From positions 32,420 to 96,419 of the forward strand of contig SCQS01000061.1 of NCBI GenBank assembly GCA_004299705.1: 64,000 nt of DNA. Direction: 5' to 3'. Position numbers and translations under genes: made by a program. Under the pieces are notes generated by a model. That model was not told the DNA's origin. It was given only the letters and a program-made list of their open reading frames with translations, and did not search any database. Below, piece by piece: positions 1-64,000 of the stretch (the stretch's first letter is position 1; each line of letters starts with the position of its first letter). The stretch is from Rhodanobacteraceae bacterium. GTDB taxonomy: Bacteria; Pseudomonadota; Gammaproteobacteria; Xanthomonadales; Rhodanobacteraceae.

Positions 1-6
1 CGCGTT

Positions 7-1236
7 TCAATGCGTGCCGGATTCGGCGGGCGGTTCGAGGATGAGCGGCGCGCCCTTGAAGTCTTCGTGGGCGACGCTTTCCGGCACCACCCCTTTCGGG
101 GAGTGGCTGAGTGCCCAGATGATCTGGGCCTCGCGCTCGCGGTACGGCCTGCCGTCCTTGTGCAGAAGGTCGTGGAACCACACGATCGGTTGCTGGAGGG
201 TGTAGGGCCGCTGCCATGAATTCCACGGCAGGTTGGTTTGCGTCTTGCCGTTTACGAACCCCCAATTGATCATGCCCACGTCGAGCCGCTTGCCCACGGG
301 CATCACGTCGTCAATGGTCGAGCCGGCGCTGCGTGCCATGTATTCGGTGCAGATGATGGGGCGGCCGTAGACCCGAAGCTGCGCGACACGGCGTTCGAAG
401 TCTTCGGGCCAGCCGTAGTTGTGGAAACTGATGATGTCGGACTCATCGAGTTGGATGCGCTCGATCGCATTGAGGTCTTTCGAATTGCTCCAGTCGCCGC
501 CGTGCCACAGGCCGCTGGTCAATGGTTGGATCGGGTGCACACTACGCGCCCAGGCGAAGACCTTGGGCAGCAGATATTCGACACGGGCGAACTTGTCCTT
601 GGGTTCCTCCGCGGCGTAGTCGCCGCCACCCGGATTGTCGGGTTCGTTCCAGACGTCCCAAGCGAGGATGCGATCATCCTTGGCGAAGGCCCCGACAACC
701 CCTTTCACGTACGCTTCGAGCCGCGGGTATTGAGCCGTATCATCCATCGCCACGCCCGGCGACTGCACCCAACCCGAGTTGTGCACGCCCGGGATCGGCG
801 GGTGCTGCGGACCCAGTTTGGGCTCGGGATCCCAGCACGAATCGAACAGGACAAAAATTGGCTTGATGTGGTGCCTGGCCGCAATATCGAGAAATATTCC
901 GATGCGCTTTTTGAAGCCTTCCGGATCCTGCTTCCACAACAAGTCGTGCAGGAAAACGCGCATCGTGTCCATCCCGAGCGCCTGGGCCCAGCCGAGTTCG
1001 AGATCAATGCGTCTGGGATCGAACGTTGCCGCTTGCCACATCTCCAATTGGTTGATGGCGTTGGACGGAATGTAATTGCTGCCCACCAGCCACGGCTGCT
1101 TGGCATACCACGCGTTGGCCTGGGCTTTGGACCATCGGCCTGTACTTGCTGTGGACGAGGCCGCGCGCGCGGGACACGGGATGCCGGCAGTGGCCGTGAA
1201 CAGTGCGACCAGCAACACACACAGCAGTTTTTTCAT
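7..1236 (-). CDS. Secreted glycoside hydrolase, family 5-like (cellulase/xylanase-type TIM barrel)
   Basis: ORF 7..1281. Start placed at MKKLLCVLLVALF, which gives a Sec signal peptide ending ARA. Contains the GH5-type acid/base motif WDVWNEPDN and a nucleophile region ICTEYMAR. Confidence 0.8.
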   Translation of the reverse strand: MKKLLCVLLVALFTATAGIPCPARAASSTASTGRWSKAQANAWYAKQPWLVGSNYIPSNAINQLEMWQAATFDPRRIDLELGWAQALGMDTMRVFLHDLLWKQDPEGFKKRIGIFLDIAARHHIKPIFVLFDSCWDPEPKLGPQHPPIPGVHNSGWVQSPGVAMDDTAQYPRLEAYVKGVVGAFAKDDRILAWDVWNEPDNPGGGDYAAEEPKDKFARVEYLLPKVFAWARSVHPIQPLTSGLWHGGDWSNSKDLNAIERIQLDESDIISFHNYGWPEDFERRVAQLRVYGRPIICTEYMARSAGSTIDDVMPVGKRLDVGMINWGFVNGKTQTNLPWNSWQRPYTLQQPIVWFHDLLHKDGRPYREREAQIIWALSHSPKGVVPESVAHEDFKGAPLILEPPAESGTH

Positions 1237-1329
1237 GGAACCTCCAGTCAGGAATCGCCGATCACATTCGCGTGACCACACCAGGTGACGGTGATCGGAA
1301 CGCGCAGCGACCCATGCGCAACGTGGTTT

Positions 1330-2478
1330 TCAGCCGCCTTTGCCCTTTTCCACCGAGAACACGTAGGTGATGTCGTTGTGGTAGGTCTGTCCGGGCAACA
1401 GCACAGCCGAGCCGAAATTCGGATGATTCGGCGTATCGGGAAACAACTGTGGCTCCAGCACGAATGCGTCGCCCTGGCGGTAGATGTGTCCCGAAGGGCC
1501 GACGCTTGTGCCGTCCAGATAATTGCCGGAATAGAACTGCAGGCCGGGTTGCCTCGAATACAACTCCAGCACGCGGCCGCTGTGAGGATCGACCACTTTG
1601 GCCATCAGGCGTGGCGCCGGGGCCTTGTGCCGGCTGATCACCCAGTTCATGTCATAGCCGTGGCCGTAGATCAGCTGGATGTCTTTGCCGTCACGGATGT
1701 CCTGCCCAATTGGCTTGGGTTTGCGGAAATCGAAGTCGGTGCCTGCCACGGGCATGAACTTGCCGGTGGGGATCTGGGTGGCGTCCGTCGGCGTGATTTC
1801 ATTCGCAGGGATCGTCAGGATGTCGTCCAGCACGCTGCCCGAGCCTTCGCCGCTCAAGTTCCAGTACGTGTGGTTGGTGATGTTCACGATCGTGGGCGCG
1901 TCGGTGATCGCCGTGTAGTCGATCTCGAGCTTGTGCCCGGCCTTGAGCGTGTATGTCGCGGTGGCCGTCAGCTTGCCGGGAAAGCCTTGATCCCCGCTGG
2001 GGCTGATGTATTGCATGGTCACGCTGGGATCGGGCGACTTGACGATCTTGAGGATCTTCCAGTCAACCATGTTGAAGCCACGTTTGCCGCCGTGCAGCGT
2101 GTTCCCGTTATTGTTGATGGGGAGTTGGTACTGCTTGCCGTCCAGCGTGAATCGGCCCTTCGCGATCCGGTTCGCATAGCGCCCCACCGATGCGCCGAAG
2201 TACTGGGGATCGGTCAGGTAATCGTGAAGGTTGTTATAAGCCAGTACCACGTCCGTGAATTTGCCGTTGCGATCCGGCAGTGTGAGCCACTGCAACGCAG
2301 CGCCCAGGCTGATCACGCGTGCGGTGAAACCATGCCCGTCGTCGAGGGTGACCACGTAGACCTTGCGTCCGTCGGGCATCGTGCCGAACACGGCGCGGCT
2401 GGCGGTTGCCGCGCTGGCCATGGGGGTTGCGATAAGCAGTGACATCGCGAGCGCGTACCATCCCGAGTGTTTGATCAT
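1330..2478 (-). CDS. galM: Aldose 1-epimerase (galactose mutarotase), exported
   Basis: ORF 1330..2517. Start placed at MIKHSGWYALAMSLLIATPMASA (signal peptide). Carries mutarotase family motifs: GASVGRYANRIAKGRFTLDGKQYQL, NNNGNTLHGG and NITNHTYWNL. Confidence 0.85.
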   Translation of the reverse strand: MIKHSGWYALAMSLLIATPMASAATASRAVFGTMPDGRKVYVVTLDDGHGFTARVISLGAALQWLTLPDRNGKFTDVVLAYNNLHDYLTDPQYFGASVGRYANRIAKGRFTLDGKQYQLPINNNGNTLHGGKRGFNMVDWKILKIVKSPDPSVTMQYISPSGDQGFPGKLTATATYTLKAGHKLEIDYTAITDAPTIVNITNHTYWNLSGEGSGSVLDDILTIPANEITPTDATQIPTGKFMPVAGTDFDFRKPKPIGQDIRDGKDIQLIYGHGYDMNWVISRHKAPAPRLMAKVVDPHSGRVLELYSRQPGLQFYSGNYLDGTSVGPSGHIYRQGDAFVLEPQLFPDTPNHPNFGSAVLLPGQTYHNDITYVFSVEKGKGG

Positions 2479-2902
2479 GGCCTGCTCCCGACTGGATCGA
2501 GAGTCTATTCTTACCATATGATAAGACTATTGGCAAATCATTCGGGGCACCCCCAGGGCATCCGGATGTCGAGGAGCAGAAGTCGATTGCGCGCCTGTTG
2601 GTCCGCAAGATCAGGGCAACTGACCCGGGCGCGTGAAGGAAAACGCGCCACCTCGACCGCCCACGCGATCTCGCAGTCACGCCGTCGGCACGGCAGCACG
2701 ACCCCTCGCCCTGACCGGCGCTTGCGGGGCAGGTATGCCTTCCGGCCCATGTTGGCGGTGACTGGCCGGGCGTATCATCGGCCGGCTGCATCTCTGCAGT
2801 GTGTACGAATCATCGAGTCGGGATTTCCGGCGGTCTGATCGGACGCCGGATTGAACGCCGGGGTTCGTTGCCCAACTGGATCTGACCGAGGGGTACTTGG
2901 TG

Positions 2903-5900
2903 ATGACTCGTGCGCGTCGTTATTGGGTTGCGTGGCTGGTGCTGGGTTTGTTGTGGATGGTGCCCGCGGCGTATGCCGCATCGGTGCCGGCTGCGAAACT
3001 GACCAGCGCCCTGCACTGGCGCAGCATCGGCCCGTACATGGGCGGGCGCGTGACCTCGGTCGCGGGCGTGGCGGGCGAACCCAACCGGTTCTACGCGGGT
3101 TATGCCGGCGGCGGGGTCTGGGAAACCACCGATTACGGCGGGCACTGGAAAAACCTCAGCGACAAGTACTTCTCGCCCGCGACCAGCGGCACGGTCGGCG
3201 CGATGGCGGTGGCGCCGTCCAACCCGAAGATCATCTATGTGGGCACCGGCGATTCCGCACCGCGCAACACCGTGCTGACCGGGCACGGCGTGTACAAGAG
3301 CACGGACGGCGGCAAGACCTGGAAATTCATCGGGCTCGGCGATACCCACATCATCACCTGGATTCTGGTGGATCCGAAGAATCCCAACGTCGTGTACGTC
3401 GGCGCGCTGGGGCATCTGTTCGCGCCCAACGCGGATCGCGGCGTATTCAAGAGCACCGACGGCGGCAAGACCTGGAAGAAGATCCTGTTCGTCGATGACG
3501 GCACCGGCGTCGCCACGATGGCGATGGACCCGAAGAACCCGAACGTGCTGTATGCATCGATGTGGCAGATGAGCCGCGAGCCGTGGAGCTTTTCCAGCGG
3601 CGGTCCGTCCAGCGGCATCTACAAGAGCACGGATGGCGGCGCGCACTGGCAGAACATCAGCCACAACCCCGGTCTGCCGAGCGGCGTCCTCGGCAAGGTC
3701 GGGCTGGCGGTGGCGCCGTCCGACCCGAACGTGGTGTACGCGCTGGTGCAGGCGCACGTGACCGACAGCGCGCCGGGCGGCCTGTATCGCTCGAACGACG
3801 CCGGCAAGACCTGGAAGCTGGTGAACACCAGCATGGCGATCACCCAGCGCGCGTTCTATTACATGCGCGTGTACGTGGATCCGAAAGACGCCAACACGAT
3901 CTGGTTGCCGAATGTCGATCTCTTGGTGTCGCACGACGGCGGCAAGACCCTCAAGAAAGTGTCGACGCCGCACGGCGACAACCACGCGTTGTGGGTCAAC
4001 CCGAACAACCCGCAGATCATGATCGAGGGCAACGACGGCGGCGCCACGGTCACTTTGAATGGCGGCAAGAGCTGGAGTTCGGAAATGAACCAGCCGACCG
4101 GGCAGTTCTACCACGCCAACCTCGACAACCAGTTCCCGTTCCACATCTACGGCGCGCAGCAGGATCGAGGTTCGGTCGAGGGGCCGAGTGCAGCGCGCGG
4201 CTCGACGATTCCACCGGTGTGGAAGAACGTGATCGGCGGCGAACTTGGCTGGGTGGTGCCGACGCCGGGGCAACCGTGGGTGAGCTACGGCAGCGGCTAC
4301 TACGGCCTGAACTACAAGGAGAACCGCCGCATCGCGGTGCTCACCAACGTCACGCCGTATCCCGGCTACCAGTTCGGCCACAAGGGCGCGAGCATCAAAT
4401 ATCGGTTCGGCTGGACCTTCCACCCGATCGCGTTCGCGCCCAGCAATCCGAAGATGCTGCTGGTCGGCGCGAACGTGGTGTTCAAGACCCTGGACGAGGG
4501 CATCCACTGGACGGTGATCAGTCCCGACCTGACCCGCAACGACAAGAGCAAGCAGCAACGTCCCGGCGGCCCGATCAGCGCCGACGTCACCGGCGAGGAG
4601 ATGTACGACACCATTTCGTCGATCGCGATCTCGCCGTTCTCCGACGACACCATCTGGGTCGGCACCGACGACGGACTGGTGCAGTTGACCACCGATGGCG
4701 GCAAGACCTGGAACCAGGTGCGCCCGCCCGACATGCCGACCTGGGCCATCGTGTCCAGCATCGACGCGTCGCCGACGGCTCGCGGTACCGCCTACGTCAC
4801 GGCCAGCCGCTACATGTGGGACGACTTCCATCCCTACGTGTACAAGACCACCGACTTCGGCAAGCACTGGACGACGATCACCAACGGCTTGCCGACCGAC
4901 GAATATGCGATGAGCATCCGCCAGGATCCGGTGAACCCGAAGTTGCTGTTCCTCGGCACCAGCGCCAGCGTCTACATGAGCCTGGATGGTGGCGCGCACT
5001 GGCAGTCGCTGGCGCTGAACCTGCCGGCAGTGGTGGTGAGCGACATCCAGATCCAGCCCGAGCAGCACGCCGTGGTGCTGTCCACCTTCGGCCGTGCGTT
5101 CTGGGTGCTGGACAACCTGCAGTTCCTGGAACAGCTCGGCAGCGCGGACGTGAGGAAGGACTCGCCGTATTTGTTCAAACCGCAGCAGGCGTGGCTGGTG
5201 AAGCGCAGCACGCAGGGTTCGGACAAGCGCATCGGCGGCACGAACCTGCCCGCGGGCGCGACCGTGTTCTTCCATCTGCCTGCGGACTACAACGGCAAGA
5301 CCGAGGTGAAGCTCGACATCGAGGATGCGTCCGGCAAACTGGTCAACAGTTACACCTTGCCGGTCAAGCCCGAACCCAAGCAGGACAAGATAAAAGACGA
5401 GTTCGCTGCACCCAAGAAGCCACCGGCGAAACTGCACCCCGGCATGAACAGCTTCCACTGGAACCTGCGCTATCCGGATGCGGTGGACGTGAAGGGCGTT
5501 TTCCACACCTTCGTTTCGGCGCAGAAGCCGGTCGGCCCCGAAGTGATGCCAGGAAAATACTTCGCGGTATTGCACTACGGGCGCACCACGCAGAAGCAAC
5601 CGTTCGAAGTCAAGCTCGATCCACGCATGGACACCACGCAGGCGGGCTTGCAGCAACGCTTCGACCTGTTGATGCGGATCCACGACGCGATCAACAGCCT
5701 GGACCGGCAGATCAACCAGGCCATCGACACACGCAGCGCCTTGCAGAAGGCGCTGGCGAAGAAGCGCGTGGATGCGAACGCAGCCAACCAGGCCGTCGCG
5801 ACCCTGGATCGCGACATCGATGGCGTGGTGAACCTCAAGATCCAATCGGACGAAGGCGGCCTGGTGTATGCGCCGCAGTTGCGCGCGTGGCTGTCGGCGA

Positions 5901-6043
5901 TCTCGGACCAGGTGAGTTTCGCGTTCGTGCGGCCGACACCGTCGATGGTGGAAGTGGCCAACGACTACATCGCGGAGTCGGGCAAGGCGGTGCAGCGCTT
6001 GCAGTCCGACACGGCCGCGGCCAAGGCGGTGCTGAAGCATTGA
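2903..6043 (+). CDS. Secreted BNR/Asp-box repeat protein (sortilin/VPS10- or GH74-like beta-propeller)
   Basis: ORF 2897..6043; first ATG is at 2903 and is followed by a signal peptide. At least 9 Asp-box repeats of type S-x-D-x-G-x-T-W, e.g. KSTDGGKTWK (x2), KSTDGGAHWQ, RSNDAGKTWK, TTDGGKTWNQ, SLDGGAHWQS. Confidence 0.8.
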   Translation: MTRARRYWVAWLVLGLLWMVPAAYAASVPAAKLTSALHWRSIGPYMGGRVTSVAGVAGEPNRFYAGYAGGGVWETTDYGGHWKNLSDKYFSPATSGTVGAMAVAPSNPKIIYVGTGDSAPRNTVLTGHGVYKSTDGGKTWKFIGLGDTHIITWILVDPKNPNVVYVGALGHLFAPNADRGVFKSTDGGKTWKKILFVDDGTGVATMAMDPKNPNVLYASMWQMSREPWSFSSGGPSSGIYKSTDGGAHWQNISHNPGLPSGVLGKVGLAVAPSDPNVVYALVQAHVTDSAPGGLYRSNDAGKTWKLVNTSMAITQRAFYYMRVYVDPKDANTIWLPNVDLLVSHDGGKTLKKVSTPHGDNHALWVNPNNPQIMIEGNDGGATVTLNGGKSWSSEMNQPTGQFYHANLDNQFPFHIYGAQQDRGSVEGPSAARGSTIPPVWKNVIGGELGWVVPTPGQPWVSYGSGYYGLNYKENRRIAVLTNVTPYPGYQFGHKGASIKYRFGWTFHPIAFAPSNPKMLLVGANVVFKTLDEGIHWTVISPDLTRNDKSKQQRPGGPISADVTGEEMYDTISSIAISPFSDDTIWVGTDDGLVQLTTDGGKTWNQVRPPDMPTWAIVSSIDASPTARGTAYVTASRYMWDDFHPYVYKTTDFGKHWTTITNGLPTDEYAMSIRQDPVNPKLLFLGTSASVYMSLDGGAHWQSLALNLPAVVVSDIQIQPEQHAVVLSTFGRAFWVLDNLQFLEQLGSADVRKDSPYLFKPQQAWLVKRSTQGSDKRIGGTNLPAGATVFFHLPADYNGKTEVKLDIEDASGKLVNSYTLPVKPEPKQDKIKDEFAAPKKPPAKLHPGMNSFHWNLRYPDAVDVKGVFHTFVSAQKPVGPEVMPGKYFAVLHYGRTTQKQPFEVKLDPRMDTTQAGLQQRFDLLMRIHDAINSLDRQINQAIDTRSALQKALAKKRVDANAANQAVATLDRDIDGVVNLKIQSDEGGLVYAPQLRAWLSAISDQVSFAFVRPTPSMVEVANDYIAESGKAVQRLQSDTAAAKAVLKH

Positions 6044-6051
6044 TGCTTGCT

Positions 6052-6098
6052 GGCGCGGCTTGCGTCCCGATCGCGGGATGCAGGCCGCGCCTTGTTTT
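6052..6098 (+). terminator. Rho-independent terminator candidate after the BNR-repeat gene
   Basis: GC stem GGCGCGGC (6052-6059) pairs with GCCGCGCC (6084-6091), with an inner hairpin tcccgatcgcggga. It is followed by TTGTTTT, 9 nt after the stop codon. Confidence 0.55.
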
Positions 6099-6174
6099 GA
6101 TGCGCCCGCCGCGCTTGTGCGGCCGCCAGCCCGCGCGCTAACGTAGCGATTCCAACGATTGCCGGGGAGCGACA

Positions 6175-8226
6175 ATGAACTTTCGCCTTGCCGCCTGCGC
6201 GCTGGCGCTGGCCGCTGCATCGGGAGCCGCGATGGCCGCTCAACATCCTTTCAATGCGCACGATCTCGCGATCATGGATCGGGTGTCCGACCCGCACCTG
6301 TCGCCGAACGGCAACGAGGTGGCCTTTATCGTGCGTTCGACCGACTGGGACGCCAACAAGGGCGTGACCAGCGTGTGGCTGCTCGACCTGTCTCACAAGG
6401 GCGCCGAACCACGTCGCGTCACCGATCTGAAGCTCAACGCCGGCAGCCCGGCGTTCTCGCCCGATGGCAAGACGCTTTATTTCCTTGCGACCGAAAAGGA
6501 TTCCACGCAACTGTGGTCGGCGCCGGTCGCGGGCGGCGCGCCTGCGCAGGTGACGCATCTGCCGCTCGATGTCGACAACTTCAAATTGTCGCCGGATGGC
6601 AAGTCGCTGCTGTTTTCTTCTCAGATGTTCGAGGATTGCGCGACGCTGGAGTGCACGCGCGAGAAGCTCGACGCGCAGAAGAAGGTCAAGGCCACCGGGC
6701 GCCTGTATCACCGCCTGTTCGTGCGGCACTGGGACGAATGGTCCGACCATCGCCGCGGCCAGTTGTTCGTGATGCCGCTGGATGGTTCGGCCAAACCGAT
6801 CCTGCTGACCCGCGGCATCGACGGCGACGTGCCATCCAAGCCCGATGGCAGCAATGCCGAGTACGCATGGTCGCCGGATGGCAAGATGGTGTACTTCGAT
6901 GTGCGCATCGCCGGCAAGACCGAACCCTGGTCCACCAACTTCGACGTGTATTCCGTGCCCGCCGATGCTTCGTCCGCGCCGAAGAACCTGACCGCAGAGA
7001 ACAAGGCGTGGGATGCGTTCCCGTTGCCGTCACGCGACGGCAAGACGCTGTATTACCTGGCGATGAAGGTGCCGGGATTCGAGGCCGACCGCTTCGGCAT
7101 CATGGCGCTGGATCTGGCGAGCGGCGCCCGCCGTGAAATCGATCCGCACTGGGATCGTTCGGCCGGGCCGCTGGAACTGTCGGCCGATGGCAAGACGCTG
7201 TACACGGCCGTGGCCGATGAGGGCAACGTCGCGTTGTACGCGATCGATGTCGCCACCGGCAAACCGACGAAGCTGCTGTCCGATGGCAGTGTGATGGGCT
7301 TCGATGTCGTGGGTGACAAAGTCGTTGCCGCACGCCAGGACTTCACGCACCCGACCGATCTGTACACGTTGACGGCGCAGGGCAAGGATCTCGCGCAAGT
7401 CACGCACTTCAACCAAGCACGCCTTGCCGACATCGAGTTTTCCAAGGCGCACTGGTTCACCTTCAAGGGCTGGAACGGCGACACCGTGCACGGCTACGTG
7501 ATGCCGCCGGTGGACGCCAAGCCGGGGCAAAAATATCCCGTCGCGTTCCTGATCCACGGCGGCCCGCAGGGCGCGTGGCCCGACGAGTTCCACTACCGCT
7601 GGAACCCGCAGACCTACGCCGGTGCGGGTTTCGCGGTGGTCGCGATCAATTTCCACGGCTCGGTGGGCTACGGGCAGGCCTTCACCGATGCGATCAGCCA
7701 GCATTGGGGCGATCGCCCGCTGGAAGATTTGCAGAAGGGCTGGGCTGCCGCACTCAAGCAATTCCCGTATCTCGACGCCAACAACGCCTGCGCGCTGGGC
7801 GCGAGCTATGGCGGCTACATGGTGTACTGGATGGCCGGCGTGTGGAACAAACCCTGGAAATGCTTCGTCGATCACGACGGCGTGTTCGACGCACGCATGA
7901 TGTATTACGCGACCGACGAGTTGTGGTTCGAGGAACACGAAAACGGCGGCACGCAGTTCGAGCACCCGGAGCACTACGAAAAATTCAACCCCATCGACCA
8001 CGTCAAGGACTGGCGCGTGCCGATGCTGGTCGTCCACGACAGCCGCGATTACCGCATTCCGGTTTCACAAGGACTGGGCGCGTTCACCGCGCTGCAGCGG
8101 CGCGGCATCCCCAGCGAGTTCCTCAACTTCCCCGACGAGGACCACTTGGTGCTGAAGCCGCAGAACAGCGTGATGTGGCACGAGACGGTGATCGATTGGC
8201 TGAAGCGCTGGACACAACAGGATTAA
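6175..8226 (+). CDS. S9 family serine peptidase (prolyl oligopeptidase / acylaminoacyl-peptidase type), exported
   Basis: Signal peptide MNFRLAACALALAAASGAAMA, then an N-terminal beta-propeller region with repeated SPDGK motifs. C-terminal alpha/beta hydrolase with HGGPQGAW and the nucleophile elbow GASYGGYM. Confidence 0.9.
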   Translation: MNFRLAACALALAAASGAAMAAQHPFNAHDLAIMDRVSDPHLSPNGNEVAFIVRSTDWDANKGVTSVWLLDLSHKGAEPRRVTDLKLNAGSPAFSPDGKTLYFLATEKDSTQLWSAPVAGGAPAQVTHLPLDVDNFKLSPDGKSLLFSSQMFEDCATLECTREKLDAQKKVKATGRLYHRLFVRHWDEWSDHRRGQLFVMPLDGSAKPILLTRGIDGDVPSKPDGSNAEYAWSPDGKMVYFDVRIAGKTEPWSTNFDVYSVPADASSAPKNLTAENKAWDAFPLPSRDGKTLYYLAMKVPGFEADRFGIMALDLASGARREIDPHWDRSAGPLELSADGKTLYTAVADEGNVALYAIDVATGKPTKLLSDGSVMGFDVVGDKVVAARQDFTHPTDLYTLTAQGKDLAQVTHFNQARLADIEFSKAHWFTFKGWNGDTVHGYVMPPVDAKPGQKYPVAFLIHGGPQGAWPDEFHYRWNPQTYAGAGFAVVAINFHGSVGYGQAFTDAISQHWGDRPLEDLQKGWAAALKQFPYLDANNACALGASYGGYMVYWMAGVWNKPWKCFVDHDGVFDARMMYYATDELWFEEHENGGTQFEHPEHYEKFNPIDHVKDWRVPMLVVHDSRDYRIPVSQGLGAFTALQRRGIPSEFLNFPDEDHLVLKPQNSVMWHETVIDWLKRWTQQD

Positions 8227-8232
8227 AAGAAA

Positions 8233-8393
8233 TCGTAGGGCGGGAGAAGCCGCGTAGCGGCGACAAATTCGTCTGGAACGAATTTGGACGGCCGTAGGCC
8301 GGCTCCGAGCGTAAGCGAGGGGTGAGCATCAGGGACGATGCGAACAATCCCGCCGGAAGAGGGCAGGCGGGATTACTCCCGCCCTACGCACTG
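8233..8393. repeat. REP/MITE-like palindromic element, long copy (two halves split by an 84-nt insert)
   Basis: The left half tcgtagggcgggagaagccgcgtagcggcg (8233-8262) and right half atcccgccggaagagggcaggcgggattactcccgccctacgcactg (8347-8393) match the compact copy at 8591-8668. The termini gtagggcgggag / ctcccgccctac are inverted. Confidence 0.8.
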
Positions 8394-8590
8394 GCGTGGC
8401 TCAAGAGGTGGACGGGGCCGGATGCTTCCACAACGCAGCAATCAACTCATCCGGCGAAGGCGAAAGACGCCAAGTAATTGCGCGATTCATTTTTCAGCAT
8501 GTTGATTGGCCGAGCCGCTGCGTGGCTCGGCCTGATGATTGGCGCAGGGTTTCCTTTGCGAGTTCGGGGGAAGGCAGCTCGCATGAGTAT

Positions 8591-8668
8591 TCGTAGGGCG
8601 GGAGAAGCCGCGTAGCGGCGTATCCCGCCGGAAGAGGGCAGGCGGGATTACTCCCGCCCTACGCACTG
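8591..8668. repeat. REP/MITE-like palindromic element, compact copy
   Basis: Same two halves as 8233-8393, joined by a single nucleotide. The right end overlaps the dxs stop codon (TAG at 8659-8661) and the last codons. Confidence 0.8.
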
Positions 8669-10464
8669 CGACGTGTCGATGCGTACTGCGGAAACCGCGC
8701 AAGGATCGCGCGCCGGATGCCGTCGGCATCCAGCCCCGTTTCGGTGAGCAGTTGCTCGCGCGTCGCGTGTTCGAGGAACTGGTCGGGCAGGCCGAGTTGC
8801 AGCAGCGGAATTTGGATGCCATTCGTCGCGAGCCATTCGGCGACCGCGGAACCCGCACCACCGGCAATCACGTTGTCTTCCAGCGTGACCAACGCATCGT
8901 GCGTGCGGGCCAGTTCCAGAATCAACGCTTCGTCCAGCGGCTTGACGAAGCGCATGTTGACGACAGTCGCGCCGAATTCGTCGCCCACGACTTGCGCAGG
9001 GGCCAGCGTGCAGCCGAACGCCAGCAGGGCGAGCCGCGAACCATGCCGACGCACTTCGGCCTTGCCGATCGGCAGTCCGTCCAGCGCGGAATCGATCGCG
9101 ACACCAGGGCCGCCGCCGCGTGGATAACGGATCGCGGCGGGGCCGGCGTGACGAAAACCGGTCGTCAGCAACTGTCGGCATTCGTTCTCGTCCGCGGGCG
9201 CCATCACGATCATGTTGGGAATGCAGCGCAAGTACGAAAGATCGAAGCTGCCCGCGTGGGTGGGGCCATCGGGGCCGACCACGCCCGCGCGGTCGATGGC
9301 GAAGGTGACGTCGAGATTCTGCAGCGCGACGTCGTGGATCAACTGGTCGTAGGCACGCTGCAGGAAGGTCGAATAGATCGCAACGACCGGCTTTAGGCCT
9401 TCGCACGCGAGTCCCGCAGCCAGCGTGACCGCGTGCTGTTCGGCGATCGCGACATCGAAATAGCGGTCGGGGAATTCCTGCGAGAACCGCACCAGGCCGG
9501 AGCCTTCGCGCATCGCCGGTGTGATCGCGGCCAGGCGCTTATCCACGCGCGCCATGTCGCACAACCAATCGCCGAACACTTCGCTGTAGGTCGGCGCTTT
9601 CGACGCGCGCGGTGCGACGCCGCGCGCGGGGTCGAACTGGCCGACCGCGTGGTATTCGATCTGCGCGCGTTCGGCCGGTGCGTAGCCCTTGCCCTTGGTG
9701 GTGACGACGTGCAGCAGTTGCGGGCCGCGCCGATCCTTTACCGTGCGCAGTGCCGCAAGCAGTTTCGGCAGGTCATGACCGTCGACCGGACCGGAATAGG
9801 CGAAACCCAATTCCTCGAACAGCGCCTCGGGATGCGGCCCCGATTCGCCGGCCTCGCCCGCGCGCAGGCGCGCGAGGGTGCGGTCGAGCCCGCCCACGTT
9901 TTCGCTGATCGACATGCCGTTGTCGTTCAACACCACCAGCAAGTCGGGCGCGACGCCGCCGGCGTGGTTCAAGGCTTCGTAGGCCATGCCGCCGGTGATT
10001 GCGCCGTCGCCGATCACCGCGACCACCTTGCGATCGTCACCGCGGCGCTGCAGCGCGATCGCCATGCCCAGCGCGGCGGAAATGGACGTTGATGCGTGGC
10101 CGACGCCGAAAGTGTCGTATTCGCTTTCTTCCCGCTTCAGGAAAGGCGCGAGTCCGCCTTTCTTCTTGATGGTGGTGATGGCGTCGCGACGGCCGGTGAG
10201 GATCTTGTGCGGATAGCCCTGGTGCCCGACGTCCCACACGATGCGGTCGCGTGGTGCTTCGTAGAGGTAATGCAGGGCGATCGAAAGTTCGACCACCCCG
10301 AGGCCCGCACCGAAGTGGCCGCCCACGCTGGCGACCGATTCGATCAGGTAGGCGCGCAGCTCCTCCGCGAGCTTCGGCAAGTCCGCTTCGGGAATGTGCT
10401 TCAGGTCGGCCGGTGAATCGATGCGGGCCAGCAGGGGGTAGCGAACGTAGTCGATCATCTGCAC
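8659..10464 (-). CDS. dxs: 1-deoxy-D-xylulose-5-phosphate synthase
   Basis: Aligns along its full length to the Dxs family: [52 protein letters not shown], the ThDP motif [18 protein letters not shown] and [12 protein letters not shown]. Confidence 0.95.
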
Positions 10465-10524
10465 ATTGTCGCGCAGTGGGGGTCAGGTTGCTTGCGAAGA
10501 CGGGGGTCATCCTGCGCTTCGCGC

Positions 10525-10620
10525 ACATCCCCCCGATGCTTCGCATCGACCCCCTTCCTGCGGAAGGGGGTACACGGCACTCCCCCTTCGGAACGAAGGG
10601 GGATCAAGGGGGATGGCTTC
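10525..10620. repeat. REP family B: CCCCCTTC-loop-GAAGGGGG hairpins
   Basis: Two hairpins, cccccttcctgcggaaggggg (10550-10570) and cccccttcggaacgaaggggg (10582-10602). They are flanked by catcccccc and agggggatggc. The family recurs at 13.5, 23.7 and 35.9 kb. Confidence 0.8.
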
Positions 10621-10643
10621 TTCGCTCGCGCAGGAAGCGTGGC

Positions 10644-12641
10644 TTACGACACCTTGGCTTCGTCCGTCGCGCGCGAACGACCGCCGAACCGCCGCAGCGT
10701 CTGACGAATGCGGATCTGCCGGCTGACGTCGCGCATTTCGTGGATGCGCTTGGCGTTGGCCTTGAGCACATCGCTGCGGGTGAGCACGCCGACCATGTGG
10801 GTCGGGTTGTCGCGTTCGACCACGATCAGCCGGCCGACGTTCTCGGCCACCATCAGGTCGGAGGCATCACGCAGGTTGTGGTCTTCGAACACCACAATCG
10901 GCCCGCGCTTCAGCATGTCGCCGATGCGGGTGAGGCCGGGCTTGTCGGGGTCCTGCAATTCGCGTCGCGTGATCACGCCGCGCACCCGGCCGGCGTCGTC
11001 CAGCACCGGATAACCCTGGTGCTGGGCGCGTTCGCGGCCCGAGTTAAGCCAGCGGCGCACGTCGCCGAGTTCGTCCGAGGTTTTCAGCGCGCGCACGTCG
11101 CGGGTGCAGGCGTTGCCGACCTGCACCTGCTCCAGCGCGTCGGCGGCGTATTCGCTGGGCACCTTGACACCGCGACGCTCGATTTTCTCGGTCATGATGG
11201 TGCTGCGCATGGTCAGCGCCGAGATCAGGTAGGCGGCCGCGCAGCCGCCCAGCAGCGGCAGGAACGCCGCCGGCTGGCGGGTGGTTTCGAAGCAGAAGAT
11301 CACCGCCGTCAACAGCGCGCGTGCCGAGCCGGCGAACATTGCGCCCATGCCGACCAGCGCGGCGATGCGCGGATCGATGCCGAAGCCCGGCCACACGTAG
11401 TTGATGCCGATGCCGACCAGCGCGCCGGCGGATCCGCCGATCATGAACAACGGCGCCAGCGTGCCGCCCGAGGTGCCGCTGCCCAGCGCGATCACCCACG
11501 ACAGGAATTTCAGCGCGCCGAAGGTCAGCAACAGCATCACGCCGAAGTGTCCCTGCACCAGCGCGTCGATGTTGTCGTAGCCGACGCCCAGGGTGTGCGG
11601 CGAGAAATAACCGATCACGCCGGCCGCGACCGCGCCCAGCGCCGGCCACCACATCCAGTGGATCGGCAATTTCGCGAAGGCGTCTTCGACGCCATACACG
11701 GCGCGTGTCACCCACACGCTGGCGTAGCCCACGATCGCGCCCAGCACGATGTAGCCCGCCAGTGCCCAGCCGCCCGGTTCGGCGACGTTCGGCATCGCGA
11801 ACACCGCATGCGCGCCGAAAGTGGCGTAGCGCACACCCGTCGCGGTCACCGTGGCCAGCGCCACCGGGATCAACGAACGCGGGCGCAGTTCGAACAACAA
11901 CAGCTCGACTGCCATCACCACCGACGCGACCGGCGCGCCGAACACTGCCGCCATGCCGGCCGCGGCGCCGGCCGCCAGCAGCACCTTGCGTTCCTGCGCG
12001 GTGACGCTCAGCAATTGTCCGATCAGCGAACCCAGCGCACCGCCGGTCGAGATGATCGGGCCTTCGGCGCCGAACGGGCCGCCGGTACCGATCGCGAAGG
12101 CCGACGACACCGGCTTCAACCAGGTGACGCGTGGCGGGATGTTGGATTCGTGTTCGAGGATGCGCTCCATCGCCTCGGGGATGCCGTGGCCCTGGATCGC
12201 GCGCGAACCCCAGCGCGCCATGACACCGGCCAGCAGGCCGCCGATCACCGGCATCACGATCACCCACAGGCCAAGGTGGTTGTGCGCGGGCGACAGCACG
12301 CTTCCGTCGTAGTGGACGCTGGGCCCGATCACGTCGGAGATGCGCCCGTAGAAGCAGATGTCGGTGATCAGGTTGATCATCAGCATCAACAGTTGCGCGA
12401 CGCCGGCCGCGACCGCGCCGAGCACGATCGCGAGGCCGCCGATCAGCAGGATGCGGCGGTCGACCAGGGTCGACTTCAGCGGCATCCGCGCCTGGTCGAG
12501 CGAAGCGCCCAGCGCCGGCGCAACCGGCAGCGCTTCGGTACTGCCGGTGGTGCGCACGCTTTCGCGATCGCTCGGCGAGCTGTTTTCGGCGCGCAGCGGA
12601 TCGCGATCCGGCGCGGCGGAAGTCGGGTCTTGTGGGGTCAT
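10644..12641 (-). CDS. ClC-family chloride channel / H+-Cl- antiporter with C-terminal CBS pair
   Basis: ORF 10644..12836. Start placed at MTPQDPTS (ATG 12641). ClC motifs GSGIPE-like (GHGIPEA), GAEGPI and GTSGGTLAPLF, with 10 or more TM segments. The C-terminal CBS region includes VGRLIVVERDNPTHMVGVLTRSDV. Confidence 0.85.
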   Translation of the reverse strand: MTPQDPTSAAPDRDPLRAENSSPSDRESVRTTGSTEALPVAPALGASLDQARMPLKSTLVDRRILLIGGLAIVLGAVAAGVAQLLMLMINLITDICFYGRISDVIGPSVHYDGSVLSPAHNHLGLWVIVMPVIGGLLAGVMARWGSRAIQGHGIPEAMERILEHESNIPPRVTWLKPVSSAFAIGTGGPFGAEGPIISTGGALGSLIGQLLSVTAQERKVLLAAGAAAGMAAVFGAPVASVVMAVELLLFELRPRSLIPVALATVTATGVRYATFGAHAVFAMPNVAEPGGWALAGYIVLGAIVGYASVWVTRAVYGVEDAFAKLPIHWMWWPALGAVAAGVIGYFSPHTLGVGYDNIDALVQGHFGVMLLLTFGALKFLSWVIALGSGTSGGTLAPLFMIGGSAGALVGIGINYVWPGFGIDPRIAALVGMGAMFAGSARALLTAVIFCFETTRQPAAFLPLLGGCAAAYLISALTMRSTIMTEKIERRGVKVPSEYAADALEQVQVGNACTRDVRALKTSDELGDVRRWLNSGRERAQHQGYPVLDDAGRVRGVITRRELQDPDKPGLTRIGDMLKRGPIVVFEDHNLRDASDLMVAENVGRLIVVERDNPTHMVGVLTRSDVLKANAKRIHEMRDVSRQIRIRQTLRRFGGRSRATDEAKVS

Positions 12642-12774
12642 GGTGGGCAACAACGCGAAAGCTGCTGCGGCGCAGCATAGCGCGTATGCGGGTTGCGGCC
12701 AAGCACACTGGGTCGCATCGTTTGGCTGCGGGCCAGCCGAAGCGCCGACGGACGGCTTCGGCTGCGGGCTGTCA

Positions 12775-13395
12775 TCAGGCCGCCGGGCGGCGATCCCGCG
12801 GCAGGTGATGGACCAGGAATTCCATCTGGTCGGCAAGGATATTGCGGTTGGAGAGGATCAGGTGCTCGACCCAGCTCGGCTTGTAGGGAACGGCCAAGAG
12901 CGGCATCCCCGCCTGCTGCGGCGAGCGGCCGCCCTTCTTCAAGTTGCAGGCCAGGCACGCCGACACCACGTTTTCCCAGGTGTCCTGGCCGCCGCGCGAC
13001 AGCGGCATCACGTGGTCGCGGGTCAATTCGCCGCGCGTGCAATGGCGCCCGCAATACAGGCACAGGTAGCGGTCGCGCGCGAACAACGCCGCGTTGCTGA
13101 GCGCCGGCGAGGGATCGACCGCACCGCTCGCGCAATGCCCGCGGCTGGCGACGATCGGGTGCAGGCGCAGGATGCTCTGGTCGCCGGAATCCCGGTGCCA
13201 ACCACCGTGCAGCGTGAGACAGGGTTCACCCAGCGTCCACGCGACCGCTTCGCGCACGTACAGGCAGGCCGCGTCCTGCCAGCTGATCCAGTCGAGGATG
13301 CGCCCGCCCGCGTCGAGCGACAACACGCGCGTCGTGTGCAGATCCGCGACCGTGCACGCGGGATGTTCGATGGAACTGGCTGTGTGCGAGTCCAT
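12775..13395 (-). CDS. HNH endonuclease family protein
   Basis: ORF 12775..13416; start at MDSHT. The HNH core is CLYCGRHCTRGELTRDHVMPLSRGGQDTWENVVSACLACNLKKG, i.e. Cys4 zinc ligands with His/Asn/Asn. Confidence 0.8.
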   Translation of the reverse strand: MDSHTASSIEHPACTVADLHTTRVLSLDAGGRILDWISWQDAACLYVREAVAWTLGEPCLTLHGGWHRDSGDQSILRLHPIVASRGHCASGAVDPSPALSNAALFARDRYLCLYCGRHCTRGELTRDHVMPLSRGGQDTWENVVSACLACNLKKGGRSPQQAGMPLLAVPYKPSWVEHLILSNRNILADQMEFLVHHLPRDRRPAA

Positions 13396-13488
13396 GATTC
13401 GCGCAGCATAGAACAATTCCGTGAACGGGCGTTAGCGGCGTCTGTCCAATGGCCACCTGTCCTTGCGGGACGACAGCCCGTGTAGAGC

Positions 13489-13765
13489 CATCCCCCCGCC
13501 GCTGCGCGGCGACCCCCTTCCTGCGGAAGGGGGTGAGCGGGTGCCGGTATCCGTTTGTCTTCCCCCGCTTGCGAAGGAAAAGCAAGATGACTTCCCCTTC
13601 GTTTGCGAAGGAGCAGCAGGATGACCTCCCCCTTCGCCTGCGAAGGGGGAGCGCAGCGAACGCGCGCGCAGCGCGAGAGGGGGATGGCTTTTCGCACGTG
13701 GCGGTGCATCCCCCCGCACGCCTGCGGCATGCGACCCCCTTCGTGTCGAAGGAGGTGAATGAGCG
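13489..13765. repeat. Cluster of REP family B hairpins (about 5 units)
   Basis: Units include cccccttcctgcggaaggggg, ccccttcgtttgcgaagg, cccccttcgcctgcgaaggggg and cccccttcgtgtcgaaggagg. They are interspersed with catccccccgc and agagggggatggc motifs. Confidence 0.8.
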
Positions 13766-13787
13766 CAGCGCTGCATCCCGCTCACGC

Positions 13788-13901
13788 CGTCATTCCGGGG
13801 CCGCCCAAGGCGGAACCCGGAAGCTGCTTTTCATCTCATCCGACACCTTGAATTGAAACGGCAGATTCCGGGTTCTGTGCTGCGCACAGCCCCGAATGAC
13901 G
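13788..13901. repeat. REP family D pair (cgtcattccgg...ccggaa hairpins in inverted orientation)
   Basis: cgtcattccggggccgcccaaggcggaacccggaagc (13788-13824) and its inverted relative gattccgggttctgtgctgcgcacagccccgaatgacg (13864-13901). The pair lies just 3' of the SLOG-SLATT gene. Confidence 0.7.
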
Positions 13902-13912
13902 AAATGATGGAG

Positions 13913-15829
13913 TCACATCCTGCCCGCTTCCAGCGGCCGTTCGCGGTGCATCACCGCCCATTCCACGTGCTCGGCCAGCGCGGCTTCGCCGAGCGCGCGC
14001 AGGATGCCACGTTGTTCTTCCAGGTTGTCGGTGCGGTCGAGCGCCTTGCGCGCGTCGCCGAACACGCGGCCCATGAAACGGTATTGCCGGATCAGTTCGC
14101 GGTCGGCCTTGCGGAACGAATACGCCTCGCGCACCGCGGCGATGATCGAGAACACCGCCATGATCACGATCAGGTCGTTCTTGGCGTCGTAGGAAAGCTG
14201 GCGCAGGAATACCGCCATGAACACGCTGATCAGGATCGCCGCCAGCAGGCAGATCGCGCCGATCATCTCGTTGATGTGGTGGGTACGCTCGCGCTGTTCG
14301 GTGCGGTGCCGGTAATAACCCAGCTCGCCATGTTCCTCGTCGCCGACCCAGTCCTCGATCACCCCGCGCACCTGCTGCGCGTCCGGGCTCGACACATGGG
14401 CGCAGGCAGAAAGCCCGGCGCTGCGCATCACGTTGCGCACCCAGCCGAGTTCGATGTCCTGCTTCTGCATCAGGCTGTCGTGCGCGAACTCGGGATCGGT
14501 GGTCAGCGAGATGCCCGCGCGCCGCCAGTAACACTGCACGCGCAGACCCTCCGCCAGTGCGCGATAGTCGAGGTACTTGCGGTGCCAGGCGCGCCGTTTG
14601 GCGATGAAGCTGGTCACCACGCCGACCACGAACAGCAGCAGGAACACGTACAGCATGTTGTCCGAGCGTGGCAGGTTGTCGTACACCGTGAAGGCAATAC
14701 CCATCAGCGCAGCGGCGGTGTAGATGATGCGCAGCCCCAGCAGCACGCGCCTCTGGAAGTGCACGGCCAGCCAGTCGGCGGCGGCGAACAGGCCGGCGGC
14801 AGTGCCGCAGGCCTGCGCGCCGTGGCGCTCGTCGATCTCGGCGTGGAACGCGGCGATTTCCTCGCGGTACTTCGCGGCGTCAAGGTTGAATTCGTTGGCG
14901 TTTGCGAACACCCGTCGGAAAGCCGGTGGCATCGGCGCGTCCGGCTGGCCGGTTGCGTCAGGGGTGCGCCAGATCATTTGCCCCGCTTGCAGCGACGCCG
15001 CCGGCGCGCCATCCGGCGCTTCGCGCGCACAGACGAGGTGGCACAGCAGCCGTTCATCGCCGCCACCGGCCAGCCAGCGCGGCGCGCGGCGGCGGCGATC
15101 GAAAGCGCTGGGCAGGGCGCCGGTCAGGTAGTAATCCACGATTTGCGCGGTGCCCCCGAGCTTGCTGCTGTCCTTGCCGTCCCAGATCGCCAGCAGCACG
15201 TGGCAATGCCGTGCCACGAACATGCCGGCCTGCGCGTACTGGCGGTCGCGGTCGACGCCGTTGCGGTGGAGTCCGTCCGCACTGTGTCCGGGCAGCAGCG
15301 GCAGCTCGATCACCTGCGCCTGCGCGCACAGCGATTCGAATTGCCCTCGCGTGGCGGCATCTGCGAAGTCCCGCGCGTACAACGCGTGCGGCAGTGGCAG
15401 CGGAGCGATCAGCCGCGCACCCAGCTTCAGGCCTTCCTCCGCCACCAGCTGGTCGCCGCCCTCGGCCAGTGGCGACAGGATGGTCAGCGGGGAATTCGGG
15501 AACTCGCCCTGTAGTTGCATCAGCCACGCCCGCACGCGGGCGCGGATCGGCGCGATTTCGGCCGTTGCCAAATTGCGGTGGCTGGTGATGCCGATGACCA
15601 GCGGCGAGGCGACAGCGTGGATGGGTGAAGCCGCAACGCTCGCAGGTCCTGGTGCGTCATCCGCAGGCGTGGATTGAAGTTCGCCCGCCGCACCGGGTAC
15701 GTCGCCCACGGACGGCGCTCGACCCTCTCGCGTCATGCCGGGGCCAGCGCCGGCGTTGCCGGCGATGGAACCCGGAATCTGGAAATTTTGTTCGTTGTTT
15801 TGCATGAAAACTGGAAACACTTGTTGCAC
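13913..15829 (-). CDS. SLOG-like (DprA/LOG-superfamily Rossmannoid) domain fused to two 2-TM SLATT-like modules; candidate nucleotide-gated membrane effector
   Basis: ORF 13913..15829 with a GTG start; alternative ATG at 15805. Low-complexity N-terminus. Motifs VIGITSHRN, ILSPLAEGGDQLVAEEG, LIAPLPLP, HCHVLLAIWDG and GGTAQIVDYY resemble the SLOG/DprA-LOG pattern. Two TM pairs follow: LRIIYTAAALMGIAFTV/MLYVFLLLFVVGVVTSFI and IGAICLLAAILISVFMAVFL/LIVIMAVFSIIAAV. Each pair is followed by an amphipathic helix, as in SLATT/DUF4231. The CDS itself is high confidence; the domain call needs HMM or structure confirmation. Confidence 0.6.
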   Translation of the reverse strand: MQQVFPVFMQNNEQNFQIPGSIAGNAGAGPGMTREGRAPSVGDVPGAAGELQSTPADDAPGPASVAASPIHAVASPLVIGITSHRNLATAEIAPIRARVRAWLMQLQGEFPNSPLTILSPLAEGGDQLVAEEGLKLGARLIAPLPLPHALYARDFADAATRGQFESLCAQAQVIELPLLPGHSADGLHRNGVDRDRQYAQAGMFVARHCHVLLAIWDGKDSSKLGGTAQIVDYYLTGALPSAFDRRRRAPRWLAGGGDERLLCHLVCAREAPDGAPAASLQAGQMIWRTPDATGQPDAPMPPAFRRVFANANEFNLDAAKYREEIAAFHAEIDERHGAQACGTAAGLFAAADWLAVHFQRRVLLGLRIIYTAAALMGIAFTVYDNLPRSDNMLYVFLLLFVVGVVTSFIAKRRAWHRKYLDYRALAEGLRVQCYWRRAGISLTTDPEFAHDSLMQKQDIELGWVRNVMRSAGLSACAHVSSPDAQQVRGVIEDWVGDEEHGELGYYRHRTEQRERTHHINEMIGAICLLAAILISVFMAVFLRQLSYDAKNDLIVIMAVFSIIAAVREAYSFRKADRELIRQYRFMGRVFGDARKALDRTDNLEEQRGILRALGEAALAEHVEWAVMHRERPLEAGRM

Positions 15830-15867
15830 CTTCTGGAGGGCCGTGGCGATTGGCTTGCTTCTCGCTT

Positions 15868-15920
15868 CGTCATTCCAGGGCGGCCTGCAGCCTCATCGCA
15901 GGCCGAACCCGGAATCCAGC
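15868..15920. repeat. REP family D hairpin between the small secreted gene A3 and the SLOG-SLATT gene
   Basis: cgtcattccagggcggcctgcagcctcatcgcaggccgaacccggaatccagc, with inverted arms cattcc.ggg / cccggaatc. Confidence 0.7.
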
Positions 15921-15978
15921 TTTTGCTAACTGAGTCGGGGAGGCGCGAAAGCGCGCCTCCCCAAAGTGCAGCGTTCAA

Positions 15979-16216
15979 TCAACAGTTGTCGATCGTTGGG
16001 TTGGTAGTGACGTCGGGCGTCACCGAACCCGCTCCACCTGCTGCGGCCATGCAAGCGTTCTGGTTGCCGAACGCACATTCCACATCTTGCACCACGTACT
16101 GGAACCATGAGCCTGAGGAAGCAGTCGGTGCGGCATTGGCCACACTGGCGCTACCGGCGAGAAGCAACCCGATCAGCACGGCCACGGTGCGGGGGGGGGG
16201 TAAGTTTGCGTTTCAT
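15979..16216 (-). CDS. Small secreted Cys-containing protein (module A, A3); frame broken by a C10 tract in the signal-peptide codons
   Basis: ATG at 16216 has the SD AGAAGGAGAG and encodes MKRKLTPP..., then hits the homopolymer at 16191-16200. The downstream frame (ORF 15979..16185) reads VAVLIGLLLAGSASVANA|APTASS... and ends TNPTIDNC. Removing 1 nt (or adding 2) restores a continuous ~78-aa precursor. The leader and SD are near-identical to those of the paralog at 19965. Confidence 0.5.
16191..16200. repeat. G10 (C10 on the coding strand) homopolymer tract inside A3
   Basis: Printed as gggggggggg at 16191-16200. It places the ATG at 16216 out of frame (31 nt) with the signal-peptide ORF starting at 16185. 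Confidence 0.85.
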
Positions 16217-16236
16217 GATGCTCTCCTTCTGTGTTT

Positions 16237-16252
16237 GCGGCAGGATTGCCGC
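16237..16252 (-). promoter_or_regulatory. Conserved leader hairpin upstream of A3 (paralog at 19987-20002)
   Basis: Minus-strand GCGGCAatccTGCCGC lies about 9 nt upstream of the SD AGAAGGAGAG. About 45 nt of leader is conserved with module B. Confidence 0.45.
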
Positions 16253-16317
16253 GGTGAAACGGCGTCAGAAATACGCGAATTCTCGAAGTCGCAAGTCGTG
16301 TACACGCGATCGAAGAG

Positions 16318-16662
16318 TCATTTGTTATCGACTGTCGGATCACCCGGATTCCCTCCGACTCCGGATCCCGTGCAACAAGTCTGGCTCGGATTCCCATAGG
16401 ACACGCAAAGCGTGTAGGGATAGACGATTACAGGTCCGTTGTTCTGGTTGTTGTCGGTAACGGTGATCTCGCCGTCTGTTACGGTCGGGGTGCCGAAGAT
16501 CGATGTCGGCAGTTCGGTGAGTGAAGCGAACGTGAAATCCTGATTTTCGGCCGGTAGCCAGTTGATGGGGGCCGTGCCCCGATCCATTTGAAGATGCGGA
16601 GGATCGCAGGTGACCACCGGTGGGTTCACGCTGGTATCAAGGGAAACATGGACGTCTGGCAT
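16318..16662 (-). CDS. Small cytoplasmic beta-rich protein (module A, A2), C-terminal DP-x-V-x-NK motif
   Basis: ORF 16318..16800; start placed at MPDVHVSLD (ATG 16662), 114 aa, no signal peptide. Ends GDPTVDNK. Features ITVTDNNQNNGPVIVYPYTLCV. Lies 59 nt downstream of TIR-A. Confidence 0.65.
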   Translation of the reverse strand: MPDVHVSLDTSVNPPVVTCDPPHLQMDRGTAPINWLPAENQDFTFASLTELPTSIFGTPTVTDGEITVTDNNQNNGPVIVYPYTLCVSYGNPSQTCCTGSGVGGNPGDPTVDNK

Positions 16663-16720
16663 GGGAATGATCCTTTTTGATGCGCGGCACTCGGAAGGCG
16701 GGCCGCATCGCCTCGCTGCT

Positions 16721-19009
16721 TCAGTGTGCCTCGCCTGCGTGTCGCGGCGCGTTTGACGGGCGGCGTCCTTCGGCAATATCGGACTGCATGATTTGCGCAA
16801 GCCGTTGCTGGAATGCCGCGTTGGCTGGATAGCCGATGTGATGGCTGGCCAGCAGCGCCACGAAGTCCGGCGTGCGAAAACCCATGGCGTTGAGTTTGGC
16901 GATTGCCGGCTGCGCGGCTTGCGTTTGACCCAGGCTTAGCAGTGCTTCTGCATAGGCCGCGAGGAAGTTCGGGTCGTCACCCGCGCGCAACGTGGGTTGC
17001 AGCAGATTGCGCGCCTGTGCCCACTCGCGCTGTGCGGCGGCACTGTCGCGGCGTCGTGCGGCGATCGTCCCCAGCAGGATGTCGGCTTGCGCTCCGAGCA
17101 GGATCAGGCCGCGATCGTCCGGCATCTTCGTGCGCAATTTGGCAACAATGGCCGCCGCGGCTGCGGCTGCCTTGTCCGCGCCTTCGATGTCGGTGCGCGC
17201 CAGTTGCAAGCGTGCAGCTTCCAGCTGCGCCTGCGCCAAATCCGGTGGCCAATCAGTACTGGTTGGATCTTTCGCACTCAGCTCGCTCAACACCCGCACG
17301 GCATCAGCGTCGGCCGTCGCCGCGTCGCCGAGCCGCCCTGCTTGCCGCTGCAGCCCCCCCAACTGTTGGCTGTAGAGGCCGTAGTAGTCCTGCCAGCCGG
17401 AGTCAGTCGGGTCGAAAACCGTCAGTGCCTTGGCGCTGTCCACCGCTGCGGTGGTGAAGCGCAGTGCGTTGTCCAGATCGCCGCACCATCCCAGCGTGCG
17501 GCCCAGGATCGCGTCACTGATCAGCAGATAGGTTTGTGCATGATGATCGCTTGGACTGCCGGCAGCCAGCGACGCCTTGATGCGCTGGTCGGCGCGATAG
17601 TCCGTAATTGCCAGATCGAGCCGGCCTTGTTCCAGCGCCAGTTTTCCCAGGCTGTCGTATTGGTTGCCCAGGTACAACTGCCAACGCGCTTGCTTGGGTT
17701 GACGAGCGCGCCAACGCGTGTAGATGTTCAACGCGGCTTCGTACTGGATTCCGGCGTCGTCGAAATCTCCACGGTGGTCCAGCACGTAACCGCTGTCGTG
17801 ATACGCCGCAGCGAGTTCGAATGCGAGTTCGCTGTCATCGGGCTTCGCCGTTGCGGCTTTCTGCAGGGCGGCAGTGGCGGCCCGGAAGTCTTGCAGTGCG
17901 CGCGGCATGTCGCCCTGATACAAATGAGCCTGGCCGACCCATTTGAGGCTGTTGCCGTAGGCGGCTTGGCGAGACGAATTATCGGGCGCGCGCCTGACGA
18001 GTTCGGCGGCCAGTTTGGAGGCGTCTTGATACGCCCGCAGCGCCGCTTGTGTCTTGCCCTGATCCATGCGCACGCTGCCGATTTTTTCAAGTGCGGTGAC
18101 GCGCATCTCAAGTGATGCGTCCGTTGCGTCGGCGACGGGCAACGATTCGAAGTATGCAAGCGCCTTGTCGTCCACGGCCTGCATGATGTCCAAGCGATCT
18201 ACTTGCGCCAGTTTGTCGTTGAGGTCGCCGAGCATGAAGTTGACCAACCCCTCGGCCTGCTTCTGCCGGCGCTCGGCGGCCTGCTTGGCGGTCACGGCTT
18301 CGTGTTGCGCGATCACGGCGCGATGACGGGAAACCAAGGCCGCGATGGCCAGTACGATGGTCACGGCCATCACCACGACCGCGATCGCGGTGACGGCCGC
18401 CATCCGGCGCATCTGCCGGCGCTGCTCGCGCTGCTTCAGCGCATCGAAGCCGACGTCGAGCATCCCGGCGATCAGTTTCAGTTTCGCGTTGGGTTTGCCG
18501 TCCTTGCCGGGGCGTGCGTCGGCAGCGATCGGTTCGGCGCGTTTGGCGATGGGCCGGCCCTCGGCATCCGTGGCGAAGCGCAGCGCAGGGCAGAAGCATT
18601 CTTCCGCTTCGCGACCGGAGATGTCGGAAGCACTCGGTTCGCCATCCACGATCAGGCAGAAAATTCGATCGCCGCGGCCCATCCGCTTGTACGCCAGCAC
18701 TTCCTCGTTGACCCAGCGCGACGCTGCCGAGGCGGGCGAGCAGATCACGATCAGGTTTTCGGACTGCGAGAGCGCCTGGTTGATCCTGGCGCCGAGCTCG
18801 GGCGCGCTGGAAAGCTCGTCGCGGTCGCGGAAGACCGGGTTCAGGCGGCGCGGGATCGCGCCGTGCGCGGTCTGCTTGCCGACCAGCCGCGACGGCACGC
18901 GATACGTCTCCAACGCCTTGTGCAGCCAGCCCGCCCACGCCTTGTCGCGGTGGCTGTAGCTCAAGAAGGCGCGATAGATGGGCGTCTGCTGGGTGATGGG
19001 GTCCGGCAT
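16721..19009 (-). CDS. TIR domain - single TM - TPR-like repeat protein (TIR-A)
   Basis: N-terminal TIR motifs YRAFLSYSHRDKAWAGWLHKALE, RDRDEL, LIVICSPASAASRWVNEEV (conserved Glu) and IFCLIVDGEP. TM helix MAAVTAIAVVVMAVTIVLAIAALV (about aa 203-226). About 530 aa of Ala/Leu/Gln-rich TPR-like helical repeats follow. Confidence 0.9.
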   Translation of the reverse strand: MPDPITQQTPIYRAFLSYSHRDKAWAGWLHKALETYRVPSRLVGKQTAHGAIPRRLNPVFRDRDELSSAPELGARINQALSQSENLIVICSPASAASRWVNEEVLAYKRMGRGDRIFCLIVDGEPSASDISGREAEECFCPALRFATDAEGRPIAKRAEPIAADARPGKDGKPNAKLKLIAGMLDVGFDALKQREQRRQMRRMAAVTAIAVVVMAVTIVLAIAALVSRHRAVIAQHEAVTAKQAAERRQKQAEGLVNFMLGDLNDKLAQVDRLDIMQAVDDKALAYFESLPVADATDASLEMRVTALEKIGSVRMDQGKTQAALRAYQDASKLAAELVRRAPDNSSRQAAYGNSLKWVGQAHLYQGDMPRALQDFRAATAALQKAATAKPDDSELAFELAAAYHDSGYVLDHRGDFDDAGIQYEAALNIYTRWRARQPKQARWQLYLGNQYDSLGKLALEQGRLDLAITDYRADQRIKASLAAGSPSDHHAQTYLLISDAILGRTLGWCGDLDNALRFTTAAVDSAKALTVFDPTDSGWQDYYGLYSQQLGGLQRQAGRLGDAATADADAVRVLSELSAKDPTSTDWPPDLAQAQLEAARLQLARTDIEGADKAAAAAAAIVAKLRTKMPDDRGLILLGAQADILLGTIAARRRDSAAAQREWAQARNLLQPTLRAGDDPNFLAAYAEALLSLGQTQAAQPAIAKLNAMGFRTPDFVALLASHHIGYPANAAFQQRLAQIMQSDIAEGRRPSNAPRHAGEAH

Positions 19010-19101
19010 GGGTCTGACTCTTTGCTCGTGCTTTCCGGCGCCTGCCGGGAATGCGTCGTTGCGCTTGGGCGTTGGCCGAGGAAACTCTGATTAACCTGCT
19101 A

Positions 19102-19137
19102 CGTCGTCATTTCCGCGAAAGTGGAAATCCAGTGACG
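19102..19137. repeat. REP family D hairpin in the spacer between modules A and B
   Basis: cgtcgtcatttccgcgaaagtggaaatccagtgacg. Confidence 0.65.
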
Positions 19138-19266
19138 TTGCGCAACGTACTGAAGAAGGCACTGGATTGACTCGCGCCATCCTTGGCGCTCTCCCCCGAT
19201 CAGAAGCGCCTCGGGGCAGGCTCTGCGGACAGCCTGCGGCGTCTCGCGTTGGCAATCCTGCCAATG

Positions 19267-19308
19267 CATTCGGGGCACCGCGATGGAGCTGCCGTGGCCC
19301 CGAATGAC
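19267..19308. repeat. REP family D-like hairpin in the inter-module spacer
   Basis: cattcggggcaccgcgatggagctgccgtggccccgaatgac. A further hairpin, ccgggttacc...ggtaacccgg, lies at about 19345-19388. Confidence 0.65.
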
Positions 19309-19464
19309 CAATTGCTTCCACGTCATCAGAGCGGCTGGATAAATTCCGGGTTACCGTGCGACGTCATGGAGTGGTAACCCGGATTACAGCTTTGTTTCGA
19401 TGGACGGGAGGCCGGTTTCGGGCTTCCGTTTCCGATGCATCGTGACATCAGATCATCAGCTGAG

Positions 19465-19965
19465 TTATTTGTTGATGATCATTGGGTCAATGATGGCCAG
19501 TGTTCCATCCGAACGCTGGATCGTGAGGGTGAATTCGAATTCATCCGGAGTGGGGTCGGCGTCGAACACGGACAATCGCGTAGTGTTAGCGCGAGCAACG
19601 AGCGTTCGCATCGGAAATGCAGTGCTCCCGATTGAATCGCTGGTACCGCCCGATACCTCCTTGAAGCTGATGCCGACCGGGCTGTATGTGGTTCCATCAG
19701 CCCCCTGGATGATGAAACGAATCTCGGTAGGCCCGTTCACGGTCAGAGCGCCGCTCGAATCCATGGACACCATGCTGCCCCCGTTATACAGCTGGTACGA
19801 TGCGGGCGATGACAATGACAGCGGCAGGGCTTGCACGACGGTGACAACGACGGTCGGTACGTTTACCGAGGCTGATGCGGATTGGGCGTAAGCCAATCTA
19901 ACCCCCCCCAAGCCGATACCAGCCAACGCTAATGCGATTGCCGCGGATGACAGAATACGTTTCAT
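19465..19965 (-). CDS. Secreted beta-rich protein (module B, B3), C-terminal DPMIINK motif
   Basis: ORF 19465..20037. Start placed at MKRILSSAAIALALAGIGLGGVRLAYA|QSAS (signal peptide) with SD AGAAGGAGAG; 166 aa. Ends IIDPMIINK. GC is lower than in the flanking sequence. Confidence 0.75.
   Translation of the reverse strand: MKRILSSAAIALALAGIGLGGVRLAYAQSASASVNVPTVVVTVVQALPLSLSSPASYQLYNGGSMVSMDSSGALTVNGPTEIRFIIQGADGTTYSPVGISFKEVSGGTSDSIGSTAFPMRTLVARANTTRLSVFDADPTPDEFEFTLTIQRSDGTLAIIDPMIINK
19902..19909. repeat. C8 (G8 on the coding strand) homopolymer inside the B3 signal-peptide codons
   Basis: acccccccca at 19901-19910. It encodes the GLGG part of the signal peptide and is currently in frame. 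Confidence 0.8.
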
Positions 19966-19986
19966 GATGCTCTCCTTCTGCGTGTG

Positions 19987-20002
19987 CGGCGGAATTGCCG
20001 CA
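19987..20002 (-). promoter_or_regulatory. Conserved leader hairpin upstream of B3 (paralog of 16237-16252)
   Basis: Minus-strand GCGGCaattccGCCGC, followed by cacacgcAGAAGGAGAGcatcATG, which is identical in register to the A3 leader. Confidence 0.45.
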
Positions 20003-20301
20003 GTTAAACAACAGGGGTCAACATGATTTTCCAGCATGGGTGCCCCAACCGGATCGGATAGTTCCTACGGTTTCGCCGCGACCCGGTGGTGGATTTGTCT
20101 CACAGGGATTGCCCTTGACGGTGGCGTGCAACAGCTAGAACCCGGTGATTTTTTCGCAACGCTTGATGTGCCAAGGCGTTGGCAAACGCGCCGCATCCTG
20201 CGGCTTCCCGTCAAGCCATCGGCTGCGCCGATGTTCGTTTCGACATCCTCCCTGCACGGTTCGGATCGCGATTCCGGGATGATGGGTTGAGTCGATGTTT
20301 C

Positions 20302-20712
20302 CTAGACCGGCTTGTTCTGGATCATCGGGTCGCAGGGGATGGTCACGTTCTCGGTGGTGTCGAGCACCGTCACCTTGTAGCGCGCATCGATGGCCGCGTC
20401 GCAGCGGTCGTTGATCGCGCGCGTCCGCGGCGCGTTGCCTTGCGCCGTCAATTGATTGGCGTTGTCGTTGACGAAGCTGATTTCGGCGAACCGGTATCGC
20501 GCATCGGTGTTCGCGGCGAACATCAGCGTGGTCGCCGCGTGGCCGCCGCCGATGCCATACACGATCGAACCGTTGTTGGTGGGTTGATTGCCGCCGCTGT
20601 ACTTGTAACTGTAGGTCTGGCCGTTGGACGCCATAACGTTGGTCCAGCCGTCGCCATTGCTGGGAAAGTTGCGGATGTCCAGGGATACGTTGGTCGGGTT
20701 GTTGGCGGGCAT
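20302..20712 (-). CDS. Small cytoplasmic beta-rich protein (module B, B2), C-terminal CDPMIQNKPV motif
   Basis: ORF 20302..21039; start placed at MPANNPTNV (ATG 20712) with SD GGAG 8 nt upstream; 136 aa, no signal peptide. Lies 103 nt downstream of TIR-B. Confidence 0.7.
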   Translation of the reverse strand: MPANNPTNVSLDIRNFPSNGDGWTNVMASNGQTYSYKYSGGNQPTNNGSIVYGIGGGHAATTLMFAANTDARYRFAEISFVNDNANQLTAQGNAPRTRAINDRCDAAIDARYKVTVLDTTENVTIPCDPMIQNKPV

Positions 20713-20815
20713 CGTCTTTACTCCGGTTGCAGGACTGGCCGTTGGGGGCCGGGGTGGCGGTCGCGCGTTGCATCGGTGCGATGCAGGCGCGACCGATGGG
20801 TGCTGGCGTAGTGGA

Positions 20816-22957
20816 TCATTGCGAGGTAACCGTGGCTTGCGCGATCGGCGTTTGCTTCCATGGGTACAGCGGCACATAGCCGCTGTGGTCGAGCTTTGCC
20901 AGATACGGCGCGGCGTCGGCGTCACGGTGCTGTGCCAGCAGCACGCGCACCAGCAAGGGGAGGCGGTCGAACGCCGGCGGATCGCTGCCTTCGCGCAGGA
21001 TGTGTTCGGCCTCGGCCCACGCCGCGCGCGCGGCTGCAACGTCGCCGCGCTGCGCGGCGACGTTGCCTTGCAGCCAGTGCAATTCCGCCGGCAGCAAGCC
21101 GTAGCCGTCGTTGCCTTGTTGGCTCGTCGCAGCCGCTTTCAGCCCGGCATCGGCCTGCGACAGCCAGGCGGACGCTCCGTCGAGGTCACTGCGCCGCCAG
21201 GCCAACTCACCCAGCAGCACCCGGGCTTTCGCCAGCCAATGCTGGGCCAGGCCGTCGTTGGGCTCGGCGGCGTGCACCGCAGAAGCGGCGCGTTCTGCCT
21301 TGCGCGCCGCTGCTTGCGCTTGCGCAGGTGACACGAGTGAGTCCAGCCGCGCCTGCCACCAGTAGTCCATGCCGAGTTGCAGCTGCCACGCCTTGTTGGT
21401 AGGGTCTTGGCGGGTCAGCGTTTCCGAAAGCGCAGCCGCTTCCGCCGCGCCACTGCGCGCGTCGGCGACTCCGCCGGTCTCGGCCTGCACCTGTACGAGG
21501 AACAGCCGTGCATCCGGCCACTGCGCTTGCCATTGCGCATTGGCGGGCTCTGCGGCGCGGTTGGCCGAGATGTAGTCGACCTGTTCGGTGAAGCGGGAGC
21601 GCGCCTCGGCGAGACGGCCATCCTTCATGGCCAGGCTGCCGAGGTAGGAAGCCACGGTCGCGGCCTCGTCGCGCAAGTCGGCGACGTGCGGATGCGTCTT
21701 GATCCAGCCGAGGTACAGCGCGTACGCAGACTGGAAGATCGTTTCGGCCTGCTGGTCGCGGTTGCGGGCGAGGTCGAGCGTGCCGAGGTTCACGTCGCCG
21801 TAAGCGACCTCGCGTTGCCACGCGAAGTTGCTTCGATCCATCGCCGCCAGCCGCAGCGCGCTGTCGCGATAGCGGGTCAGCCAGGCTTTGGCGTCGTCGA
21901 GGCGACCCTGGCGCCAGAACACGAAGCCAATCCAGTATTCGGCCTGGGCCAGGTCGAACAGCCGTTGGCCGTTGCCGGGCTGGCGCTGGTGCAGCTCGTT
22001 GCTGCGCGCATAGGCGTCGCGGAACGCCTGCATGGCCTTGTCGGCGTGGCCCTGGTCCAGCCGCACCTGACCGATGCCGGTCAACAGGCGCGCTTGCTCT
22101 TCCAGCGCGTGTTCGCTCAGGTCGCGGGGCTGCAGGGTGTCGAAATACGTGGTGGCCTTGTCGTCCACCGCGACCATCAGGTCGAGCCGTCCGACCGTGG
22201 ACAGTTTCTTGCGCAGGTCGCCCAGCATGAAGCCCAGGATGTCCTCGGCCTGGGCCTGGCGGCGCTGGGCATCGTTGCGTGCGACGTAGGCGCTGACCGC
22301 AAGCACGCTGGTGATCGCCATGCCAACCAGCGCTGCCGTCGTGATGGCCAGCAGCCGGTGGCGGTGGCGACGCGCTTCTCGGCGCGCCAAGGCATCGAAG
22401 CCGACATCCAGCATCCCGGCGATCAGTTTCAGCTTGGCGTTTTGCTTGCCGTCCTTGCCGGGACGCACGTCGGCGGCGATCGGTTCGGTGCGTTCGCCCG
22501 TCGGTTGGCCGTTCGCATCGAGTTGGAATCTCAACGCGGGGCAGAAACATTCTTCCGCTTCGCGGCCGGGCATGTCGGTGGCGTCGGGCTCGCCGTCCAC
22601 GATCAGGCAGAATATGCGTCCGGCGCGGCCCATACGCTTGTATGCCAGCACTTCCTCGTTGACCCAGCGCGAGGTGGTCGACGCAGGCGAGCAGACCACG
22701 ATCAGGTTTTCGGATCGCGCCAGCGCCTCGTTGACCCTGCGGCCAAGGTCGGTCGCGCTGGCGAGTTCCTCGCGGTCGCGGAAGATCGGGTTGAGGCGGC
22801 GCGGGATTTCACCGTGCGCGGTGCGGGTGCCGACCAGCCGCGACGGCACGCGATACGTTTCCAGTGCCCGATGCAACCAGTCCGCCCACGCCTTGTCGCG
22901 GTGGCTGTAGCTGATGAAGGCGCGGTAGGTGAAGCTGGCAACGGACGGATCGGGCAT
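20816..22957 (-). CDS. TIR domain - single TM - TPR-like repeat protein (TIR-B), paralog of TIR-A
   Basis: ORF 20816..23077; start placed at MPDPSVASFTYRAFISYSHRDKAWADWLHRALE (coordinate +/-1 by my count). The TIR, juxtamembrane region and LKLIAGMLDVGFDAL are nearly identical to TIR-A. TM helix LLAITTAALVGMAITSVLAVSAYV. The TPR-like C-terminal region is divergent. Confidence 0.9.
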   Translation of the reverse strand: MPDPSVASFTYRAFISYSHRDKAWADWLHRALETYRVPSRLVGTRTAHGEIPRRLNPIFRDREELASATDLGRRVNEALARSENLIVVCSPASTTSRWVNEEVLAYKRMGRAGRIFCLIVDGEPDATDMPGREAEECFCPALRFQLDANGQPTGERTEPIAADVRPGKDGKQNAKLKLIAGMLDVGFDALARREARRHRHRLLAITTAALVGMAITSVLAVSAYVARNDAQRRQAQAEDILGFMLGDLRKKLSTVGRLDLMVAVDDKATTYFDTLQPRDLSEHALEEQARLLTGIGQVRLDQGHADKAMQAFRDAYARSNELHQRQPGNGQRLFDLAQAEYWIGFVFWRQGRLDDAKAWLTRYRDSALRLAAMDRSNFAWQREVAYGDVNLGTLDLARNRDQQAETIFQSAYALYLGWIKTHPHVADLRDEAATVASYLGSLAMKDGRLAEARSRFTEQVDYISANRAAEPANAQWQAQWPDARLFLVQVQAETGGVADARSGAAEAAALSETLTRQDPTNKAWQLQLGMDYWWQARLDSLVSPAQAQAAARKAERAASAVHAAEPNDGLAQHWLAKARVLLGELAWRRSDLDGASAWLSQADAGLKAAATSQQGNDGYGLLPAELHWLQGNVAAQRGDVAAARAAWAEAEHILREGSDPPAFDRLPLLVRVLLAQHRDADAAPYLAKLDHSGYVPLYPWKQTPIAQATVTSQ

Positions 22958-22961
22958 CGCG

Positions 22962-22971
22962 GCCCCCCCCC
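22962..22971. repeat. C9-10 (G-run on the coding strand) homopolymer 5 nt upstream of the TIR-B start codon
   Basis: The minus strand reads ...ACGC-G(9-10)-CCGCG-ATG. The G-run occupies the SD position. Confidence 0.75.
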
Positions 22972-23117
22972 GCGTCGGTACGACAACCATCCCTGGCAGG
23001 ACACGACCCTTGGGCGCGACGCGCCTGCCGGTCGCCGCGATCCGGCGATCCCGGATGCTGGGTGCCGAACCTAACACAAAACGTGAACTGTGTCTCGTTT
23101 CTTGATGGGTCGCCCTG

Positions 23118-23612
23118 TCAGGTCAGGGGTTTGGCCATCCGGATCATGTCGGGCGAGAAACCCGAGTGTTCGTACAGCGCGCGCGCCCGCGCGTTGCCGG
23201 GGAGCACGTTGAGCGTCAGCCATTTGCAACGATGAGCTTTTGCCCACCTGTGCGCGTTCGCCAGCAGGGCGCCACCGATGCCTTGGCCGTCGTGGCTGCG
23301 CACCACTGCGATATTCGAAATGTGGCAGGCGCGTTGGCCGGACACGAAATCGCGTTCCGCCCTGAGGTGCAGGAAACCGCAAAGGTGGCCGGCTGCATCT
23401 TCGGCAATGAAGAACCGTTCAGCGGGCCGCGGTTCGCGCAAGGCGCGCTGGATTTCCGAACGGATGGCTGAGGTGACCCCGCGCTTGCTGCGGCCTTTCG
23501 GAAGCTTGAATGATGCAAAGCGCGGCACCAGCGACAGGATGAAATCCGCGTCGGCGGGGGTGGCGGGGCGGATCGCAATCTTGCAACGATGCTGTTTGTG
23601 CTCGCGCGACAT
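23118..23612 (-). CDS. GNAT family N-acetyltransferase
   Basis: ORF 23118..23780; start at MSREHKQH. Acetyl-CoA binding motif VVRSHDGQGIGGALL and C-terminal NARARALYEHSGF. Confidence 0.85.
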   Translation of the reverse strand: MSREHKQHRCKIAIRPATPADADFILSLVPRFASFKLPKGRSKRGVTSAIRSEIQRALREPRPAERFFIAEDAAGHLCGFLHLRAERDFVSGQRACHISNIAVVRSHDGQGIGGALLANAHRWAKAHRCKWLTLNVLPGNARARALYEHSGFSPDMIRMAKPLT

Positions 23613-23656
23613 GGTGTTTGCAGTGAGCCCTTCTGGTTCACTTCGCTGGAAACGTC

Positions 23657-23765
23657 TTCCCCCTTCCGCAGGAAGGGGGATCGAGGGGGATGGCCTTTGG
23701 CGTGCCTTGGCACATCCCCCCGTGTGCCTCAGCACGCGACCCCCTTCGTGCCGAAGGGGGTGATC
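23657..23765. repeat. REP family B element
   Basis: cccccttccgcaggaaggggg, atcgagggggatggc, cacatccccccg and cccccttcgtgccgaaggggg. It abuts the stop codon of the acyl-CoA dehydrogenase gene. Confidence 0.8.
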
Positions 23766-25557
23766 ACCCAAACAACGCATCCGGCATCGCCAGCACGCTG
23801 TCGGCGCCGGCCTTCATCGCGGCCAGGTGGGTGCGGGTGCGCGGCAGGATGCGGTCGTAATAGAAGCGCGCGGTCAGGCGCTTGGCCTGCCTGAAATCGT
23901 CCGGGTGCGGTGATGCTTCCGCGGCCGCCACGCTGCGCGCCCACGCCCAGGCCAGCGCGACGTAACCGGAATACATCAGGTAATCGTAGGCCGCGGCGCC
24001 GATTTCGTCGGCGTTCGAGACGGCGCGTTTGCCGAGATGCTGCGTGACCTCGGTCCATTCCTTTGCCAGCGCTGACAGTTTCGGAATGAAGTCCTGCAGC
24101 GCTTCGTCATGGGCATGTTGCGTGCAGAACGCGCCGAGGTGTTCGAGGAACAACTGCAGCCCCTCGCCGCGTTGCTGCATGATCTTGCGGCCCAGAAGGT
24201 CCAGCGCCTGGATGCCGGTGGTGCCTTCGTAGATCGTGGTGATGCGCGCATCGCGCGCGTACTGCTCCATGCCTTGCTCGGCGATGTAGCCGTGGCCGCC
24301 GTAGATCTGCAGCGCCAGGCTGGTGCACTCGTTGGCGTTCTCGGTCAAGAGCGCCTTGACGATGGGCGTGAGGAACGACACCAGCACGTCGGCGCGTTTG
24401 GCTTCTTGTGCGTCGCTCGAACGATGCTGGATGTCGACCAGCGTCGCGGCGTACAGGCCCAGCGCGCGGCCGCCTTCGATCAGCGCTTTCTGCGTCAGCA
24501 GCATGCGCCGGATGTCGCCGTGCACGATCAGCGGATCGGCCGGTTTGTCGGGAAACTTCGGACCCGACAGCGCGCGCATCTGCAGGCGTTCGCGTGAGTA
24601 GCTCAAGGCGTTTTGGTAGGCGCGTTCGGACAGCGCCAAACCCTGCAAGCCGACCGCGAGCCGCGCGGTGTTCATCATGGTGAACATCGCGTTGAGGCCC
24701 TTGTTGGGCTCACCGATCAGCCAGCCTTGCGCGCCGTCGAAATTCATCACGCAGGTGGCGGAACCCTTCAAGCCCATCTTGTGCTCGATCGCGCCACAGC
24801 GCAGTGCATTGCGTTCGCCCGGCTTGCCGTCCTTGCCGACCTTGAACTTCGGCACGATGAAAAGCGAAATGCCCTTCACGCCCTTGGGCGCATCCGGCAA
24901 GCGTGCCAATACCAGGTGCACGATGTTGTCGGTGAAATCGTGCTCGCCCGCGGTGATGAAGATCTTGGTGCCGCTGATCGCGTGGCTGCCGTCGGGGTTC
25001 GGTTCGGCGCGGGTTTTCAGAAGACCAAGGTCGGAACCGCAGTGCGGCTCGGTCAGGCACATGGTGCCGGTCCACGCGCCCGAGACGACCGGTTTGAGGA
25101 AGGCCTCTTTCTGCCAGTCCGCGCCGTGCACGCGCAGCGCTTCGGTCGCACCGTGCGAGAGCAGCGGATAGGTACCCCACGCGAGGTTGGCCGAGTCGAT
25201 CATTTCCTTGACCGGCGCGCCGACGGTTTCCGGCAGGCCCTGTCCGCCGAAGGCTTCCGGCGCGGTCAAGCCGGCCCAGCCGGCTTCGACGTATTGTGCG
25301 TAGGCTTGTTTGAAACCCTTGGGCGTTGCCACCGAGCCGGTGTTCTTGTCGAACGAGCAACCCAATTGGTCACCGATTTCGTTCAAGGGTGCCAGCACGG
25401 TTTGCGCGAACTTCGCGGCCTCGTCCATCACCGCGTCGATCAGTTCGCGGTTGAGTGCATCGCAACCGGGAAGTGTGGCGAACAGCTTTTCGACATCCAG
25501 CAGGTCGTACAGGCAGAAACGGATGTCGGCGAGCGGGGCGGTGTAGTGCGTGGTCAT
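23764..25557 (-). CDS. Long-form acyl-CoA dehydrogenase (FadE-like, with extra C-terminal domain)
   Basis: ORF 23764..25686; start at MTTHYTAPLADIRF (ATG 25557). ACAD motifs MCLTEPHCGSDLG, SGTKIFITAGEHD and IYGGHGYIAEQGMEQYARDARITTIYEGTTGIQ. Confidence 0.9.
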   Translation of the reverse strand: MTTHYTAPLADIRFCLYDLLDVEKLFATLPGCDALNRELIDAVMDEAAKFAQTVLAPLNEIGDQLGCSFDKNTGSVATPKGFKQAYAQYVEAGWAGLTAPEAFGGQGLPETVGAPVKEMIDSANLAWGTYPLLSHGATEALRVHGADWQKEAFLKPVVSGAWTGTMCLTEPHCGSDLGLLKTRAEPNPDGSHAISGTKIFITAGEHDFTDNIVHLVLARLPDAPKGVKGISLFIVPKFKVGKDGKPGERNALRCGAIEHKMGLKGSATCVMNFDGAQGWLIGEPNKGLNAMFTMMNTARLAVGLQGLALSERAYQNALSYSRERLQMRALSGPKFPDKPADPLIVHGDIRRMLLTQKALIEGGRALGLYAATLVDIQHRSSDAQEAKRADVLVSFLTPIVKALLTENANECTSLALQIYGGHGYIAEQGMEQYARDARITTIYEGTTGIQALDLLGRKIMQQRGEGLQLFLEHLGAFCTQHAHDEALQDFIPKLSALAKEWTEVTQHLGKRAVSNADEIGAAAYDYLMYSGYVALAWAWARSVAAAEASPHPDDFRQAKRLTARFYYDRILPRTRTHLAAMKAGADSVLAMPDALFG

Positions 25558-25572
25558 GTAGGCTCCTTGTGT

Positions 25573-25624
25573 GTCGCGGTCGCCTGCAGGCAGGCTCCTA
25601 CGTAGGAGCGCGCCTGCGCGCGAC
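25573..25624. repeat. Back-to-back REP pair (gtaggagcgcgcctgcgcgcgac type)
   Basis: gtcgcggtcgcctgcaggcaggctcctac is immediately followed by gtaggagcgcgcctgcgcgcgac. This is the typical Xanthomonadales-style REP. Confidence 0.7.
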
Positions 25625-25633
25625 CCGTTCGAA

Positions 25634-26131
25634 TCATCGCCAGATATTCGACACGCCGGGAACAGGCGAGATGTAACCCTTGCCATCCAGCTTGAACGGT
25701 TGCGGCTTGCCCTGGGTGCCCTTGCCGACCGACAGCGTGCCCTTCAGTTCATAGCTGATCGCGTTGCGCTTGGCGGCGGCCAGCGCGGCGGCGCCGGCGG
25801 CATCCGGCTTGAAGGTTGCGGTGGCTATGTCGGCGTCCATCGCAGGAATGTCCAGCGCGGGCGAAATCGCGACATGGCCGGCCGGCTTGCCGTTCAAGCT
25901 CAAGTCGGCGTCGATCGCGTAGACGTGCATGCCGGTGTCGTAGCTGTAATTCTGGAAGCGCACCACCGCGGCCCAGGTGCCGTCGCTGTTGACGGTGAGT
26001 TGCTGGATGCCGGCGGTCGGCGGCTGGAGCTTGGTGCCGGCGCCGAAGCAGCCGGCGAGAAGCATCAGCACAGTCGCGATGGCGAGGGTCTGCAGCGTGC
26101 GCACAAGGACGTGCGACGGGTGGATGATCAT
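25634..26131 (-). CDS. Lipoprotein, putative LEA-2/NDR1-like fold
   Basis: ORF 25634..26242; start at MIIHPSHVLVRTLQTLAIATVLMLLAGC (lipobox LAGC). The family call is tentative and rests on size and the beta-rich pattern. Confidence 0.5.
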   Translation of the reverse strand: MIIHPSHVLVRTLQTLAIATVLMLLAGCFGAGTKLQPPTAGIQQLTVNSDGTWAAVVRFQNYSYDTGMHVYAIDADLSLNGKPAGHVAISPALDIPAMDADIATATFKPDAAGAAALAAAKRNAISYELKGTLSVGKGTQGKPQPFKLDGKGYISPVPGVSNIWR

Positions 26132-26191
26132 TGGGCCGGCTCCTTGATGGGCAGGGCGAATCGACAAGATCCTCTGACCAGCTTCTTTTAT

Positions 26192-26292
26192 TCGTCGCCC
26201 CGGCGCAGGCCGGGGCCCAGTGTGGTGTTGCGTCGCGGCCATGGCCGCGATCCGTTTCCCTGCTGGATACCGGCCTGCGCCGGTATGACGAG
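26192..26292. repeat. REP family D hairpins
   Basis: tcgtcgccccggcgcaggccggggc (26192-26216) and ggataccggcctgcgccggtatgacgag (26265-26292). Confidence 0.65.
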
Positions 26293-26317
26293 CAAAATCA
26301 GGGATTCGGCGGATACT

Positions 26318-27016
26318 TTAACCCGCCGCAAGCAAGTGCGGCGCATCCAATGACTTCACCGATGCCCTGAAAGTTTCAATGTCATCGAGGGCCGCCAACC
26401 GCCCGTCCTCGATCCGCGCGACGCTGTCGGCCAGCGCGATCACCTCGTCGGGCTGGTGGCTGACCAGGATCGTGGTGAGCGCGAAGCCGCGCTTCAAGCC
26501 GCGCAGGTGTTCCAGCACTTCCATGCGTGCCTCGCGGTGCAGGTTGGCGAGCGGTTCGTCCAGCAGCAGCGCGTGCGGCTGGCGCAACAGCGCACGGCCG
26601 ATCGCGACCCGCCGAATCTGTCCACCCGAGAGCTGTCCGGGCCTGCGTTTCAACAGGGCGGACAATCCCAGCAGTTGCACCACATCGTCGAATGCCGTGG
26701 CCGTGGCACCGCGCGGCATGCCGTAGCGCAGGTTTTCGCGCGCCGTGAAATGCGGGAACAGGCGCGCATCCTGGAACACCACGCCCAGTTCGCGACGCGC
26801 CGGCGGCAGGTCGATGCGCGCGTCGCCATCGAACAACACGTGCTCGCCGATGGCGATGCGCCCCTTGCGCGGATGCAGCAGGCCCGCGATCGCGAGCAGG
26901 GTCGAGGTCTTGCCGCAGCCGGAGTGCCCGAACAACGCCAGCGCGCGGGCGGGTGACGCGAGCGCAAGTTCCAATGCGAACTCGCCGCGATCGAGCGCAA
27001 TGTCGAGTTCGATCAT
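26318..27016 (-). CDS. modC: Molybdate ABC transporter ATP-binding protein (short form, no TOBE domain)
   Basis: Walker A GHSGCGKTS, signature LSGGQIRRVAIGRAL and Walker B LLLDEP. Its 4-nt ATGA overlap with modB suggests translational coupling. Confidence 0.8.
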   Translation of the reverse strand: MIELDIALDRGEFALELALASPARALALFGHSGCGKTSTLLAIAGLLHPRKGRIAIGEHVLFDGDARIDLPPARRELGVVFQDARLFPHFTARENLRYGMPRGATATAFDDVVQLLGLSALLKRRPGQLSGGQIRRVAIGRALLRQPHALLLDEPLANLHREARMEVLEHLRGLKRGFALTTILVSHQPDEVIALADSVARIEDGRLAALDDIETFRASVKSLDAPHLLAAG

Positions 27017-27711
27017 GCCTCGGCTTCCGTGCGGCGCGCGCCGCCGCGCAGCAGCATCATCGCGGCGATCAACGAGGCCAGCAGCGCCACGATCACCGCG
27101 ACCAGCGTCAACCGCAGCGCGCCGCCTTCGCCGCCGGGGGTGGAAATCAGTTCGTACAGCTCGATCGGCAGCGTGCGGGTCTGGCCGGGGATCGACGACA
27201 CGAAGGTGATGGTGGCGCCGAATTCGCCGAACGCACGCGCGAACGCCAGCGCGAGCCCCGCGACCAACCCGCGCAGCGACAGCGGCAAGGTGATGCCGAA
27301 GAAAATGCGCCAGGCACCGGCACCGAGCGTTGCGGCCGCGTTTTCGAGTTTGCGATCGACCGATTCGAACGCGTTGCGCAGCGCCACCACCAGCAACGGA
27401 AACGCCATCACCGCCGCGGCCAGCGCGGCGCCGGTCCAGCGGAACGCGATCGAGAGCCCCGCTTCATCGAGCAGGTGCCCGATCGGCCCGTGGTGGCCGA
27501 ACACCATCAGCAGGATGTAGCCGGTCACCACCGGCGGCAGGATCAACGGCAGCAACAGCAGCCCTTCGAACAGCGGCTTGCCGAAGAAGCGCGTGCGCGC
27601 GAGCAGCCACGCGCAGCCGACCGCGACCGGCAGCGAGCACAGCACACCGACCAGCGACACCTTGAAGCTCAAGGCCAGCGCGACGGTTTCGGCGTGGGTG
27701 AGTGGATTCAT
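27013..27711 (-). CDS. modB: Molybdate ABC transporter permease
   Basis: ModB-type MetI permease: PLILPPVVTGY, the EAA-loop region and AFGEFGATITFVSSIPGQTRTLPIELY. Confidence 0.9.
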   Translation of the reverse strand: MNPLTHAETVALALSFKVSLVGVLCSLPVAVGCAWLLARTRFFGKPLFEGLLLLPLILPPVVTGYILLMVFGHHGPIGHLLDEAGLSIAFRWTGAALAAAVMAFPLLVVALRNAFESVDRKLENAAATLGAGAWRIFFGITLPLSLRGLVAGLALAFARAFGEFGATITFVSSIPGQTRTLPIELYELISTPGGEGGALRLTLVAVIVALLASLIAAMMLLRGGARRTEAEA

Positions 27712-27742
27712 GTGGTGCCTTGACGATTGAAGAGCTGTTTAT

Positions 27743-27824
27743 CCGCAAATGAACGCAAAAAACGCAAATAACAGCAAAAGCGCCATGGCCAAAATCATTT
27801 GCGTTCATTCGCGTTCATTTGCGG
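27743..27824. repeat. REP family C element in the modA-modB intergenic region
   Basis: Left arm ccgcaaatgaacgc(aaaaaacgcaaa), right arm (tttgcgttcattc)gcgttcatttgcgg. The right arm covers the modA stop codon (27815-27817) and the last codons. Confidence 0.75.
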
Positions 27825-28615
27825 ACTGTCTGCTCTGCTTCCGGCAATACCGTGAACCCCCAATGCCGAAACACCTTGCCTGCTTGCGCGGACTCCAATG
27901 CCGCCAGCAGCGCGCGCGCGGCCGCGTTGTCGTGGCCCTTCACGATCGCGACCGGATACACGATCGGCTTGTGCGAGGCAGCGGGAAACGTCGCCAATAC
28001 CTTCACGCGTGGTTCCGACACCGCGTCGGAGCGATACACGATGCCGAGCGGGCATTGCCGCAGCACCACCAGGTTCAGCGCCGCGCGCACGTCGCGCGCC
28101 ATCGCCATGCGCGGCTGCAGCGCCTGCCACAGGCCGAGCCTGGTCAGCGATTGCCTGGCGTAGATGCCGGCGGGCACCGAGTCGGGCAGGGCGATCGCGA
28201 GGCGTCCGTCCTTGCCCAGTGCCTTCAAAAAAGGTGCCGTGCCGTGCGTGACACCCACCTCCGCGTGCGAATCAGCCGGCGCGATCAGCACCAGCGCGTT
28301 GCCCAGCAGGTTCACGCGCGTGTCCGTCAGCACGGCGCCATGTTGCGCGGCATCGTTCATCCAGCGTTCGTCGGCGGAAATGAAGATGTCGGCCGGCGCG
28401 CCGCTTTCGATCTGGCGCGCCAGTGCCGCCGACGACGCATACACCAATTGCGGTGCCGGTGAGCCCAGCTGGCCCGCGTGCGCCATCTGGTCGAGCGCGG
28501 GTTGCAGGCTGGCCGCGGCGAAGATCGTGGGCGGCGCGGCCAATGCAGCCAGCGGCATGCACAATGCGAACAGCGCCAGGCCACGGCGTGCAATACGAAT
28601 GAAAGCTCGCGTCAT
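27815..28615 (-). CDS. modA: Molybdate ABC transporter periplasmic binding protein
   Basis: Signal peptide ...LAALAA, then the ModA family pattern IFAAASL, VYASSAALARQIESGAPADIFISAD and IVYRSDA. Confidence 0.9.
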   Translation of the reverse strand: MTRAFIRIARRGLALFALCMPLAALAAPPTIFAAASLQPALDQMAHAGQLGSPAPQLVYASSAALARQIESGAPADIFISADERWMNDAAQHGAVLTDTRVNLLGNALVLIAPADSHAEVGVTHGTAPFLKALGKDGRLAIALPDSVPAGIYARQSLTRLGLWQALQPRMAMARDVRAALNLVVLRQCPLGIVYRSDAVSEPRVKVLATFPAASHKPIVYPVAIVKGHDNAAARALLAALESAQAGKVFRHWGFTVLPEAEQTVRK

Positions 28616-28651
28616 TAGACTTCCCGAACACTGCCCGGAGCGATTCTACCG

Positions 28652-29329
28652 ATGAACAGCAACGCATCCGCACTCGCGCCCCGCCGCGCCACGACGCCAT
28701 GGTGGCCACTGGTCATCGCCTGCCTGCTGATCCTGATCGGATTCGCGGGGCTGCTGCTGCCGTCCGTGCATGCCCTGGATATCCGCACCCTGCTGGCGAT
28801 GCGGCATCCCGCCGACCCTTCCCAACTGCTTGGGCCGCGCTGGCTGCAGGAAGGCTTGCGCGATTTCATGGGGCTGGGCGGCATCGGCGTGCTGGTGTTG
28901 TTCATCGGCACCGGCATCGTGCTGCTGTGGCTCGCGGAGCGTCGGCGCGACGCCGGCTGGTTCCTGGGCGGCGTGATCGGAGCCTTCATCATCGCGTCGG
29001 TGCTGAAGCACGTGATCGGCCGTCCGCGCCCCGAGTTGATCCCGCACGAAACGTACGTGTTCACCGCGAGCTTCCCGAGTGGCAACACGCTGATGGCGAC
29101 CGTCGTGTGGTTGCTGCTGGCGCTGGTGCTGGCCGATGCCACGCGCCGGCGCCTGTTGCGCGAGTTCGCCGTGCTGGTGGCGCTGGTGATCGCGTTGCTG
29201 GTCGGCGTCAGCCGCGTGTACATGGGCGTGCACTGGCCCAGCGACGTGATCGAAGCGTGGGGCCTGGCGATGGCATGGGTGTGGCTGTTGCGCAGATTCT
29301 GGCACGCGGGCGTCAACGGCCCCAGGTGA
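28652..29329 (+). CDS. PAP2 family phosphatase (membrane)
   Basis: PAP2 motifs KHVIGRPRP, SFPSGNT and SRVYMGVHWPSDV, with multiple TM helices. Confidence 0.85.
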   Translation: MNSNASALAPRRATTPWWPLVIACLLILIGFAGLLLPSVHALDIRTLLAMRHPADPSQLLGPRWLQEGLRDFMGLGGIGVLVLFIGTGIVLLWLAERRRDAGWFLGGVIGAFIIASVLKHVIGRPRPELIPHETYVFTASFPSGNTLMATVVWLLLALVLADATRRRLLREFAVLVALVIALLVGVSRVYMGVHWPSDVIEAWGLAMAWVWLLRRFWHAGVNGPR

Positions 29330-29858
29330 CATCGAGCGTGGCTTTGGCGAGCGTGTGTTGCCTGATCGCCGCCAATGCGTCTTGGCGGCTGAAGTGCGCG
29401 GCGAGGCCGAGTTCCGGCACGTTCAGCGCGTACACCGTGATCACGTAGTGGTGCGGCGCGCCGGGCGGCGGGCAGGGGCCTGAATAGCCCGCGTTACCGA
29501 AATCATTCTTCAGTTGCTCGGTGTCGCCCGGTGCATTGCCGCTGTGCGGGGTGCCGGCGCCGGCGTTCAGGCCGTGCGCACCGACCGAAATGTCGAATGC
29601 GATCCAGTGCCAGAAACCGCCCTTGACGCTGGTGTCGTACATGGTGACGGCGTAGCTTTCGGTGCCCGCTGGCGGGTCGTGCCATTGCAGCGGTGGCGAC
29701 TGGTTGCCGCCGCCGCATTCGGTATAGACATTAGTCAGCGGCATGCTGGCGCCCGCGTGCAGGGTCGGGCTGTCTAGGCTGAAGCCTTGCGCGGCCAGTG
29801 CGATGGCCGGCGCCAGCGCGAGACACGACCAGAGCAACATCCGGCGTATCGCGGTCAT
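29313..29858 (-). CDS. YbhB/YbcL family Raf-kinase-inhibitor-like (PEBP) protein, exported
   Basis: Lies within ORF 29313..30257; start at MTAIRRMLLWSCLALAPAIALAA. PEBP motifs SPPLQW, YAVTMYD, FWHWIAFDI and YSGPCPPPGAPHHYVITVYAL. Confidence 0.85.
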   Translation of the reverse strand: MTAIRRMLLWSCLALAPAIALAAQGFSLDSPTLHAGASMPLTNVYTECGGGNQSPPLQWHDPPAGTESYAVTMYDTSVKGGFWHWIAFDISVGAHGLNAGAGTPHSGNAPGDTEQLKNDFGNAGYSGPCPPPGAPHHYVITVYALNVPELGLAAHFSRQDALAAIRQHTLAKATLDVTWGR

Positions 29859-30229
29859 GCCGTGGCCCGCTTGCGCGACGCGTGTTCGCGCAGGTATTCG
29901 GCCAGCACCACCGCGTTGCAGTGTTTTTCGTCGTGCGCCATGAACAACAGGGTCGCGTTGGGATGTTCCTTCAGCAGGCCCTGCAGTTCCGCGACCGCAT
30001 CGGGATTCGCGTCCAACTCGGCGCGGTAGCGTTTGCGGAACTCTTCCCACTTCGCGGGATCGTGTCCGAACCACTTGCGCAGCTCGGTGCTGGGCGCGAT
30101 GTCGCGCACCCACGCGGTCAGCTGCAGTTTCTCTTTCGATTGGCCGCGCGGCCACAGCCGGTCGATGAGGATACGCGCGCCGTCGGCGCGGGTCAGCGGT
30201 TCGGTCACGCGTTTGATCTTGAATGCCAT
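29855..30229 (-). CDS. DUF488 family protein
   Basis: Lies within ORF 29855..30643; start at MAFKIKRVTEP. DUF488 pattern ILIDRLWPRG and WVRDIAPSTELRKWFGHDPAKWEEFRKRY. It shares a 4-nt ATGA overlap with the PEBP gene. Confidence 0.8.
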   Translation of the reverse strand: MAFKIKRVTEPLTRADGARILIDRLWPRGQSKEKLQLTAWVRDIAPSTELRKWFGHDPAKWEEFRKRYRAELDANPDAVAELQGLLKEHPNATLLFMAHDEKHCNAVVLAEYLREHASRKRATA

Positions 30230-30296
30230 GGCAACCTCCGTTGTGTGATGGCTGCACATCGCGGCATCATACGCGTTTGTCCGCGAAAGGTTCACC

Positions 30297-30758
30297 ATGA
30301 CTCGTCGTTTGATCGTGCGTCGCTCACCCATCCACGGCAACGGCGTGTATGCCGCGGTCGATATTCCCGCGCGCACCGTGTTGATCCAGTACAAGGGCCG
30401 ACTGATTACCCACGCCGAAGCCGACCGCCTGTACGACGACGGCGCCGATACCGGCCACACCTTCCTGTTCACGCTCAACGACCAGTACATCGTCGATGCC
30501 AACGTCAGTGGCAACAGCGCACGCTGGATCAACCATTCCTGCGCGCCGAACTGCCGCGCTTGGATCGAGGAAGTCGACGGCGCGAAAAAGGACAAGGTAC
30601 TCATCGAGTCGAAGCGCGCGATCAAGGCCGGCGAGGAACTCACCTACAACTACGGCATCGTGCTGGACGTGCCGCACACGCCGAAGATGAAGAAGCTTTG
30701 GGCCTGCCGCTGCGGTGCCAGGAAGTGCACGGGCACGCTTCTGCAGCCCAAGCGCTGA
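30297..30758 (+). CDS. SET domain protein (putative protein-lysine methyltransferase)
   Basis: SET motifs SPIHGNGVYA, ARWINHSCAPNC, ELTYNY and the post-SET Cys cluster CRCGARKCTG. Confidence 0.85.
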   Translation: MTRRLIVRRSPIHGNGVYAAVDIPARTVLIQYKGRLITHAEADRLYDDGADTGHTFLFTLNDQYIVDANVSGNSARWINHSCAPNCRAWIEEVDGAKKDKVLIESKRAIKAGEELTYNYGIVLDVPHTPKMKKLWACRCGARKCTGTLLQPKR

Positions 30759-30905
30759 CCGTTCGACGCGATATCGCGCTCGACGTGTGACGGCCTGCGG
30801 CCCCAAGGAGTCGCTGACCACCGGCGGCTCTCGGGAAAACGCACTTCAAAGCTTGATCTCGGCTGCCCGCAGCCTCCATAGCGTGATGATGGCCGGCTGT
30901 GGGGA

Positions 30906-31823
30906 CTATTGAGCGTTGCTGGCCAACAGTCGAGCCACTATCTGCGAGCGAACTTCTGCGCTGCCGAGAAGCTGGTGCCCGGCGTCTGGTATGAAGTGGG
31001 TTTCGCATCCGGGAATCAATTTGGAAAATTCACGGGCGGTGGATATGGGCACATTCGTGTCAGCGGTGCCGTGCCACATGAATACGGGGGCTGTCAGCCT
31101 CCCAAGGTCAAGGTGCCAGGGCCGACTGACTAGCAGCAGGTCGCGATAGGGGCCGTCACCGCCTTGGCGAAACGCCTCCTGCAAAATCAGCCGCATGTTT
31201 TCTCCACCTTGCCCTTCCAAGAGCCGCCTATCCCATTCGGGCAGGCCTGCGAGTTGTTTCGCCTTTACGCGCGCCAACTTCCGTGCCTGTCTTGAATCAG
31301 GCTCAGGTTGTGATAGCCGCTTCTTCATGGCTTTGGCTTGGAGCGCGAACATCCCCCTGAGAACCAAGGGCGCATATCTCGCCAGGAAGAAAACAATCCT
31401 ATTCCCTCTATTCATCTCCTTCGATGGTGGCATCACCTCTGGTGGCCCCCCGCTGCAAATCAAGGTCACCGACAGCACTCGCTCCGGAGAATGGATTGCG
31501 CAGGCCAGCGCATAAGGGCCGCCACCCGACCCACCGGCAACGTGGTAGCGAGCCAATCCAAGGTGGTTGGCCAACTGCTCCACATCCGTTGCCCAGTCCA
31601 TGATCGTGCGTTTGCGATCCGGATCGGAAAGACCATAGCCGGGGCGGTCGGGGATAATGATGCGAAGGCCGTTTTCGTTGATCCACGGCGCGGTTTCCAA
31701 CCGCTTCATGATGCGGCAGCCAGGTGTGCCGTGAAATAGCAGTAGCGGAATGCCATCTGCTTTGCCGTACTCGGCAAAGCCTAGTTTTCTACCGTCGCGC
31801 AACGTTGTCGTGTTGTCTTGCAT
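30906..31823 (-). CDS. Alpha/beta hydrolase
   Basis: ORF 30906..31949; start at MQDNTTTLRDGRKLGF. Oxyanion HGTPG, nucleophile elbow GGSGGG(PY) and C-terminal DAGH. GC is lower than in the surroundings. Confidence 0.8.
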   Translation of the reverse strand: MQDNTTTLRDGRKLGFAEYGKADGIPLLLFHGTPGCRIMKRLETAPWINENGLRIIIPDRPGYGLSDPDRKRTIMDWATDVEQLANHLGLARYHVAGGSGGGPYALACAIHSPERVLSVTLICSGGPPEVMPPSKEMNRGNRIVFFLARYAPLVLRGMFALQAKAMKKRLSQPEPDSRQARKLARVKAKQLAGLPEWDRRLLEGQGGENMRLILQEAFRQGGDGPYRDLLLVSRPWHLDLGRLTAPVFMWHGTADTNVPISTAREFSKLIPGCETHFIPDAGHQLLGSAEVRSQIVARLLASNAQ

Positions 31824-31863
31824 TGGTTTCCCTTTTCGCTTTGCCGAATAGGCCGTCCGTGAA

Positions 31864-32412
31864 TCAATCGGGCTTCGCGTGTTTCTCGGGCAGAGTGACG
31901 ATGGATACAGTGCGCCGTATCCGATGCTCGCCAGGCCCGCGTTTTGCAAATTTGTTGATGAGCGCCATCAAGGCTTCCATGAAGCGGGTGAATTCCTCTG
32001 CCGAAGCGAGGATGGGTACCTGCAAATAGTGAACGTCATCGCGCTGTACATCGACATCACCGCTGCGGATGTATCGGCCAAAGTCTTCGAGCAACGATGC
32101 GACAAAAACCGAGAAGTACTTCTGATGTGCCTCTGGATCGATGGCCCCGATCTCTTCCGCTGGTACCGCGACGGCTTTGGGATTGATGCGATAGCTTCGT
32201 TCCAGGGCGCCGCGCACGGGCGTTTCCGCAGTCACGGTCAAGACGCCGACTTGCGTCAATCGGCTCAAGTGCCTGTAGAGCGTGGCCTGTGGAACATCGT
32301 CAAGCATGTTTGCCAGATCTCTGGCGGTGCGTTCACCCGTCCCCGCAAATGCACGCACGATCCGCATGCGGGTAGGGTGCAGCAAGACATCCAAGACGGT
32401 CTTTCTAGTCAT
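31864..32412 (-). CDS. Winged-helix (ArsR-like) transcriptional regulator
   Basis: ORF 31864..32421 (TTG); ATG at 32412 (MTRKTVLDVLLHPTRMRIV). HTH region ARDLANMLDDVPQATLYRHLSRLTQVGVL. Lies upstream of, and co-directional with, the hydrolase gene. Confidence 0.7.
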   Translation of the reverse strand: MTRKTVLDVLLHPTRMRIVRAFAGTGERTARDLANMLDDVPQATLYRHLSRLTQVGVLTVTAETPVRGALERSYRINPKAVAVPAEEIGAIDPEAHQKYFSVFVASLLEDFGRYIRSGDVDVQRDDVHYLQVPILASAEEFTRFMEALMALINKFAKRGPGEHRIRRTVSIVTLPEKHAKPD

Positions 32413-32420
32413 AATAGTCA

Positions 32421-32444
32421 ACCTTTATCAGTAATGATAAAGGT
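32421..32444. promoter_or_regulatory. Perfect 10-bp inverted repeat; candidate operator of the ArsR-like regulator
   Basis: ACCTTTATCA-gtaa-TGATAAAGGT starts 9 nt upstream of the regulator ATG, in an AT-rich stretch. Confidence 0.5.
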
Positions 32445-32735
32445 ATGTCAGAGTTATGATCTGTGTCAAGCTGCGGTGCCAACAAGGACAAGGCATTGTG
32501 GGCGGGTTGCCGCGCTTTGTTGTGCGACACAGCCTGAAAAGCGCCCAATGGCGGGTTTACGGTAGTGCGCTTGGGGGCGCGACAGTCGGCAGTGGGTCGA
32601 TTTCAACAATGTACGGGTGTGCCGCTTGTCGGGCGCTTGCCGCAATATCGCTAGCGGACTTGTCTTCATCCGGGATGAAGGGGTTGTCGCTGACTGGGTA
32701 CATGGCACCGAACCGGGGTCGGTGCGCCGGCGTCG

Positions 32736-34787
32736 TCAATCCTCATCCACTTTGGGCTTGTACGCTTCGGTGAGTTGCTTCTGGATCTGCGCCGGCACCG
32801 GATCGTAGTGCGACAGTTCCATCGCGAAGCGGCCCTCGCCGCCGGTCAGCGAGCGCAACTCGGTCTGGTAATCCACGACTTCGGCCAACGGTGCCTGCGC
32901 CTTGATTACCAGCACGCCGCCGCGCAGCGAATCGGTGCCGTTGATGCGCGCGCGCTTGGAGGCGAGTCCGCCGGTGACGTCGCCCATGTATTGCTCGGGC
33001 ACGTTGACGTCGAGGTTGACGATGGGTTCCAGCACCATCGGTTTGGCTTTCGACACCGCATCGAGGAACGCCTTCTTGCCGGCCGACACGAACGCGACTT
33101 CCTTGGAATCGACCGGGTGGTACTTGCCGTCGTACACGACCACGCGCACATCCTGCATCGGGTAGCCGGCGACCGCGCCGTGCTCCAGTACCTGGCGCAC
33201 GCCCTTCTCGATCGCCGGGATGTACTGGTTGGGAATCACGCCGCCCTTGCTCTCGTCGGCGAACTCGAAGCCCGCCCCGCGCGGCAGCGGTTCCACGCGC
33301 AGGAACACCTCGCCGAACTGGCCGGCGCCGCCGGTCTGCTTCTTGTGACGATGATGGCCTTCGGCCTTGGCGCCGATGGTTTCGCGATAGGCGATGCGCG
33401 GCGGGTGGGTGACGACTTCCACGCCGTATTTGTCGCGCATCCTTGCCAGCGTGAGTTTCAGGTGCAGGTCGGACAGGCCGCGCAGCACGGTTTCGTTCAG
33501 CTCCTTGTTGTGCTCGACGCCGAGGCAGGGGTCCTCCTCGGCGAGCTTCGCCAGCGCGGTCGCGAGTTTCTGGTCCTGGCCCTTGTGTTTGGGCTCCACC
33601 GCCAAGCCGAACATCGACAACGGATAGGCAAGCGGCCGCAGGTGGATCGCATCCTCGTCGTGCGAATCGTGCAGCACCGCGTCGAAATGGATTTCCTCGA
33701 CCTTGGCGACGCCCGCGATGTCGCCCGGAATCGCCTGCTCGATCTCGATGTGGTCCTTGCCCTGCAATCTCAGCAGGTGCCCGACCTTGAACGGCTTCTT
33801 GCCGTCGTCGATGAACAGTTGCGAATCCTTCTTCACCGTGCCCTGCCACACCCGGAACACCGCGAGCTTGCCGACGAAGGGATCGTTGATGATCTTGAAC
33901 ACGTCGGCGAGCACGTGCGCGTCGGGGTCGGGTTTGGCTTCGATGGGTTTGGCGCCGCCGCCGGTTCCCTTCATGAACGGCGGCGGATTGGCTTCACCCG
34001 GATGCGGCAAAAGTTTCTGCGCGATCTGCAGCCACTCCGCGACGCCCGCGCCGCTGCGCGCGGAGGTGAAACAGATCGGCACCAGGTGTCCCTCGCGCAG
34101 GCATTGCTCGAACGCCAAGTGCAGGTCCTCCGGCGAGAGTTTCTCCTCGCCGTCTTCCAGGTAACGCCCCATCAATCGCTCGTTGATTTCGACCACCTGG
34201 TCGATGATGCGCTGGTGAGCGTCGGCCACTGAACCTAGGTCGCTCGCGCCCGCGTGTGTGAAAAAGCAATCGACGACCTTCGCGCCATGTTCGGCCGGCA
34301 GGTTCACAGGCAGGCATTCCGCACCGAATTCGTCGCGCAGCGCATCCACGAGCGCGGCAAGGTCGAGGTCCTCCATGTCGATGCGGTTGATCACCAGCAT
34401 CCGCGCGAGACCGCGTTGCTTCGCGTAGTGCATCAGGCGGCGCGTGCCGTGTTCGATGCCGATGGTGGCATTCACCACCACCGCGCAGGTTTCCACCGCG
34501 GCCAGTGCCGACAGCGTCTCGCCGCGGAAATCCGCGTAGCCCGCGGTGTCGATCAGGTTGATATGGCAGCCTGCGGCGTCCAGCGATGCGATCGATGCGT
34601 GGATGGAGTGCTGGCGCTCGCGCTCCTGTTCGTCGAAATCGGACACGGTGCTGCCGCGCTCGACCGTGCCGGCCGTTTGCAACGCGCCGCCGGCGTGCAA
34701 CAGGGCTTCGAACAGGGTGGTCTTGCCGGCGCCGGCGTGGCCGGCCAAGGCCACGTTGCGGATGTCCACGGTGGAGTAGGCGCTCAT
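32736..34787 (-). CDS. Elongation factor G paralog (EF-G2-like translational GTPase)
   Basis: G1 AGHAGAGKTT, G3 DTAGYADF and G4 NRID, with EF-G domains II-V conserved along the full length. It is not in a ribosomal str-operon context. Confidence 0.9.
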   Translation of the reverse strand: MSAYSTVDIRNVALAGHAGAGKTTLFEALLHAGGALQTAGTVERGSTVSDFDEQERERQHSIHASIASLDAAGCHINLIDTAGYADFRGETLSALAAVETCAVVVNATIGIEHGTRRLMHYAKQRGLARMLVINRIDMEDLDLAALVDALRDEFGAECLPVNLPAEHGAKVVDCFFTHAGASDLGSVADAHQRIIDQVVEINERLMGRYLEDGEEKLSPEDLHLAFEQCLREGHLVPICFTSARSGAGVAEWLQIAQKLLPHPGEANPPPFMKGTGGGAKPIEAKPDPDAHVLADVFKIINDPFVGKLAVFRVWQGTVKKDSQLFIDDGKKPFKVGHLLRLQGKDHIEIEQAIPGDIAGVAKVEEIHFDAVLHDSHDEDAIHLRPLAYPLSMFGLAVEPKHKGQDQKLATALAKLAEEDPCLGVEHNKELNETVLRGLSDLHLKLTLARMRDKYGVEVVTHPPRIAYRETIGAKAEGHHRHKKQTGGAGQFGEVFLRVEPLPRGAGFEFADESKGGVIPNQYIPAIEKGVRQVLEHGAVAGYPMQDVRVVVYDGKYHPVDSKEVAFVSAGKKAFLDAVSKAKPMVLEPIVNLDVNVPEQYMGDVTGGLASKRARINGTDSLRGGVLVIKAQAPLAEVVDYQTELRSLTGGEGRFAMELSHYDPVPAQIQKQLTEAYKPKVDED

Positions 34788-34963
34788 GCTGACCTCACTT
34801 TCCGATGGCGGCAGGCATGAAACCTTGCGCCCAAAACCCTGTCCCGGTCAAGCGCAGCGGAACCTGCGCCGCATGTGGTGGTCTGAACACCGTCACGAGC
34901 GGGCGATCACCGCGCATCCCCTACACTGCAAGGCGCGCACAGGCGCGCGCATCGGTCGGCCGC

Positions 34964-35860
34964 ATGCCCCGCAATCAAGGACTGCAAATCGAGGAGCAGA
35001 ACTCATCCCCGGACCGCAGGGTTGGTTTCGATGCCGCGGCCGAGCTGGCGGGGTTGCCGTATGTACGCTTGACCCAGCGCCTGCCGCCGCCGCGCGACCG
35101 GCGCGAGTTGTGGTGGCTGCTGGCGCTGGTGTTGCTGGGCCACGCGCTGCTGGGCTGGGTGGCGTGGATGATTCTGCGGCCCTCGTTGAATTTTCGTGGC
35201 GAGAACGGGGTGATCACGGTGAGCGTGATCGAGCCGGCTGCGAGCCTGCCGCCGCCACCACTGATCGCACCGCCGCCACCGTTGCCGGGCCAACCGCCGC
35301 CACCGCCAACCGCGCCACGACGACACTTGCACTACGTGCCGCCCGCCAAGGGCGCGATCCAGGCCACGTTGCAAGGCGTGAAAGGGCCGCCACTGGATCT
35401 GTACCAGTCGAACGGACAGATCCGGATGCCGCCGAACGCGCCGCCGCCACCGCCGTCTGCGCCGGCCTACCGCACGCCGCAAATCCAGGGTTCGCAGATC
35501 GGCGGCGGCAAATCGCCGGTGCCGTACAAGCCGACCCGGTTTGCGCAGGGTTTCGCGCCGACCAACCAGTCGCTGGGTGCCAAGGCGGCGGACAAGATCG
35601 GTGAGGTGTATGACAAGGCGGTCGAAAAGACCACGATCAAGAAGACGATCAAACTGCCGGGTGGCATGAAGCTCCATTGCGCCGTGGCGCCGCTGCTTCT
35701 CGGCGGTGGTTGCGTACCCAATCCGCCGCAGCCTCCGCCGAAGAACGACAACGACGTCCGCCTGTCGATGCCGCCGCCGGAAACGTTGACCGGCAAGAAA
35801 GTGCCGGTGCCGAAGTCGGAGCCGAGCGTGGTGCCTTCCGCTGCCTCGAGTTCGCATTGA
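34964..35860 (+). CDS. Proline-rich single-pass membrane protein, unknown function
   Basis: Lies within ORF 34805..35860; start placed at MPRNQG. TM helix WWLLALVLLGHALLGWVAWMIL. Poly-Pro tracts PPPPLIAPPPPLPGQPPPPPTAP and NAPPPPPSAP. No recognisable TonB C-terminal domain. Confidence 0.5.
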   Translation: MPRNQGLQIEEQNSSPDRRVGFDAAAELAGLPYVRLTQRLPPPRDRRELWWLLALVLLGHALLGWVAWMILRPSLNFRGENGVITVSVIEPAASLPPPPLIAPPPPLPGQPPPPPTAPRRHLHYVPPAKGAIQATLQGVKGPPLDLYQSNGQIRMPPNAPPPPPSAPAYRTPQIQGSQIGGGKSPVPYKPTRFAQGFAPTNQSLGAKAADKIGEVYDKAVEKTTIKKTIKLPGGMKLHCAVAPLLLGGGCVPNPPQPPPKNDNDVRLSMPPPETLTGKKVPVPKSEPSVVPSAASSSH

Positions 35861-35894
35861 CGCGATGGGGCTTGCTTTCCGCAAGGAGCAAAAA

Positions 35895-35990
35895 GCCATC
35901 CCCCTCACTCCCCCTTCCTTTGGAAGGGGGAAGAATGCCTTGCCCCCTTCCAAAGGAAAGGGGGTCGCGCCGCAGGCGCGGGGGGATGTC
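35895..35990. repeat. REP family B element
   Basis: gccatccccct, cccccttcctttggaaggggg, cccccttccaaaggaaaggggg and ggggggatg. Confidence 0.8.
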
Positions 35991-36007
35991 CAGCTACAAT
36001 CCCGCAG

Positions 36008-36565
36008 ATGCCCACACCCCCCGAGATACTTGCGACGCGCCAAGCGCGCGACAGCCGTTTCCTGCATATCGAGGAGGTCGACCTCGCGTTTTCCAACGGC
36101 GCGCGCCGCACCTTCGAGCGTTTGACCGCATCCGGGATGGGCGCAGTATTCATCGTCGCGCTGCGCGATGCCGACACGGTGTTGCTGGTGCGCGAGTACG
36201 GTGCCGGCGTCAACCGCTATGAGCTGGGCGTGCCCAAGGGCAGGATCGACAGAGGCGAAACCGCGCTGGCCGCCGCCGATCGCGAGTTGCAGGAAGAGGT
36301 CGGTTTCGGTGCACGCAAGCTGACGCCGCTGGCCACCTTGTCGCTCTCGCCCGCCTACATGACCCACAAGGCGCAAGTGGTGCTGGCAGAGGATCTGTAT
36401 CCGCAACGCCGGCCCGGCGATGAACCGGAGCCGCTGGACGTAGTGCCGTGGAAGTTGTCGGAACTGCACACCCTGCTGGCGCGCGACGATGTTTCGGAAG
36501 GCCGCTCGATCGCGGCGCTGTTCATCGCGCGCGAATATCTCGAAGGAAGGTACAAGCCCGCATGA
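36008..36565 (+). CDS. nudE: ADP compounds hydrolase NudE (Nudix)
   Basis: Collinear with E. coli NudE: FSNG..R.ER, LVREYGAGVNRYELGVPKG, Nudix box AAADRELQEEVGFGA and GDEPEPL. Confidence 0.8.
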   Translation: MPTPPEILATRQARDSRFLHIEEVDLAFSNGARRTFERLTASGMGAVFIVALRDADTVLLVREYGAGVNRYELGVPKGRIDRGETALAAADRELQEEVGFGARKLTPLATLSLSPAYMTHKAQVVLAEDLYPQRRPGDEPEPLDVVPWKLSELHTLLARDDVSEGRSIAALFIAREYLEGRYKPA

Positions 36566-37365
36566 GCAGCCTCGATCGCATCGCACGTGAAAGTTGCAGC
36601 CTCGCGCGCCGCGCCGGCGCGGCGATCCTGGAAATCTACGCGGGCAGTTTCGCGGTCGAGCACAAGGCCGACTCATCGCCGTTGACCGCCGCCGACATGG
36701 CTTCGCATCGACTGATCGTTGCGGGGCTGCAAGCATTGACGCCGGACATCCCGGTGCTGTCCGAGGAATCGAAGGACATCGATTGGAACACGCGGCGCGT
36801 CTGGGATCGCTACTGGCTGGTCGATCCGCTGGACGGCACCCGCGAGTTCGTCAAGCGCAACGGCGAGTTCACCGTCAACATCGCGTTGATCGAACAGCGC
36901 GCGCCGGTACTGGGCGTGGTGCTGGTTCCGGTGACCGGCGAATTGTATTTCGGTGTTGCGGGCGAAGGTGCGTTCCTGGAAACCGCACCCGGCGCCTTGC
37001 CACAGCCGATCGCGACGCGCGCGGCTGGGAAGGTTCCGGTGGTCGCGGGCAGCCGCTCGCACGGCAACGAACGACAGGCGGCGATGCTCGCGAACCTTGG
37101 CGGGCACAGGCTGGTGGCGGTGGGCTCGTCGATCAAGTTCTGCATGGTCGCGCGCGGTGACGCCGATCTGTACCTGCGCCTCGGCCCGACTTCCGAATGG
37201 GACACCGCGGCGGCGCAGTGCGTGCTGGAACAGGCCGGCGGTGCGGTGCTGGATCTGCAAGGGCAGCCGCTGCGCTACAACACCAAGGATTCGTTGCTCA
37301 ATCCCGAATTCCTGGCGCTGGGCGACGCTTCGGTCGATTGGCTGGCGCGGCTGCGGGTTACTTGA
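36562..37365 (+). CDS. cysQ: 3'(2'),5'-bisphosphate nucleotidase
   Basis: Lies within ORF 36448..37365; start at MSSLDRIA, with an ATGA overlap on the nudE stop. Inositol-monophosphatase family motifs LSEES, WLVDPLDGTREF and WDTAAAQCVLEQAGG. Confidence 0.85.
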   Translation: MSSLDRIARESCSLARRAGAAILEIYAGSFAVEHKADSSPLTAADMASHRLIVAGLQALTPDIPVLSEESKDIDWNTRRVWDRYWLVDPLDGTREFVKRNGEFTVNIALIEQRAPVLGVVLVPVTGELYFGVAGEGAFLETAPGALPQPIATRAAGKVPVVAGSRSHGNERQAAMLANLGGHRLVAVGSSIKFCMVARGDADLYLRLGPTSEWDTAAAQCVLEQAGGAVLDLQGQPLRYNTKDSLLNPEFLALGDASVDWLARLRVT

Positions 37366-37385
37366 GACTTTCTGCGAAGGTCGGA

Positions 37386-37501
37386 AAGCATTGGACGCGG
37401 ATAAAGGCGGATAAGAGCGGATAAAAAACATGAATAGGATTTGCCGCGCCGCTTTGCTCCATCCGCTTTTATCCGCGTGAATCCGCGTCAAGGAATGCTT
37501 T
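37386..37501. repeat. REP family C element (tandemly duplicated arm plus inverted arm)
   Basis: aaagcattggacgcggataaaggcggataagagcggataaaa ... ccgcttttatccgcgtgaatccgcgtcaaggaatgcttt, between cysQ and mazG. Confidence 0.75.
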
Positions 37502-37513
37502 GCATCCCGAGTC

Positions 37514-38395
37514 ATGAGCGACGACAAAAAATCCACGTCATCCGAAAACGGCATCGCAGGCCTGCTCGCGATCATGGCGCGGCTGCGTGATCCGGATCAC
37601 GGCTGTCCATGGGACGTCGGGCAAACCTTCGACAGCATCGCGCCGTACACCATCGAAGAAGCCTACGAAACCGCGGACGCGATCGACCGCAAGGACTACG
37701 CGGCGCTGAAAGACGAACTTGGCGATCTGCTGCTGCAGGTGGTGTTCCACGCGCGCATGGCCGAGGAACAAGGCTTGTTCGAGTTCGGCGATGTAGTGGA
37801 CGCGATCAGCGCCAAGCTGGTGCGCCGTCATCCGCACGTGAAATGGGGTCAGGTGAAATGGGGTCAGGTTCATTTTTCCGGGAAGGGCGTGGACACTCCA
37901 TCCGGTGGTTCGAAAAATGAACCTGACCCCATTTCATGGGACGAGATCAAGCGCGCCGAACGCGGAGCCCAGGGCAAGGCCGCCGATGCCAGTGTGCTGG
38001 CCGGCGTATCGCACGGCCTGCCCGAGTGGCGACGCGCGCTGAAGTTGTGCGACCGCGCCGCGACGGTCGGCTTCGACTGGCCCGGACCGGAACCCGTGCT
38101 GGACAAGTTGCAGGAAGAAATCGCAGAAGTGCGTGCCGAGTTTGCGGCTGGCTCGGGTCACGATCGCCTGCTCGACGAGATCGGCGACGTGGCCTTCGTG
38201 CTGGTCAACCTCGCGCGGCACGCCAAGGTGGATTTCTCGGCGGCGTTGCGCCACGCCAATGCCAAGTTCGAGCGGCGATTCAGGCGCATGGAGTCCCTGG
38301 CGGCAGAATCCGGCGGGAAGCTCGACGGCAAATCGCTGGCCGAGCAGGATGCGTTGTGGAATCGCGCCAAGGCTGAAGAGCGGGATCGACCCTGA
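37514..38395 (+). CDS. mazG: Nucleoside triphosphate pyrophosphohydrolase MazG (with an in-frame 33-codon repeat-derived insert)
   Basis: Collinear with E. coli MazG: RLRDPDHGCPWDVGQTF, YTIEEAYETADAI, ELGDLLLQVVFHARMAEE and RRHPHV; second domain EEIAEV, EIGDVAFVLVNLARH and NAKFERRFR. The segment KWGQVKWGQVHFSGKGVDTPSGGSKNEPDPIS corresponds to a palindromic repeat. Confidence 0.9.
   Translation: MSDDKKSTSSENGIAGLLAIMARLRDPDHGCPWDVGQTFDSIAPYTIEEAYETADAIDRKDYAALKDELGDLLLQVVFHARMAEEQGLFEFGDVVDAISAKLVRRHPHVKWGQVKWGQVHFSGKGVDTPSGGSKNEPDPISWDEIKRAERGAQGKAADASVLAGVSHGLPEWRRALKLCDRAATVGFDWPGPEPVLDKLQEEIAEVRAEFAAGSGHDRLLDEIGDVAFVLVNLARHAKVDFSAALRHANAKFERRFRRMESLAAESGGKLDGKSLAEQDALWNRAKAEERDRP
37838..37936. 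repeat. REP family C-like palindromic element inside the mazG coding sequence
   Basis: Direct repeat gtgaaatggggtcag x2 (37838-37867). Perfect 25-bp inverted repeat tgaaatggggtcaggttcatttttc (37854-37878) / gaaaaatgaacctgaccccatttca (37912-37936) with a 33-nt loop. Total about 99 nt, i.e. 33 codons. Confidence 0.8.
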
Positions 38396-38430
38396 CCGAC
38401 CCGCACCCGTTGGACGTCAAGAGTGGTTTT

Positions 38431-38517
38431 CCGCGAAGGACGCGAAGGACGCAAATGGTTCGTAGCTGTTGTGCTTCCTTGGCAATCCTTGCGTTCTTCG
38501 CGAACGGCCGTTTTTTT
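38431..38517 (+). terminator. REP family C-like hairpin with T7 tail; likely mazG terminator
   Basis: ccgcgaaggacgcgaaggacgcaa ... ccttgcgttcttcgcgaacgg is followed by ccgTTTTTTT (38511-38517). Confidence 0.6.
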
Positions 38518-38636
38518 GAATAGACAGCTTTCCCATAGGCCGCAAGTCATGCGGACTTTGGGCACATGAGCATGCCGGCCATCATGGTTATGCTTCTTTC
38601 GACCCACCGCACCAGCGGTGCCGCCGGAGAGTCGCA

Positions 38637-39596
38637 ATGCGCAAATCCACCCTGTTGCTTGCCAGCGCTTCGCTGCTGGCGCTGTCGTTCGGCGCGATGG
38701 CGGCCGAACAATGCCGTTACAGCGCGCCGCGCAATGCCGAGATCGATGCCGCGGGCCTGAAGCAGCTCGCAGTCCAGATCGGCCCCGATGACCTCAACAT
38801 CCACGGCGACCCCGGCGTTACCACGATCGTGGTGCATGGCACCGCCTGTGCGTCGAACCAGAAGTGGCTGCCGGACATCAAGCTCGAAGCCGCGCGCCAC
38901 GGCGACAGTGCCAGCGTGGTCGCGCACGACGGCGATCACATCGATCTCTTTTCCCTGTTCGGCAGCAATTATGCCTACCTGAAACTCGATGTCAGCGTGC
39001 CGCAAACGCTCGCGGTCAAGTTGATGGAAGGTTCCGGCGACGCCCAGGCCCGTTCGCTGGCCGCGCTGGATGCTTCGCTGGGTTCGGGCGATCTCAAGGT
39101 CAACGGCGTGTCCGGTGCATTCGGCCTGAGCGTGGGCTCGGGTGACGCGGTTGCCGGCGATGTCGGCAGCCTCGACCTGTCCAGCCTCGGCTCCGGCGAC
39201 GTGACGGTCGATGGCGTGCACGCCAATGCGCACGTCGGCTCGGTCGGTTCGGGCGACCTGCATCTTGCCAACGTCAAGGGCGATGTCGCGATCGGTTCGA
39301 TCGGCTCCGGTGATGCGAAGGTCGCGACGGTCGGCGGCAGCCTCAAGGCCGACAGCGTGGGCTCGGGCAGTCTGGTTGTTCGCGATGTCACGCGGAACGT
39401 CGCGGTCGGGTCGATTTCGTCCGGCGAGGTTGGCATCACCCACGCGGGCGGCAGCGTGCACGCCGACAGTCTGGGTTCGGGCGATTTCGGCGCGGACGGC
39501 GTGGGCGGTGATTTCAGCGTCGGCGCGGTGGGTAGCGGCGACGTCCATCACCACGGCGTCAAGGGCAAGGTCAGCGTGCCGAAAAGCGACGATTGA
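38637..39596 (+). CDS. Secreted GSGD-repeat beta-helix protein (DUF2807/DUF4097 'GIN'-like)
   Basis: Signal peptide MRKSTLLLASASLLALSFGAMA. At least 10 repeats about 20 aa long centred on G-S-G-D, e.g. GSGDLKVNGV, GSGDAVAGDV, GSGDVTVDGV, GSGDLHLANV, GSGDAKVATV. Confidence 0.7.
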   Translation: MRKSTLLLASASLLALSFGAMAAEQCRYSAPRNAEIDAAGLKQLAVQIGPDDLNIHGDPGVTTIVVHGTACASNQKWLPDIKLEAARHGDSASVVAHDGDHIDLFSLFGSNYAYLKLDVSVPQTLAVKLMEGSGDAQARSLAALDASLGSGDLKVNGVSGAFGLSVGSGDAVAGDVGSLDLSSLGSGDVTVDGVHANAHVGSVGSGDLHLANVKGDVAIGSIGSGDAKVATVGGSLKADSVGSGSLVVRDVTRNVAVGSISSGEVGITHAGGSVHADSLGSGDFGADGVGGDFSVGAVGSGDVHHHGVKGKVSVPKSDD

Positions 39597-39602
39597 GGAA
39601 AC

Positions 39603-39637
39603 GCCGGCCGCGGACGCTTTGATTGCCCGCGGCCGGC
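39603..39637 (+). terminator. GC-rich hairpin 3' of the GSGD-repeat gene (no U-tail)
   Basis: 11-bp stem GCCGGCCGCGG / CCGCGGCCGGC with a 13-nt loop, 7 nt after the stop codon. Confidence 0.35.
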
Positions 39638-39872
39638 GCGCATCACAAACGCGGCGGACAGCGGGGAGTGCTGCCCGTCGCGCCGTCACTCGTGATGCCA
39701 GGCGGTCGTTGCCCCGCCCATGCATGACAACGCGGCCTGGCGGGATCGGTTGACACCGGCCGAGGTGTCGCGTTGCATGCAGCCGTTCACGCCGCGATCA
39801 CCGCCGCGACGGCACATTGTCGCCTGCAGCCCACAGTACGGGCCGCGAGTTGCGACGGGGGGAGAGGTGAAC

Positions 39873-40616
39873 ATGACCGAGGCCGAACGCGAAATGCAAA
39901 CGGGACTGGTGCTGCTGGTCGAAGACAACAGCGGCATCGCCGAAATGGTGGGCGAGTTCCTGGAGCGCCGTGGTTACACCGTCGATTTCGCCGGCGACGG
40001 CGTCAGCGGCCTGCACCTGGCGGTGACCAATTCGTACGACGTGGTGGTGCTGGATTTGATGTTGCCGGGCATGGATGGCCTGGACGTTTGCCGCAAGCTG
40101 CGCGGCGAAGCCAAGAAATCCACGCCGGTGCTGATGCTGACCGCGCGCGACACGCTGGAAGACAAACTGGTCGGCCTGGATGCCGGCGCCGACGATTACC
40201 TGGTCAAGCCGTTCGAGCCACGCGAACTGGAAGCGCGCATCCGCGCGCTGATCCGGCGCGAACGTCGGCAGGTTTCCAGCGAGGTGTACGAGATCGGCGG
40301 GCTGGTGCTGGATACCGCGACGCTGCGCCTGACCCGCGATGGCGAGGAACTGCAGGTTTCGCCGATCGGCCTGAAGCTGCTCGCGATCCTGATGCGCGAA
40401 TCGCCGCGGGTGGTGTCGCGGCACGACATCGAGCGCGAAATCTGGGGCGACACGCTGCCCGATTCCGACACCCTGCGCTCGCACCTGTACAACTTGCGCC
40501 GCGTGGTCGACAAGCCGTACGCCAAGCCGCTGGTGCACACCATCCACAGCGCGGGCTACCGGGTCGCCGACCTGGATGCCGAAGCCGAGGCCAGCGCGGC
40601 GGCGGCCAACCGTTGA
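39873..40616 (+). CDS. OmpR-family response regulator
   Basis: Lies within ORF 39720..40616; start at MTEAEREMQTGLVLLVEDN with SD GGGGGAGAGG. Receiver domain DVVVLDLMLPGMDG, LMLTARD and DDYLVKPF, plus a winged-helix output domain. Confidence 0.9.
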   Translation: MTEAEREMQTGLVLLVEDNSGIAEMVGEFLERRGYTVDFAGDGVSGLHLAVTNSYDVVVLDLMLPGMDGLDVCRKLRGEAKKSTPVLMLTARDTLEDKLVGLDAGADDYLVKPFEPRELEARIRALIRRERRQVSSEVYEIGGLVLDTATLRLTRDGEELQVSPIGLKLLAILMRESPRVVSRHDIEREIWGDTLPDSDTLRSHLYNLRRVVDKPYAKPLVHTIHSAGYRVADLDAEAEASAAAANR

Positions 40617-40685
40617 CTTGCGCCAGCCGTGCGGCGCGGCCCACAATCCGGGCACGCACACGGCATGGCGGGTAATCTTTAGCGC

Positions 40686-42044
40686 ATGGCCAGATACACC
40701 GGCATCGGCCACCGATTCTGGGTGATGTTCTCGCTGTGGGTGGCGGCCATCAGCGTGGTGACCGCGCTCGGCGTGTACGCGGCGGCCAGCTCCAGCCGCA
40801 AGGCCATCGCACAACAGGAACTCGACCGCGAACTCGTCTATTACAACGGCCAACTGGCGCGCAATCCGCGCACGCCGTTGCCGGACACCTGGTTGCTGCG
40901 CGGTTACCTGCGCACGCCAGATGGTTCCTTGGACAGCGTGCCCCGGCGTCTCGCGCGCCTTGCACCCGGCTACCACCAGATCGACCAGCCCGACGGCACG
41001 CAGGGCACCGTGCTGGTGTCGGATACGCCGCGCGGCCGATTGTTCCTGCTGTTCAACAACGACCGTCCCAACAGCGTGGTGATGCTGTTCGGGTTGATCC
41101 CGGTCGTGCTGGTGGTGCTGATCATCTACTTCGCAACCTGGCTGATGTATCGCGCGTCGCGTCGCGCGCTGTCGCCGGTGATCGAACTGGCCAAGGTGGT
41201 GCGGCGCTGGAATCCCGATCACCCCGACCCCGCGTCGCTGGCTCCGGACAAGCTGCCCGCCGCCACCGACAGCGACGTGGAGGTGCTGGTCGCAGCGCTG
41301 TACAACTTCGCCAATCGACTGGATGCCTTCGTCGAACGCGAGCGCAACTTCACCCGCGACGCCAGTCACGAGTTGCGCACGCCGCTGACCGTGATGAAGG
41401 TCGCCGTCGACGTGCTGGCCGACGAGGACATGAGCCCGTTCGCGCAGCGTTCGCTGGCGCGCATCCGCCGCTCGGTGCGCGAAATGGAAGCCCTGATCGA
41501 AACCTTCCTGGTGCTGGCGCGCGAATCCGACTCGGGCCTGCGCGACGAGGACTTCCTCGCCAACGACGTGGTCGGCACCGAAGTGGCGCGCTACCGCGAG
41601 CTGCTGGCCGGCAAGCAGGTCGAACTCGCGATGATCGAGCACGCGCGCTTCGCGCTGCACGCACCGCCGCGCGTGTTCGCGGTGATGGTCGGCAACCTCA
41701 TCCGCAACGCCTGCCTGTACACCGAGCAGGGCTGCGTCAACGTCGAGGTGGAGGCGGACAAGGTGCGCGTCACCGACACCGGCTGCGGCATGAGCGAGGA
41801 AGATCTGGAACGCGCCTTCCAGGCTTTCTACCGCGGCAGCCGTACCGGCAACCGGGGCCACGGCATCGGCCTCGCGATCGTGCGCCGCATCGCCGACCGC
41901 TACGGCTGGCAAGTCACGCTGGAAAGCACGCTGGGCAGGGGCACCATCGCGACCGCGCACTTCCCGGCAGCGCAGCCGCCGGATGCGGCCTTGCCGGCAC
42001 CCGGTGCCGAAGCGCATTCCGTCGATGTGGAACGACGCCTGTGA
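40686..42044 (+). CDS. Sensor histidine kinase (2 TM, HisKA + HATPase_c)
   Basis: H-box FTRDASHELRTPLT, N-box GNLIRNACLYT, G1 DTGCGM and G2 GHGIGLAIV. Confidence 0.9.
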   Translation: MARYTGIGHRFWVMFSLWVAAISVVTALGVYAAASSSRKAIAQQELDRELVYYNGQLARNPRTPLPDTWLLRGYLRTPDGSLDSVPRRLARLAPGYHQIDQPDGTQGTVLVSDTPRGRLFLLFNNDRPNSVVMLFGLIPVVLVVLIIYFATWLMYRASRRALSPVIELAKVVRRWNPDHPDPASLAPDKLPAATDSDVEVLVAALYNFANRLDAFVERERNFTRDASHELRTPLTVMKVAVDVLADEDMSPFAQRSLARIRRSVREMEALIETFLVLARESDSGLRDEDFLANDVVGTEVARYRELLAGKQVELAMIEHARFALHAPPRVFAVMVGNLIRNACLYTEQGCVNVEVEADKVRVTDTGCGMSEEDLERAFQAFYRGSRTGNRGHGIGLAIVRRIADRYGWQVTLESTLGRGTIATAHFPAAQPPDAALPAPGAEAHSVDVERRL

Positions 42045-42186
42045 CATCAATCATGACGGCGGACTGCAACCCTCTGCGATCCCTCGAAGATGCGGGATGG
42101 ACGCCTGGAGATAACCCGGAGCCGGACGTGAACACGGACGATGCCGCGGTGCGGGCGCAACTGCATTTTGTCCGGCGTTGCAGTTT

Positions 42187-43113
42187 TCACTCGTGCTGTA
42201 CACGTTTGTCCCGATGGGACAGCCCGGTGTGCCCGCGTCGTTCGGTGAGGTGCAGCCATACGCCTGCTCCCATCAGGACGGCCGCCAGCCAGAACAGCCA
42301 CGAGGCGTGATCGTCGAACGCCAGGATCGCGATGGTCGCACCGATGAACGGCGCGGTCGAAAAATACGCGCCGGTCCGCGCCGAGCCGACGCCGCGCAGC
42401 GCCAGCACGAACAACACCAGGCTGATGCCGTAACCGAACAGGCCGACACCCAGCGCCATGCCGACGATGGGGCCCGAAGGGAAGCGCGCGCCCAGCCCGA
42501 TCGCGATCGCGGTGTTGACGATGCCCGCAACCCAGCCCTTCAACCCCGCGATGAACAGCGCGTCGGAAGTCGACACCCTGCAGGTGAAATTGTTGTCCAG
42601 CGCCCAGCACAGGCACGCACCGGCGATCAGCAAAGTGCCGTGGCCGAATCCCAGGTGTTGCGACGAACCGGGCAGCGCCAGCAACACCGCACCCGCTACG
42701 ATCAGGGTGAAACCGAGCACGATCCGGCGGTTGGCGTTCTCGTGAAACACGATCCACGCGATCAGGGCGGTCAGCACCGCCTCCAGATTCAACAACAGCG
42801 ATGCCGTGGCCGCTGGAGTCCGCGCCAGCCCCAGCATCAGCAACTCCGGACCCAGCATGCCGCCGAATACGACCGCCAGCAGCAGCCACCGCCACTCACT
42901 TCGCGTCATCGGAGGCGCACGCCAACCCCGATCACGCACCAGCCGAATCAGCGCGAGGCCAAGGCCACTGCCGAGATACAGCAGGCCGGCCAGCAGGACG
43001 GGGGGCAGGTCGTGCAGCAGCGCCTTGGCCAGCGGCGTACTGGCGCCGAACAGGACGGCTGCGCCGAGTGCCGCGAACGCCGAGGAAAGCGGAAATGCGT
43101 GATCCGTTTTCAT
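42187..43113 (-). CDS. DMT superfamily (EamA-like) transporter
   Basis: Lies within ORF 42187..43233; start at MKTDHAFPLSSAFAALGAAVLFG. Ten predicted TM segments in the two-EamA-repeat pattern. Confidence 0.85.
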   Translation of the reverse strand: MKTDHAFPLSSAFAALGAAVLFGASTPLAKALLHDLPPVLLAGLLYLGSGLGLALIRLVRDRGWRAPPMTRSEWRWLLLAVVFGGMLGPELLMLGLARTPAATASLLLNLEAVLTALIAWIVFHENANRRIVLGFTLIVAGAVLLALPGSSQHLGFGHGTLLIAGACLCWALDNNFTCRVSTSDALFIAGLKGWVAGIVNTAIAIGLGARFPSGPIVGMALGVGLFGYGISLVLFVLALRGVGSARTGAYFSTAPFIGATIAILAFDDHASWLFWLAAVLMGAGVWLHLTERRGHTGLSHRDKRVQHE

Positions 43114-43136
43114 TGCGTATACCGTAACCCTGTTCG

Positions 43137-43775
43137 ATGTCCGATGGGTGCGCGATGAGCCATACGACACGCGATCAATCCAGGCTGCTGGCACGCCTGC
43201 GGCGTGGCTGGGGGGACCCAGCCCGCTCGGCATTGCGCATCGCGTTCATCGCCAATCTGGCCATGTTCGCAATCGGCCTCATCGGCTGGGCCGTGGCCGA
43301 TTCGACCGCCTTGCTTGCGGATGCCTTCGATATGCTGGTCGACGCCTCGGCCTTCGTGTTCGCGTATCTCGCCGTGGGCAGATCAAGGCGCCTGCAAAAA
43401 CTGGCCGCCCGCTGGAGCAGCGTGCTCCTGGTTGCACTGGGGTTGGGCGTGATTGCCGAAGTCGTCGAGCATTGGCTGCACGGCAGCGAGCCCTTGGGGC
43501 TCGCCATCGTCGGCTTTTCATTGCTGTCTCTCGTTGTGAACGGCGGTGTCCTCGCGTTGCTCTCCGGCTATCGACACGCGAGCGAAGTGCAACTGCGCGC
43601 GGCATGGCGCGACGCGCGCGCCGACATCCTGGTCAACATCGGTGTCCTCTTGTCGGGCGTTGCCATTGCCTTGACCGGCTACCGCTACATCGACCTCGCG
43701 GTCGGGCTGGTGATCAGCGCGTTCGTGATCCACGAGGGCATCGAGATTTGGGGCGACGCTTCCCGGGAGAGTTGA
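43137..43775 (+). CDS. Cation diffusion facilitator-type transporter, TM domain only
   Basis: CDF TM2/TM5 metal-site motifs: ALLADAFDMLVDA and the RDARADILVNIGVL region. It lacks the cytoplasmic C-terminal domain. An alternative start lies at 43155. Confidence 0.7.
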   Translation: MSDGCAMSHTTRDQSRLLARLRRGWGDPARSALRIAFIANLAMFAIGLIGWAVADSTALLADAFDMLVDASAFVFAYLAVGRSRRLQKLAARWSSVLLVALGLGVIAEVVEHWLHGSEPLGLAIVGFSLLSLVVNGGVLALLSGYRHASEVQLRAAWRDARADILVNIGVLLSGVAIALTGYRYIDLAVGLVISAFVIHEGIEIWGDASRES

Positions 43776-44265
43776 GCATCCAACCTTGGCGTGGCGCGTG
43801 ATTCTCTCGCGTGCGCCATTCTCGCCCGACCAGCACCACCACGATGACATCGAGCAACGTGAACAGTCCCAGCGCCAACGACGGAAAATGTGCCAAACGG
43901 TAGAGTTGGTAGCCGATGAACGCCGTCAGGACCACCAGCGCCACCGGGAACACCCAACGCAGGCCGCGCAACAAACCCGCGACCAGCGCCAGCTTGATCA
44001 CGCCGTGCACGAGCAGGTAAGCGGCGGCAAAATGCTGGGTACCCGCAGTCAGGTGTTGCGCCATGTTTACCGCATGGGTGGCAAAAAAATCGGTGGGATC
44101 TTCGGCCAGCTCCTCGCGGGCCAGCCATGCAACCATGTGCTGGATCTCGGGCCGTGTAGTCACGAACAGGGCGATGGCTCCGATCAGTTCGAGGAAGCCG
44201 TCTGCACCCTTGAAGATCATTCCAACAAGAAAGGCGCGGTGTACGAGGCGGTCGGCCTTTACCAT
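43714..44265 (-). CDS. DUF2127-like small membrane protein
   Basis: C-terminal 183 aa of ORF 43714..45060; start at MVKADRLVHRAFLVGMIFKGADGFLELIG. Four TM helices. The 3' end overlaps the convergent CDF gene by about 62 nt. Confidence 0.55.
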   Translation of the reverse strand: MVKADRLVHRAFLVGMIFKGADGFLELIGAIALFVTTRPEIQHMVAWLAREELAEDPTDFFATHAVNMAQHLTAGTQHFAAAYLLVHGVIKLALVAGLLRGLRWVFPVALVVLTAFIGYQLYRLAHFPSLALGLFTLLDVIVVVLVGREWRTRENHAPRQGWMLNSPGKRRPKSRCPRGSRTR

Positions 44266-44355
44266 GAGCCCTGATTCCGCGTTGCCGATGGCGAGCTCGA
44301 AGCCGCCGATGACACCGGAGCGTAGCAAAGCCTCCTGAACCGGGATTCCTGCGCC

Positions 44356-45036
44356 ATGCGGGTATTGATCGCCGAAGACGAAACGAAAACGCAACGCTAC
44401 CTTCAGCAGGGCTTGCGCGAACTCGGATTTTCGGTCGAGGCCGTGGGTGACGGCAATGCGGCACTGACCTTGCTGCGTGAGCACAACTTCGATGCAGCCG
44501 TGCTGGACGTGATGCTGCCGGGCCAGGATGGCTGGAGCATCGTGAAGGCCTTGCGCGCGGAGGCCAATCACACCCCAGTGCTGTTCCTGACCGCGCGTGA
44601 TCACGTCGAGGACCGGGTACGCGGGTTCGAGCTCGGCGCCGACGACTACCTGATCAAGCCGTTTGCCTTCGCGGAGCTGGTGGCGCGCCTGCGCAACATC
44701 GCACGGCACTCGGAACCGGCTGGCGAGTCCGCGCAACTGGAAGTGGGTGACGTGCGTTTCGACCTGTTGCGGCATCGGGTCGCGCGGGCAGGGCAGGTGT
44801 TGCAACTGACGCCGAAGGAATACGCATTGCTGCTCCTGCTGGCCCGCAACCGCGGCCGTGTGCTGGGACGCACCTTGATCGCCGAAAGCGTCTGGGGGTT
44901 GTGCTTCGATGCGCAAACCAATGCCGTCGACGTGCTGGTGCGTCGGTTGCGGGCCAAACTGGATGCGCCGTTCCCGGCCCCGATGTTGCGCACCGTGCGC
45001 GGCGTCGGCTACGTGCTGGACGTCGATGCCGGCTGA
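44356..45036 (+). CDS. Heavy-metal response regulator (CusR/CopR family, OmpR class)
   Basis: MRVLIAEDETKTQRYLQQGLRE, DVMLPGQDGW, FLTARD and DDYLIKPFAFAEL, with a winged-helix C-terminal domain. Confidence 0.9.
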   Translation: MRVLIAEDETKTQRYLQQGLRELGFSVEAVGDGNAALTLLREHNFDAAVLDVMLPGQDGWSIVKALRAEANHTPVLFLTARDHVEDRVRGFELGADDYLIKPFAFAELVARLRNIARHSEPAGESAQLEVGDVRFDLLRHRVARAGQVLQLTPKEYALLLLLARNRGRVLGRTLIAESVWGLCFDAQTNAVDVLVRRLRAKLDAPFPAPMLRTVRGVGYVLDVDAG

Positions 45037-46474
45037 GTCCACCAGGCGCACGCTCTCCATTGGCGCCCGTCTGACGGTGCTCTACACCGTGGTGGTGCTG
45101 GGTGTGATGGTGCTGTTTGCCGCGGCGGTGATGTGGCAGTTGTCGGCGACTTTCAATGCCGAGCACCAGCGCTTTCTCAAAGACAAGGTTGCCGAATTGC
45201 AGACCGATCTGGACGGCGGCCATGGCAGTCCCGGGGCGTTGCTCGCGGAGATCGGCCGTGAAACCGCCGACCGCGGTGTTCGCCAGTACGAGGCGCGCGT
45301 ACTGGCTGCGGACGGTCGTGTGCTGGGCGAAACCCCCGGCATGCGCACGAGTTTGCCGATCGCCTTTTTCGCCAGGACCGCGGCGCCCGGTGCTGCATTC
45401 CGGAACCGAACGGTCGGCACGCGGGTATTCGCGCTCGCCACGGTGCCACTGCGGGATCAAACCGGGGCGGCGGTCGTGCAGTTGCAGATTGCACTGGACA
45501 TCACCCGCGACCATCGGCTGTTGACCGCGTTGAGTCACGCGATCTGGCTGACGTTCGCACTGCTGACCCTGCTGCTGGTGCTGGCGGGGTACGCGGTATC
45601 CACCAAAGGGTTGGCGCCACTCAAACGTATCGTGGGCGCGGCGCGTGAAGTGACACCGACGCGTCTGTCCGCACGTATCCCGACCGACCCGCCTTGGCCG
45701 CGCGAACTGGCGGAACTGGTGTGGGTCTTCAACGCGATGCTCACGCGATTGGAGGAGGCCTTCGCACGCTTGTCGCGGTTCTCGGCCGATCTTGCCCACG
45801 AGTTGCGCACGCCGCTCGGCAACATGAGTGGCGCGCTCGAGGTTTGTCTTTTGCGCGAACGCGAAGGCGATGACTATCGCTCGGTGCTGGAATCCAACCT
45901 CGAAGAGTGCCGCCGCCTTGGCGCGTTGATCGACAACCTGTTGTTCATGGCCCGCGTCGAGCGCGCGGACCAGGCGATCCGCGTCGAGACATTCGATGGA
46001 CGCGAGGCTTGCGAATGGGTGCTGGCGCAACAGGCGCAAGCCGCAGCGTCGCGTGGACTGGCCATCGACGTATCGGGCGACGCGCGAATCACGGCCGACC
46101 CGGTGCTGTTCCGGCAGGCGCTGACCAATCTCGTGGCCAATGCCATCCTGCATGCCGGCGCCGGCGTGGGCTCGAGCGTTCGCATCGAACTCGCAGCCGA
46201 TGAAGGAAGCCGTGTCGTACGCGTCATCGACCGTGGCGTCGGCATCGATGCCGCGCACTTGCCGCACCTGTTCGACCGGTTTTACCGGGTCGACCCGGCC
46301 CGCGTGCGTGGCAACGGACAGGGCACCGGCCTCGGGCTGTCGATCGTCAAGACCATCGTCGATCTGCATGGCGGCACGGTCGACATCCGAAGTGCGCGTG
46401 GCGAGGGCACCCAGGTCACCTTGCGGTTTCCTGCGCCGGATCGCCAAGACTTCTCGACTCGCGAGGCGATCTGA
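45026..46474 (+). CDS. Heavy-metal sensor histidine kinase (CusS/CopS family)
   Basis: Lies within ORF 44909..46474; start at MPAESTRRTLSIGARL overlaps the regulator's 3' end. H-box FSADLAHELRTPL, N-box NLVANAILHA and G-boxes DRGVGI, GTGLGLSIV. Confidence 0.9.
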   Translation: MPAESTRRTLSIGARLTVLYTVVVLGVMVLFAAAVMWQLSATFNAEHQRFLKDKVAELQTDLDGGHGSPGALLAEIGRETADRGVRQYEARVLAADGRVLGETPGMRTSLPIAFFARTAAPGAAFRNRTVGTRVFALATVPLRDQTGAAVVQLQIALDITRDHRLLTALSHAIWLTFALLTLLLVLAGYAVSTKGLAPLKRIVGAAREVTPTRLSARIPTDPPWPRELAELVWVFNAMLTRLEEAFARLSRFSADLAHELRTPLGNMSGALEVCLLREREGDDYRSVLESNLEECRRLGALIDNLLFMARVERADQAIRVETFDGREACEWVLAQQAQAAASRGLAIDVSGDARITADPVLFRQALTNLVANAILHAGAGVGSSVRIELAADEGSRVVRVIDRGVGIDAAHLPHLFDRFYRVDPARVRGNGQGTGLGLSIVKTIVDLHGGTVDIRSARGEGTQVTLRFPAPDRQDFSTREAI

Positions 46475-46598
46475 TTCAAGGCGGAACCTGCTTGCGCCAC
46501 ATGACAAAAATGTCATGCAAACGAGCGGCTTTTGACGCCATGGCCTGCCTAGACTCTACCCCATGCCGGCCGCGTGCCGGCACCGGAGTCAGTCACGG

Positions 46599-47603
46599 AT
46601 GCGATGGCACGCAGCCTTGCTTGTGATATGGGCGATACCAGCCGTGGCGGCGGCGCCCGTCACGCTGCCCGCGCGCGCCGTGCAGTATCGGCCGGAAGTG
46701 CGTGCGTGGGCGCAAGTGGAATCACTCGCGCCGCTGGTATTGCGAACCCAGGTTGTCGCGCGGGTCGACCAGGTGCTGGTCGTTCCCGGCCAGACCGTGC
46801 AAGCGGGCGAACCCCTGGTCACGCTGGGCGGCCCGACCCTGGCGGGGGAACTGTCGGCGGCGCGCGCGCGTACACAAGCTGCGCAACAGGAACTCGCGGC
46901 GGCGCAGCACACGTTGGCGTCGGCGAAGCGTACCTATCCCGTGGTCACCGACCGCAAGACCCTCGATGCCGCACAAGCGGGATTGGCCGCTGCGGAAAAC
47001 GATGCGGCCGCGGCGCACACTGCGCTCGCAACGTTGCAGGCCCAGCAAACGTTGAGGAGTCCTGCAGCCGCCATCATCGGCCAGGTGGAGGCTGCGCCGG
47101 GCGCCGATCTCACCGCGGGCGCGCCGGTCTTGACCCTGCATTCGCACGGATCGTTGTGGTTGCGCGCAGAGGTGTTCGGCGACCAGGTGTTGCCCGCAAC
47201 GGCGACGGCACGATTCGCGCCGGCCGATGGGGGAGCGGCCATCGCGGTGCGCCGGGTCGCGGAGTTGCCGGCACGTGCGCAGAATGGAGCGCGCGTTTTC
47301 AACTTCATCGCAGCGGGTGCCGCGCCTTGGCAGGCTGGGGAAACCGGCGACCTGGTTTGGCAGGGAACGCAACGTACTGCCGTGGCGGTGCCGTCCGAAG
47401 CGCTGGTGCTCAATGCAGGACATTGGTACGTGCTGACCGATGTGCACGGCAAGCTTGTCGCCCAGGCAGTGACACCGGGGCCCACGCGCGGAACCGATGT
47501 GTTGATCACGCACGGCCTGCGCGCGGGCGTCCCCGTGGTCGTGCGCCAGGCGTATCTGCTGTTCCACCGTGACTTCTCGGCGCAGTACGCGCCGCTCGAC
47601 TGA
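46599..47603 (+). CDS. RND efflux periplasmic adaptor (MFP) subunit
   Basis: ORF 46563..47603; start placed at MRWHAALLVIWAIPAVAAA (signal peptide). Contains a coiled-coil hairpin region (ELSAARARTQAAQQELAAAQ) and beta-barrel motifs. Confidence 0.75.
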   Translation: MRWHAALLVIWAIPAVAAAPVTLPARAVQYRPEVRAWAQVESLAPLVLRTQVVARVDQVLVVPGQTVQAGEPLVTLGGPTLAGELSAARARTQAAQQELAAAQHTLASAKRTYPVVTDRKTLDAAQAGLAAAENDAAAAHTALATLQAQQTLRSPAAAIIGQVEAAPGADLTAGAPVLTLHSHGSLWLRAEVFGDQVLPATATARFAPADGGAAIAVRRVAELPARAQNGARVFNFIAAGAAPWQAGETGDLVWQGTQRTAVAVPSEALVLNAGHWYVLTDVHGKLVAQAVTPGPTRGTDVLITHGLRAGVPVVVRQAYLLFHRDFSAQYAPLD

Positions 47604-50600
47604 TGCGCGTTCCCGACTGGCTGCAGCGTCCGCTGGTATGGGGCATGCTGTACACCGTGCTGCTGGGGTTTGGCGCCTGGGCGTTGTGGCATATCCCCGC
47701 CGAAGTGCTGCCGCGCTTCACCTTCCCGGAGATCAGCGTGGTCGTGCATGCGCCGGGCTACGCCACGCTGGAAATGGAGTCGCTCGTCGCGCGGCCGCTG
47801 GAAGGCCAGTTGATGGGGTTGCAAGGGTTGACGTCACTGCACACGACGATCGACCAGGGCAGCACGGAGCTGGATGCGCGCTTCACCCAAGGCACGAATC
47901 CGCAACTGGCGTTGCAGGCGGTTTACAGCGCGATTGACCGCGCACGCGCCAACCTGCCTCCCGGGGTGGCGCCGTATGCGGAGATCATGGGCAACGCGGT
48001 CAACGAGGTGGCCGACTATGCGGTGTCGCTGCCCCCCGGCGTGCCCGCCTGGGTAGCCGAAAATGCGATCCGTGCCCACGTATTGCCCGCGCTGCGTTCC
48101 TTGCCGGGCGTGCAGCGCGTGGAGTTGTTCGGCGCGGGACCGCCCACGCTGTGGATCCAGCCGAATCCCCGGGCGTTGATCCAGCACCATGTAGGCGTCG
48201 AAGCCTTGGCCAAAGCCATCGGCGATGCGGTGGTGCTGGCGCCCGCGGGGCGGCTGGTGCTCGGCCACCAGGATGTGTTGCTCGAATTGCGTGATCTGCC
48301 CCAGTCCGCGCACGACCTGCTCGGCATTCCAGTGCCCACGCCGGCCGGGCCGGTACCGCTTGAAGCGTTGGCGCGCGTCGTGGATGCGCCCCCCGCCGTG
48401 CACTATGGCGTGCAACTGGATGGTCGTCCCAGCCTGGGGCTGGTGGTGCTCAAACAACCGGATGCCTCGACGGTTCCGGTCGATGCCGCGGTTGCACGCA
48501 CGCTCAAAGCCTTGCAGGGACAACTGCCACCGGGCGCCCGCTGGGTGACGATCTATCGCCAGGCGCACCTGGTATCCCTGATCGGAACCGACCTCTCGCG
48601 CGACATGCTGATCGGCGGGGTACTCGCGATCCTGGTGCTGATCTGGCTGCTGGGCCGCCATCACGGGGTCGGCGTACTGGCGCTCAGCATCCCCACCGTG
48701 ATCGTGCTGGCAATCGGCGGTCTGTACGCGTTCGGCCAGAGCCTCAACCTGTTGACGCTCGGCGCGCTGACCCTGGCCGTGGGCCTGCTGGTGGACGATG
48801 GCATCATCGTGCTGGAAGCGATCCAGCATCGCTGGGAGAACGGCACGCAAGGCTGGGCCGGCGTGCGCGCCGGGGTCGCCGACATCGCGCTTGCCGACAT
48901 CACCGGCACGCTCACCACGATCGCGTCCTACCTGCCGCTGCTCGCGATCTCCGGTTTGGCCGGCTTGTTCATGCGGCCTTTCGCACTCGCGATGAGTCTC
49001 GCGCTGCTCGCATCGCTGCTGGTGTCGTTGACGCTGATTCCGCTGGTGCTGGGGCGCCGAAGTCATGTCGGCAAGGCATCGGTCAGCGGTCAGCGTTTTC
49101 TTGCCAGCTTGACGCGCGGCAACGGACGGCTGCTCGACTTCACGCTGCGGCGTCCGGGCTTGAGCCTCACCGGTGCCGCCGTGCTGTTCGTGATCTCGCT
49201 GGGCGCACTGGTGCTGGTGCCGGTGAATTTCCTGCCGCTGCCGAACGAGGGCGTGTTGCTCGACAGTTTTACCCTGTCGCCTGGAACCTCGCTCGACCAG
49301 ACCCTGGCGACGGTGGATCGCATGAGTGCGGCGCTCAAGGCCGATCCTGCGGTTGCGCACGTGTACGCACGGATCGGTTCCGCCGAAGACACCGCCTACA
49401 CCGAGAAGACCTCAGCGGGTGAAATCCAGATCGTGCTGAAGCCGGGTGTCGGCATCAACAACTTGAGCAAGCTTGCCGCGCACTTGCGCGAAGTGGCCCG
49501 ACAGCCCGGGGTGGTACAGAGCATCGATACCCCGACCATCGAGCGGGTCGGGGAAAGTCTTTCGGGTTTGCCGCAGCCGTTCGAAATCACGCTGTTCGGC
49601 AACAGCGTCGACACCCTGCGCCGCCTGTCACAACAAATTACAGCGCGGCTCAAGACGGTGCCTGCGCTCACCGACATCTTCAACAACGATGCCTACCCGG
49701 TCACCCAACTGCAAATCGAGCCCCGCGCGGAGGTTTTGCGCAGCCTCGGCCTCACGCCAGCCAGTCTGGCCCGGCAACTCGGTTTGCTGCTGCGCGGTGA
49801 GGTGCTCGCCAGCGTGCCGTATGGCGCGAGCCGGCTCGACCTCTACCTGCGTCAGGCCGATGCGCCCTACCTCGACCTCGCACAACTCGCGCGCGAACCC
49901 ATCTTCACACCCAAGGGTTGGGTGCCGTTGTCGCAGGTCGCGAAACTCGACCTGCAGGCACAACCCAATCGACTCGAACACTTCGGTGGCGAACGCGCCT
50001 TGACCATCCTGGCCACGCCGTTGCGGGCGCTCGGCAGCGTGGCTGCCGATGCCAAGGCGGCGTTGCACGGGCTCAAGCTGCCGCCGGGCTATCGCATCAG
50101 CTTCGGGGGCTTGTACCCGGAATTGATCCATACCGTCGAAGCGATCGGCCTTGCGATCGTGGTGGCGCTGGCCCTGATGCTGGGCATCCTCGCGTTGCAG
50201 TTCGGTGGTTGGCGGTTGCCGTTGATCTTGTTGCTGCAAGCGCCGCTCGCATTCACGGGCGGCGTGTTGTTGCTGGCGATGACCGGGGTGGGCCTGAATG
50301 CCACGGGCCTGATCGGGTTGCTCACGCTGGTGGGGATCAGCCTCAACCACGGCATCGTGCTGCTGACCTACGTGCGCGCGCATGAAAAACAGGGCATGTC
50401 ACCCGAAGACGCCGTCCGTACCGCCACGCGCGAACGCCTGCGGCCCATCGTGCTGACGGCGCTCACTGCCGCGCTGGGCATGCTGCCTATCGCATTGGGA
50501 TTCGGTGAAGGCGCCGCACCCGAACAGGGCCTCGCGATCGTGGTGCTGGGCGGCGTGCTGTGGAGTTCGGTACTTTCCACCAACCTGTTGCCGGCGCTGT

Positions 50601-50629
50601 ACCTGCGCTGGGGGCGGGCGCGGTCATGA
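47603..50629 (+). CDS. RND efflux permease (CusA/CzcA-like heavy-metal efflux family)
   Basis: 1008 aa with 12 TM segments and two large periplasmic loops. Conserved LGALTLAVGLLVDDGIIVLE in TM4. The start abuts the MFP stop. Confidence 0.9.
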   Translation: MRVPDWLQRPLVWGMLYTVLLGFGAWALWHIPAEVLPRFTFPEISVVVHAPGYATLEMESLVARPLEGQLMGLQGLTSLHTTIDQGSTELDARFTQGTNPQLALQAVYSAIDRARANLPPGVAPYAEIMGNAVNEVADYAVSLPPGVPAWVAENAIRAHVLPALRSLPGVQRVELFGAGPPTLWIQPNPRALIQHHVGVEALAKAIGDAVVLAPAGRLVLGHQDVLLELRDLPQSAHDLLGIPVPTPAGPVPLEALARVVDAPPAVHYGVQLDGRPSLGLVVLKQPDASTVPVDAAVARTLKALQGQLPPGARWVTIYRQAHLVSLIGTDLSRDMLIGGVLAILVLIWLLGRHHGVGVLALSIPTVIVLAIGGLYAFGQSLNLLTLGALTLAVGLLVDDGIIVLEAIQHRWENGTQGWAGVRAGVADIALADITGTLTTIASYLPLLAISGLAGLFMRPFALAMSLALLASLLVSLTLIPLVLGRRSHVGKASVSGQRFLASLTRGNGRLLDFTLRRPGLSLTGAAVLFVISLGALVLVPVNFLPLPNEGVLLDSFTLSPGTSLDQTLATVDRMSAALKADPAVAHVYARIGSAEDTAYTEKTSAGEIQIVLKPGVGINNLSKLAAHLREVARQPGVVQSIDTPTIERVGESLSGLPQPFEITLFGNSVDTLRRLSQQITARLKTVPALTDIFNNDAYPVTQLQIEPRAEVLRSLGLTPASLARQLGLLLRGEVLASVPYGASRLDLYLRQADAPYLDLAQLAREPIFTPKGWVPLSQVAKLDLQAQPNRLEHFGGERALTILATPLRALGSVAADAKAALHGLKLPPGYRISFGGLYPELIHTVEAIGLAIVVALALMLGILALQFGGWRLPLILLLQAPLAFTGGVLLLAMTGVGLNATGLIGLLTLVGISLNHGIVLLTYVRAHEKQGMSPEDAVRTATRERLRPIVLTALTAALGMLPIALGFGEGAAPEQGLAIVVLGGVLWSSVLSTNLLPALYLRWGRARS

Positions 50630-51987
50630 AGGCGCGTCGTCTCACGTGGCTGCTGCTTCTGCTGCTTACCGGCTGCGCCACGTACCAGCCGCTGCCGTTG
50701 AATCAACACGCCCGCGCACCCGCCCATCCGGCTGACATCAAGGTCGCCTCTTCGGTCCTGAAGTTGTTTCCACCCCGTCATCACCGCTTCGATCCCAGTC
50801 GCGGACTGGACATGACCGACGTCGCGATCCTCGCGGTGGCCAACAATCCGCGGCTGAAACTCGCACGCGATGAACGCGGCATCGCACATGCCCAGGCCTT
50901 CGCCGCGGGCCTGCTGCCCGACCCCGTGCTGGACCTCGCGCACGGCACGCCGACGGCCGGGCCTTACGAAACCTCGTCCTTCGATCTCGGCCTTTCCTAC
51001 GACATCGAAGCGTTGCTCGTCCACCCGTTGGCCAAGCGCGCCGCGAACGCCTCGGCGCGCGAAGTCGACCTGAATCTGCTGTGGATGGAGTGGCAAGTGA
51101 TCGGGGCGGCCCGCCAGCTCTTCGTGCGCGATGTCTATCAGGCGAACATGCTTGCGGTGTTGCGTGAAGAAACGGGCGTGCTCGCGAAACAGCATGCGCG
51201 ACTGGTCGCGGTGAGCAAGGACGGCGGTGTCTCGCAGGCCGCGGTCGCCGCCGATCTTGCCAGCCTGCAGGCTGTCGAAACCCGTCTGCACGATGGTGAA
51301 CGCCAGTTGCTCAAGACCCGGCAGGACCTGAACGCTTTGCTGGGTTTGTCGCCCAAGGCGCATCTGCACCTGGTCGGACCGACAACCGTCCCCGCGCTCG
51401 GTGACGCCGATGTGGCACGCGCACTCGACGCACTTCCGCATCGACGCCCTGATTTGCTGGCCCTGCAGGCAGGTTACCGAAGTGCCGATGCACGTTACCG
51501 TCAGGCGATTCTGGAGCAGTTTCCGGCCATCCAGATCGGCTTCACGCGGGCACGTGATGCCGACGCCATCTACACCCGTGGTTTCCAGATCTCGCTGACC
51601 CTGCCGATCTTCAACCGCAACCGCGGCAACGTCGCGATCACGAAGGCCACGCGCAAGGAGCTGCACGACCAGTACGCCATTCGCCTGTCGCAGGCACGCG
51701 CTCAGGCCGAGCAAATCCTTCAGGACCAGGCGTTGTTTGCGCGCCAACGCGCGCAGGTCCGGCAAGCGACGAAGTTCACTTCAGAAACCCTCGACCATGC
51801 CCGTGCAATCGCACTGCCAGGCGACATGTCCGGCATGTCCCAAGCCCAACTCCAAGCCAACGCATTCGATCGCAAACTGGCGCTGTTGAGCATCAATGAA
51901 TCCATGCTGGAGCAGGGGGTGGCGCTGCAGGCGCTTTTGGGGACGATCGCACCGTACAGCCTGGGCAAAACCCTCAAGTCGCGCTGA
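50626..51987 (+). CDS. Outer-membrane efflux lipoprotein (TolC/OMF family)
   Basis: Lies within ORF 50560..51987; start at MKARRLTWLLLLLLTGC (lipobox), with an ATGA overlap on the RND stop. Shows the duplicated OEP repeat pattern. Confidence 0.85.
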   Translation: MKARRLTWLLLLLLTGCATYQPLPLNQHARAPAHPADIKVASSVLKLFPPRHHRFDPSRGLDMTDVAILAVANNPRLKLARDERGIAHAQAFAAGLLPDPVLDLAHGTPTAGPYETSSFDLGLSYDIEALLVHPLAKRAANASAREVDLNLLWMEWQVIGAARQLFVRDVYQANMLAVLREETGVLAKQHARLVAVSKDGGVSQAAVAADLASLQAVETRLHDGERQLLKTRQDLNALLGLSPKAHLHLVGPTTVPALGDADVARALDALPHRRPDLLALQAGYRSADARYRQAILEQFPAIQIGFTRARDADAIYTRGFQISLTLPIFNRNRGNVAITKATRKELHDQYAIRLSQARAQAEQILQDQALFARQRAQVRQATKFTSETLDHARAIALPGDMSGMSQAQLQANAFDRKLALLSINESMLEQGVALQALLGTIAPYSLGKTLKSR

Positions 51988-52196
51988 GCCTTGCATTCAC
52001 CAGCCGAAACGGCAAGGCACATTGTCTCCGTTGATCTGCGGCGTCCGTTCATGCACGGCCAGCGGACGCTGGCGCACGGATAGATCGCCAGCTTCGGCTT
52101 GGGGCCGCGCAGAGCCGCAGGCTTTCGACTGGCTCGCTTGCCAACATGAGATGGTGCGAAACTGTCGCGCTGAACCCTGACAGTCGGAGTGTTTGC

Positions 52197-53147
52197 ATGA
52201 ATCACGCCGCGGTTTCGCCGGTGTTGCTCGTCCATGGCGGCGCAGGCGTCATCCGTCGCGACATGGATGCGGCGACCGAGCATGCGGTGCGCGATGCACT
52301 GGCCGAAGCGCTGCGGCGCGGGCATGCGCGGCTCGCGGCGGGTGGTTCCGCCTTGGATGCGGTGGCCGCGGCGGTGACCACGCTGGAAGACGCGCCGTAT
52401 TTCAACGCCGGCCACGGCGCGGTATTCACGCATGATGGCCACAACGAACTCGATGCCGCGATCATGGATGGCGCCGCGCTGCGTGCGGGCGCGATCGCCG
52501 GCGTGCAGCGCGTACGCAATCCGATCGTGCTCGCGCGCGCGGTGATGGAACACTCGCAGCACGTGATGCTGGCGGGTGCGGGCGCTGAATCCTTCGCGGA
52601 GGCGCAGGGCGTCGCGTTGGTCGATCCCGGTTACTTCCGCACGGAGCGACGCTGGCGCGAACTCGAAGCGGCCAAGACACAAGCCCGGCAGGGCGGGCCG
52701 GTCGATCACTTCGGCACCGTCGGCGCGGTGGCGCTGGATGCTCAGGGTCGCCTCGCCGCCGCGACCTCGACCGGCGGCATGACCGACAAGCGCTGGGGTC
52801 GCATCGGCGATGCGCCGGTGATCGGCGCTGGCACCTATGCCAACGCGGCTTGCGCGATGAGCGGCACCGGTTGGGGCGAGTTCTACATCCGCACCGCCGC
52901 CGCGCACGCGGTGTGCATGCGGGTGGCGGCGATGCACGAGACGGTCGGCGAAGCGGCTGCGCGCGTCATCAACGGGGAAATACCGGCGCTCGGTGGCAGC
53001 GGTGGCGCGATCGTGCTGGGTGCGGATGGCGCCTTCGCGATGCCGTTCAACACCGACGGCATGTATCGCGGACGCGTGGGGTCGGACGGCGTGCCGCACG
53101 TGGCGATCTGGCCGGACGAAAACACCTGGGCCGCGGCGCAAGGGTGA
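52197..53147 (+). CDS. Isoaspartyl peptidase / L-asparaginase (Ntn hydrolase)
   Basis: Lies within ORF 52146..53147; start at MNHAAVSPVLLVHGGAG. Autoprocessing site DHFGTVGAVALD and motif GTGWGEFYIR. Confidence 0.9.
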   Translation: MNHAAVSPVLLVHGGAGVIRRDMDAATEHAVRDALAEALRRGHARLAAGGSALDAVAAAVTTLEDAPYFNAGHGAVFTHDGHNELDAAIMDGAALRAGAIAGVQRVRNPIVLARAVMEHSQHVMLAGAGAESFAEAQGVALVDPGYFRTERRWRELEAAKTQARQGGPVDHFGTVGAVALDAQGRLAAATSTGGMTDKRWGRIGDAPVIGAGTYANAACAMSGTGWGEFYIRTAAAHAVCMRVAAMHETVGEAAARVINGEIPALGGSGGAIVLGADGAFAMPFNTDGMYRGRVGSDGVPHVAIWPDENTWAAAQG

Positions 53148-53202
53148 CGTCCGTTGCCGGTTCTGCGACCATCATGCCGGGTTCGCTGCAGGGCAGGGAT
53201 CG

Positions 53203-54204
53203 ATGAACGCGACTGCACCGCTGCACTGGCTTCCGCCTCATGCGCAGTACACGGGCCTGCACGCCGGGTTCTGGCGACGTGTGCTGGCGTACCTGATCGA
53301 CGGCGTGATCCTCGCGCCCGCGTTCGCGGTGTTGTATCTGGGGGTCGCGGGGCCGGCGTGGTTTCCGGCATTCGTGCAACAGGACGCGCCAGTGGCGTGG
53401 CGCGTGTTGTCGCCGTGGTGGATGCTGTGGCTGGTGGTTCCATGGCTGTACTTCGCGCTGTGCGAGGCGTCGCCGTGGCAGGCCACACCGGGCAAGCTGG
53501 CGCTGGGGTTGGGGGTCACCGATGAATACGGGCGCCGGATCGGCTTCGGGCGCTCGAGCGGACGCTTCTTCGGCAAGTTGCTGTCCGGCCTGATCCTGGA
53601 CATCGGTTACATGCTCGCCGGTTGGACGCCGCGCAAGCAGGCGCTGCACGATTTGATGGCGGGTTGCTGCGTGGTGCGCACGCGAGGATTGCTGGCGTGG
53701 CAACACGAGCAGGCAGCGGCGCCCGAGTCGCTGGACGCAGCCGGCGCGCGCGCGGCACTGCCGCAAACCGGCATGCCGGGCTGGGCGATCGCGCTGCTCG
53801 TGGCCGTCGTGGGCGTGTTCGTGGTGCTGCCGGTCGCCGGCGTGCTGGCCGTGATCGCGGTCCCCGTGTACCAGGGTTACGCCGTGCGCGCGGAAGTGGC
53901 ACAAGGCATCGGGTTGACCCGGCGCGCACGCTCGCTGATCGCCGAATACATCGGCGAGCGCGGCGCGCTGCCCGAGGACAACGCCGCGCTTGGCCTGCCG
54001 AAACCCGAAGCCATCCACGCCCGTTACGTCACCAGCGTGCGCGTTGCCGGCGGCAAGGTGGTGGTCACCTACGGCAACCGGGCCAACGCCTGGATCCGCG
54101 GCGGCCACGTGGTGATGGCACCGCTGGGCAATGCCGCCAAGCTGCGCTGGCAATGCAGCAGCCCCGACATTCGCGACTGGTACCTGCCCGAGAGTTGCCG
54201 CTGA
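53203..54204 (+). CDS. RDD-domain membrane protein fused to a type IV pilin-like C-terminal domain
   Basis: Lies within ORF 52993..54204; start at MNATAPLHW. The RDD region is FWRRVLAYLIDGVIL...GRRIGFGRSSGRFFGKLLSGLILDIGY...ALHDLMAGCCVV. The C-terminal part LAVIAVPVYQGYAVRAEVAQGIGLTRRARSLIAEYIGERGALPEDNAALGLP...LRWQCSSPDIRDWYLPESCR resembles the pilin alpha1-C helix, head domain and disulfide loop. There is no prepilin cleavage motif. Confidence 0.65.
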   Translation: MNATAPLHWLPPHAQYTGLHAGFWRRVLAYLIDGVILAPAFAVLYLGVAGPAWFPAFVQQDAPVAWRVLSPWWMLWLVVPWLYFALCEASPWQATPGKLALGLGVTDEYGRRIGFGRSSGRFFGKLLSGLILDIGYMLAGWTPRKQALHDLMAGCCVVRTRGLLAWQHEQAAAPESLDAAGARAALPQTGMPGWAIALLVAVVGVFVVLPVAGVLAVIAVPVYQGYAVRAEVAQGIGLTRRARSLIAEYIGERGALPEDNAALGLPKPEAIHARYVTSVRVAGGKVVVTYGNRANAWIRGGHVVMAPLGNAAKLRWQCSSPDIRDWYLPESCR

Positions 54205-54211
54205 GCGGCAC

Positions 54212-55591
54212 TCAGTATTCGATGTGCGCGCGGATGCCGATGAAGCGCGCCGGGCCACGGTCGCGGTTGTAGCCGGGGTTGCGGATGAACTGGAAATCGG
54301 GGCTCAGCGTGAGGTGCGGCAACAACTGGATCGCGTAATAGGCCTCCGCGATTTCCTCGTGCCCGTAGTTCAACTTGCCGTCGCAAAGCAGGAAGCCGCA
54401 GCCGCCGGCGGCAAGATAATCGCGATGTTCATGTGACAACGCATTCATGGCGAAGGCAATACCGAGGCGGTCCTGCGCGCGGTGCCAGTGCACGCCCGAA
54501 ACCTGCGCACCGATACTGGCGTCGCGGTCGACCTCGGTGAACACGAACGATTCGGTGTGGCCGTCGTTCCAGCCGTAGCGCGCGAACAGTCCGGTGTCGC
54601 CGCCGTCGGCCAGCGGCAGTTCGGCGTTGATCGCGTAGCCGTACTTGCGGCGGCCATCGCGATCGTCGGCGACGATGTCCGGTTGCGTGCCGGTGGCTTT
54701 CGCAATCGCAAGCGCGTCGCGATAGCTGCCCATTCGCCCGATATTGCGAAACACCAGCAGGCGTAGCGCCCAGCCGTCCGGCGCACCGCGCAAGGTCAGT
54801 TGCGCCTGTGCGCCACGTGCCCGCGTCAGTGGTGCTTCCAGGGTCTGGCCGTTCGCGAAGGTCGGCATCTGGTACACACCGTAGCGCAAGGTCCAGTGCG
54901 GGTTCACCCAGGCGATCATCACGCCGTTGCTGTAGCCGCGGGTGTCGGCCGCGAAGTCCCAGGCCGGGTTGTTCCACAGCGTCCAGTTCATGAACTGGGT
55001 GCGCGTGGAGTTGGCGTAGCGGTTCTTGTCGAAGTCGTCGTTGACCGCCATCTTGCCGAGCTTCACCTCGACAAACCGCGACGCCTGCGTGCCCGGCAAC
55101 TGATCCTGCGCGCGTTCCACCGGTTGCGTGTCGTTGTCCAGCGGCAAGGTCCATTGCAGATAGCGGCGCGCCACGTAGGCGCGCTTGCCGAGTTGCACCG
55201 CGCCCGAGCGGATCACGTCGCCATTGGTGAGCCCGGCAAGGCCGGTCGCGCCACTGACGCCCTCGCCCTTGAACATCTCGATGTCGAAATAGAACTGCAG
55301 GTGCGCGGGCAGTTGCACGCCGAAATAGGCACCGAAGGTGTGCGACTGCTCGGTGTCGCCGCCGGCCTTCAGGCTCAAGGGGCCGGAGTAGGGCGAGCGC
55401 AGCGCGTCCTGATGCTGATCGACGAAGGTGTATTGCGCACCCAGCAACTGCGGCACGAACAGGCGCGGCGACTCATCGGCGCAGGCGAGGCCGGGAAGCA
55501 GGATCGCGGTCAACAGGATGCAGGCGAAACGCACGGGCAACCCTCCTGCGGCATCGTCTTCGCGGCGCGGCCGCCACGCGCGCCGGCTCAT
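54212..55591 (-). CDS. Carbohydrate-selective porin (OprB family)
   Basis: ORF 54212..55636; start placed at MSRRAWRP, with signal peptide ...LLPGLACA. OprB-like beta-barrel pattern ending in the terminal aromatic IRAHIEY. Confidence 0.75.
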   Translation of the reverse strand: MSRRAWRPRREDDAAGGLPVRFACILLTAILLPGLACADESPRLFVPQLLGAQYTFVDQHQDALRSPYSGPLSLKAGGDTEQSHTFGAYFGVQLPAHLQFYFDIEMFKGEGVSGATGLAGLTNGDVIRSGAVQLGKRAYVARRYLQWTLPLDNDTQPVERAQDQLPGTQASRFVEVKLGKMAVNDDFDKNRYANSTRTQFMNWTLWNNPAWDFAADTRGYSNGVMIAWVNPHWTLRYGVYQMPTFANGQTLEAPLTRARGAQAQLTLRGAPDGWALRLLVFRNIGRMGSYRDALAIAKATGTQPDIVADDRDGRRKYGYAINAELPLADGGDTGLFARYGWNDGHTESFVFTEVDRDASIGAQVSGVHWHRAQDRLGIAFAMNALSHEHRDYLAAGGCGFLLCDGKLNYGHEEIAEAYYAIQLLPHLTLSPDFQFIRNPGYNRDRGPARFIGIRAHIEY

Positions 55592-57078
55592 TGTGCGCCC
55601 GCCGTCGTGGAAGCAGCGTGGTCCGCATGCCACCAACCACCGCCCAGCGCCTGGAACAGCGCGGCGGTGTCACCGTAGCGGTTGACGCGGGCTTGCACCA
55701 GGGCGATGCGTGCTTGCTGATCGGCCTGTTCGGCCTGCAGCACGGCCAGATGGTCGATGTCGCCCAACGCGAACTGGCGGCGTGCGATATCGAGGCTGTG
55801 CGCCGTCGCGCGTGCGGCGGTTTCGGCCGCGGCCAGCGCGTCGGCATCGCTCTTCAATGCGTACAGCGTGTCGGCCACGTTCTGCAGCGCCGCAATCACG
55901 CTGGCACGATATTGTGCCTTGGCTGCGGCGAATGCCGCTTCGGCCGCGCGCTGCTGGTGCTTCAGACTGCCGGCGTCGAACACGGGTTCGGCGATGTCAG
56001 CGGCGAGGCTCCAGAACAAGGTGCCGTGCGCGAACAGCTTGGCGATGTCGGTGGGCGCACTGCCGGCATCGGCGCTCAGGGTGAATTTCGGCAGGCGGTT
56101 GGCGATGGCGACGCCGACCTCGGCACTGGCCGCGTGCAGTTCGGCCTCGGCCGCGCGCACGTCGGGACGACGCTCGACCAGTTGCGCGGGCATGGTGAGC
56201 GGCAGCTCGCGCGGTAGCCGCAGGTCGGCGAGTTCGAACCGGGTCGCCGGCGCATCGGAAGGTGCCTCGCCCAGCAGCGCGGCCAGCGCGTCGCCTTGCT
56301 GTTCCAATTGTTTTTGCAGGGGCGGCAGTGCGGCTTCGGTCTGCGCCAGCGCGGCCTGCTGCGCGGCGACGGCGGCTTCCGGCACCGCGCCCAGCGCGAG
56401 CTGGCGTTGCAGTGAAACCAGCGTGGCACGTTGGCCGGCGATGATTTGTCGCGTGGCCTCGATCTGCGCGCGGAGGCCGGCCTGGTTGATCGCCGCCACC
56501 ACCACGTTCGCGCTCAGGCTCAGGCGTGCGGCTGCGAGCTGGAAGCGTTGCACGTCGACCTGGGCGCGCAGCGCTTCGAGCTGGCGACGGGTGCCGCCGA
56601 ACAGGTCCGGTGCCCACGACACGTCGACTTGCGCGGTGTGCAGGGTGTAGTAATCGACGTTTGACGCGAGCGGGCTGGCCAGCGTGGCGGCGGTGCGCTG
56701 GCGCGACACGTTGTAGTCGGCCGTGGCATTCGGATACAACGCACCCTTGCCAGCCGCGAGATTTTCCCGGGCCTCGCGCAGCGCCGCCTGCGCGGCGGCC
56801 ATGTTCGGATTGGCCGCGAGCGCCTGCCGCACCAGCGCATCCAGTGGCTGCGAGTGGAACAGTGTCCACCACTCGGCGGGCACGTCCGTGCCAGTGACGA
56901 GGCGCTGCGCATCGCCGCCGTGCCCGAGTTCGGCGGGCAAGGATTGCGCGGTGTAACGATCGGCATGCGGCGGCGCGGGACGGTGGAAATCCGGCACCGC
57001 CATGCAGCCACCGAGGGCGAACGTGGCCACCGCCAATGACAGCGCGCGCAGCACGAACGAGGGATTGCGGGTTGTCAT
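55588..57078 (-). CDS. RND efflux outer-membrane lipoprotein (NodT family)
   Basis: C-terminal 496 aa of ORF 55588..58383; start at MTTRNPSFVLRALSLAVATFALGGC (lipobox), ATG at 57078. NodT motifs WWTLFHSQPLDALV and LFQALGGGW. Confidence 0.9.
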   Translation of the reverse strand: MTTRNPSFVLRALSLAVATFALGGCMAVPDFHRPAPPHADRYTAQSLPAELGHGGDAQRLVTGTDVPAEWWTLFHSQPLDALVRQALAANPNMAAAQAALREARENLAAGKGALYPNATADYNVSRQRTAATLASPLASNVDYYTLHTAQVDVSWAPDLFGGTRRQLEALRAQVDVQRFQLAAARLSLSANVVVAAINQAGLRAQIEATRQIIAGQRATLVSLQRQLALGAVPEAAVAAQQAALAQTEAALPPLQKQLEQQGDALAALLGEAPSDAPATRFELADLRLPRELPLTMPAQLVERRPDVRAAEAELHAASAEVGVAIANRLPKFTLSADAGSAPTDIAKLFAHGTLFWSLAADIAEPVFDAGSLKHQQRAAEAAFAAAKAQYRASVIAALQNVADTLYALKSDADALAAAETAARATAHSLDIARRQFALGDIDHLAVLQAEQADQQARIALVQARVNRYGDTAALFQALGGGWWHADHAASTTAGAQ

Positions 57079-60000
57079 GGCAGCACCTCGTCTTGCGTCG
57101 GCGCGGGGTTTGCGGGGCGCGGCGCTTGCCGCCGTTCGCACCAGCTCTCCATCGCGTAGTACAGCGACGGCAGCAGGTACAGCGTGAGCAGGGTCGCGAG
57201 CGCGAGGCCGCCAACCACCACGGTCGCGAGTTCGCGCTGCACGTCGGTGCCGATGCCGCTGGCGAGCGCGGCGGGCAGCATGCCAAGGGTGGCGACAGTC
57301 GCTGTCATCAGCACCGGGCGGAAGCGTTCGCTGGCGCCCTCGATCACGGCCTTCGCCAACGGCAGGCCTTCGCGGCGGTGCCGGTTGATGTTGGCGATCA
57401 TGATGATGCCGTTTTGCACCGCCACCCCGAACAAGGCGATGAAGCCCACCGCGGTCGCGATGTTGAGCGTGTAGCCGCGCAGGTGCAGCGCCGCCAGTCC
57501 GCCCAGCGTCGCCAGCGGCACCACGATGAGCACCAGCAGCGCCACGCGCAGCTTGCCGAATTCGCCATACAGCAGCACCAGCATGATCGCCAGCATCATG
57601 CCCATCACCACGACCAGGCGTGCCTGCGCGCGCTGCGCCTCCTGGAAGGAACCGGCCCACTGCAGGGAAAAGCGTTGCGGATCGTAGTGCACCTTGCGCG
57701 CGAGCAGCCGCTGCGCATCGGCCACGAAGCTGGACAGCGCCATGCGGTCGTTGCTGACGGTGATCGACAACTCGCGCCGTCCCATGTTGTGGTCGATGGT
57801 GCCTTCGCCGGTCTGGAACGCGATGTGCGCGACCAACGCCAGCGGAACCTGAGCGCCGTTGGCCGCGGTCAGTGGCAGCCGGCCGATCGCCTGCGCATTG
57901 TCCGCCACGGCGTTCGGCACCCGCGCGGTGACGTTGTAGACGCGGTCGCCGACATACGCCTGCGTGATCGGCGCGCCGCCGATCGCGGTCTGGATCAGGT
58001 TGGTGATGTCGGCGATGTTGATGCCGTAGCGCGCGGCGGCGGCGCGATCGGTGCGGATCACCAGTTGCGTGATCGGCGGCTCCTCGAAGATCGAGGCTTC
58101 GGTGCCGGGGATCGTCTTCAGCGTGTCCACGACCCGTCCGGCGATGCGGCGCATGGCCTTGAAATCCTTGCCGTAGACGTACAGCACCAGTGCGCTGTGC
58201 GCGCCACTGATGAGGTCGTTCAAGTTGTCCGCGATCGGCTGGCTGACGCGGATGGACATGGCCGGCAGTTCCTTGTCGAGCCGTGTCTGGAACGCGCGCA
58301 GGAAACGGGCGCGATCCATGCCCGCTGGCCAGTCGGAATAGGGTTTCAGGATGATGTCGGCTTCGATGTGCGAGGGCGTCCACGGATCGGTACCGTCGTC
58401 GCTGCGGCCGAGTTGGGTCACGGCGTAGGTGACTTCCGGGAACGTGCGCACCACGCGGCGCAGGCGTCCTGCCATCCGGCTGGCTTCATCAAGCGACAGG
58501 CCGGTCGGCATCTGCACCTGCAGCCACAGCGCGCCTTCGTCGAGGTTGGGCATGAACTCGCTGCCCAGCGTCAAGCCGAGCCCGGTCACCGCGACGAATG
58601 CCAGCCCGGTGGCGGCGAGCGCGAGGCGCGGCCGCCGCAGCAACTTGCCGAGGCCCGAGCGGAAGCCGCGCTGCATCCGTTCCAGCGGGCGGTTGTGGAA
58701 GGGCTTGCGCGGTTTGCGCAGCGCAAGATACGCCAGTCCCGGAATCAGGGTGATCGTGCACAACAGCGCGGCCAGCAGCGCGTAGCTCACGGTGAACGCG
58801 ATCGGACGCGACAGGCGGCCGGCGGCGTGCTCGAACGCGAACAGCGGCAGGTAGGCGGTGATGATGATGAGGATCGCGAAGAAGATCGGCTTGCCGACCT
58901 GGGTCGCGGCACCCAGCACGCTGGTGGGCGCGAGCGCCTCGCCGGGGCGGGCTTCGCGCCGCAGCAGGATCGCCTCGGTGACCACGATCGCGCCGTCCAC
59001 GATCACGCCGAAGTCGATCGCACCGATCGAGAACAGGTTCATCGGCATGTGCGTCAGGTGCATCACGATGAACACCGTGGCCAGCGACATCGGGATCGTC
59101 ACCGCCACCACCAGTGCGGGGCGCACGTCACCCAGGAACAGGAACAGCACGATGCAGACCAGCGCCACGCCTTCCAGCACGATGTGGAACACGTTGTCGA
59201 TGGTCGATTGCACCAGGTAATCGCGGTCGTAATAGGGCACGATGCGCACGCCCTGCGGCGCGAGCTGGCGGTTCAACTCGGCCACCCTGGCGTGCACGGC
59301 CTTCAGCACGTCGGACGCGTTTTCGCCATTCAGCAGATCGACGATGCCCTCGATGGTGTCCGGGTTGCCGTTCACGCCCAGGATGCCCTGGCGAATCTGG
59401 TGGCCGTAGCGCAAGGTGCCGAGATCGCGCACCAGCACCGGCACGCCGTGCGATTCGCTCACCACGATGTCGCCCAGATCCTTGAGCGTGTGCAACATGC
59501 CAATACCGCGCACGATGTAGCTCTGCTCGCCGCGGGTGATGCGGCCACCACCGGCGTTGGAGGTATTGGCCTGGATGGCCTGCGTCACCTGGCTGACGCC
59601 GACGCCGTAGCGCTGCAGGCTGGCCGGGTCCAGCACCAGCTGGAATTCCTTGGTGAAGCCGCCGAAGTTGTCCACGTTGGCGACGCCGGGAATCGCTTCC
59701 AGCGCCGGGATCACCGTCCAGTGCTGGATCCCGGAAATCTGCATCAGGTTTTTGGTATCGGACTCCAGCGTGTAGCGGTAGATTTCCCCGGCCGGCCCCG
59801 ACACGGGGTTGAGGCCGGGCGTGACGCCGGGCGGCAGCGTCACCTGCGCGAGGCGCGCCATCACGCGTTCGCGTTCCCAGTACTCGTCGCTGCCATCCTT
59901 GAACACCAGCGTGATCAGCGACAGGCCGAAAGTGCTGTTGGAACGCATGTGGATCAGCCCCGGCGTGCCGGCCAGCGCGCGCTCCAGCGGCGTCGTGATT

Positions 60001-60191
60001 TCCTGCTCGATCTCCTCGGCGGCGAGGCCCGGCACCTGCGTGGTCACCTGCACGTAGACGTCCGCCAGGTGCGGGTAGGCGGTGATCGACAGCTGCGTCC
60101 ACGCATACCAGCCGAACAGCACCACCAGCACGCTGACCACGAAGAACAGCTTGCGCCGCGTGAAGCACAGCTCGAGGATCCGGTCAATCAT
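57075..60191 (-). CDS. RND efflux permease (CzcA/CusA-like family)
   Basis: 1038 aa, MIDRILELCFTRRKLFFVVSVLVVLFGWYAW, with 12 TM segments. TM4 motif AIDFGVIVDGAIVVTE. Shares a 4-nt overlap with the downstream OMF gene. Confidence 0.9.
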   Translation of the reverse strand: MIDRILELCFTRRKLFFVVSVLVVLFGWYAWTQLSITAYPHLADVYVQVTTQVPGLAAEEIEQEITTPLERALAGTPGLIHMRSNSTFGLSLITLVFKDGSDEYWERERVMARLAQVTLPPGVTPGLNPVSGPAGEIYRYTLESDTKNLMQISGIQHWTVIPALEAIPGVANVDNFGGFTKEFQLVLDPASLQRYGVGVSQVTQAIQANTSNAGGGRITRGEQSYIVRGIGMLHTLKDLGDIVVSESHGVPVLVRDLGTLRYGHQIRQGILGVNGNPDTIEGIVDLLNGENASDVLKAVHARVAELNRQLAPQGVRIVPYYDRDYLVQSTIDNVFHIVLEGVALVCIVLFLFLGDVRPALVVAVTIPMSLATVFIVMHLTHMPMNLFSIGAIDFGVIVDGAIVVTEAILLRREARPGEALAPTSVLGAATQVGKPIFFAILIIITAYLPLFAFEHAAGRLSRPIAFTVSYALLAALLCTITLIPGLAYLALRKPRKPFHNRPLERMQRGFRSGLGKLLRRPRLALAATGLAFVAVTGLGLTLGSEFMPNLDEGALWLQVQMPTGLSLDEASRMAGRLRRVVRTFPEVTYAVTQLGRSDDGTDPWTPSHIEADIILKPYSDWPAGMDRARFLRAFQTRLDKELPAMSIRVSQPIADNLNDLISGAHSALVLYVYGKDFKAMRRIAGRVVDTLKTIPGTEASIFEEPPITQLVIRTDRAAAARYGINIADITNLIQTAIGGAPITQAYVGDRVYNVTARVPNAVADNAQAIGRLPLTAANGAQVPLALVAHIAFQTGEGTIDHNMGRRELSITVSNDRMALSSFVADAQRLLARKVHYDPQRFSLQWAGSFQEAQRAQARLVVVMGMMLAIMLVLLYGEFGKLRVALLVLIVVPLATLGGLAALHLRGYTLNIATAVGFIALFGVAVQNGIIMIANINRHRREGLPLAKAVIEGASERFRPVLMTATVATLGMLPAALASGIGTDVQRELATVVVGGLALATLLTLYLLPSLYYAMESWCERRQAPRPANPAPTQDEVLP

Positions 60192-61527
60192 TGAGCAGCA
60201 CTCCGCCCGCCACGATCACGCGCTCGCCGGCCTTGAGGCCCTTCAACACGCGCGCATCCGTGCTTTCCTCGTAACCCAGTTCCACCGTGCGGCGCGCGAA
60301 CGTCCACGGCGCCACCTCGACGAACACCGTGGTGCTGTCGTTGTTCATCAGCAACGCCGATTGCGGCACGAACACTTGCGCCGGCTGCCGCGCGGCAATG
60401 CTGGCGCGCGCGTACATGTTGGGTTTCAGCGCGTGGTCGGCGTTGTCGATCACGATGCGCACCGGGTTGCGGTGCGTGTCGGGATCGAGCACCGCGCCGA
60501 TCGAATCGACCTTGCCTTGGAATACGCGGCCTGGCCAGGCCGGCACACTGGCTTCTGCAGCCTGGCCGTTCTGCACGAGCCCCAGTTCGTCCGCGGGCAC
60601 CTGCGCGGTCACCCAGACGCGGTCGATGTTGGCGATGGTCATCAGCGACGCCGTCGGATCATTCACGAACATGCCCGGCGACACCGACAGCGCGGTGATG
60701 GTGCCTGCGATCGGCGCGCGCACCTGGATCGGGCGCGGCGCCTGTGCGGAAGGATTGCCACCCAGCGCCTGCAACCGCGCCTGCGCGCGCCTGTATTCGG
60801 TTTCGGCCTGCACCACACCGCTCTGCGCGGCTTCCAGATCCTTGCCGGCCGCGCCGCCGGCGCGCTCGACGCCGCGGGTACGGATTAGGGTTTTTTGCGC
60901 AAGCGTGAGTGCATCGCGCGCCTTGGCCACGTCGGCGTACGCCTGCGCCATGTCGCCCGAATCGATCACCGCCAGCAACTGGCCACGCCTGACGCGTTGG
61001 CCGAGATCGACGTGCAGTTCGACTACGCGCCCGACGAGTGCCGGCAGCACGTTCGCGACGTGCGCGGGGTCGGCTTCGACGGTGGCAGGAAAATCGAGTT
61101 CATGCGGCGCCTGGTGCAGTTCGACCGTGGCGACCCTGATCCGCTGGCGCAGCGGTGAGGCGGCCGGCACTTCGATCAGGGCGCCTTTGCGGACGAAGGC
61201 GGGCGTTGCGGCGGCGGCTTGCGTGCCGTGCGAACAGCCGCCCAGCAGCGCCACGCTGCCGCAAGCCAACATGGCGGTGGCCAAGCGCGTGAGGAAGGTG
61301 CCGCGACTGCTTGCGGGAATGTCGTCCGGACTCGCGTCCGTCGCGCGTCGGGCGTCGTCGCGGTGCCATGTGGCATGCGGGCGGCGGGAAGCCGGGTCGG
61401 ATTTCCACGCGCACTGCAGTGCGCTGTCGCGCAAGCCAGCACGGCGCAGGCGCGCGTCGGCCTGCATGCGCGCAATACCGCGCAGGCAACGTGCCCGCGC
61501 GAGACGGAATGCTTGGATGAAACGCAT
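60184..61527 (-). CDS. RND efflux periplasmic adaptor (MFP) subunit
   Basis: ORF 60184..61527, with a strong SD GGAGGTGAG 3-6 nt before the ATG at 61527. It has an unusually long Arg-rich N-terminus before the lipobox-like LLGGC; an internal start at 61272 (MLACGSVALLGGC) is possible. HlyD-type barrel-sandwich and beta-barrel motifs. Confidence 0.75.
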   Translation of the reverse strand: MRFIQAFRLARARCLRGIARMQADARLRRAGLRDSALQCAWKSDPASRRPHATWHRDDARRATDASPDDIPASSRGTFLTRLATAMLACGSVALLGGCSHGTQAAAATPAFVRKGALIEVPAASPLRQRIRVATVELHQAPHELDFPATVEADPAHVANVLPALVGRVVELHVDLGQRVRRGQLLAVIDSGDMAQAYADVAKARDALTLAQKTLIRTRGVERAGGAAGKDLEAAQSGVVQAETEYRRAQARLQALGGNPSAQAPRPIQVRAPIAGTITALSVSPGMFVNDPTASLMTIANIDRVWVTAQVPADELGLVQNGQAAEASVPAWPGRVFQGKVDSIGAVLDPDTHRNPVRIVIDNADHALKPNMYARASIAARQPAQVFVPQSALLMNNDSTTVFVEVAPWTFARRTVELGYEESTDARVLKGLKAGERVIVAGGVLLND

Positions 61528-61735
61528 GACTCACCTCCGATCCCGCGGGACGGAGGCGAGCGAATCAGCTACAGCCGATTACCCGCCCGCGTGAGGCCGC
61601 GGATCGTCAACGGGTTTTCATTGGCCAACGCAGACGCGCGCACGGTCGGGCGGGCGTCTGCGCTGGTACTCGGGTAGCTGTCCATTGGATGCCTGAAAGG
61701 AAATCGAAAGCTTCTGGATGGCCAAAAGCGCGCGC

Positions 61736-61764
61736 ACGATACGACCGCCCGCGCCGGGCGTCAA
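61736..61764 (-). promoter_or_regulatory. Candidate sigma70 promoter for the minus-strand RND operon
   Basis: The minus strand reads TTGACG - 17 nt - TATCGT, about 210 nt upstream of the adaptor start. Pattern match only. Confidence 0.3.
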
Positions 61765-61978
61765 CAGAAATTTCTCGGATGCAAGCGCCGGTTGCGGCGC
61801 GTTCACCAGGATGGACGGCTGGCGCGCGGACGACACGCACTTCGAAACACGGAATCGCCGGGTCTCGCCGGCTGCGTGCCGTTGCGGGTTTTTCCCGACG
61901 TGGTGGCTTCACGGCATCTTGGCTTCATGTATGCAACGTTATAACATATCAAAAGTATTCGAAACGGAGCAGCAACGC

Positions 61979-64000
61979 ATGCACTTGAAAGCCTTGTTCC
62001 TGGCCACGACGGCCGCACTGGGCGCAGGCATCCCGTTGGCCGCGGCGCTGGCCCAGGGAGCCCCGCAGACCACGCAAAATGGATCGGCGGCGGCCGGCAA
62101 CGCCAAGCCTGCAAGCCCCAAGACACTCGACACCATCCACGTGATCGCAACGCTGGATCGATCACGCAACGCGCTGTCGCCCGATACCGGCACCAGCGAA
62201 ACCCTGTTCACCCAGCAGACCCTGCAGCAGATGCCGCAGGGCGACAACGCGCCGCTGAACCAGGTGCTGTTGCAGGCGCCCGGCGTGGTGCAGGATTCGT
62301 TCGGGCAACTGCACGTGCGCGGCAACCACGGCAACCTGCAATACCGCATCAACGGCATCATCATTCCCGAAAGCATCAGCGGCTTCGGCCAGACGCTGGA
62401 CACGCGCGCGATCGAGTCGATGCAATTCCTGACCGGCGCGCTGCCGGCGCAATACGGCTACCGCACCGCCGGCGTGGTCAACATCACCACCAAGAACGGC
62501 GCGCAACTCGGCAACGGCGGCAACTTCACCTTGTACGGCGGCTCGTTCGGCACCTTCAACCCCAGCTTCGAACTCCACGGCGATGAGGGGCGCTGGTCGT
62601 ATTACCTGACCGCGAATTTCCTCCGGAACAACATCGGCATCCAGAATCCGACGCCGTCGCGCAACGCCATCCACGACCATACCGACCAGTTGCAGTCGTT
62701 CGGTTACGTGTCGTACCTGATCGACTCGACCACCCGCGCCGGTTTCTATTTCGGCACCGCGGACAACCGCTTCCAGATTCCGGACAATCCCGGCCAGCAG
62801 CCCGGATTCGCTTACGGCGACATCACGGATTTCAACTCGGCGGACTTGAACGAGAACCAGCGCGAGGTCACGCGCTTCGGCATCTTCAGCCTGCAGGGGC
62901 ACTCGGAAGCCCTGCAGACCGATTACCAGATCGCGATCGGCCAGCGCTTCAGCAGCATCGATTTCCAGCCCGATCCGATCGGCGACCTGATGTTCAACGG
63001 CGTCGCCTCCACGATCGGCAACCGCAACCGCGCCAACACCCTGCAGGCCGATTTCTCGACCCCGATCGGTGATGCACACCTGTTGCGCTATGGGCTGTTC
63101 GTCGAGCAGCAACGGGCCATCGCCAACAACAGTTCGCTGGTATTCCCGGCCGATGCGGACGGCAACCAGACCTCCACGATCCCGTTCACGATCGTCGATG
63201 ACCACGCCAAGATCGCGCATCTCTACGGTGCGTACGTGCAGGACCAGTGGCAGGTCGCCGACAACCTGGTGGTCAACTACGGCCTGCGCGCGGATCGCGT
63301 CAGCGCCTACGTGCACGAAGGCCAGGTCAGCCCGCGTCTCGGCATGGTCTGGAACGTGACGCCGAATACGACCTTGCATGCCGGGTATTCACGCTACTTC
63401 ACGCCGCCCGACACCGAGCTGATCTCGCCCACCGACATCGCGCTGTTCCAGGGCACCACCAACCAGGTGCGCAGCGAGGTCAATACCGAGGTGAAGTCTG
63501 AACGTTCGAACTATTACGACGTGGGCGTGCAGCAACAGGTCGGCAGGTACCTGACGCTGGGACTCGATGGTTACTACAGCGAGGTCACCGACCTGCAGGA
63601 CGAGGGCCAGTTCGGCGCGGCGCTGGTGTACTCGCCGTTCAACTACGCGCGCGGACGTGTGCGCGGCATCGAATTTTCGGCCAACTACCAGCGCGGCGCG
63701 TGGAGCGCGTACTTCAACCTCGCGCAGAGCCGCGCGATGGGCAAGGACGTTGTCTCCGACCAGTTCAATTTCGATCCGCAGGAGCTGGCTTACATCGCCA
63801 GTCATTGGGTGCACCTGGACCACGACCAGAAACTCGCGGCCTCGGGTGGGGTGAATTACGCGATCGATGCCGATACCCGCGTGGGTGCGGATTTCCTGTA
63901 CGGCAGCGGCTTGCGTCGCGGTTTCGCCAACACCAGTTCGCTGCCTTCGTATTTCCAGTTGAACCTGAGCCTGGAACACGGCTTCAGGCTGCCGGGCTTC
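61979..64000 (+). CDS. TonB-dependent receptor (3'-truncated by the window end)
   Basis: Not in the ORF track because it has no stop codon. My own translation from the ATG at 61979 gives MHLKALFLATTAALGAGIPLAAALAQG... then the plug domain DTIHVIA, NAPLNQVLLQAPGVVQDSFGQLHVRGNHGNLQYRINGI and LTGALPAQYGYRTAGVVNITTK. The frame stays open to 64000. Confidence 0.85.
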   Translation, partial: MHLKALFLATTAALGAGIPLAAALAQGAPQTTQNGSAAAGNAKPASPKTLDTIHVIATLDRSRNALSPDTGTSETLFTQQTLQQMPQGDNAPLNQVLLQAPGVVQDSFGQLHVRGNHGNLQYRINGIIIPESISGFGQTLDTRAIESMQFLTGALPAQYGYRTAGVVNITTKNGAQLGNGGNFTLYGGSFGTFNPSFELHGDEGRWSYYLTANFLRNNIGIQNPTPSRNAIHDHTDQLQSFGYVSYLIDSTTRAGFYFGTADNRFQIPDNPGQQPGFAYGDITDFNSADLNENQREVTRFGIFSLQGHSEALQTDYQIAIGQRFSSIDFQPDPIGDLMFNGVASTIGNRNRANTLQADFSTPIGDAHLLRYGLFVEQQRAIANNSSLVFPADADGNQTSTIPFTIVDDHAKIAHLYGAYVQDQWQVADNLVVNYGLRADRVSAYVHEGQVSPRLGMVWNVTPNTTLHAGYSRYFTPPDTELISPTDIALFQGTTNQVRSEVNTEVKSERSNYYDVGVQQQVGRYLTLGLDGYYSEVTDLQDEGQFGAALVYSPFNYARGRVRGIEFSANYQRGAWSAYFNLAQSRAMGKDVVSDQFNFDPQELAYIASHWVHLDHDQKLAASGGVNYAIDADTRVGADFLYGSGLRRGFANTSSLPSYFQLNLSLEHGFRLPGF

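What the first reader, a model, noticed from the sequence alone, without database searches (positions are those of the whole stretch)
13913..22957. Thoeris-like but non-canonical cluster: two membrane-anchored TIR-TPR proteins, four small partner proteins and a SLOG-2xSLATT membrane effector
Seen in sequence: seven co-directional minus-strand genes. In transcription order they are TIR-B (20816-22957), B2 (20302-20712), secreted B3 (19465-19965), TIR-A (16721-19009), A2 (16318-16662), secreted A3 (15979-16216) and SLOG-SLATT (13913-15829). Both large proteins carry a TIR motif set including the conserved Glu (SRWVNEEV). The last gene has a Rossmannoid SLOG-like N-domain (PLAEGGDQLVAEEG, GGTAQIV) followed by two 2-TM modules. 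Established knowledge: bacterial immune TIR domains convert NAD+ into cyclic-ADPR-type signals. In Thoeris the SLOG domain of ThsA is the receptor for such signals. SLATT 2-TM modules were defined (Burroughs/Aravind nomenclature) as predicted membrane-perturbing effectors attached to SLOG/SMODS domains. Inference: this locus pairs TIR signal generators with a SLOG-gated membrane effector. That is Thoeris logic, but the sensor is different (a large extracytoplasmic TPR domain plus small secreted partners) and the effector is SLATT rather than SIR2. The small genes have lower GC and REP hairpins sit at each module border, which fits an accessory island. I do not recognise this architecture as a named defence system.
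Basis: partly seen in the sequence, partly recalled or inferred. Interest (0 to 1): 0.85.

Follow-up and report, generated by a model that had tools for sequence, protein, structure and literature searches.

The report
Membrane-anchored TIR sensor with SLOG-gated pore
This is a conserved gene cassette in which a membrane-anchored TIR enzyme with a large outward-facing repeat domain sits beside a small partner protein and a nucleotide-sensing, four-helix membrane protein. It is probably a Thoeris-type signalling defence system that reads the cell envelope rather than the cytoplasm.

Summary
The seven minus-strand genes are real, with one exception. A3 is broken by a C10 tract just after its start codon.

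**Domain assignments**
- Both large proteins are TIR_2/ThsB_TIR domains scoring above Pfam cut-offs. Each is followed by one transmembrane helix and a roughly 500-residue TPR domain.
- The catalytic-position Glu is present in all 89 homologues with a residue there.
- The last gene has a SLOG fold. An AlphaFold model (pLDDT 86) matches YpsA, DprA, ShosA and the ThsA SLOG domain.
- Two SLATT-type two-helix hairpins follow the SLOG domain.

**Gene linkage**
- In 43 of 61 Rhodanobacteraceae-type genomes, the effector lies directly downstream of such a TIR gene.
- The same trio recurs around relatives only 30-36% identical. The trio is TIR-TM-TPR, a small protein ending in DPxIxN, and the effector.

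**Interpretation**
The Thoeris-like reading is supported, but function is untested. The logic is not new. TIR+SLATT is type VII Thoeris, and a "SLOG and 4TM" effector was listed and tested without defence in a 2025 preprint.

Three features do look new:
- the Toll-like-receptor-style topology of the TIR protein
- the conserved third component
- G/C homopolymer tracts clustered at the 5' ends of sensor-side genes

I rate it a new variant of a known kind.

The parts
20816..22957 (-). TIR-B, 713 aa. TIR domain about 22403-22927, single TM helix 22295-22351, TPR domain 20819-22294.
   Evidence: Pfam TIR_2 E = 1.3e-13 and ThsB_TIR E = 2.2e-8, both above cut-off, plus TPR hits. One TM at residues 203-221, with 6 K/R before it and 3 after. 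It is 43.5% identical to TIR-A over the full length.
22963..22971 (-). G9 homopolymer tract (read on the minus strand), 6 nt upstream of the TIR-B start codon.
   Evidence: It is one of only three G/C runs of 8 or more in the 64-kb window.
20302..20712 (-). B2, a small 136-aa partner with no signal peptide. Its C-terminus is ...CDPMIQNKPV.
   Evidence: ORF. No Pfam hit for B2 itself. B2-like homologues give sub-threshold DP-EP (PF08985) matches that run to the end of the profile. No TM or signal peptide.
19465..19965 (-). B3, a small secreted 166-aa partner with signal peptide MKRILSSAAIALALAGIGLGGVRLAYA. Its C-terminus is ...IDPMIINK. A G8 tract lies at 19902-19909, inside the signal-peptide codons and in frame.
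   Evidence: Identical to the NCBI protein EPN36_12730. Weak DP-EP match at E = 0.0047. N-terminal hydrophobic segment. G8 tract.
16721..19009 (-). TIR-A, 762 aa. TIR domain about 18440-18976, single TM helix 18332-18388, TPR domain 16724-18331.
   Evidence: Pfam TIR_2 E = 2.3e-12, ThsB_TIR E = 3.9e-8 and TPR_11 above cut-off. TM at residues 208-226, with 5 K/R before it and 2 after. E103 is present in all 89 sequences with a residue at that column.
16318..16662 (-). A2, a small 114-aa partner with no signal peptide. Its C-terminus is ...GDPTVDNK. This is the most widespread small-partner family in Rhodanobacteraceae.
   Evidence: A BLAST cluster of 43 members in 40 loci, lying between the TIR and effector genes. 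No Pfam or PDB match.
15979..16216 (-). A3, a small secreted partner gene interrupted by a frameshift at a C10 tract (16191-16200). Its C-terminus is ...TNPTIDNC.
   Evidence: Five independent genomes have the same ATGAAACGYAAACT-poly(C) start, with C6 to C10, and all five are out of frame.
13913..15829 (-). Effector: YpsA/DprA-like SLOG domain (about 14840-15607), SLATT hairpin 1 (14528-14794) and SLATT hairpin 2 (14108-14326). The true start codon is uncertain: 15805, 15736 or 15622.
   Evidence: AF2 model plus Foldseek. Sub-threshold SLATT matches. Four TM helices. 2903 homologues, and 6907 representatives of 50%-identity clusters. Invariant motifs GxTxHR, LAxGGDQ and WDGK...GGTAQ.
15937..15962 (-). 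Perfect 11-bp hairpin between A3 and the effector gene.
   Evidence: I14. It has no T-run, so it is not a canonical terminator.
19345..19383 (-). 11-bp hairpin in the 455-nt gap between module B and module A.
   Evidence: I11.
13514..13648 (.). Pair of REP-like hairpins (CCCCTTC...GAAGGGG) flanking the 3' side of the cluster.
   Evidence: 7 copies in the window, 0 expected by chance. The other flanking pair, at 23660-23759, lies beyond the GNAT gene.

Best explanation
This is a three-component TIR signalling cassette that works like Thoeris, present here as two sensor modules feeding one effector.

**Architecture (shown)**
- Each sensor is an inner-membrane protein with an N-terminal TIR domain, one TM helix and a C-terminal TPR solenoid of about 500 residues.
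- The effector is an N-terminal YpsA/DprA-type SLOG domain fused to two SLATT two-helix hairpins.
- A small beta-rich protein ending in [DN]PxIxN is encoded between sensor and effector.

**Mechanism (inferred)**
1. The TIR domain is cytoplasmic and the TPR domain periplasmic.
2. A periplasmic or envelope cue changes the oligomeric state of the TPR domains. Candidate cues are phage adsorption or DNA injection, or envelope damage. The cue is possibly read through the small partner proteins, whose conserved C-terminal tail may dock in the TPR groove.
3. This brings the cytoplasmic TIR domains together and forms NAD+-cleaving active sites.
4. The TIR domains release an ADP-ribose-derived nucleotide, such as a cADPR isomer.
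5. The SLOG domain binds that nucleotide.
6. The SLATT hairpins oligomerise or open, the inner membrane is depolarised, and growth stops or the cell dies before phage complete replication.

**Variable expression (inferred)**
G/C homopolymer tracts at the 5' ends of A3, B3 and TIR-B probably make sensor-side expression phase-variable.
For: **Domain identities**
- TIR_2 and ThsB_TIR score above Pfam cut-offs.
- The catalytic-position Glu is present in all 89 sequences with a residue at that column.
- Foldseek gives a SLOG fold. All 14 matches at E <= 0.001 are SLOG-superfamily proteins, and the ThsA SLOG-3'cADPR complex also matches, more weakly.
- SLATT_1, SLATT_3 and DUF4231 match the two hairpins.
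- TPR hits are strong in homologues, with TPR_12 at E = 2.6e-68.

**Topology**
- Each TIR protein has one TM helix, with more K/R on the TIR side and no N-terminal signal peptide.
- The architecture of about 185 aa TIR, one TM and about 500 aa is kept in the full-length distant partners. TIR ORFs cut by contig ends are the main exceptions.
- Most small partners in distant loci have signal peptides and several cysteines.

**Functional linkage**
- 43 of 61 genomes have TIR-TM-TPR directly upstream on the same strand, and 3 more have it divergent.
- The cassette occurs in several distinct genomic contexts.
- Gene ends overlap or abut in L004.
- Around relatives 30-36% identical, 25 of 80 loci have this TIR subfamily. 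Eight more have it cut by the contig end. Gene order varies.
- A Caballeronia megaplasmid has a DUF4231 relative next to an annotated TIR protein.

**Precedent**
- The SLOG domain of ThsA binds 3'cADPR.
- TIR+SLATT (type VII Thoeris) signals through cADPR.
- Both are from Yirmiya et al. 2025.
Against: - No biochemical or phage data exist for this family.
- PADLOC's HMMs do not recognise it.
- The closest tested architecture, 'SLOG and 4TM' from Streptomyces and Nitrospira, gave no defence in E. coli. That was with unrelated TIR subfamilies and a heterologous host.
- The effector persists without any nearby TIR gene in about a fifth of close relatives, in otherwise identical contexts. About half of the distant loci with long flanks also lack one.
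- The effector is unusually well conserved (53-81% identity) across a whole bacterial family. That is more typical of a lineage-specific housekeeping function than of a fast-turnover defence gene.
- A2 and B2 lack signal peptides, so the TPR-tail docking idea cannot apply to them if the TPR domain is periplasmic.
- The window protein itself gives no Pfam SLOG hit at E < 0.1.
Confidence: 0.6

Rival explanations
1. The wiring is the same (TIR to nucleotide to SLOG-gated SLATT channel), but the purpose is not antiviral. It would be a lineage-specific envelope-sensing or cell-cell signalling pathway that uses a TIR-made second messenger to gate an ion-conducting membrane protein. Possible roles are envelope stress, interbacterial attack or nutrient state.
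For: - The effector is found in 514 species genomes, and the best 80 are all Rhodanobacteraceae or Lysobacterales at 53-81% identity.
- Synteny is stable within sub-clades.
- There are no PADLOC hits.
- The flanks carry ordinary metabolic genes: acyl-CoA dehydrogenase, GNAT, a CLC channel and DXS.
- The predicted periplasmic sensor domain and secreted partners point outward rather than at cytoplasmic phage components.
- The tested 'SLOG and 4TM' operons did not protect E. coli.
Against: - Copy number is variable, from 0 to several TIR genes. The cassette sits in several unrelated contexts and next to IS110, BrnT/BrnA and PIN genes.
- GC is lower in the small genes.
- The same TM-TPR module is fused to an nSTAND1 NTPase, a conflict-system hallmark, next to the same effector family.
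- Every characterised bacterial TIR-plus-SLOG or TIR-plus-SLATT pair is antiviral.
Confidence: 0.22
2. The TIR proteins are themselves NAD+-depleting effectors triggered through their TPR domains, as in E. coli TIR-TPR single-protein systems. On this view the SLOG-SLATT protein is an independent or merely co-regulated membrane protein. Alternatively its SLOG domain is an enzyme, such as a LOG-like N-glycosidase that degrades a signal, rather than a receptor.
For: - TIR+TPR proteins defend E. coli without a separate effector (Wang et al. 2024, PMC11350192).
- Some SLOG clades are enzymes (PMC9503650).
- The effector often occurs without a neighbouring TIR gene.
Against: - Adjacency is conserved over very large sequence distances and in three gene orders.
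- Genes are tightly packed or overlapping.
- The fold is closest to the YpsA/DprA ligand-binding clade rather than to LOG enzymes.
- Fusing a SLOG domain to pore-type SLATT modules makes little sense without a ligand.
Confidence: 0.1
3. The genes are neighbours by chance or by shared island history, with no functional connection. The SLOG and SLATT calls would be over-interpretations of weak hits.
For: - All SLATT, DUF4231 and DP-EP hits on the window proteins are below curated cut-offs.
- No promoter or terminator consensus supports a single operon.
Against: - Neighbourhood conservation: 43 of 61 close loci and at least 33 of 80 distant loci.
- The structural match to SLOG proteins is significant, down to E = 5.8e-7.
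- SLATT-clan annotations are common among homologues.
Confidence: 0.03

Closest known systems
Putative 'SLOG and 4TM' (4TM SLOG) Thoeris configuration in Yirmiya et al. 2025, bioRxiv 10.64898/2025.12.03.692087 (Tables S1 and S2)
   Same: A TIR gene lies next to an effector described as a SLOG domain plus four TM helices. That matches the domain content of the 13913-15829 protein.
   Different: - Their two tested examples (Streptomyces sp. GKU 895 and Ca. Nitrospira nitrosa) gave no defence in E. coli.
- Their listed TIR-domain sequences do not match this TIR subfamily's HMM even at E <= 10.
- The motifs tried from this subfamily (FRDRDEL, FRDREEL, SYSHRD, WVNEE) were not found in any '4TM SLOG' row of the stored part of Table S1. 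The single WVNEE hit is a type VIII entry.
- I found no description of a TM-TPR extension or a small third gene.
- I could not compare effector sequences, because only gene ids are given.
Type VII Thoeris (ThsB TIR + ThsH SLATT effector, signal canonical cADPR)
   Same: A TIR signal generator is paired with a SLATT membrane effector thought to oligomerise and breach the membrane.
   Different: - ThsH is annotated only with SLATT, and no SLOG domain is mentioned. Here a SLOG domain precedes two SLATT hairpins.
- The TIR entries listed for type VII are short domain sequences of about 130-140 aa from another subfamily. Here the TIR is fused to a TM helix and a TPR domain.
- Type VII is described as a two-gene operon.
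Type I Thoeris (ThsB + ThsA SIR2-SLOG, signal 3'cADPR)
   Same: A TIR domain makes a nucleotide that a SLOG domain senses. The ThsA SLOG domain (7uxs) is a structural match at E = 9e-3.
   Different: - There is no SIR2 domain.
- The output is a membrane module rather than NAD+ depletion.
- The SLOG domain here is closer to YpsA/DprA than to ThsA's SLOG domain.
- PADLOC has no ThsA-model match, and its ThsB model matches only at E = 0.039.
Type III Thoeris (several TIR proteins + a SLOG effector; van den Berg et al. 2024, as cited)
   Same: Several TIR paralogues serve one SLOG-containing effector. The window has two TIR genes, and related loci have up to about seven.
   Different: - The listed P. 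aeruginosa type III TIR domain sequences do not match this TIR subfamily's HMM.
- The signalling mode of type III is uncharacterised.
- I could not read the primary paper.
YpsA / DprA / ShosA clade of the SLOG superfamily
   Same: These are the best structural matches: 2nx2 at E = 5.8e-7 (TM-score 0.63 normalised to the target), then 3uqz, 8zva, 4ljk and 3maj. The family shares GxTGHR-type, S/LAxGxD and GGT glycine-loop motifs.
   Different: - Sequence identity is only 14-18%.
- No Pfam SLOG family is hit by the window protein. One relative gives a weak YAcAr hit at E = 0.002.
- Fusion to four TM helices is not a feature of YpsA or DprA.
Animal Toll-like receptors (analogy only)
   Same: A solenoid-repeat domain outside the membrane, one TM helix and a cytoplasmic TIR domain.
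   Different: - The order is reversed: the TIR domain is N-terminal.
- The repeats are TPR, not LRR.
- The TIR here keeps the catalytic Glu, so it probably acts as an enzyme rather than as an adaptor scaffold.
- No common ancestry of the whole architecture is implied.
nSTAND1 NTPase-TM-TPR conflict-system proteins (Kaur et al. 2020, PMC7159879)
   Same: The same TM + TPR module is fused to nSTAND1 instead of TIR (E = 3.3e-94) in a full-length example from L113. Related proteins lie next to the same SLOG-SLATT family in four distant loci, and three of those (plus two others) also carry a secreted protein with a weak C-type-lectin match.
   Different: The N-terminal signalling domain differs, and no TIR domain is present in those loci.

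Membership tests
Thoeris (generic definition: TIR signal generator + signal-activated effector, antiphage) | A TIR-domain protein with an intact catalytic glutamate | tested here: met
   TIR_2 and ThsB_TIR score above Pfam gathering cut-offs for both proteins. E103 is present in all 89 sequences with a residue at that column.
Thoeris (generic definition: TIR signal generator + signal-activated effector, antiphage) | An adjacent effector gene with a nucleotide-sensing domain, conserved next to the TIR gene | tested here: met
   SLOG fold. Adjacency in 43 of 61 close loci and at least 33 of 80 distant loci.
Thoeris (generic definition: TIR signal generator + signal-activated effector, antiphage) | The TIR domain produces an ADPR-derived signal on infection, and the signal activates the effector | not testable with these tools
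   This needs LC-MS of lysates and effector activation assays.
Thoeris (generic definition: TIR signal generator + signal-activated effector, antiphage) | Protects against phage | not testable with these tools
   The only related data are two 'SLOG and 4TM' operons from other phyla, which gave no defence in E. coli.
Thoeris (generic definition: TIR signal generator + signal-activated effector, antiphage) | Recognised by curated defence-system HMMs (PADLOC ThsA/ThsB) | tested here: not met
   The best hit is ThsB1 at E = 0.039. There is no ThsA hit, and no hit at all for the effector.
Type I Thoeris | The effector carries a SIR2 NADase domain fused to SLOG | tested here: not met
   No SIR2 hit in Pfam, NCBIfam or PADLOC. 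The C-terminal part is four TM helices.
Type VII Thoeris | SLATT-domain effector | tested here: inconclusive
   On the window protein, SLATT_3, DUF4231 and SLATT_1 are below cut-off: 20.5 bits against 26.3, 21.7 against 24.7, and 28.2 against 41. Many homologues carry precomputed PF14015, PF18184 or PF18181 annotations, and P0167 passes the DUF4231 cut-off. The SLATT module is probably present, but an extra SLOG domain and a second hairpin make the effector a different protein from ThsH as described.
Type VII Thoeris | TIR of the same subfamily as the validated type VII ThsB proteins | tested here: not met
   The one published type VII TIR sequence tested (Pseudohongiella) does not match the HMM of this TIR subfamily at E <= 10.
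SLOG superfamily | Rossmannoid alpha/beta fold with glycine-rich ligand loops, similar to LOG, DprA, YpsA and ThsA | tested here: met
   All 14 PDB matches at E <= 0.001 are YpsA, DprA or ShosA. Moco carrier protein, TM1055, the ThsA SLOG domain and LOG follow. The motifs LAxGGDQ and WDGK..GGTAQ are invariant.
SLOG superfamily | Match to a curated SLOG sequence family (Pfam) | tested here: not met
   No Pfam SLOG-clan hit at E < 0.1 for the window protein. The only hit is a weak YAcAr match (E = 0.002) in one relative about 30% identical.
DP-EP family (Pfam PF08985), for the small partner proteins | Score above the Pfam gathering cut-off (25 bits) | tested here: not met
   B3 scores 17.7 bits. 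B2- and B3-like homologues score 12.4-16 bits, always aligned to the C-terminal end of the profile. A2 gives no hit. Profile-profile comparison links A2 only to the c56 family and not to B2 or B3.

The most novel reading that the evidence does not exclude
This would be a bacterial counterpart of Toll-like-receptor signalling.

- An extracytoplasmic TPR solenoid detects an event at the cell envelope, such as phage adsorption or injection, or attack by a competitor.
- Detection runs through small adaptor proteins, which in many loci are secreted. These share a C-terminal DPxIxN tail.
- The signal crosses the membrane by clustering an enzymatic TIR domain.
- The nucleotide product of that TIR domain opens a SLOG-gated SLATT pore.
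- Slipped-strand switching at G/C homopolymer tracts turns individual adaptors and sensors on and off across the population, so cells hedge between sensitivity and self-toxicity.
Probability: 0.25. Interest if true: 0.85.

Novelty: new variant of a known kind. Interest (0 to 1): 0.62.

Why it matters
The TIR signalling systems described in the papers I read were reported to respond to phage infection inside the cell. Wang et al. 2024 noted that membrane anchoring and extracellular repeat domains, the hallmarks of animal Toll-like receptors, appear to be missing from bacterial TIR systems.

This family would supply both features and link them to a second-messenger-gated membrane effector. It is large: 6907 clusters at 50% identity for the effector.

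If confirmed, it would show that TIR signalling can report events outside the cytoplasm. It would add a conserved third component to Thoeris-type systems. It would also give a testable example of phase-variable control of an abortive-infection sensor.

It could also explain why 'SLOG and 4TM' operons failed in E. coli. The small partner or a native envelope context may be needed.

Tried and rejected
- **A2 structure.** The AlphaFold2 model of A2, built from a 15-sequence alignment, reached only pLDDT 46.7. It is unusable, so no fold search was run.
- **A2 family searches.** A profile of the A2 family against PDB sequences gave nothing below E = 0.48. Pfam scans of 22 A2-family members gave only noise.
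- **Relations among the small proteins.** hhalign shows A2 is related to c56 (96% probability). It gives no significant relation of A2 to B2 or B3 beyond the C-terminal motif. I therefore do not claim that the four small proteins form one family.
- **Homologue searches.** The word-indexed search found only 14 homologues for A2 and 6 for B3, none with Pfam annotation.
- **Negative database scans.**
  - PADLOC models gave no meaningful hit.
  - phmmer of the effector against PDB sequences gave nothing.
  - Rfam gave nothing over 12000-25000.
  - No sigma-70 consensus promoters were found, and there were fewer terminator-like sites than in shuffles.
  - No relative of the effector is present in 50,697 phage records, and only two are on plasmids.
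- **Literature.** The founding SLOG/SLATT paper (Burroughs et al. 2015, NAR) is not in the library. Statements about it rest on later papers that cite it and on my own knowledge.
- **Programmed ribosomal frameshifting in A3.** I considered this and rejected it as the general explanation. The five poly-C genes need shifts in different directions.
- **REP hairpins.** I considered them as module borders. They flank only the outer region.

Full report
**1. What is in the sequence**

Six translate cleanly.

The seventh, A3 (15979-16216), does not. The span is 238 nt. The ATG at 16216 has a good AGGAG upstream and is followed by a C10 tract at 16191-16200. After that tract the ATG frame stops within about 22 codons. 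The 68-codon ORF ending at 15979 is one base out of register. With C9, the product would start MKRKLTPPRTVAVLIGLLLAGSASVANA|AP, a textbook signal peptide.

GC falls to 0.58-0.59 over the small genes, against 0.63-0.71 over the large ones.

The window matches a Rhodanobacteraceae MAG. The effector is 100% identical to EPN36_12715 and B3 to EPN36_12730.

**2. The two large proteins**

- Both match Pfam TIR_2 (E = 2.3e-12 and 1.3e-13) and ThsB_TIR (E = 3.9e-8 and 2.2e-8), above the curated cut-offs. They also have scattered TPR hits.
- Each has exactly one strongly hydrophobic helix: residues 208-226 in TIR-A and 203-221 in TIR-B. There are 5-6 Lys/Arg in the 15 residues before it and 2-3 after, and no N-terminal signal peptide.
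- By the positive-inside rule the TIR domain is cytoplasmic and the TPR domain of about 500 residues is periplasmic. This is an inference, not a measurement.
- TIR-A and TIR-B are 43.5% identical over their whole length, so they are old paralogues.
- I aligned 90 TIR domains of this subfamily. The Glu at the catalytic position of the SxW(C/V)xxE motif (E103 in TIR-A, SRWVNEEV) is present in all 89 sequences with a residue at that column. Y18, H20, F60, D62, R63, C90, S91, S97 and W99 are equally conserved, and P160, A162, A163, D164 and R166 of a downstream EP(I/L)AADxR motif are present in all 90.
- That the aligned Glu is the catalytic residue rests on established knowledge of TIR NADases.

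**3. The effector**

The 638-codon ORF is conserved only from about residue 75 onwards (GxTSHRN...), so the start codon is uncertain.

SLATT modules:
- Sequence libraries give only sub-threshold hits. These are DUF4231 and SLATT_3 on residues 346-434 and SLATT_1 on residues 502-574.
- Many homologues carry precomputed PF14015, PF18184 or PF18181 annotations. One rescanned relative exceeds the DUF4231 cut-off.
- Hydropathy shows four TM helices arranged as two hairpins, with short outer loops and basic residues on the cytoplasmic side.

SLOG domain:
- No Pfam SLOG family is hit.
- An AlphaFold2 model of residues 70-345, built on 43 homologues, is confident (pLDDT 86.1, pTM 0.84).
- All 14 PDB matches at E <= 0.001 are SLOG-superfamily proteins: YpsA 2nx2 (E = 5.8e-7), DprA from four species and the Shosta protein ShosA.
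- Weaker matches follow: Moco carrier protein, TM1055, the ThsA SLOG domain bound to 3'cADPR (7uxs, E = 9e-3) and LOG.
They persist as LAEGADR and WDG...GGTA in relatives 25-35% identical.

The SLOG plus two-SLATT reading is therefore supported by structure and by transitive homology.

**4. Is the neighbourhood conserved?**

The effector family is large. There are 2903 hits in the 90%-identity collection. Among 50%-identity cluster representatives there are 6907 hits, 994 of them at E < 1e-30 and most about 560-620 aa long.

*Close relatives.* A scan of one genome per GTDB species found 514 species with a relative. The best 80 are all Rhodanobacter, Dyella, Rudaea, Luteibacter, Dokdonella or unnamed Rhodanobacteraceae and Lysobacterales.

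| Category (61 loci with at least 3.5 kb upstream) | Count |
|---|---|
| Full-length TIR-TM-TPR directly upstream, same strand (gaps up to 1.3 kb) | 43 |
| ...of which two such genes | 9 |
| TIR-TM-TPR divergent | 3 |
| None detected (several of these have fragments) | 15 |

The cassette sits in several unrelated contexts:
- acyl-CoA dehydrogenase and GNAT ... HNH and CLC, as in the window
- apaG/apaH ... S9 peptidase
- two other recurrent contexts, plus many unique ones

In the same context, some genomes keep only the effector. R. ginsengisoli is one example.

*Distant relatives.* A metagenome scan seeded with relatives 22-34% identical returned 80 loci.
- 25 have a TIR of this same subfamily next to the effector, at E = 1e-53 to 1e-93 against the subfamily HMM. 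It lies upstream, downstream or divergent.
- 8 more have the TM-TPR part cut by the contig end.
- 4 have the same TM-TPR module behind a different N-terminus.
- Among the 25 loci with at least 2.6 kb on both sides, 10 have the TIR gene and 2 have the alternative version.
- The full-length distant TIR partners keep the plan of about 185 aa TIR, one TM and about 500 aa. TPR hits reach E = 2.6e-68.

*Plasmid example.* A Caballeronia megaplasmid encodes a DUF4231 relative followed by an annotated TIR protein and a WD40 protein.

The linkage is therefore real and old.

**5. The small proteins**

All four window proteins end in a [DN]PxIxN motif:
- A2: GDPTVDNK
- A3: TNPTIDNC
- B2: CDPMIQNKPV
- B3: IDPMIINK

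The gene between TIR and effector ends the same way in most related loci. It also does so in distant loci, as DPRIKNGG, DPRVENxG and similar.

In distant loci most of these proteins have signal peptides and several cysteines. In Rhodanobacteraceae the commonest type, A2-like (43 members in 40 loci), has none.

B3, its relatives and B2's relatives give repeated sub-threshold matches to Pfam DP-EP (PF08985). These always run to the C-terminal end of the profile. A2 gives none.

Profile-profile comparison joins A2 only to one other small family. The A2 structure prediction failed.

I therefore describe them as uncharacterised beta-rich proteins sharing a C-terminal tail, not as one proven family. 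Their conserved position makes them an integral third component. Their role as co-sensor, tethered ligand or effector inhibitor is open.

**6. Homopolymer tracts**

In the whole 64-kb window, the only G/C runs of 8 or more are:
- the C10 in A3
- a G8 inside the B3 signal-peptide codons (19902-19909, in frame)
- a G9 six bases upstream of the TIR-B start (22963-22971)

Mononucleotide shuffles give about 11 such runs, so the genome avoids them except here.

Five independent genomes carry small secreted-partner genes that begin ATGAAACGYAAACT followed by C6 to C10. All five are out of frame, and they need shifts in different directions.

Across related loci, runs of 8 or more are about nine-fold enriched in the cassette (5 in 207 kb against 2 in 763 kb; p = 0.006). 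The two 'outside' runs sit about 200 nt upstream of a TIR gene.

This pattern fits slipped-strand phase variation. Assembly error at homopolymers cannot be excluded for any single case.

**7. How it most likely works**

*Shown:* the domain identities, the conserved Glu, the conserved adjacency and the predicted TM helices.

*Inferred:*
1. The TPR domain faces the periplasm.
2. An envelope-side event, possibly read through the small partners, alters TPR-driven oligomerisation.
3. The TIR domains assemble and convert NAD+ into an ADPR-derived nucleotide.
4. The SLOG domain binds that nucleotide.
5. The SLATT hairpins permeabilise the inner membrane.

*Precedents* come from Yirmiya et al. 2025:
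- The SLOG domain of ThsA binds 3'cADPR.
- Type VII Thoeris pairs a TIR with a SLATT effector and uses canonical cADPR.
- Later Aravind-group papers report that SLATT was predicted to be a nucleotide-signal-responsive membrane or pore-forming effector.

I put 0.6 on this wiring. The share of that which is specifically antiviral is lower.

*Main rival* (0.22): the same wiring used for envelope or cell-cell signalling. Points in its favour:
- the family-wide conservation of the effector
- the ordinary flanking genes
- the absence of PADLOC hits
- the negative E. coli tests of 'SLOG and 4TM' operons

**8. Comparison with what is known**

The logic is Thoeris logic, and the parts are known.
- The effector's domain content (SLOG plus 4 TM) appears among the 29 putative Thoeris configurations of Yirmiya et al. 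Two examples from Streptomyces and Nitrospira gave no defence in E. coli.
- The TIR-domain sequences I took from that paper's table (the two '4TM SLOG' entries, one type VII and two type III) do not match this subfamily's HMM.
- The motifs I tried from this subfamily are absent from the relevant rows of the stored part of their table.
- PADLOC has no model for this system.
- Wang et al. 2024 describe TIR+TPR defence proteins in E. coli. They remark that the membrane anchoring and repeat ectodomains of Toll-like receptors seem absent from bacterial TIR systems.

New here:
- the TIR-TM-TPR sensor topology
- the conserved DPxIxN partner
- the double-module arrangement
- the homopolymer tracts

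I rate this a new variant of a known kind, with interest 0.62.

Noticed in passing
window 16191-16200 (A3), 19902-19909 (B3), 22963-22971 (upstream of TIR-B); also L001 6646, L015 6723, L028 7635, L036 147: The only G/C homopolymer runs of 8 or more in the 64-kb window lie at the 5' ends of three cassette genes. Small secreted-partner genes in five independent genomes start ATGAAACGYAAACT followed by C6-C10, and all five are out of frame. Runs of 8 or more are about 9-fold enriched in the cassette across related loci (p = 0.006). This looks like phase variation, though homopolymer assembly error is not excluded.
   Followed up: partly
L001 11937-15532; also L006, L007, L014 (five copies), L020, L029 and others, downstream of the effector on the opposite strand: A second family of TIR_2 proteins about 598 aa long, with faint TPR hits. 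It has 27 members and is often present in tandem copies beside the cassette. It is absent from the window, where only a REP-filled gap (13449-13856) lies at that position.
   Followed up: no
L113 1432-5112; L089, L131, L155 (partial); L131 874-2502: Next to distant SLOG-SLATT genes, the same TM + TPR module is fused to an nSTAND1 NTPase instead of TIR (E = 3.3e-94 in L113). Two of those four loci (L131, L155), plus two others, also carry a secreted protein with a weak C-type-lectin match. This suggests a swappable sensor head on a common membrane and periplasmic module.
   Followed up: partly
L002/L032 (R. ginsengisoli), L037 versus L042, L044, L049, L078; L025; L033/L039 versus L004/L034: In otherwise identical genomic contexts, some genomes keep the SLOG-SLATT gene but lack the TIR and small genes. 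The effector therefore outlives its sensor, or is served from elsewhere in the genome.
   Followed up: partly
window 10551-10601, 13514-13648, 23660-23759, 35911-35929: Seven copies of a REP-like hairpin, CCCCTTC(N5-6)GAAGGGG, mostly in pairs in intergenic gaps. None is expected by chance. Spurious ORFs across them translate to 'PLPAEGG'-type peptides.
   Followed up: partly
L166 (Caballeronia sp. SBC2 plasmid pSBC2-4) 6046-12510: A mobilizable 377-kb plasmid carries a DUF4231-annotated relative of the effector. It is followed by an annotated TIR-domain protein and a large WD40-repeat protein. This is another sensor variant, in Betaproteobacteria.
   Followed up: partly
C-termini of the TIR-TM-TPR proteins of L104, L120, L135, L152 and L162 (sequences): A cluster of recurring cysteines lies in the last 50 or so residues of the TPR domain (C..D/Q... 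then C.....C). It is absent from the window's TIR-A and TIR-B. This would fit an oxidising, periplasmic location.
   Followed up: no
L001 2485-3453; L004 4896-6121: An IS110-family transposase lies directly upstream of the cassette in one close relative. BrnT/BrnA and PIN toxin-antitoxin genes lie 1.4-2.6 kb upstream of it in another. Both are consistent with an accessory or mobile region.
   Followed up: no

Follow-up and report, generated by a model that had tools for sequence, protein, structure and literature searches.

The window, a 64,000-nucleotide stretch of DNA from a Rhodanobacteraceae bacterium (GCA_004299705.1, SCQS01000061.1), carries on its minus strand the open reading frame (ORF) analysed here, referred to below as the target, which sits downstream of two TIR-TPR genes. 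The genes of this neighborhood, in window coordinates, are the following.

12775–13395, minus strand: HNH endonuclease gene, directly downstream of the target; listed as a neighbor, with no membership in a system implied
13913–15829, minus strand: target ORF, uninterrupted, 638 codons, GTG to TGA
16318–16662, minus strand: small conserved ORF A, 114 aa, ending ...GDPTVDNK; directly downstream of TIR-TPR gene 1
16721–19009, minus strand: TIR-TPR gene 1, 762 aa; TIR domain at aa 15–125 (nt 18635–18967), TPR repeats downstream
19465–20037, minus strand: third small ORF, 190 aa as listed; likely signal peptide from M25
20302–20712, minus strand: small conserved ORF B, 136 aa, ending ...CDPMIQNKPV; directly downstream of TIR-TPR gene 2
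20816–23077, minus strand: TIR-TPR gene 2, 753 codons as listed; likely start ATG near 22957
22589–22918, minus strand: TIR domain of TIR-TPR gene 2 (aa 54–163)

The first-pass annotation had described a 638-aa protein at 13913–15829 without naming a strand. The ORF was present and uninterrupted on the minus strand, and all of the motifs cited for it were found in the target protein. Because thousands of homologs recovered in the homolog search align to aa 76–638, we conclude that the target is a genuine gene as opposed to an artefact of high GC content. A plus-strand ORF overlapping it (13853–15514, 553 aa) was without comparable homolog support and was set aside as such an artefact. The protein had also been called orphan-looking, and this was incorrect: 2,903 matches with E ≤ 1e-3 were obtained among the candidates scored, the best 120 of these 2,903 homologs being full-length with 58–100% identity to the target, and the N-terminal domain alone gave 5,774 clusters at 50% identity.

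The first ~75 aa of the target consist of 60% A, G, P, S, and V, in agreement with the low-complexity N-terminus noted previously; what did not hold was its assignment to the protein. In the 120 homologs this extension differs in both length and sequence, and conservation begins at aa 76 with PLVIG(I/V)T(S/G)HR. The NCBI protein P0001 (569 aa), which is identical to the target, begins at target aa 70 (nt 15622, an ATC codon). The true start lies between 15622 and 15829, and aa 1–75 probably represent a 5' leader or a disordered tail with no domain.

Both TIR-TPR proteins matched TIR families in Pfam (gene 1, TIR_2 at E = 2.3e-12 and ThsB_TIR at E = 3.9e-8; gene 2, E = 1.5e-13 and 2.5e-8, respectively) as well as TPR families; in PADLOC they gave only weak, TIR-level matches. 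PADLOC-DB 2.0 (2023) contained no match for the target or its halves and no system-level match for any component. Small conserved ORF A had no match in Pfam, NCBIfam, or PADLOC. Homologs of the small ORF were found behind a TIR-TPR gene in 53 loci, in some of which the pair is divergent from the target homolog; ORF A belongs to the TIR-TPR module. The third small ORF showed a weak, sub-threshold match to the DP-EP family (Pfam PF08985, E = 0.007), and its end, ...IIDPMIINK, resembles the ends of the other small ORFs. The HNH gene is 90% identical (tblastn) to a Pfam-HNH gene of the syntenic locus L001. Because the spacer of ~490 bp between the target and the TIR-TPR/small-ORF pair contains a tiny ORF and a GC-rich hairpin, co-transcription of the target with that pair is uncertain. 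Scanning positions 13600–16800 for promoters and terminators revealed no consensus sites. A poly-C tract at 16191–16200 may reflect either an assembly error or phase variation.

Domains of the target protein

The target protein was divided into the following features.

15605–15829, minus strand: A/G/P-rich, non-conserved N-terminal extension (aa 1–75); from homolog alignment and composition
14927–15604, minus strand: predicted SLOG domain, YpsA-like (aa 76–301); from the AF2 model, Foldseek, invariant columns, and YAcAr matches in relatives
14417–14794, minus strand: 2TM module 1, SLATT_3/DUF4231-like (aa 346–471); from Pfam, NCBIfam, and hydropathy
14690–14746, minus strand: TM1 (aa 362–380)
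14600–14656, minus strand: TM2 (aa 392–410)
13943–14380, minus strand: 2TM module 2, SLATT_1-like (aa 484–629); from NCBIfam, Pfam matches of relatives, and invariant columns
14207–14263, minus strand: TM3 (aa 523–541)
14117–14173, minus strand: TM4 (aa 553–571)

Profile search of the N-terminal domain gave no Pfam match even at E ≤ 1. Because sequence searches of PDB chains with the target protein and with the family profile also returned nothing meaningful, this domain was identified by structure comparison only. The AF2 model of the target had a pLDDT of 80.7 and a pTM of 0.80; within it, the N-terminal domain has alternating strands and helices in a Rossmann-like arrangement, with pLDDT > 90 over most of its length. 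In a Foldseek comparison with the PDB, the 10 best matches all belonged to the SLOG superfamily (YpsA, DprA, ShosA, Moco carrier protein, and TM1055). The best was YpsA 2nx2 (E = 3.9e-4, TM-score 0.64 on the target), compared with E = 7.8e-3 for DprA; PpnN ranked 31. The Rossmann-like, SLOG-type N-terminal domain proposed in the first-pass annotation was thus borne out by the predicted fold.

Three loops of this domain are conserved: G-x-T-(S/G)-H-R past strand 1, SPLAEGGD with its GxD motif past strand 2, and WDG...GGTAQ past strand 5. Pocket conservation was scored in an alignment of relatives with 27–48% identity to P0001. In P0001 numbering, H15 and G55 were invariant; G11, T13, G14, R16, and D57 were at least 90% conserved; and the GGT loop was invariant or at least 90% conserved. 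A Gly-rich strand-1 loop and a GxD/E motif reportedly define the YpsA-like SLOG clade. YAcAr, a YpsA-related SLOG family of Pfam, was matched by 8 of 71 relatives (best E = 1.2e-6) and DprA by one of the 71, and a Rhizobium homolog of the domain carries the annotation DUF1273. On the basis of the model, we conclude that the N-terminal domain has a SLOG fold and is closest to YpsA.

The C-terminal half contains two pairs of hydrophobic helices, each with an amphipathic helix behind it, as had been described; hydropathy and charge counts agreed on this. In both hairpins an 11-residue loop separates the helices, and the helix that comes after the pair is strongly basic. The K + R counts were 7 and 8 past the pairs vs. 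1–2 in the inter-helix loops, which is consistent with an N-in/C-in topology. In module 1, TM2 is followed by the most conserved helix (KYLDYRALAEGLRVQ); TM4 is followed by FRKADRELIRQYRFM and then by a conserved C-terminal helix, LGEAALAEHVEWAVMHRERPLE. Positions R354, R361, W425, and W555 (P0001 numbering) were invariant, and conservation across the 4TM region, cytoplasmic helices included, equaled that of the SLOG domain.

The modules resemble SLATT-type families at scores that are sub-threshold in the target and stronger in relatives, as the earlier assignment to SLATT/DUF4231 had suggested. Module 1 matched DUF4231 (E = 2.9e-4, 21.7 bits, threshold 24.7) and SLATT_3 (E = 6.3e-4, 20.5 bits, threshold 26.3) in Pfam, and SLATT_3 in NCBIfam (E = 1.6e-5, sub-threshold). 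Module 2 matched NCBIfam SLATT_1 over aa 502–574 (E = 1.5e-6, 28.2 bits, threshold 41). Among 71 relatives, 25 matched DUF4231, 18 SLATT_3, and 15 SLATT_1 at E ≤ 0.01, and a Caballeronia member exceeded the DUF4231 threshold with 30.9 bits. Neither Foldseek nor a search with the family profile found a solved structure in the PDB similar to the 4TM half. Matches to transporter-type families (MFS, acyltransferase, and 7TMR; Pfam E of 0.04–0.07) were dismissed as noise from hydrophobic segments.

The SLATT-like modules are joined to a predicted SLOG domain within one polypeptide. A tandem SLATT arrangement behind a single SLOG domain had been regarded as unusual; it is the norm for the family, 86 of 87 full-length representatives (530–700 aa, with hydrophobic segments in both TM regions) sharing SLOG + 2TM + 2TM. 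Nor did we obtain good evidence that one module is a recent duplicate of the other: a comparison of the two modules by hhalign found nothing when the alignment was shallow; with a diverse alignment, a weak match in consistent register resulted (E = 0.0015, probability 17%), to which the TM helices contributed most.

Linkage to TIR genes

Linkage was examined in 74 Rhodanobacteraceae loci with sufficient upstream DNA. A TIR-TPR gene was directly upstream on the same strand in 52 of these loci and divergently adjacent in 6–7. When a broader TIR search was included, a TIR gene adjoined the target homolog in ~85% of the 74 loci, and no TIR gene was found within 7–8 kb in about 11 (~15%). The acidobacterial locus L087 also had no TIR gene within 7–8 kb.

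In distant contexts the TIR gene was adjacent in four of five cases, with differing TIR architectures. A Woeseiaceae locus has an orthologous TIR-TPR gene together with a SLOG-SLOG-4TM protein. Elsewhere, a TIR+DUF4190 gene lies directly upstream of a family member (locus L089), a short TIR gene lies downstream of another (locus L088), and on a Caballeronia plasmid a full-length member (99.9% probability by hhalign) has TIR and WD40 genes downstream. On a Rhizobium plasmid, the SLOG clade of the target occurs as a standalone gene within a TIR-caspase-SLOG-TIR operon. The S.WV..EV motif of the partner TIRs, whose Glu we take by analogy to be the catalytic residue, was kept in at least 90% of 71 sequences. 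No homologs were found in the phage collection. Before this analysis, a consistent lack of TIR, SMODS, or other conflict-system neighbors had been named as evidence against a role in conflict; TIR genes adjoin the target here and its homologs in most loci.

Comparison with known systems

The designation "SLOG and 4TM" or "4TM SLOG" has been given to a putative Thoeris effector found beside TIR genes (Yirmiya et al., bioRxiv 10.64898/2025.12.03.692087, Tables S1 and S2); IMG 2691454910 and 2862473379 are the effectors listed under it (bioRxiv 10.64898/2025.12.03.692087). The target has the architecture of this previously predicted class, a SLOG domain with four TM helices beside a TIR gene, the likeness being one of architecture. 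When two "SLOG and 4TM" operons, one from Streptomyces sp. GKU 895 and the other from Ca. Nitrospira nitrosa, were placed in E. coli, no defence was seen (bioRxiv 10.64898/2025.12.03.692087). These published cases have short standalone TIRs, whereas the target is partnered by two TIR-TPR proteins of ~750 aa, and a small conserved ORF accompanies each of these. The TIRs of the window had no significant BLAST similarity to published TIR domains of types I, III, and VII or of "4TM SLOG" loci. A search for the N. nitrosa locus by way of its TIR domain found only TIRs with 55–64% identity, on short contigs without the effector; in a database of 7 sequences, the N. nitrosa TIR was weakly the closest to the short TIR beside family member P0333 (E ~1e-4).

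[quoted passage not shown] Its output is SIR2 with NAD+ depletion, whereas that of the target is a membrane module, and its SLOG domain is of the STALD type (2026 review), whereas that of the target is closest to YpsA. The type VII effector is a SLATT protein activated by cADPR (bioRxiv 10.64898/2025.12.03.692087). This protein, ThsH, resembles the target in being a SLATT-type 2TM membrane effector beside a TIR gene and is predicted to oligomerize and breach the membrane; however, its ligand pockets lie between SLATT protomers and it has no SLOG domain, whereas the target has a dedicated SLOG domain ahead of two different SLATT-like modules. In type III Thoeris (P. aeruginosa L0872, ThsD; van den Berg et al. 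2024), several TIR genes, a feature shared by the target locus, are reported to be coupled to a non-STALD SLOG effector. The SLOG domain of ThsD is reported to be of the Smf/DprA type, whereas that of the target scores YpsA above DprA.

Outside Thoeris, B. subtilis YpsA (DUF1273, 2nx2)/YAcAr has the GxD motif and the Gly-rich strand-1 loop in common with the target, but YpsA is small and soluble, with neither a TM region nor a TIR partner; it has been linked to cell division (Brzozowski et al. 2019, as cited in PMC9503650). The SAVED-4TM protein "S_4TM" of CBASS and the TM-Macro protein of type II Thoeris follow the same design, in which a cytoplasmic ligand-binding domain is combined with membrane-damaging TM helices. 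Their SAVED and Macro sensors differ from SLOG in fold and in signal, and their TM regions are unrelated to that of the target.

Proposed role and alternative explanations

Given the fusion of a SLOG domain to two SLATT-type helix pairs, and given its TIR-gene neighbors, the target is most likely a cell-arresting, Thoeris-like anti-phage effector. We put the probability that it is the membrane effector of a TIR-based, Thoeris-like signaling system at roughly 0.65. It is probably nucleotide-gated and of the abortive-infection type, as the first-pass annotation had suggested, gating and pore formation being predicted from the architecture. In the mechanism that we propose, phage infection would activate the TIR-TPR protein, with the TPR region as the sensor, and the TIR domain would convert NAD+ into an ADPR-derived signal. 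This signal would be bound by the SLOG domain, and the cytoplasmic helices past each hairpin (KYLDYRALAEGLRVQ and the C-terminal LG.EAL.E..W..HRERPLE) would relay the change to the four TM helices. These would oligomerize or open and so depolarize or permeabilize the inner membrane; growth arrest and aborted phage replication would follow from the damage. The cassette also encodes the small protein, presumably co-transcribed with the TIR-TPR gene.

A bolder version, which we consider unlikely, is that the TIR-TPR protein, the small DP-EP-like protein, and the SLOG-4TM protein form a distinct, unnumbered Thoeris type, or a switch of membrane potential, TIR-driven and near-core, that was domesticated in the Rhodanobacteraceae for use outside phage defence. 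If the type is distinct, the TIR product recognized by its SLOG domain may be neither one of the known cADPR isomers nor His-ADPR, and an obligatory third component may be found in the small conserved protein, which could account for the failure of the two-gene "SLOG and 4TM" constructs in E. coli.

Bacteria, plants, and animals all use TIR-derived nucleotides as immune signals, and every new TIR receptor–effector pair so far has led to a new molecule or mode of activation. With its thousands of protein clusters, the SLOG-4TM class is abundant, and it is among the Thoeris effector types that are still predicted only. Cassettes like that of the target are well conserved in the culturable genera Rhodanobacter and Dyella; they include the small ORF, a candidate third component that was left out of the earlier two-gene tests. 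Natural variants are on offer in the tandem SLOG-SLOG-4TM proteins and in partners of differing TIR architecture, and the invariant residues of the pocket and of the transmission helices make a short list for mutation. If the proposed mechanism is true, it would show how a SLOG sensor can gate SLATT membrane modules, and it could reveal another TIR signal.

The target might instead be a physiological, non-defence membrane channel or regulator, nucleotide-gated and conserved as a lineage trait of the Rhodanobacteraceae. We consider this unlikely, and equally so its more detailed form, in which the target would respond to a nucleotide signal of the cell's own, NAD-derived or other, for instance in the control of stress or dormancy, and the TIR-TPR protein would be a housekeeping signal generator. 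A great many Rhodanobacteraceae species carry the gene (53–83% identity), its GC content is that of the genome, and its flanks and position are conserved among close relatives; it is thus less patchy than typical defence genes. The loci without a TIR gene (about 11 of 74, and L087), the lack of phage-borne copies in the phage collection, and the absence of defence in the published "SLOG and 4TM" tests point in the same direction. If the system does not serve defence, a TIR-to-SLOG channel of near-core status would represent bacterial second-messenger physiology of a new kind. However, TIR partners have been exchanged between lineages (TIR-TPR, TIR+DUF4190, short TIR, and TIR+WD40), as in modular defence systems, and TIR gene number shifts even among close relatives, from two here to four plus an IS110 element in L001. 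One family copy is on a mobilizable plasmid, the chromosomal site varies between genera, and neighboring genes include HNH, toxin–antitoxin, STAND/NACHT, and CHAT genes, all of which argue against a physiological role.

Two further explanations dispense with SLOG as the receptor of a TIR signal. It is very unlikely, in our estimate, that SLOG is catalytic, the target being a membrane-anchored LOG-like N-glycosidase or nucleotide-processing enzyme with the 4TM region as anchor only; and just as improbable that such an enzyme would degrade or mature the TIR product or deplete a nucleotide. Some YpsA-like SLOG domains have been proposed to cleave ribosyl-adenine bonds (Iyer et al. 2022, PMC9503650), which would favor such an enzyme. 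The SLOG proteins of the LOG clade act as N-glycosidases, the structural matches include PpnN and TM1055, and invariant polar residues (H, R, D, and the T/Q of GGTAQ) line the pocket loops. Nevertheless, the nearest matches, YpsA and DprA, are of non-LOG clades, and the Glu that follows GGT in the LOG motif PGGxGTxxE presumably corresponds to the Gln of the target, which weighs against catalysis. The TM modules match SLATT effector families, and the 4TM region with its cytoplasmic helices is as conserved as SLOG itself, beyond the needs of a passive anchor.

It is also quite unlikely that TIR and target genes are adjacent without signaling between them, the TIR-TPR proteins being self-contained, NAD+-depleting sensors and effectors and the SLOG-4TM protein being a single-gene system of its own or responding to another ligand. 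TIRs of unverified types may be NADase effectors, a caution raised by Yirmiya et al. (bioRxiv 10.64898/2025.12.03.692087). The TIR-TPR gene and the small ORF form a unit, which in some loci is oriented divergently to the target homolog; the target in the window is preceded by the hairpin-bearing 490-bp spacer; and some homologs stand alone. Linkage that spans orders and unrelated TIR architectures is nevertheless hard to explain without functional coupling, and SLOG is an established receptor of TIR products in type I Thoeris. The Woeseiaceae TIR-TPR gene, orthologous to those of the window, is still paired with an effector.

The target gene, its sensor domain and its membrane half

All of the motifs quoted in the first-pass annotation were found in the target ORF, which is a real gene.

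13913–15829, minus strand: target ORF, 638 codons, GTG to TGA
GTG 15829, ATG 15805, ATG 15736 and GTG 15709, minus strand: canonical start candidates of the target

Among these four starts, only GTG 15709 has an SD-like sequence (GAGAGGG) upstream. The low-complexity stretch described for the first ~80 residues is skewed in composition as claimed, with A, G, P, S and V making up 60% of the N-terminal 75 residues; it is not conserved in homologs. Across 120 homologs the N-terminal extension ranged from 0 to ~60 aa without a common sequence, and conservation started at aa 76 with PLV(I/V)G(I/V)T(S/G)HR. Because the extension is unconserved and P0001, an identical protein in NCBI (569 aa; "hypothetical protein EPN36_12715" of a Rhodanobacteraceae MAG), has its start at aa 70, at an ATC codon (nt 15620–15622, minus strand), this head is probably a leader sequence or a disordered tail. 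An opposing 553-aa ORF (13853–15514, plus strand) that covers most of the target was rejected as a high-GC artefact without homolog support, attributable to the GC content of 65%; it could misdirect gene callers.

The AlphaFold2 model of the target (48-sequence alignment; mean pLDDT 80.7, pTM 0.80) has an N-domain of alternating β and α elements, mostly with pLDDT >90, and a C-terminal half composed entirely of helices. The top ten Foldseek matches in the PDB were SLOG-superfamily proteins only: the best was B. subtilis YpsA/DUF1273 (PDB 2nx2; E=3.9e-4, TM-score 0.64 on the target), and the others were DprA from three species, ShosA, the Moco carrier protein and TM1055. PpnN, of the same superfamily, ranked 31. 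The N-domain had no match in a Pfam search of the target; 8 of 71 diverse relatives matched Pfam YAcAr ("YspA, cpYpsA-related SLOG family"; best E=1.2e-6), one of the 71 matched Pfam DprA, and a homolog of the domain from Rhizobium carries the annotation DUF1273. In an alignment of proteins 27–48% identical to P0001, the columns that were invariant or at least 90% conserved mapped to three SLOG loops: G-x-T-G-H-R after strand 1, A-x-G-x-D after strand 2, and W-D-G...G-G-T after strand 5. These three loops build the nucleotide pocket of SLOG proteins. The model and the conserved columns together show a predicted SLOG fold with a conserved pocket.

SLATT stands for "SMODS and SLOG-associating 2TM effector", and the name itself marks the association of SLATT with SLOG. 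A Kyte-Doolittle scan of the membrane half identified four hydrophobic helices in two pairs (aa 362–380/392–410 and aa 523–541/553–571). Because the 11-residue loops within the pairs contain only 1–2 basic residues, whereas the 24 residues following the pairs contain 7 and 8 Lys/Arg, the sequence fits a two-hairpin N-in/C-in topology. Module 1 (aa 346–434) matched DUF4231 (E=2.9e-4) and SLATT_3 (Pfam E=6.3e-4, NCBIfam E=1.6e-5), and module 2 (aa 502–574) matched NCBIfam SLATT_1 (E=1.5e-6), all below the curated thresholds; the corresponding counts among the relatives were 25/71 for DUF4231, 18/71 for SLATT_3 and 15/71 for SLATT_1. Foldseek gave no credible PDB match for this helical half. The modules had been described as a duplication; the similarity between them by hhalign was minimal (E=0.0015, probability 17%; no match with a shallow alignment), and each matches a different SLATT subfamily. 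"Two SLATT-like modules" is a fair description of the two hairpins; these results do not establish a duplication. Outside the SLOG domain, conservation was highest in the cytoplasmic helix after TM2 (KYLDYRALAEGLRVQ) and in the C-terminal helix (LG.EAL.E..W..HRERPLE). These helices lie with the sensor on the cytoplasmic side and are plausible elements for transmission from sensor to membrane.

In a word-indexed search of 5.8 billion proteins, 8,000 candidates were scored and 2,903 of them matched at E<=1e-3; the top 120 were full-length, 58–100% identical, and mostly from Rhodanobacteraceae/Xanthomonadales MAGs and Rhodanobacter isolates. When the N-domain alone (aa 70–335) was the query, an exhaustive HMMER search of 1.84 billion 50%-identity representatives gave 5,774 clusters at E<=1e-3, 2,990 at E<=1e-10 and 263 at E<=1e-30. 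Among the best 150 N-domain matches, 87 were 530–700 aa long, and 86 of these 87 had hydrophobic segments in both the ~270–410 and ~420–600 regions (63/87 with at least two in each); SLOG + 2TM + 2TM is therefore the standard plan of a large family. The first-pass annotation had correctly deduced the domains and the likely role from the sequence alone; its judgments that the protein is orphan-looking and that tandem 2TM modules behind one SLOG domain are unusual do not agree with these counts. With each GTDB species represented by one genome, at least 578 genomes contained a relative, the best 80 of which were Rhodanobacter, Dyella, Rudaea, Dokdonella and related MAGs. Profile searching extended the family to Woeseiaceae and Acidobacteria.

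Linkage to TIR genes

The genes around the target include two for ~750-aa proteins with a TIR domain and TPR repeats (TIR-TPR).

20816–23077, minus strand: TIR-TPR gene 2, upstream of the target
20302–20712, minus strand: small ORF B, 136 aa, cytoplasmic, ending CDPMIQNKPV
19465–20037, minus strand: third small ORF, carrying a signal peptide and weakly matching Pfam DP-EP (E=0.007), ending IIDPMIINK
16721–19009, minus strand: TIR-TPR gene 1, upstream of the target
16318–16662, minus strand: small ORF A, 114 aa, cytoplasmic, ending GDPTVDNK
15979–16216, minus strand: tiny signal-peptide ORF between small ORF A and the target
15937–15962: GC-rich hairpin after the tiny ORF, GGGGAGGCGCG-CTTT-CGCGCCTCCCC, without a T-run
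~12775–13395, minus strand: HNH endonuclease gene directly downstream of the target (tblastn comparison with L001, a syntenic locus)

Further downstream are genes for a CLC channel, DXP synthase and an S9 peptidase. PADLOC (2023) assigned no component to a known system. Both window TIR domains passed the Pfam TIR_2 and ThsB_TIR thresholds and carry S.WV..EV, which is kept in at least 90% of 71 partner TIRs; by analogy, its Glu is the putative catalytic residue.

The target was located by HMM in 86 fetched loci; the TIR search used an HMM built iteratively on the TIR domains of the window. Seventy-four loci were counted, those with ≥2.5 kb of sequence upstream or with a TIR gene visible in a shorter upstream flank. 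A TIR-TPR gene lay directly upstream on the same strand in 52 of the 74 and divergently adjacent in 6–7; two had fragments and 13 had none. A broader TIR seed set gained one more locus, where two TIR-TPR genes of a second type lie in convergent orientation, leaving about 11 without any TIR gene within 8 kb. Linkage is thus roughly 85% among loci that are not independent, because all come from one bacterial family. These results show that the target is strongly linked to TIR genes in which the catalytic-type motif is retained.

Members from more distant lineages backed the linkage independently. A Woeseiaceae locus (39% identity) encodes an orthologous TIR-TPR protein (40–56% identical to the window's), a 528-aa secreted protein and then an 836-aa effector. 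At L089, a TIR_2 + DUF4190 gene (E=2.9e-22) lies 50 bp upstream of the family member; at L088, the TIR gene is short, possibly truncated, and located 30 bp downstream. On the mobilizable plasmid pSBC2-4 of Caballeronia sp. SBC2, a 577-aa "DUF4231 domain-containing protein", which passed the DUF4231 threshold, is a full-length member (hhalign probability 99.9%, E=5e-32, from the SLOG domain to TM4) followed by a 539-aa TIR protein and a WD40 protein. Among the distant loci, only acidobacterial L087 yielded no TIR gene.

Three side observations concern these loci and a Rhizobium plasmid. In Woeseiaceae, P0121 (L090 7001–9511) and about 60 similar proteins of ~835–840 aa form a tandem-SLOG variant; the extra N-terminal 260 aa of P0121 are a second SLOG copy (48% identical to its own second SLOG, 43% to the window's), and the same 4TM region follows. 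At both acidobacterial-type loci, L087 (9128–10958) and L088 (9862–12120), the family member is closely followed by genes for a PRPP-synthetase-like protein (Pribosyltran_N/Pribosyl_synth) and an HD_4 protein, which may reflect plain synteny or a link to nucleotide metabolism. Rhizobium binae plasmid p4 (NZ_CP071608.1; L093 4617–6986) has an operon of TIR, caspase-family, DUF1273 and TIR genes, in which the DUF1273 protein is a standalone YpsA-type SLOG of the target's SLOG clade (159 aa; identity to the SLOG domain in the window about 29%). The operon resembles a type IV Thoeris-like caspase system supplemented by a standalone SLOG.

Comparison with Thoeris systems and alternative readings

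The target's architecture is already listed, experimentally unconfirmed, as a putative Thoeris effector type. Among 29 putative Thoeris types catalogued (Yirmiya et al., bioRxiv 10.64898/2025.12.03.692087, December 2025), a Table S2 class "SLOG and 4TM" is represented by Streptomyces sp. GKU 895 and Ca. Nitrospira nitrosa COMA1, both scored "Defense: No" in E. coli MG1655; partner TIRs are labelled "4TM SLOG" in Table S1. This class and the target are alike in architecture and context, a likeness not derived from sequence alignment. In the same preprint, the SLOG domain of type I ThsA binds 3'cADPR, and the type VII effector is the SLATT protein ThsH, activated by canonical cADPR; type III (van den Berg et al. 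2024) is described as several TIR genes acting with a SLOG effector, with the signal not known. A 2026 review assigns the type III SLOG to the Smf/DprA type and that of ThsA to the STALD type. SLATT proteins were predicted to be effectors of membrane permeability regulated by ADPR derivatives, and YpsA-like SLOG domains were described as cADPR sensors (Iyer et al. 2022, PMC9503650).

In the inferred mechanism, TIR-TPR would sense infection and produce an ADPR-derived nucleotide, the SLOG domain would bind this nucleotide, and the 4TM region would oligomerize or open, collapsing membrane integrity and leading to growth arrest or abortive infection. We give this predicted reading as a whole a probability of roughly 0.65. 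A lineage-conserved, nucleotide-gated membrane switch with a role other than defense is unlikely: on its side, the gene is widespread in Rhodanobacteraceae, the GC content of the island is that of the genome, the flanks are kept among the closest relatives, a target homolog is retained in some genomes that have no TIR gene, and the phage collection searched contained no homolog of the target. On the side of flux, the chromosomal site of the cassette varies by genus, one copy is on a plasmid, and toxin-antitoxin, HNH, STAND and CHAT genes are found in the vicinity. Syntenic L001 contains four TIR-TPR genes plus an IS110 element, against two TIR-TPR genes in the window; two of the four, of a second type, lie between the target and the HNH gene (11937–16298), with the IS110 transposase upstream. 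The absence of these two genes and IS110 from the window means that TIR gene content varies among close relatives.

That the TIR-TPR genes and the target are merely adjacent, independent systems is less probable still; changing TIR partners around a conserved effector are the pattern expected for modular signaling defense systems. Least probable is a catalytic SLOG domain with the membrane portion as its anchor. New here are the sensor module of TIR-TPR and small protein, the several TIR paralogs per locus, the tandem-SLOG variant and the near-core distribution of the family within Rhodanobacteraceae.

Small ORFs beside the TIR-TPR genes

Small ORFs A and B and the third small ORF share a DP.x.NK-type ending. 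Homologs of A and B, in two sub-families, follow a TIR-TPR gene in 53 fetched loci. Because the small ORF stays beside the TIR-TPR gene even where the pair is divergent from the target, it is part of the sensor module, and these ORFs may be a third component of the system.

The tiny ORF (15979–16216, minus strand) begins ATG AAA CGC AAA CTT A followed by ten C (poly-C, 16191–16200). The Sec-type signal peptide that comes next (TVAVLIGLLLAGSASVANA) is out of frame and leads into a Cys-containing peptide of ~50 aa with the C-terminus ...TNPTIDNC. One C fewer would restore a 78-aa pre-peptide; the frame break reflects either an assembly error in the homopolymer or a phase-variable switch. The homolog in L001 is a 106-aa ORF.
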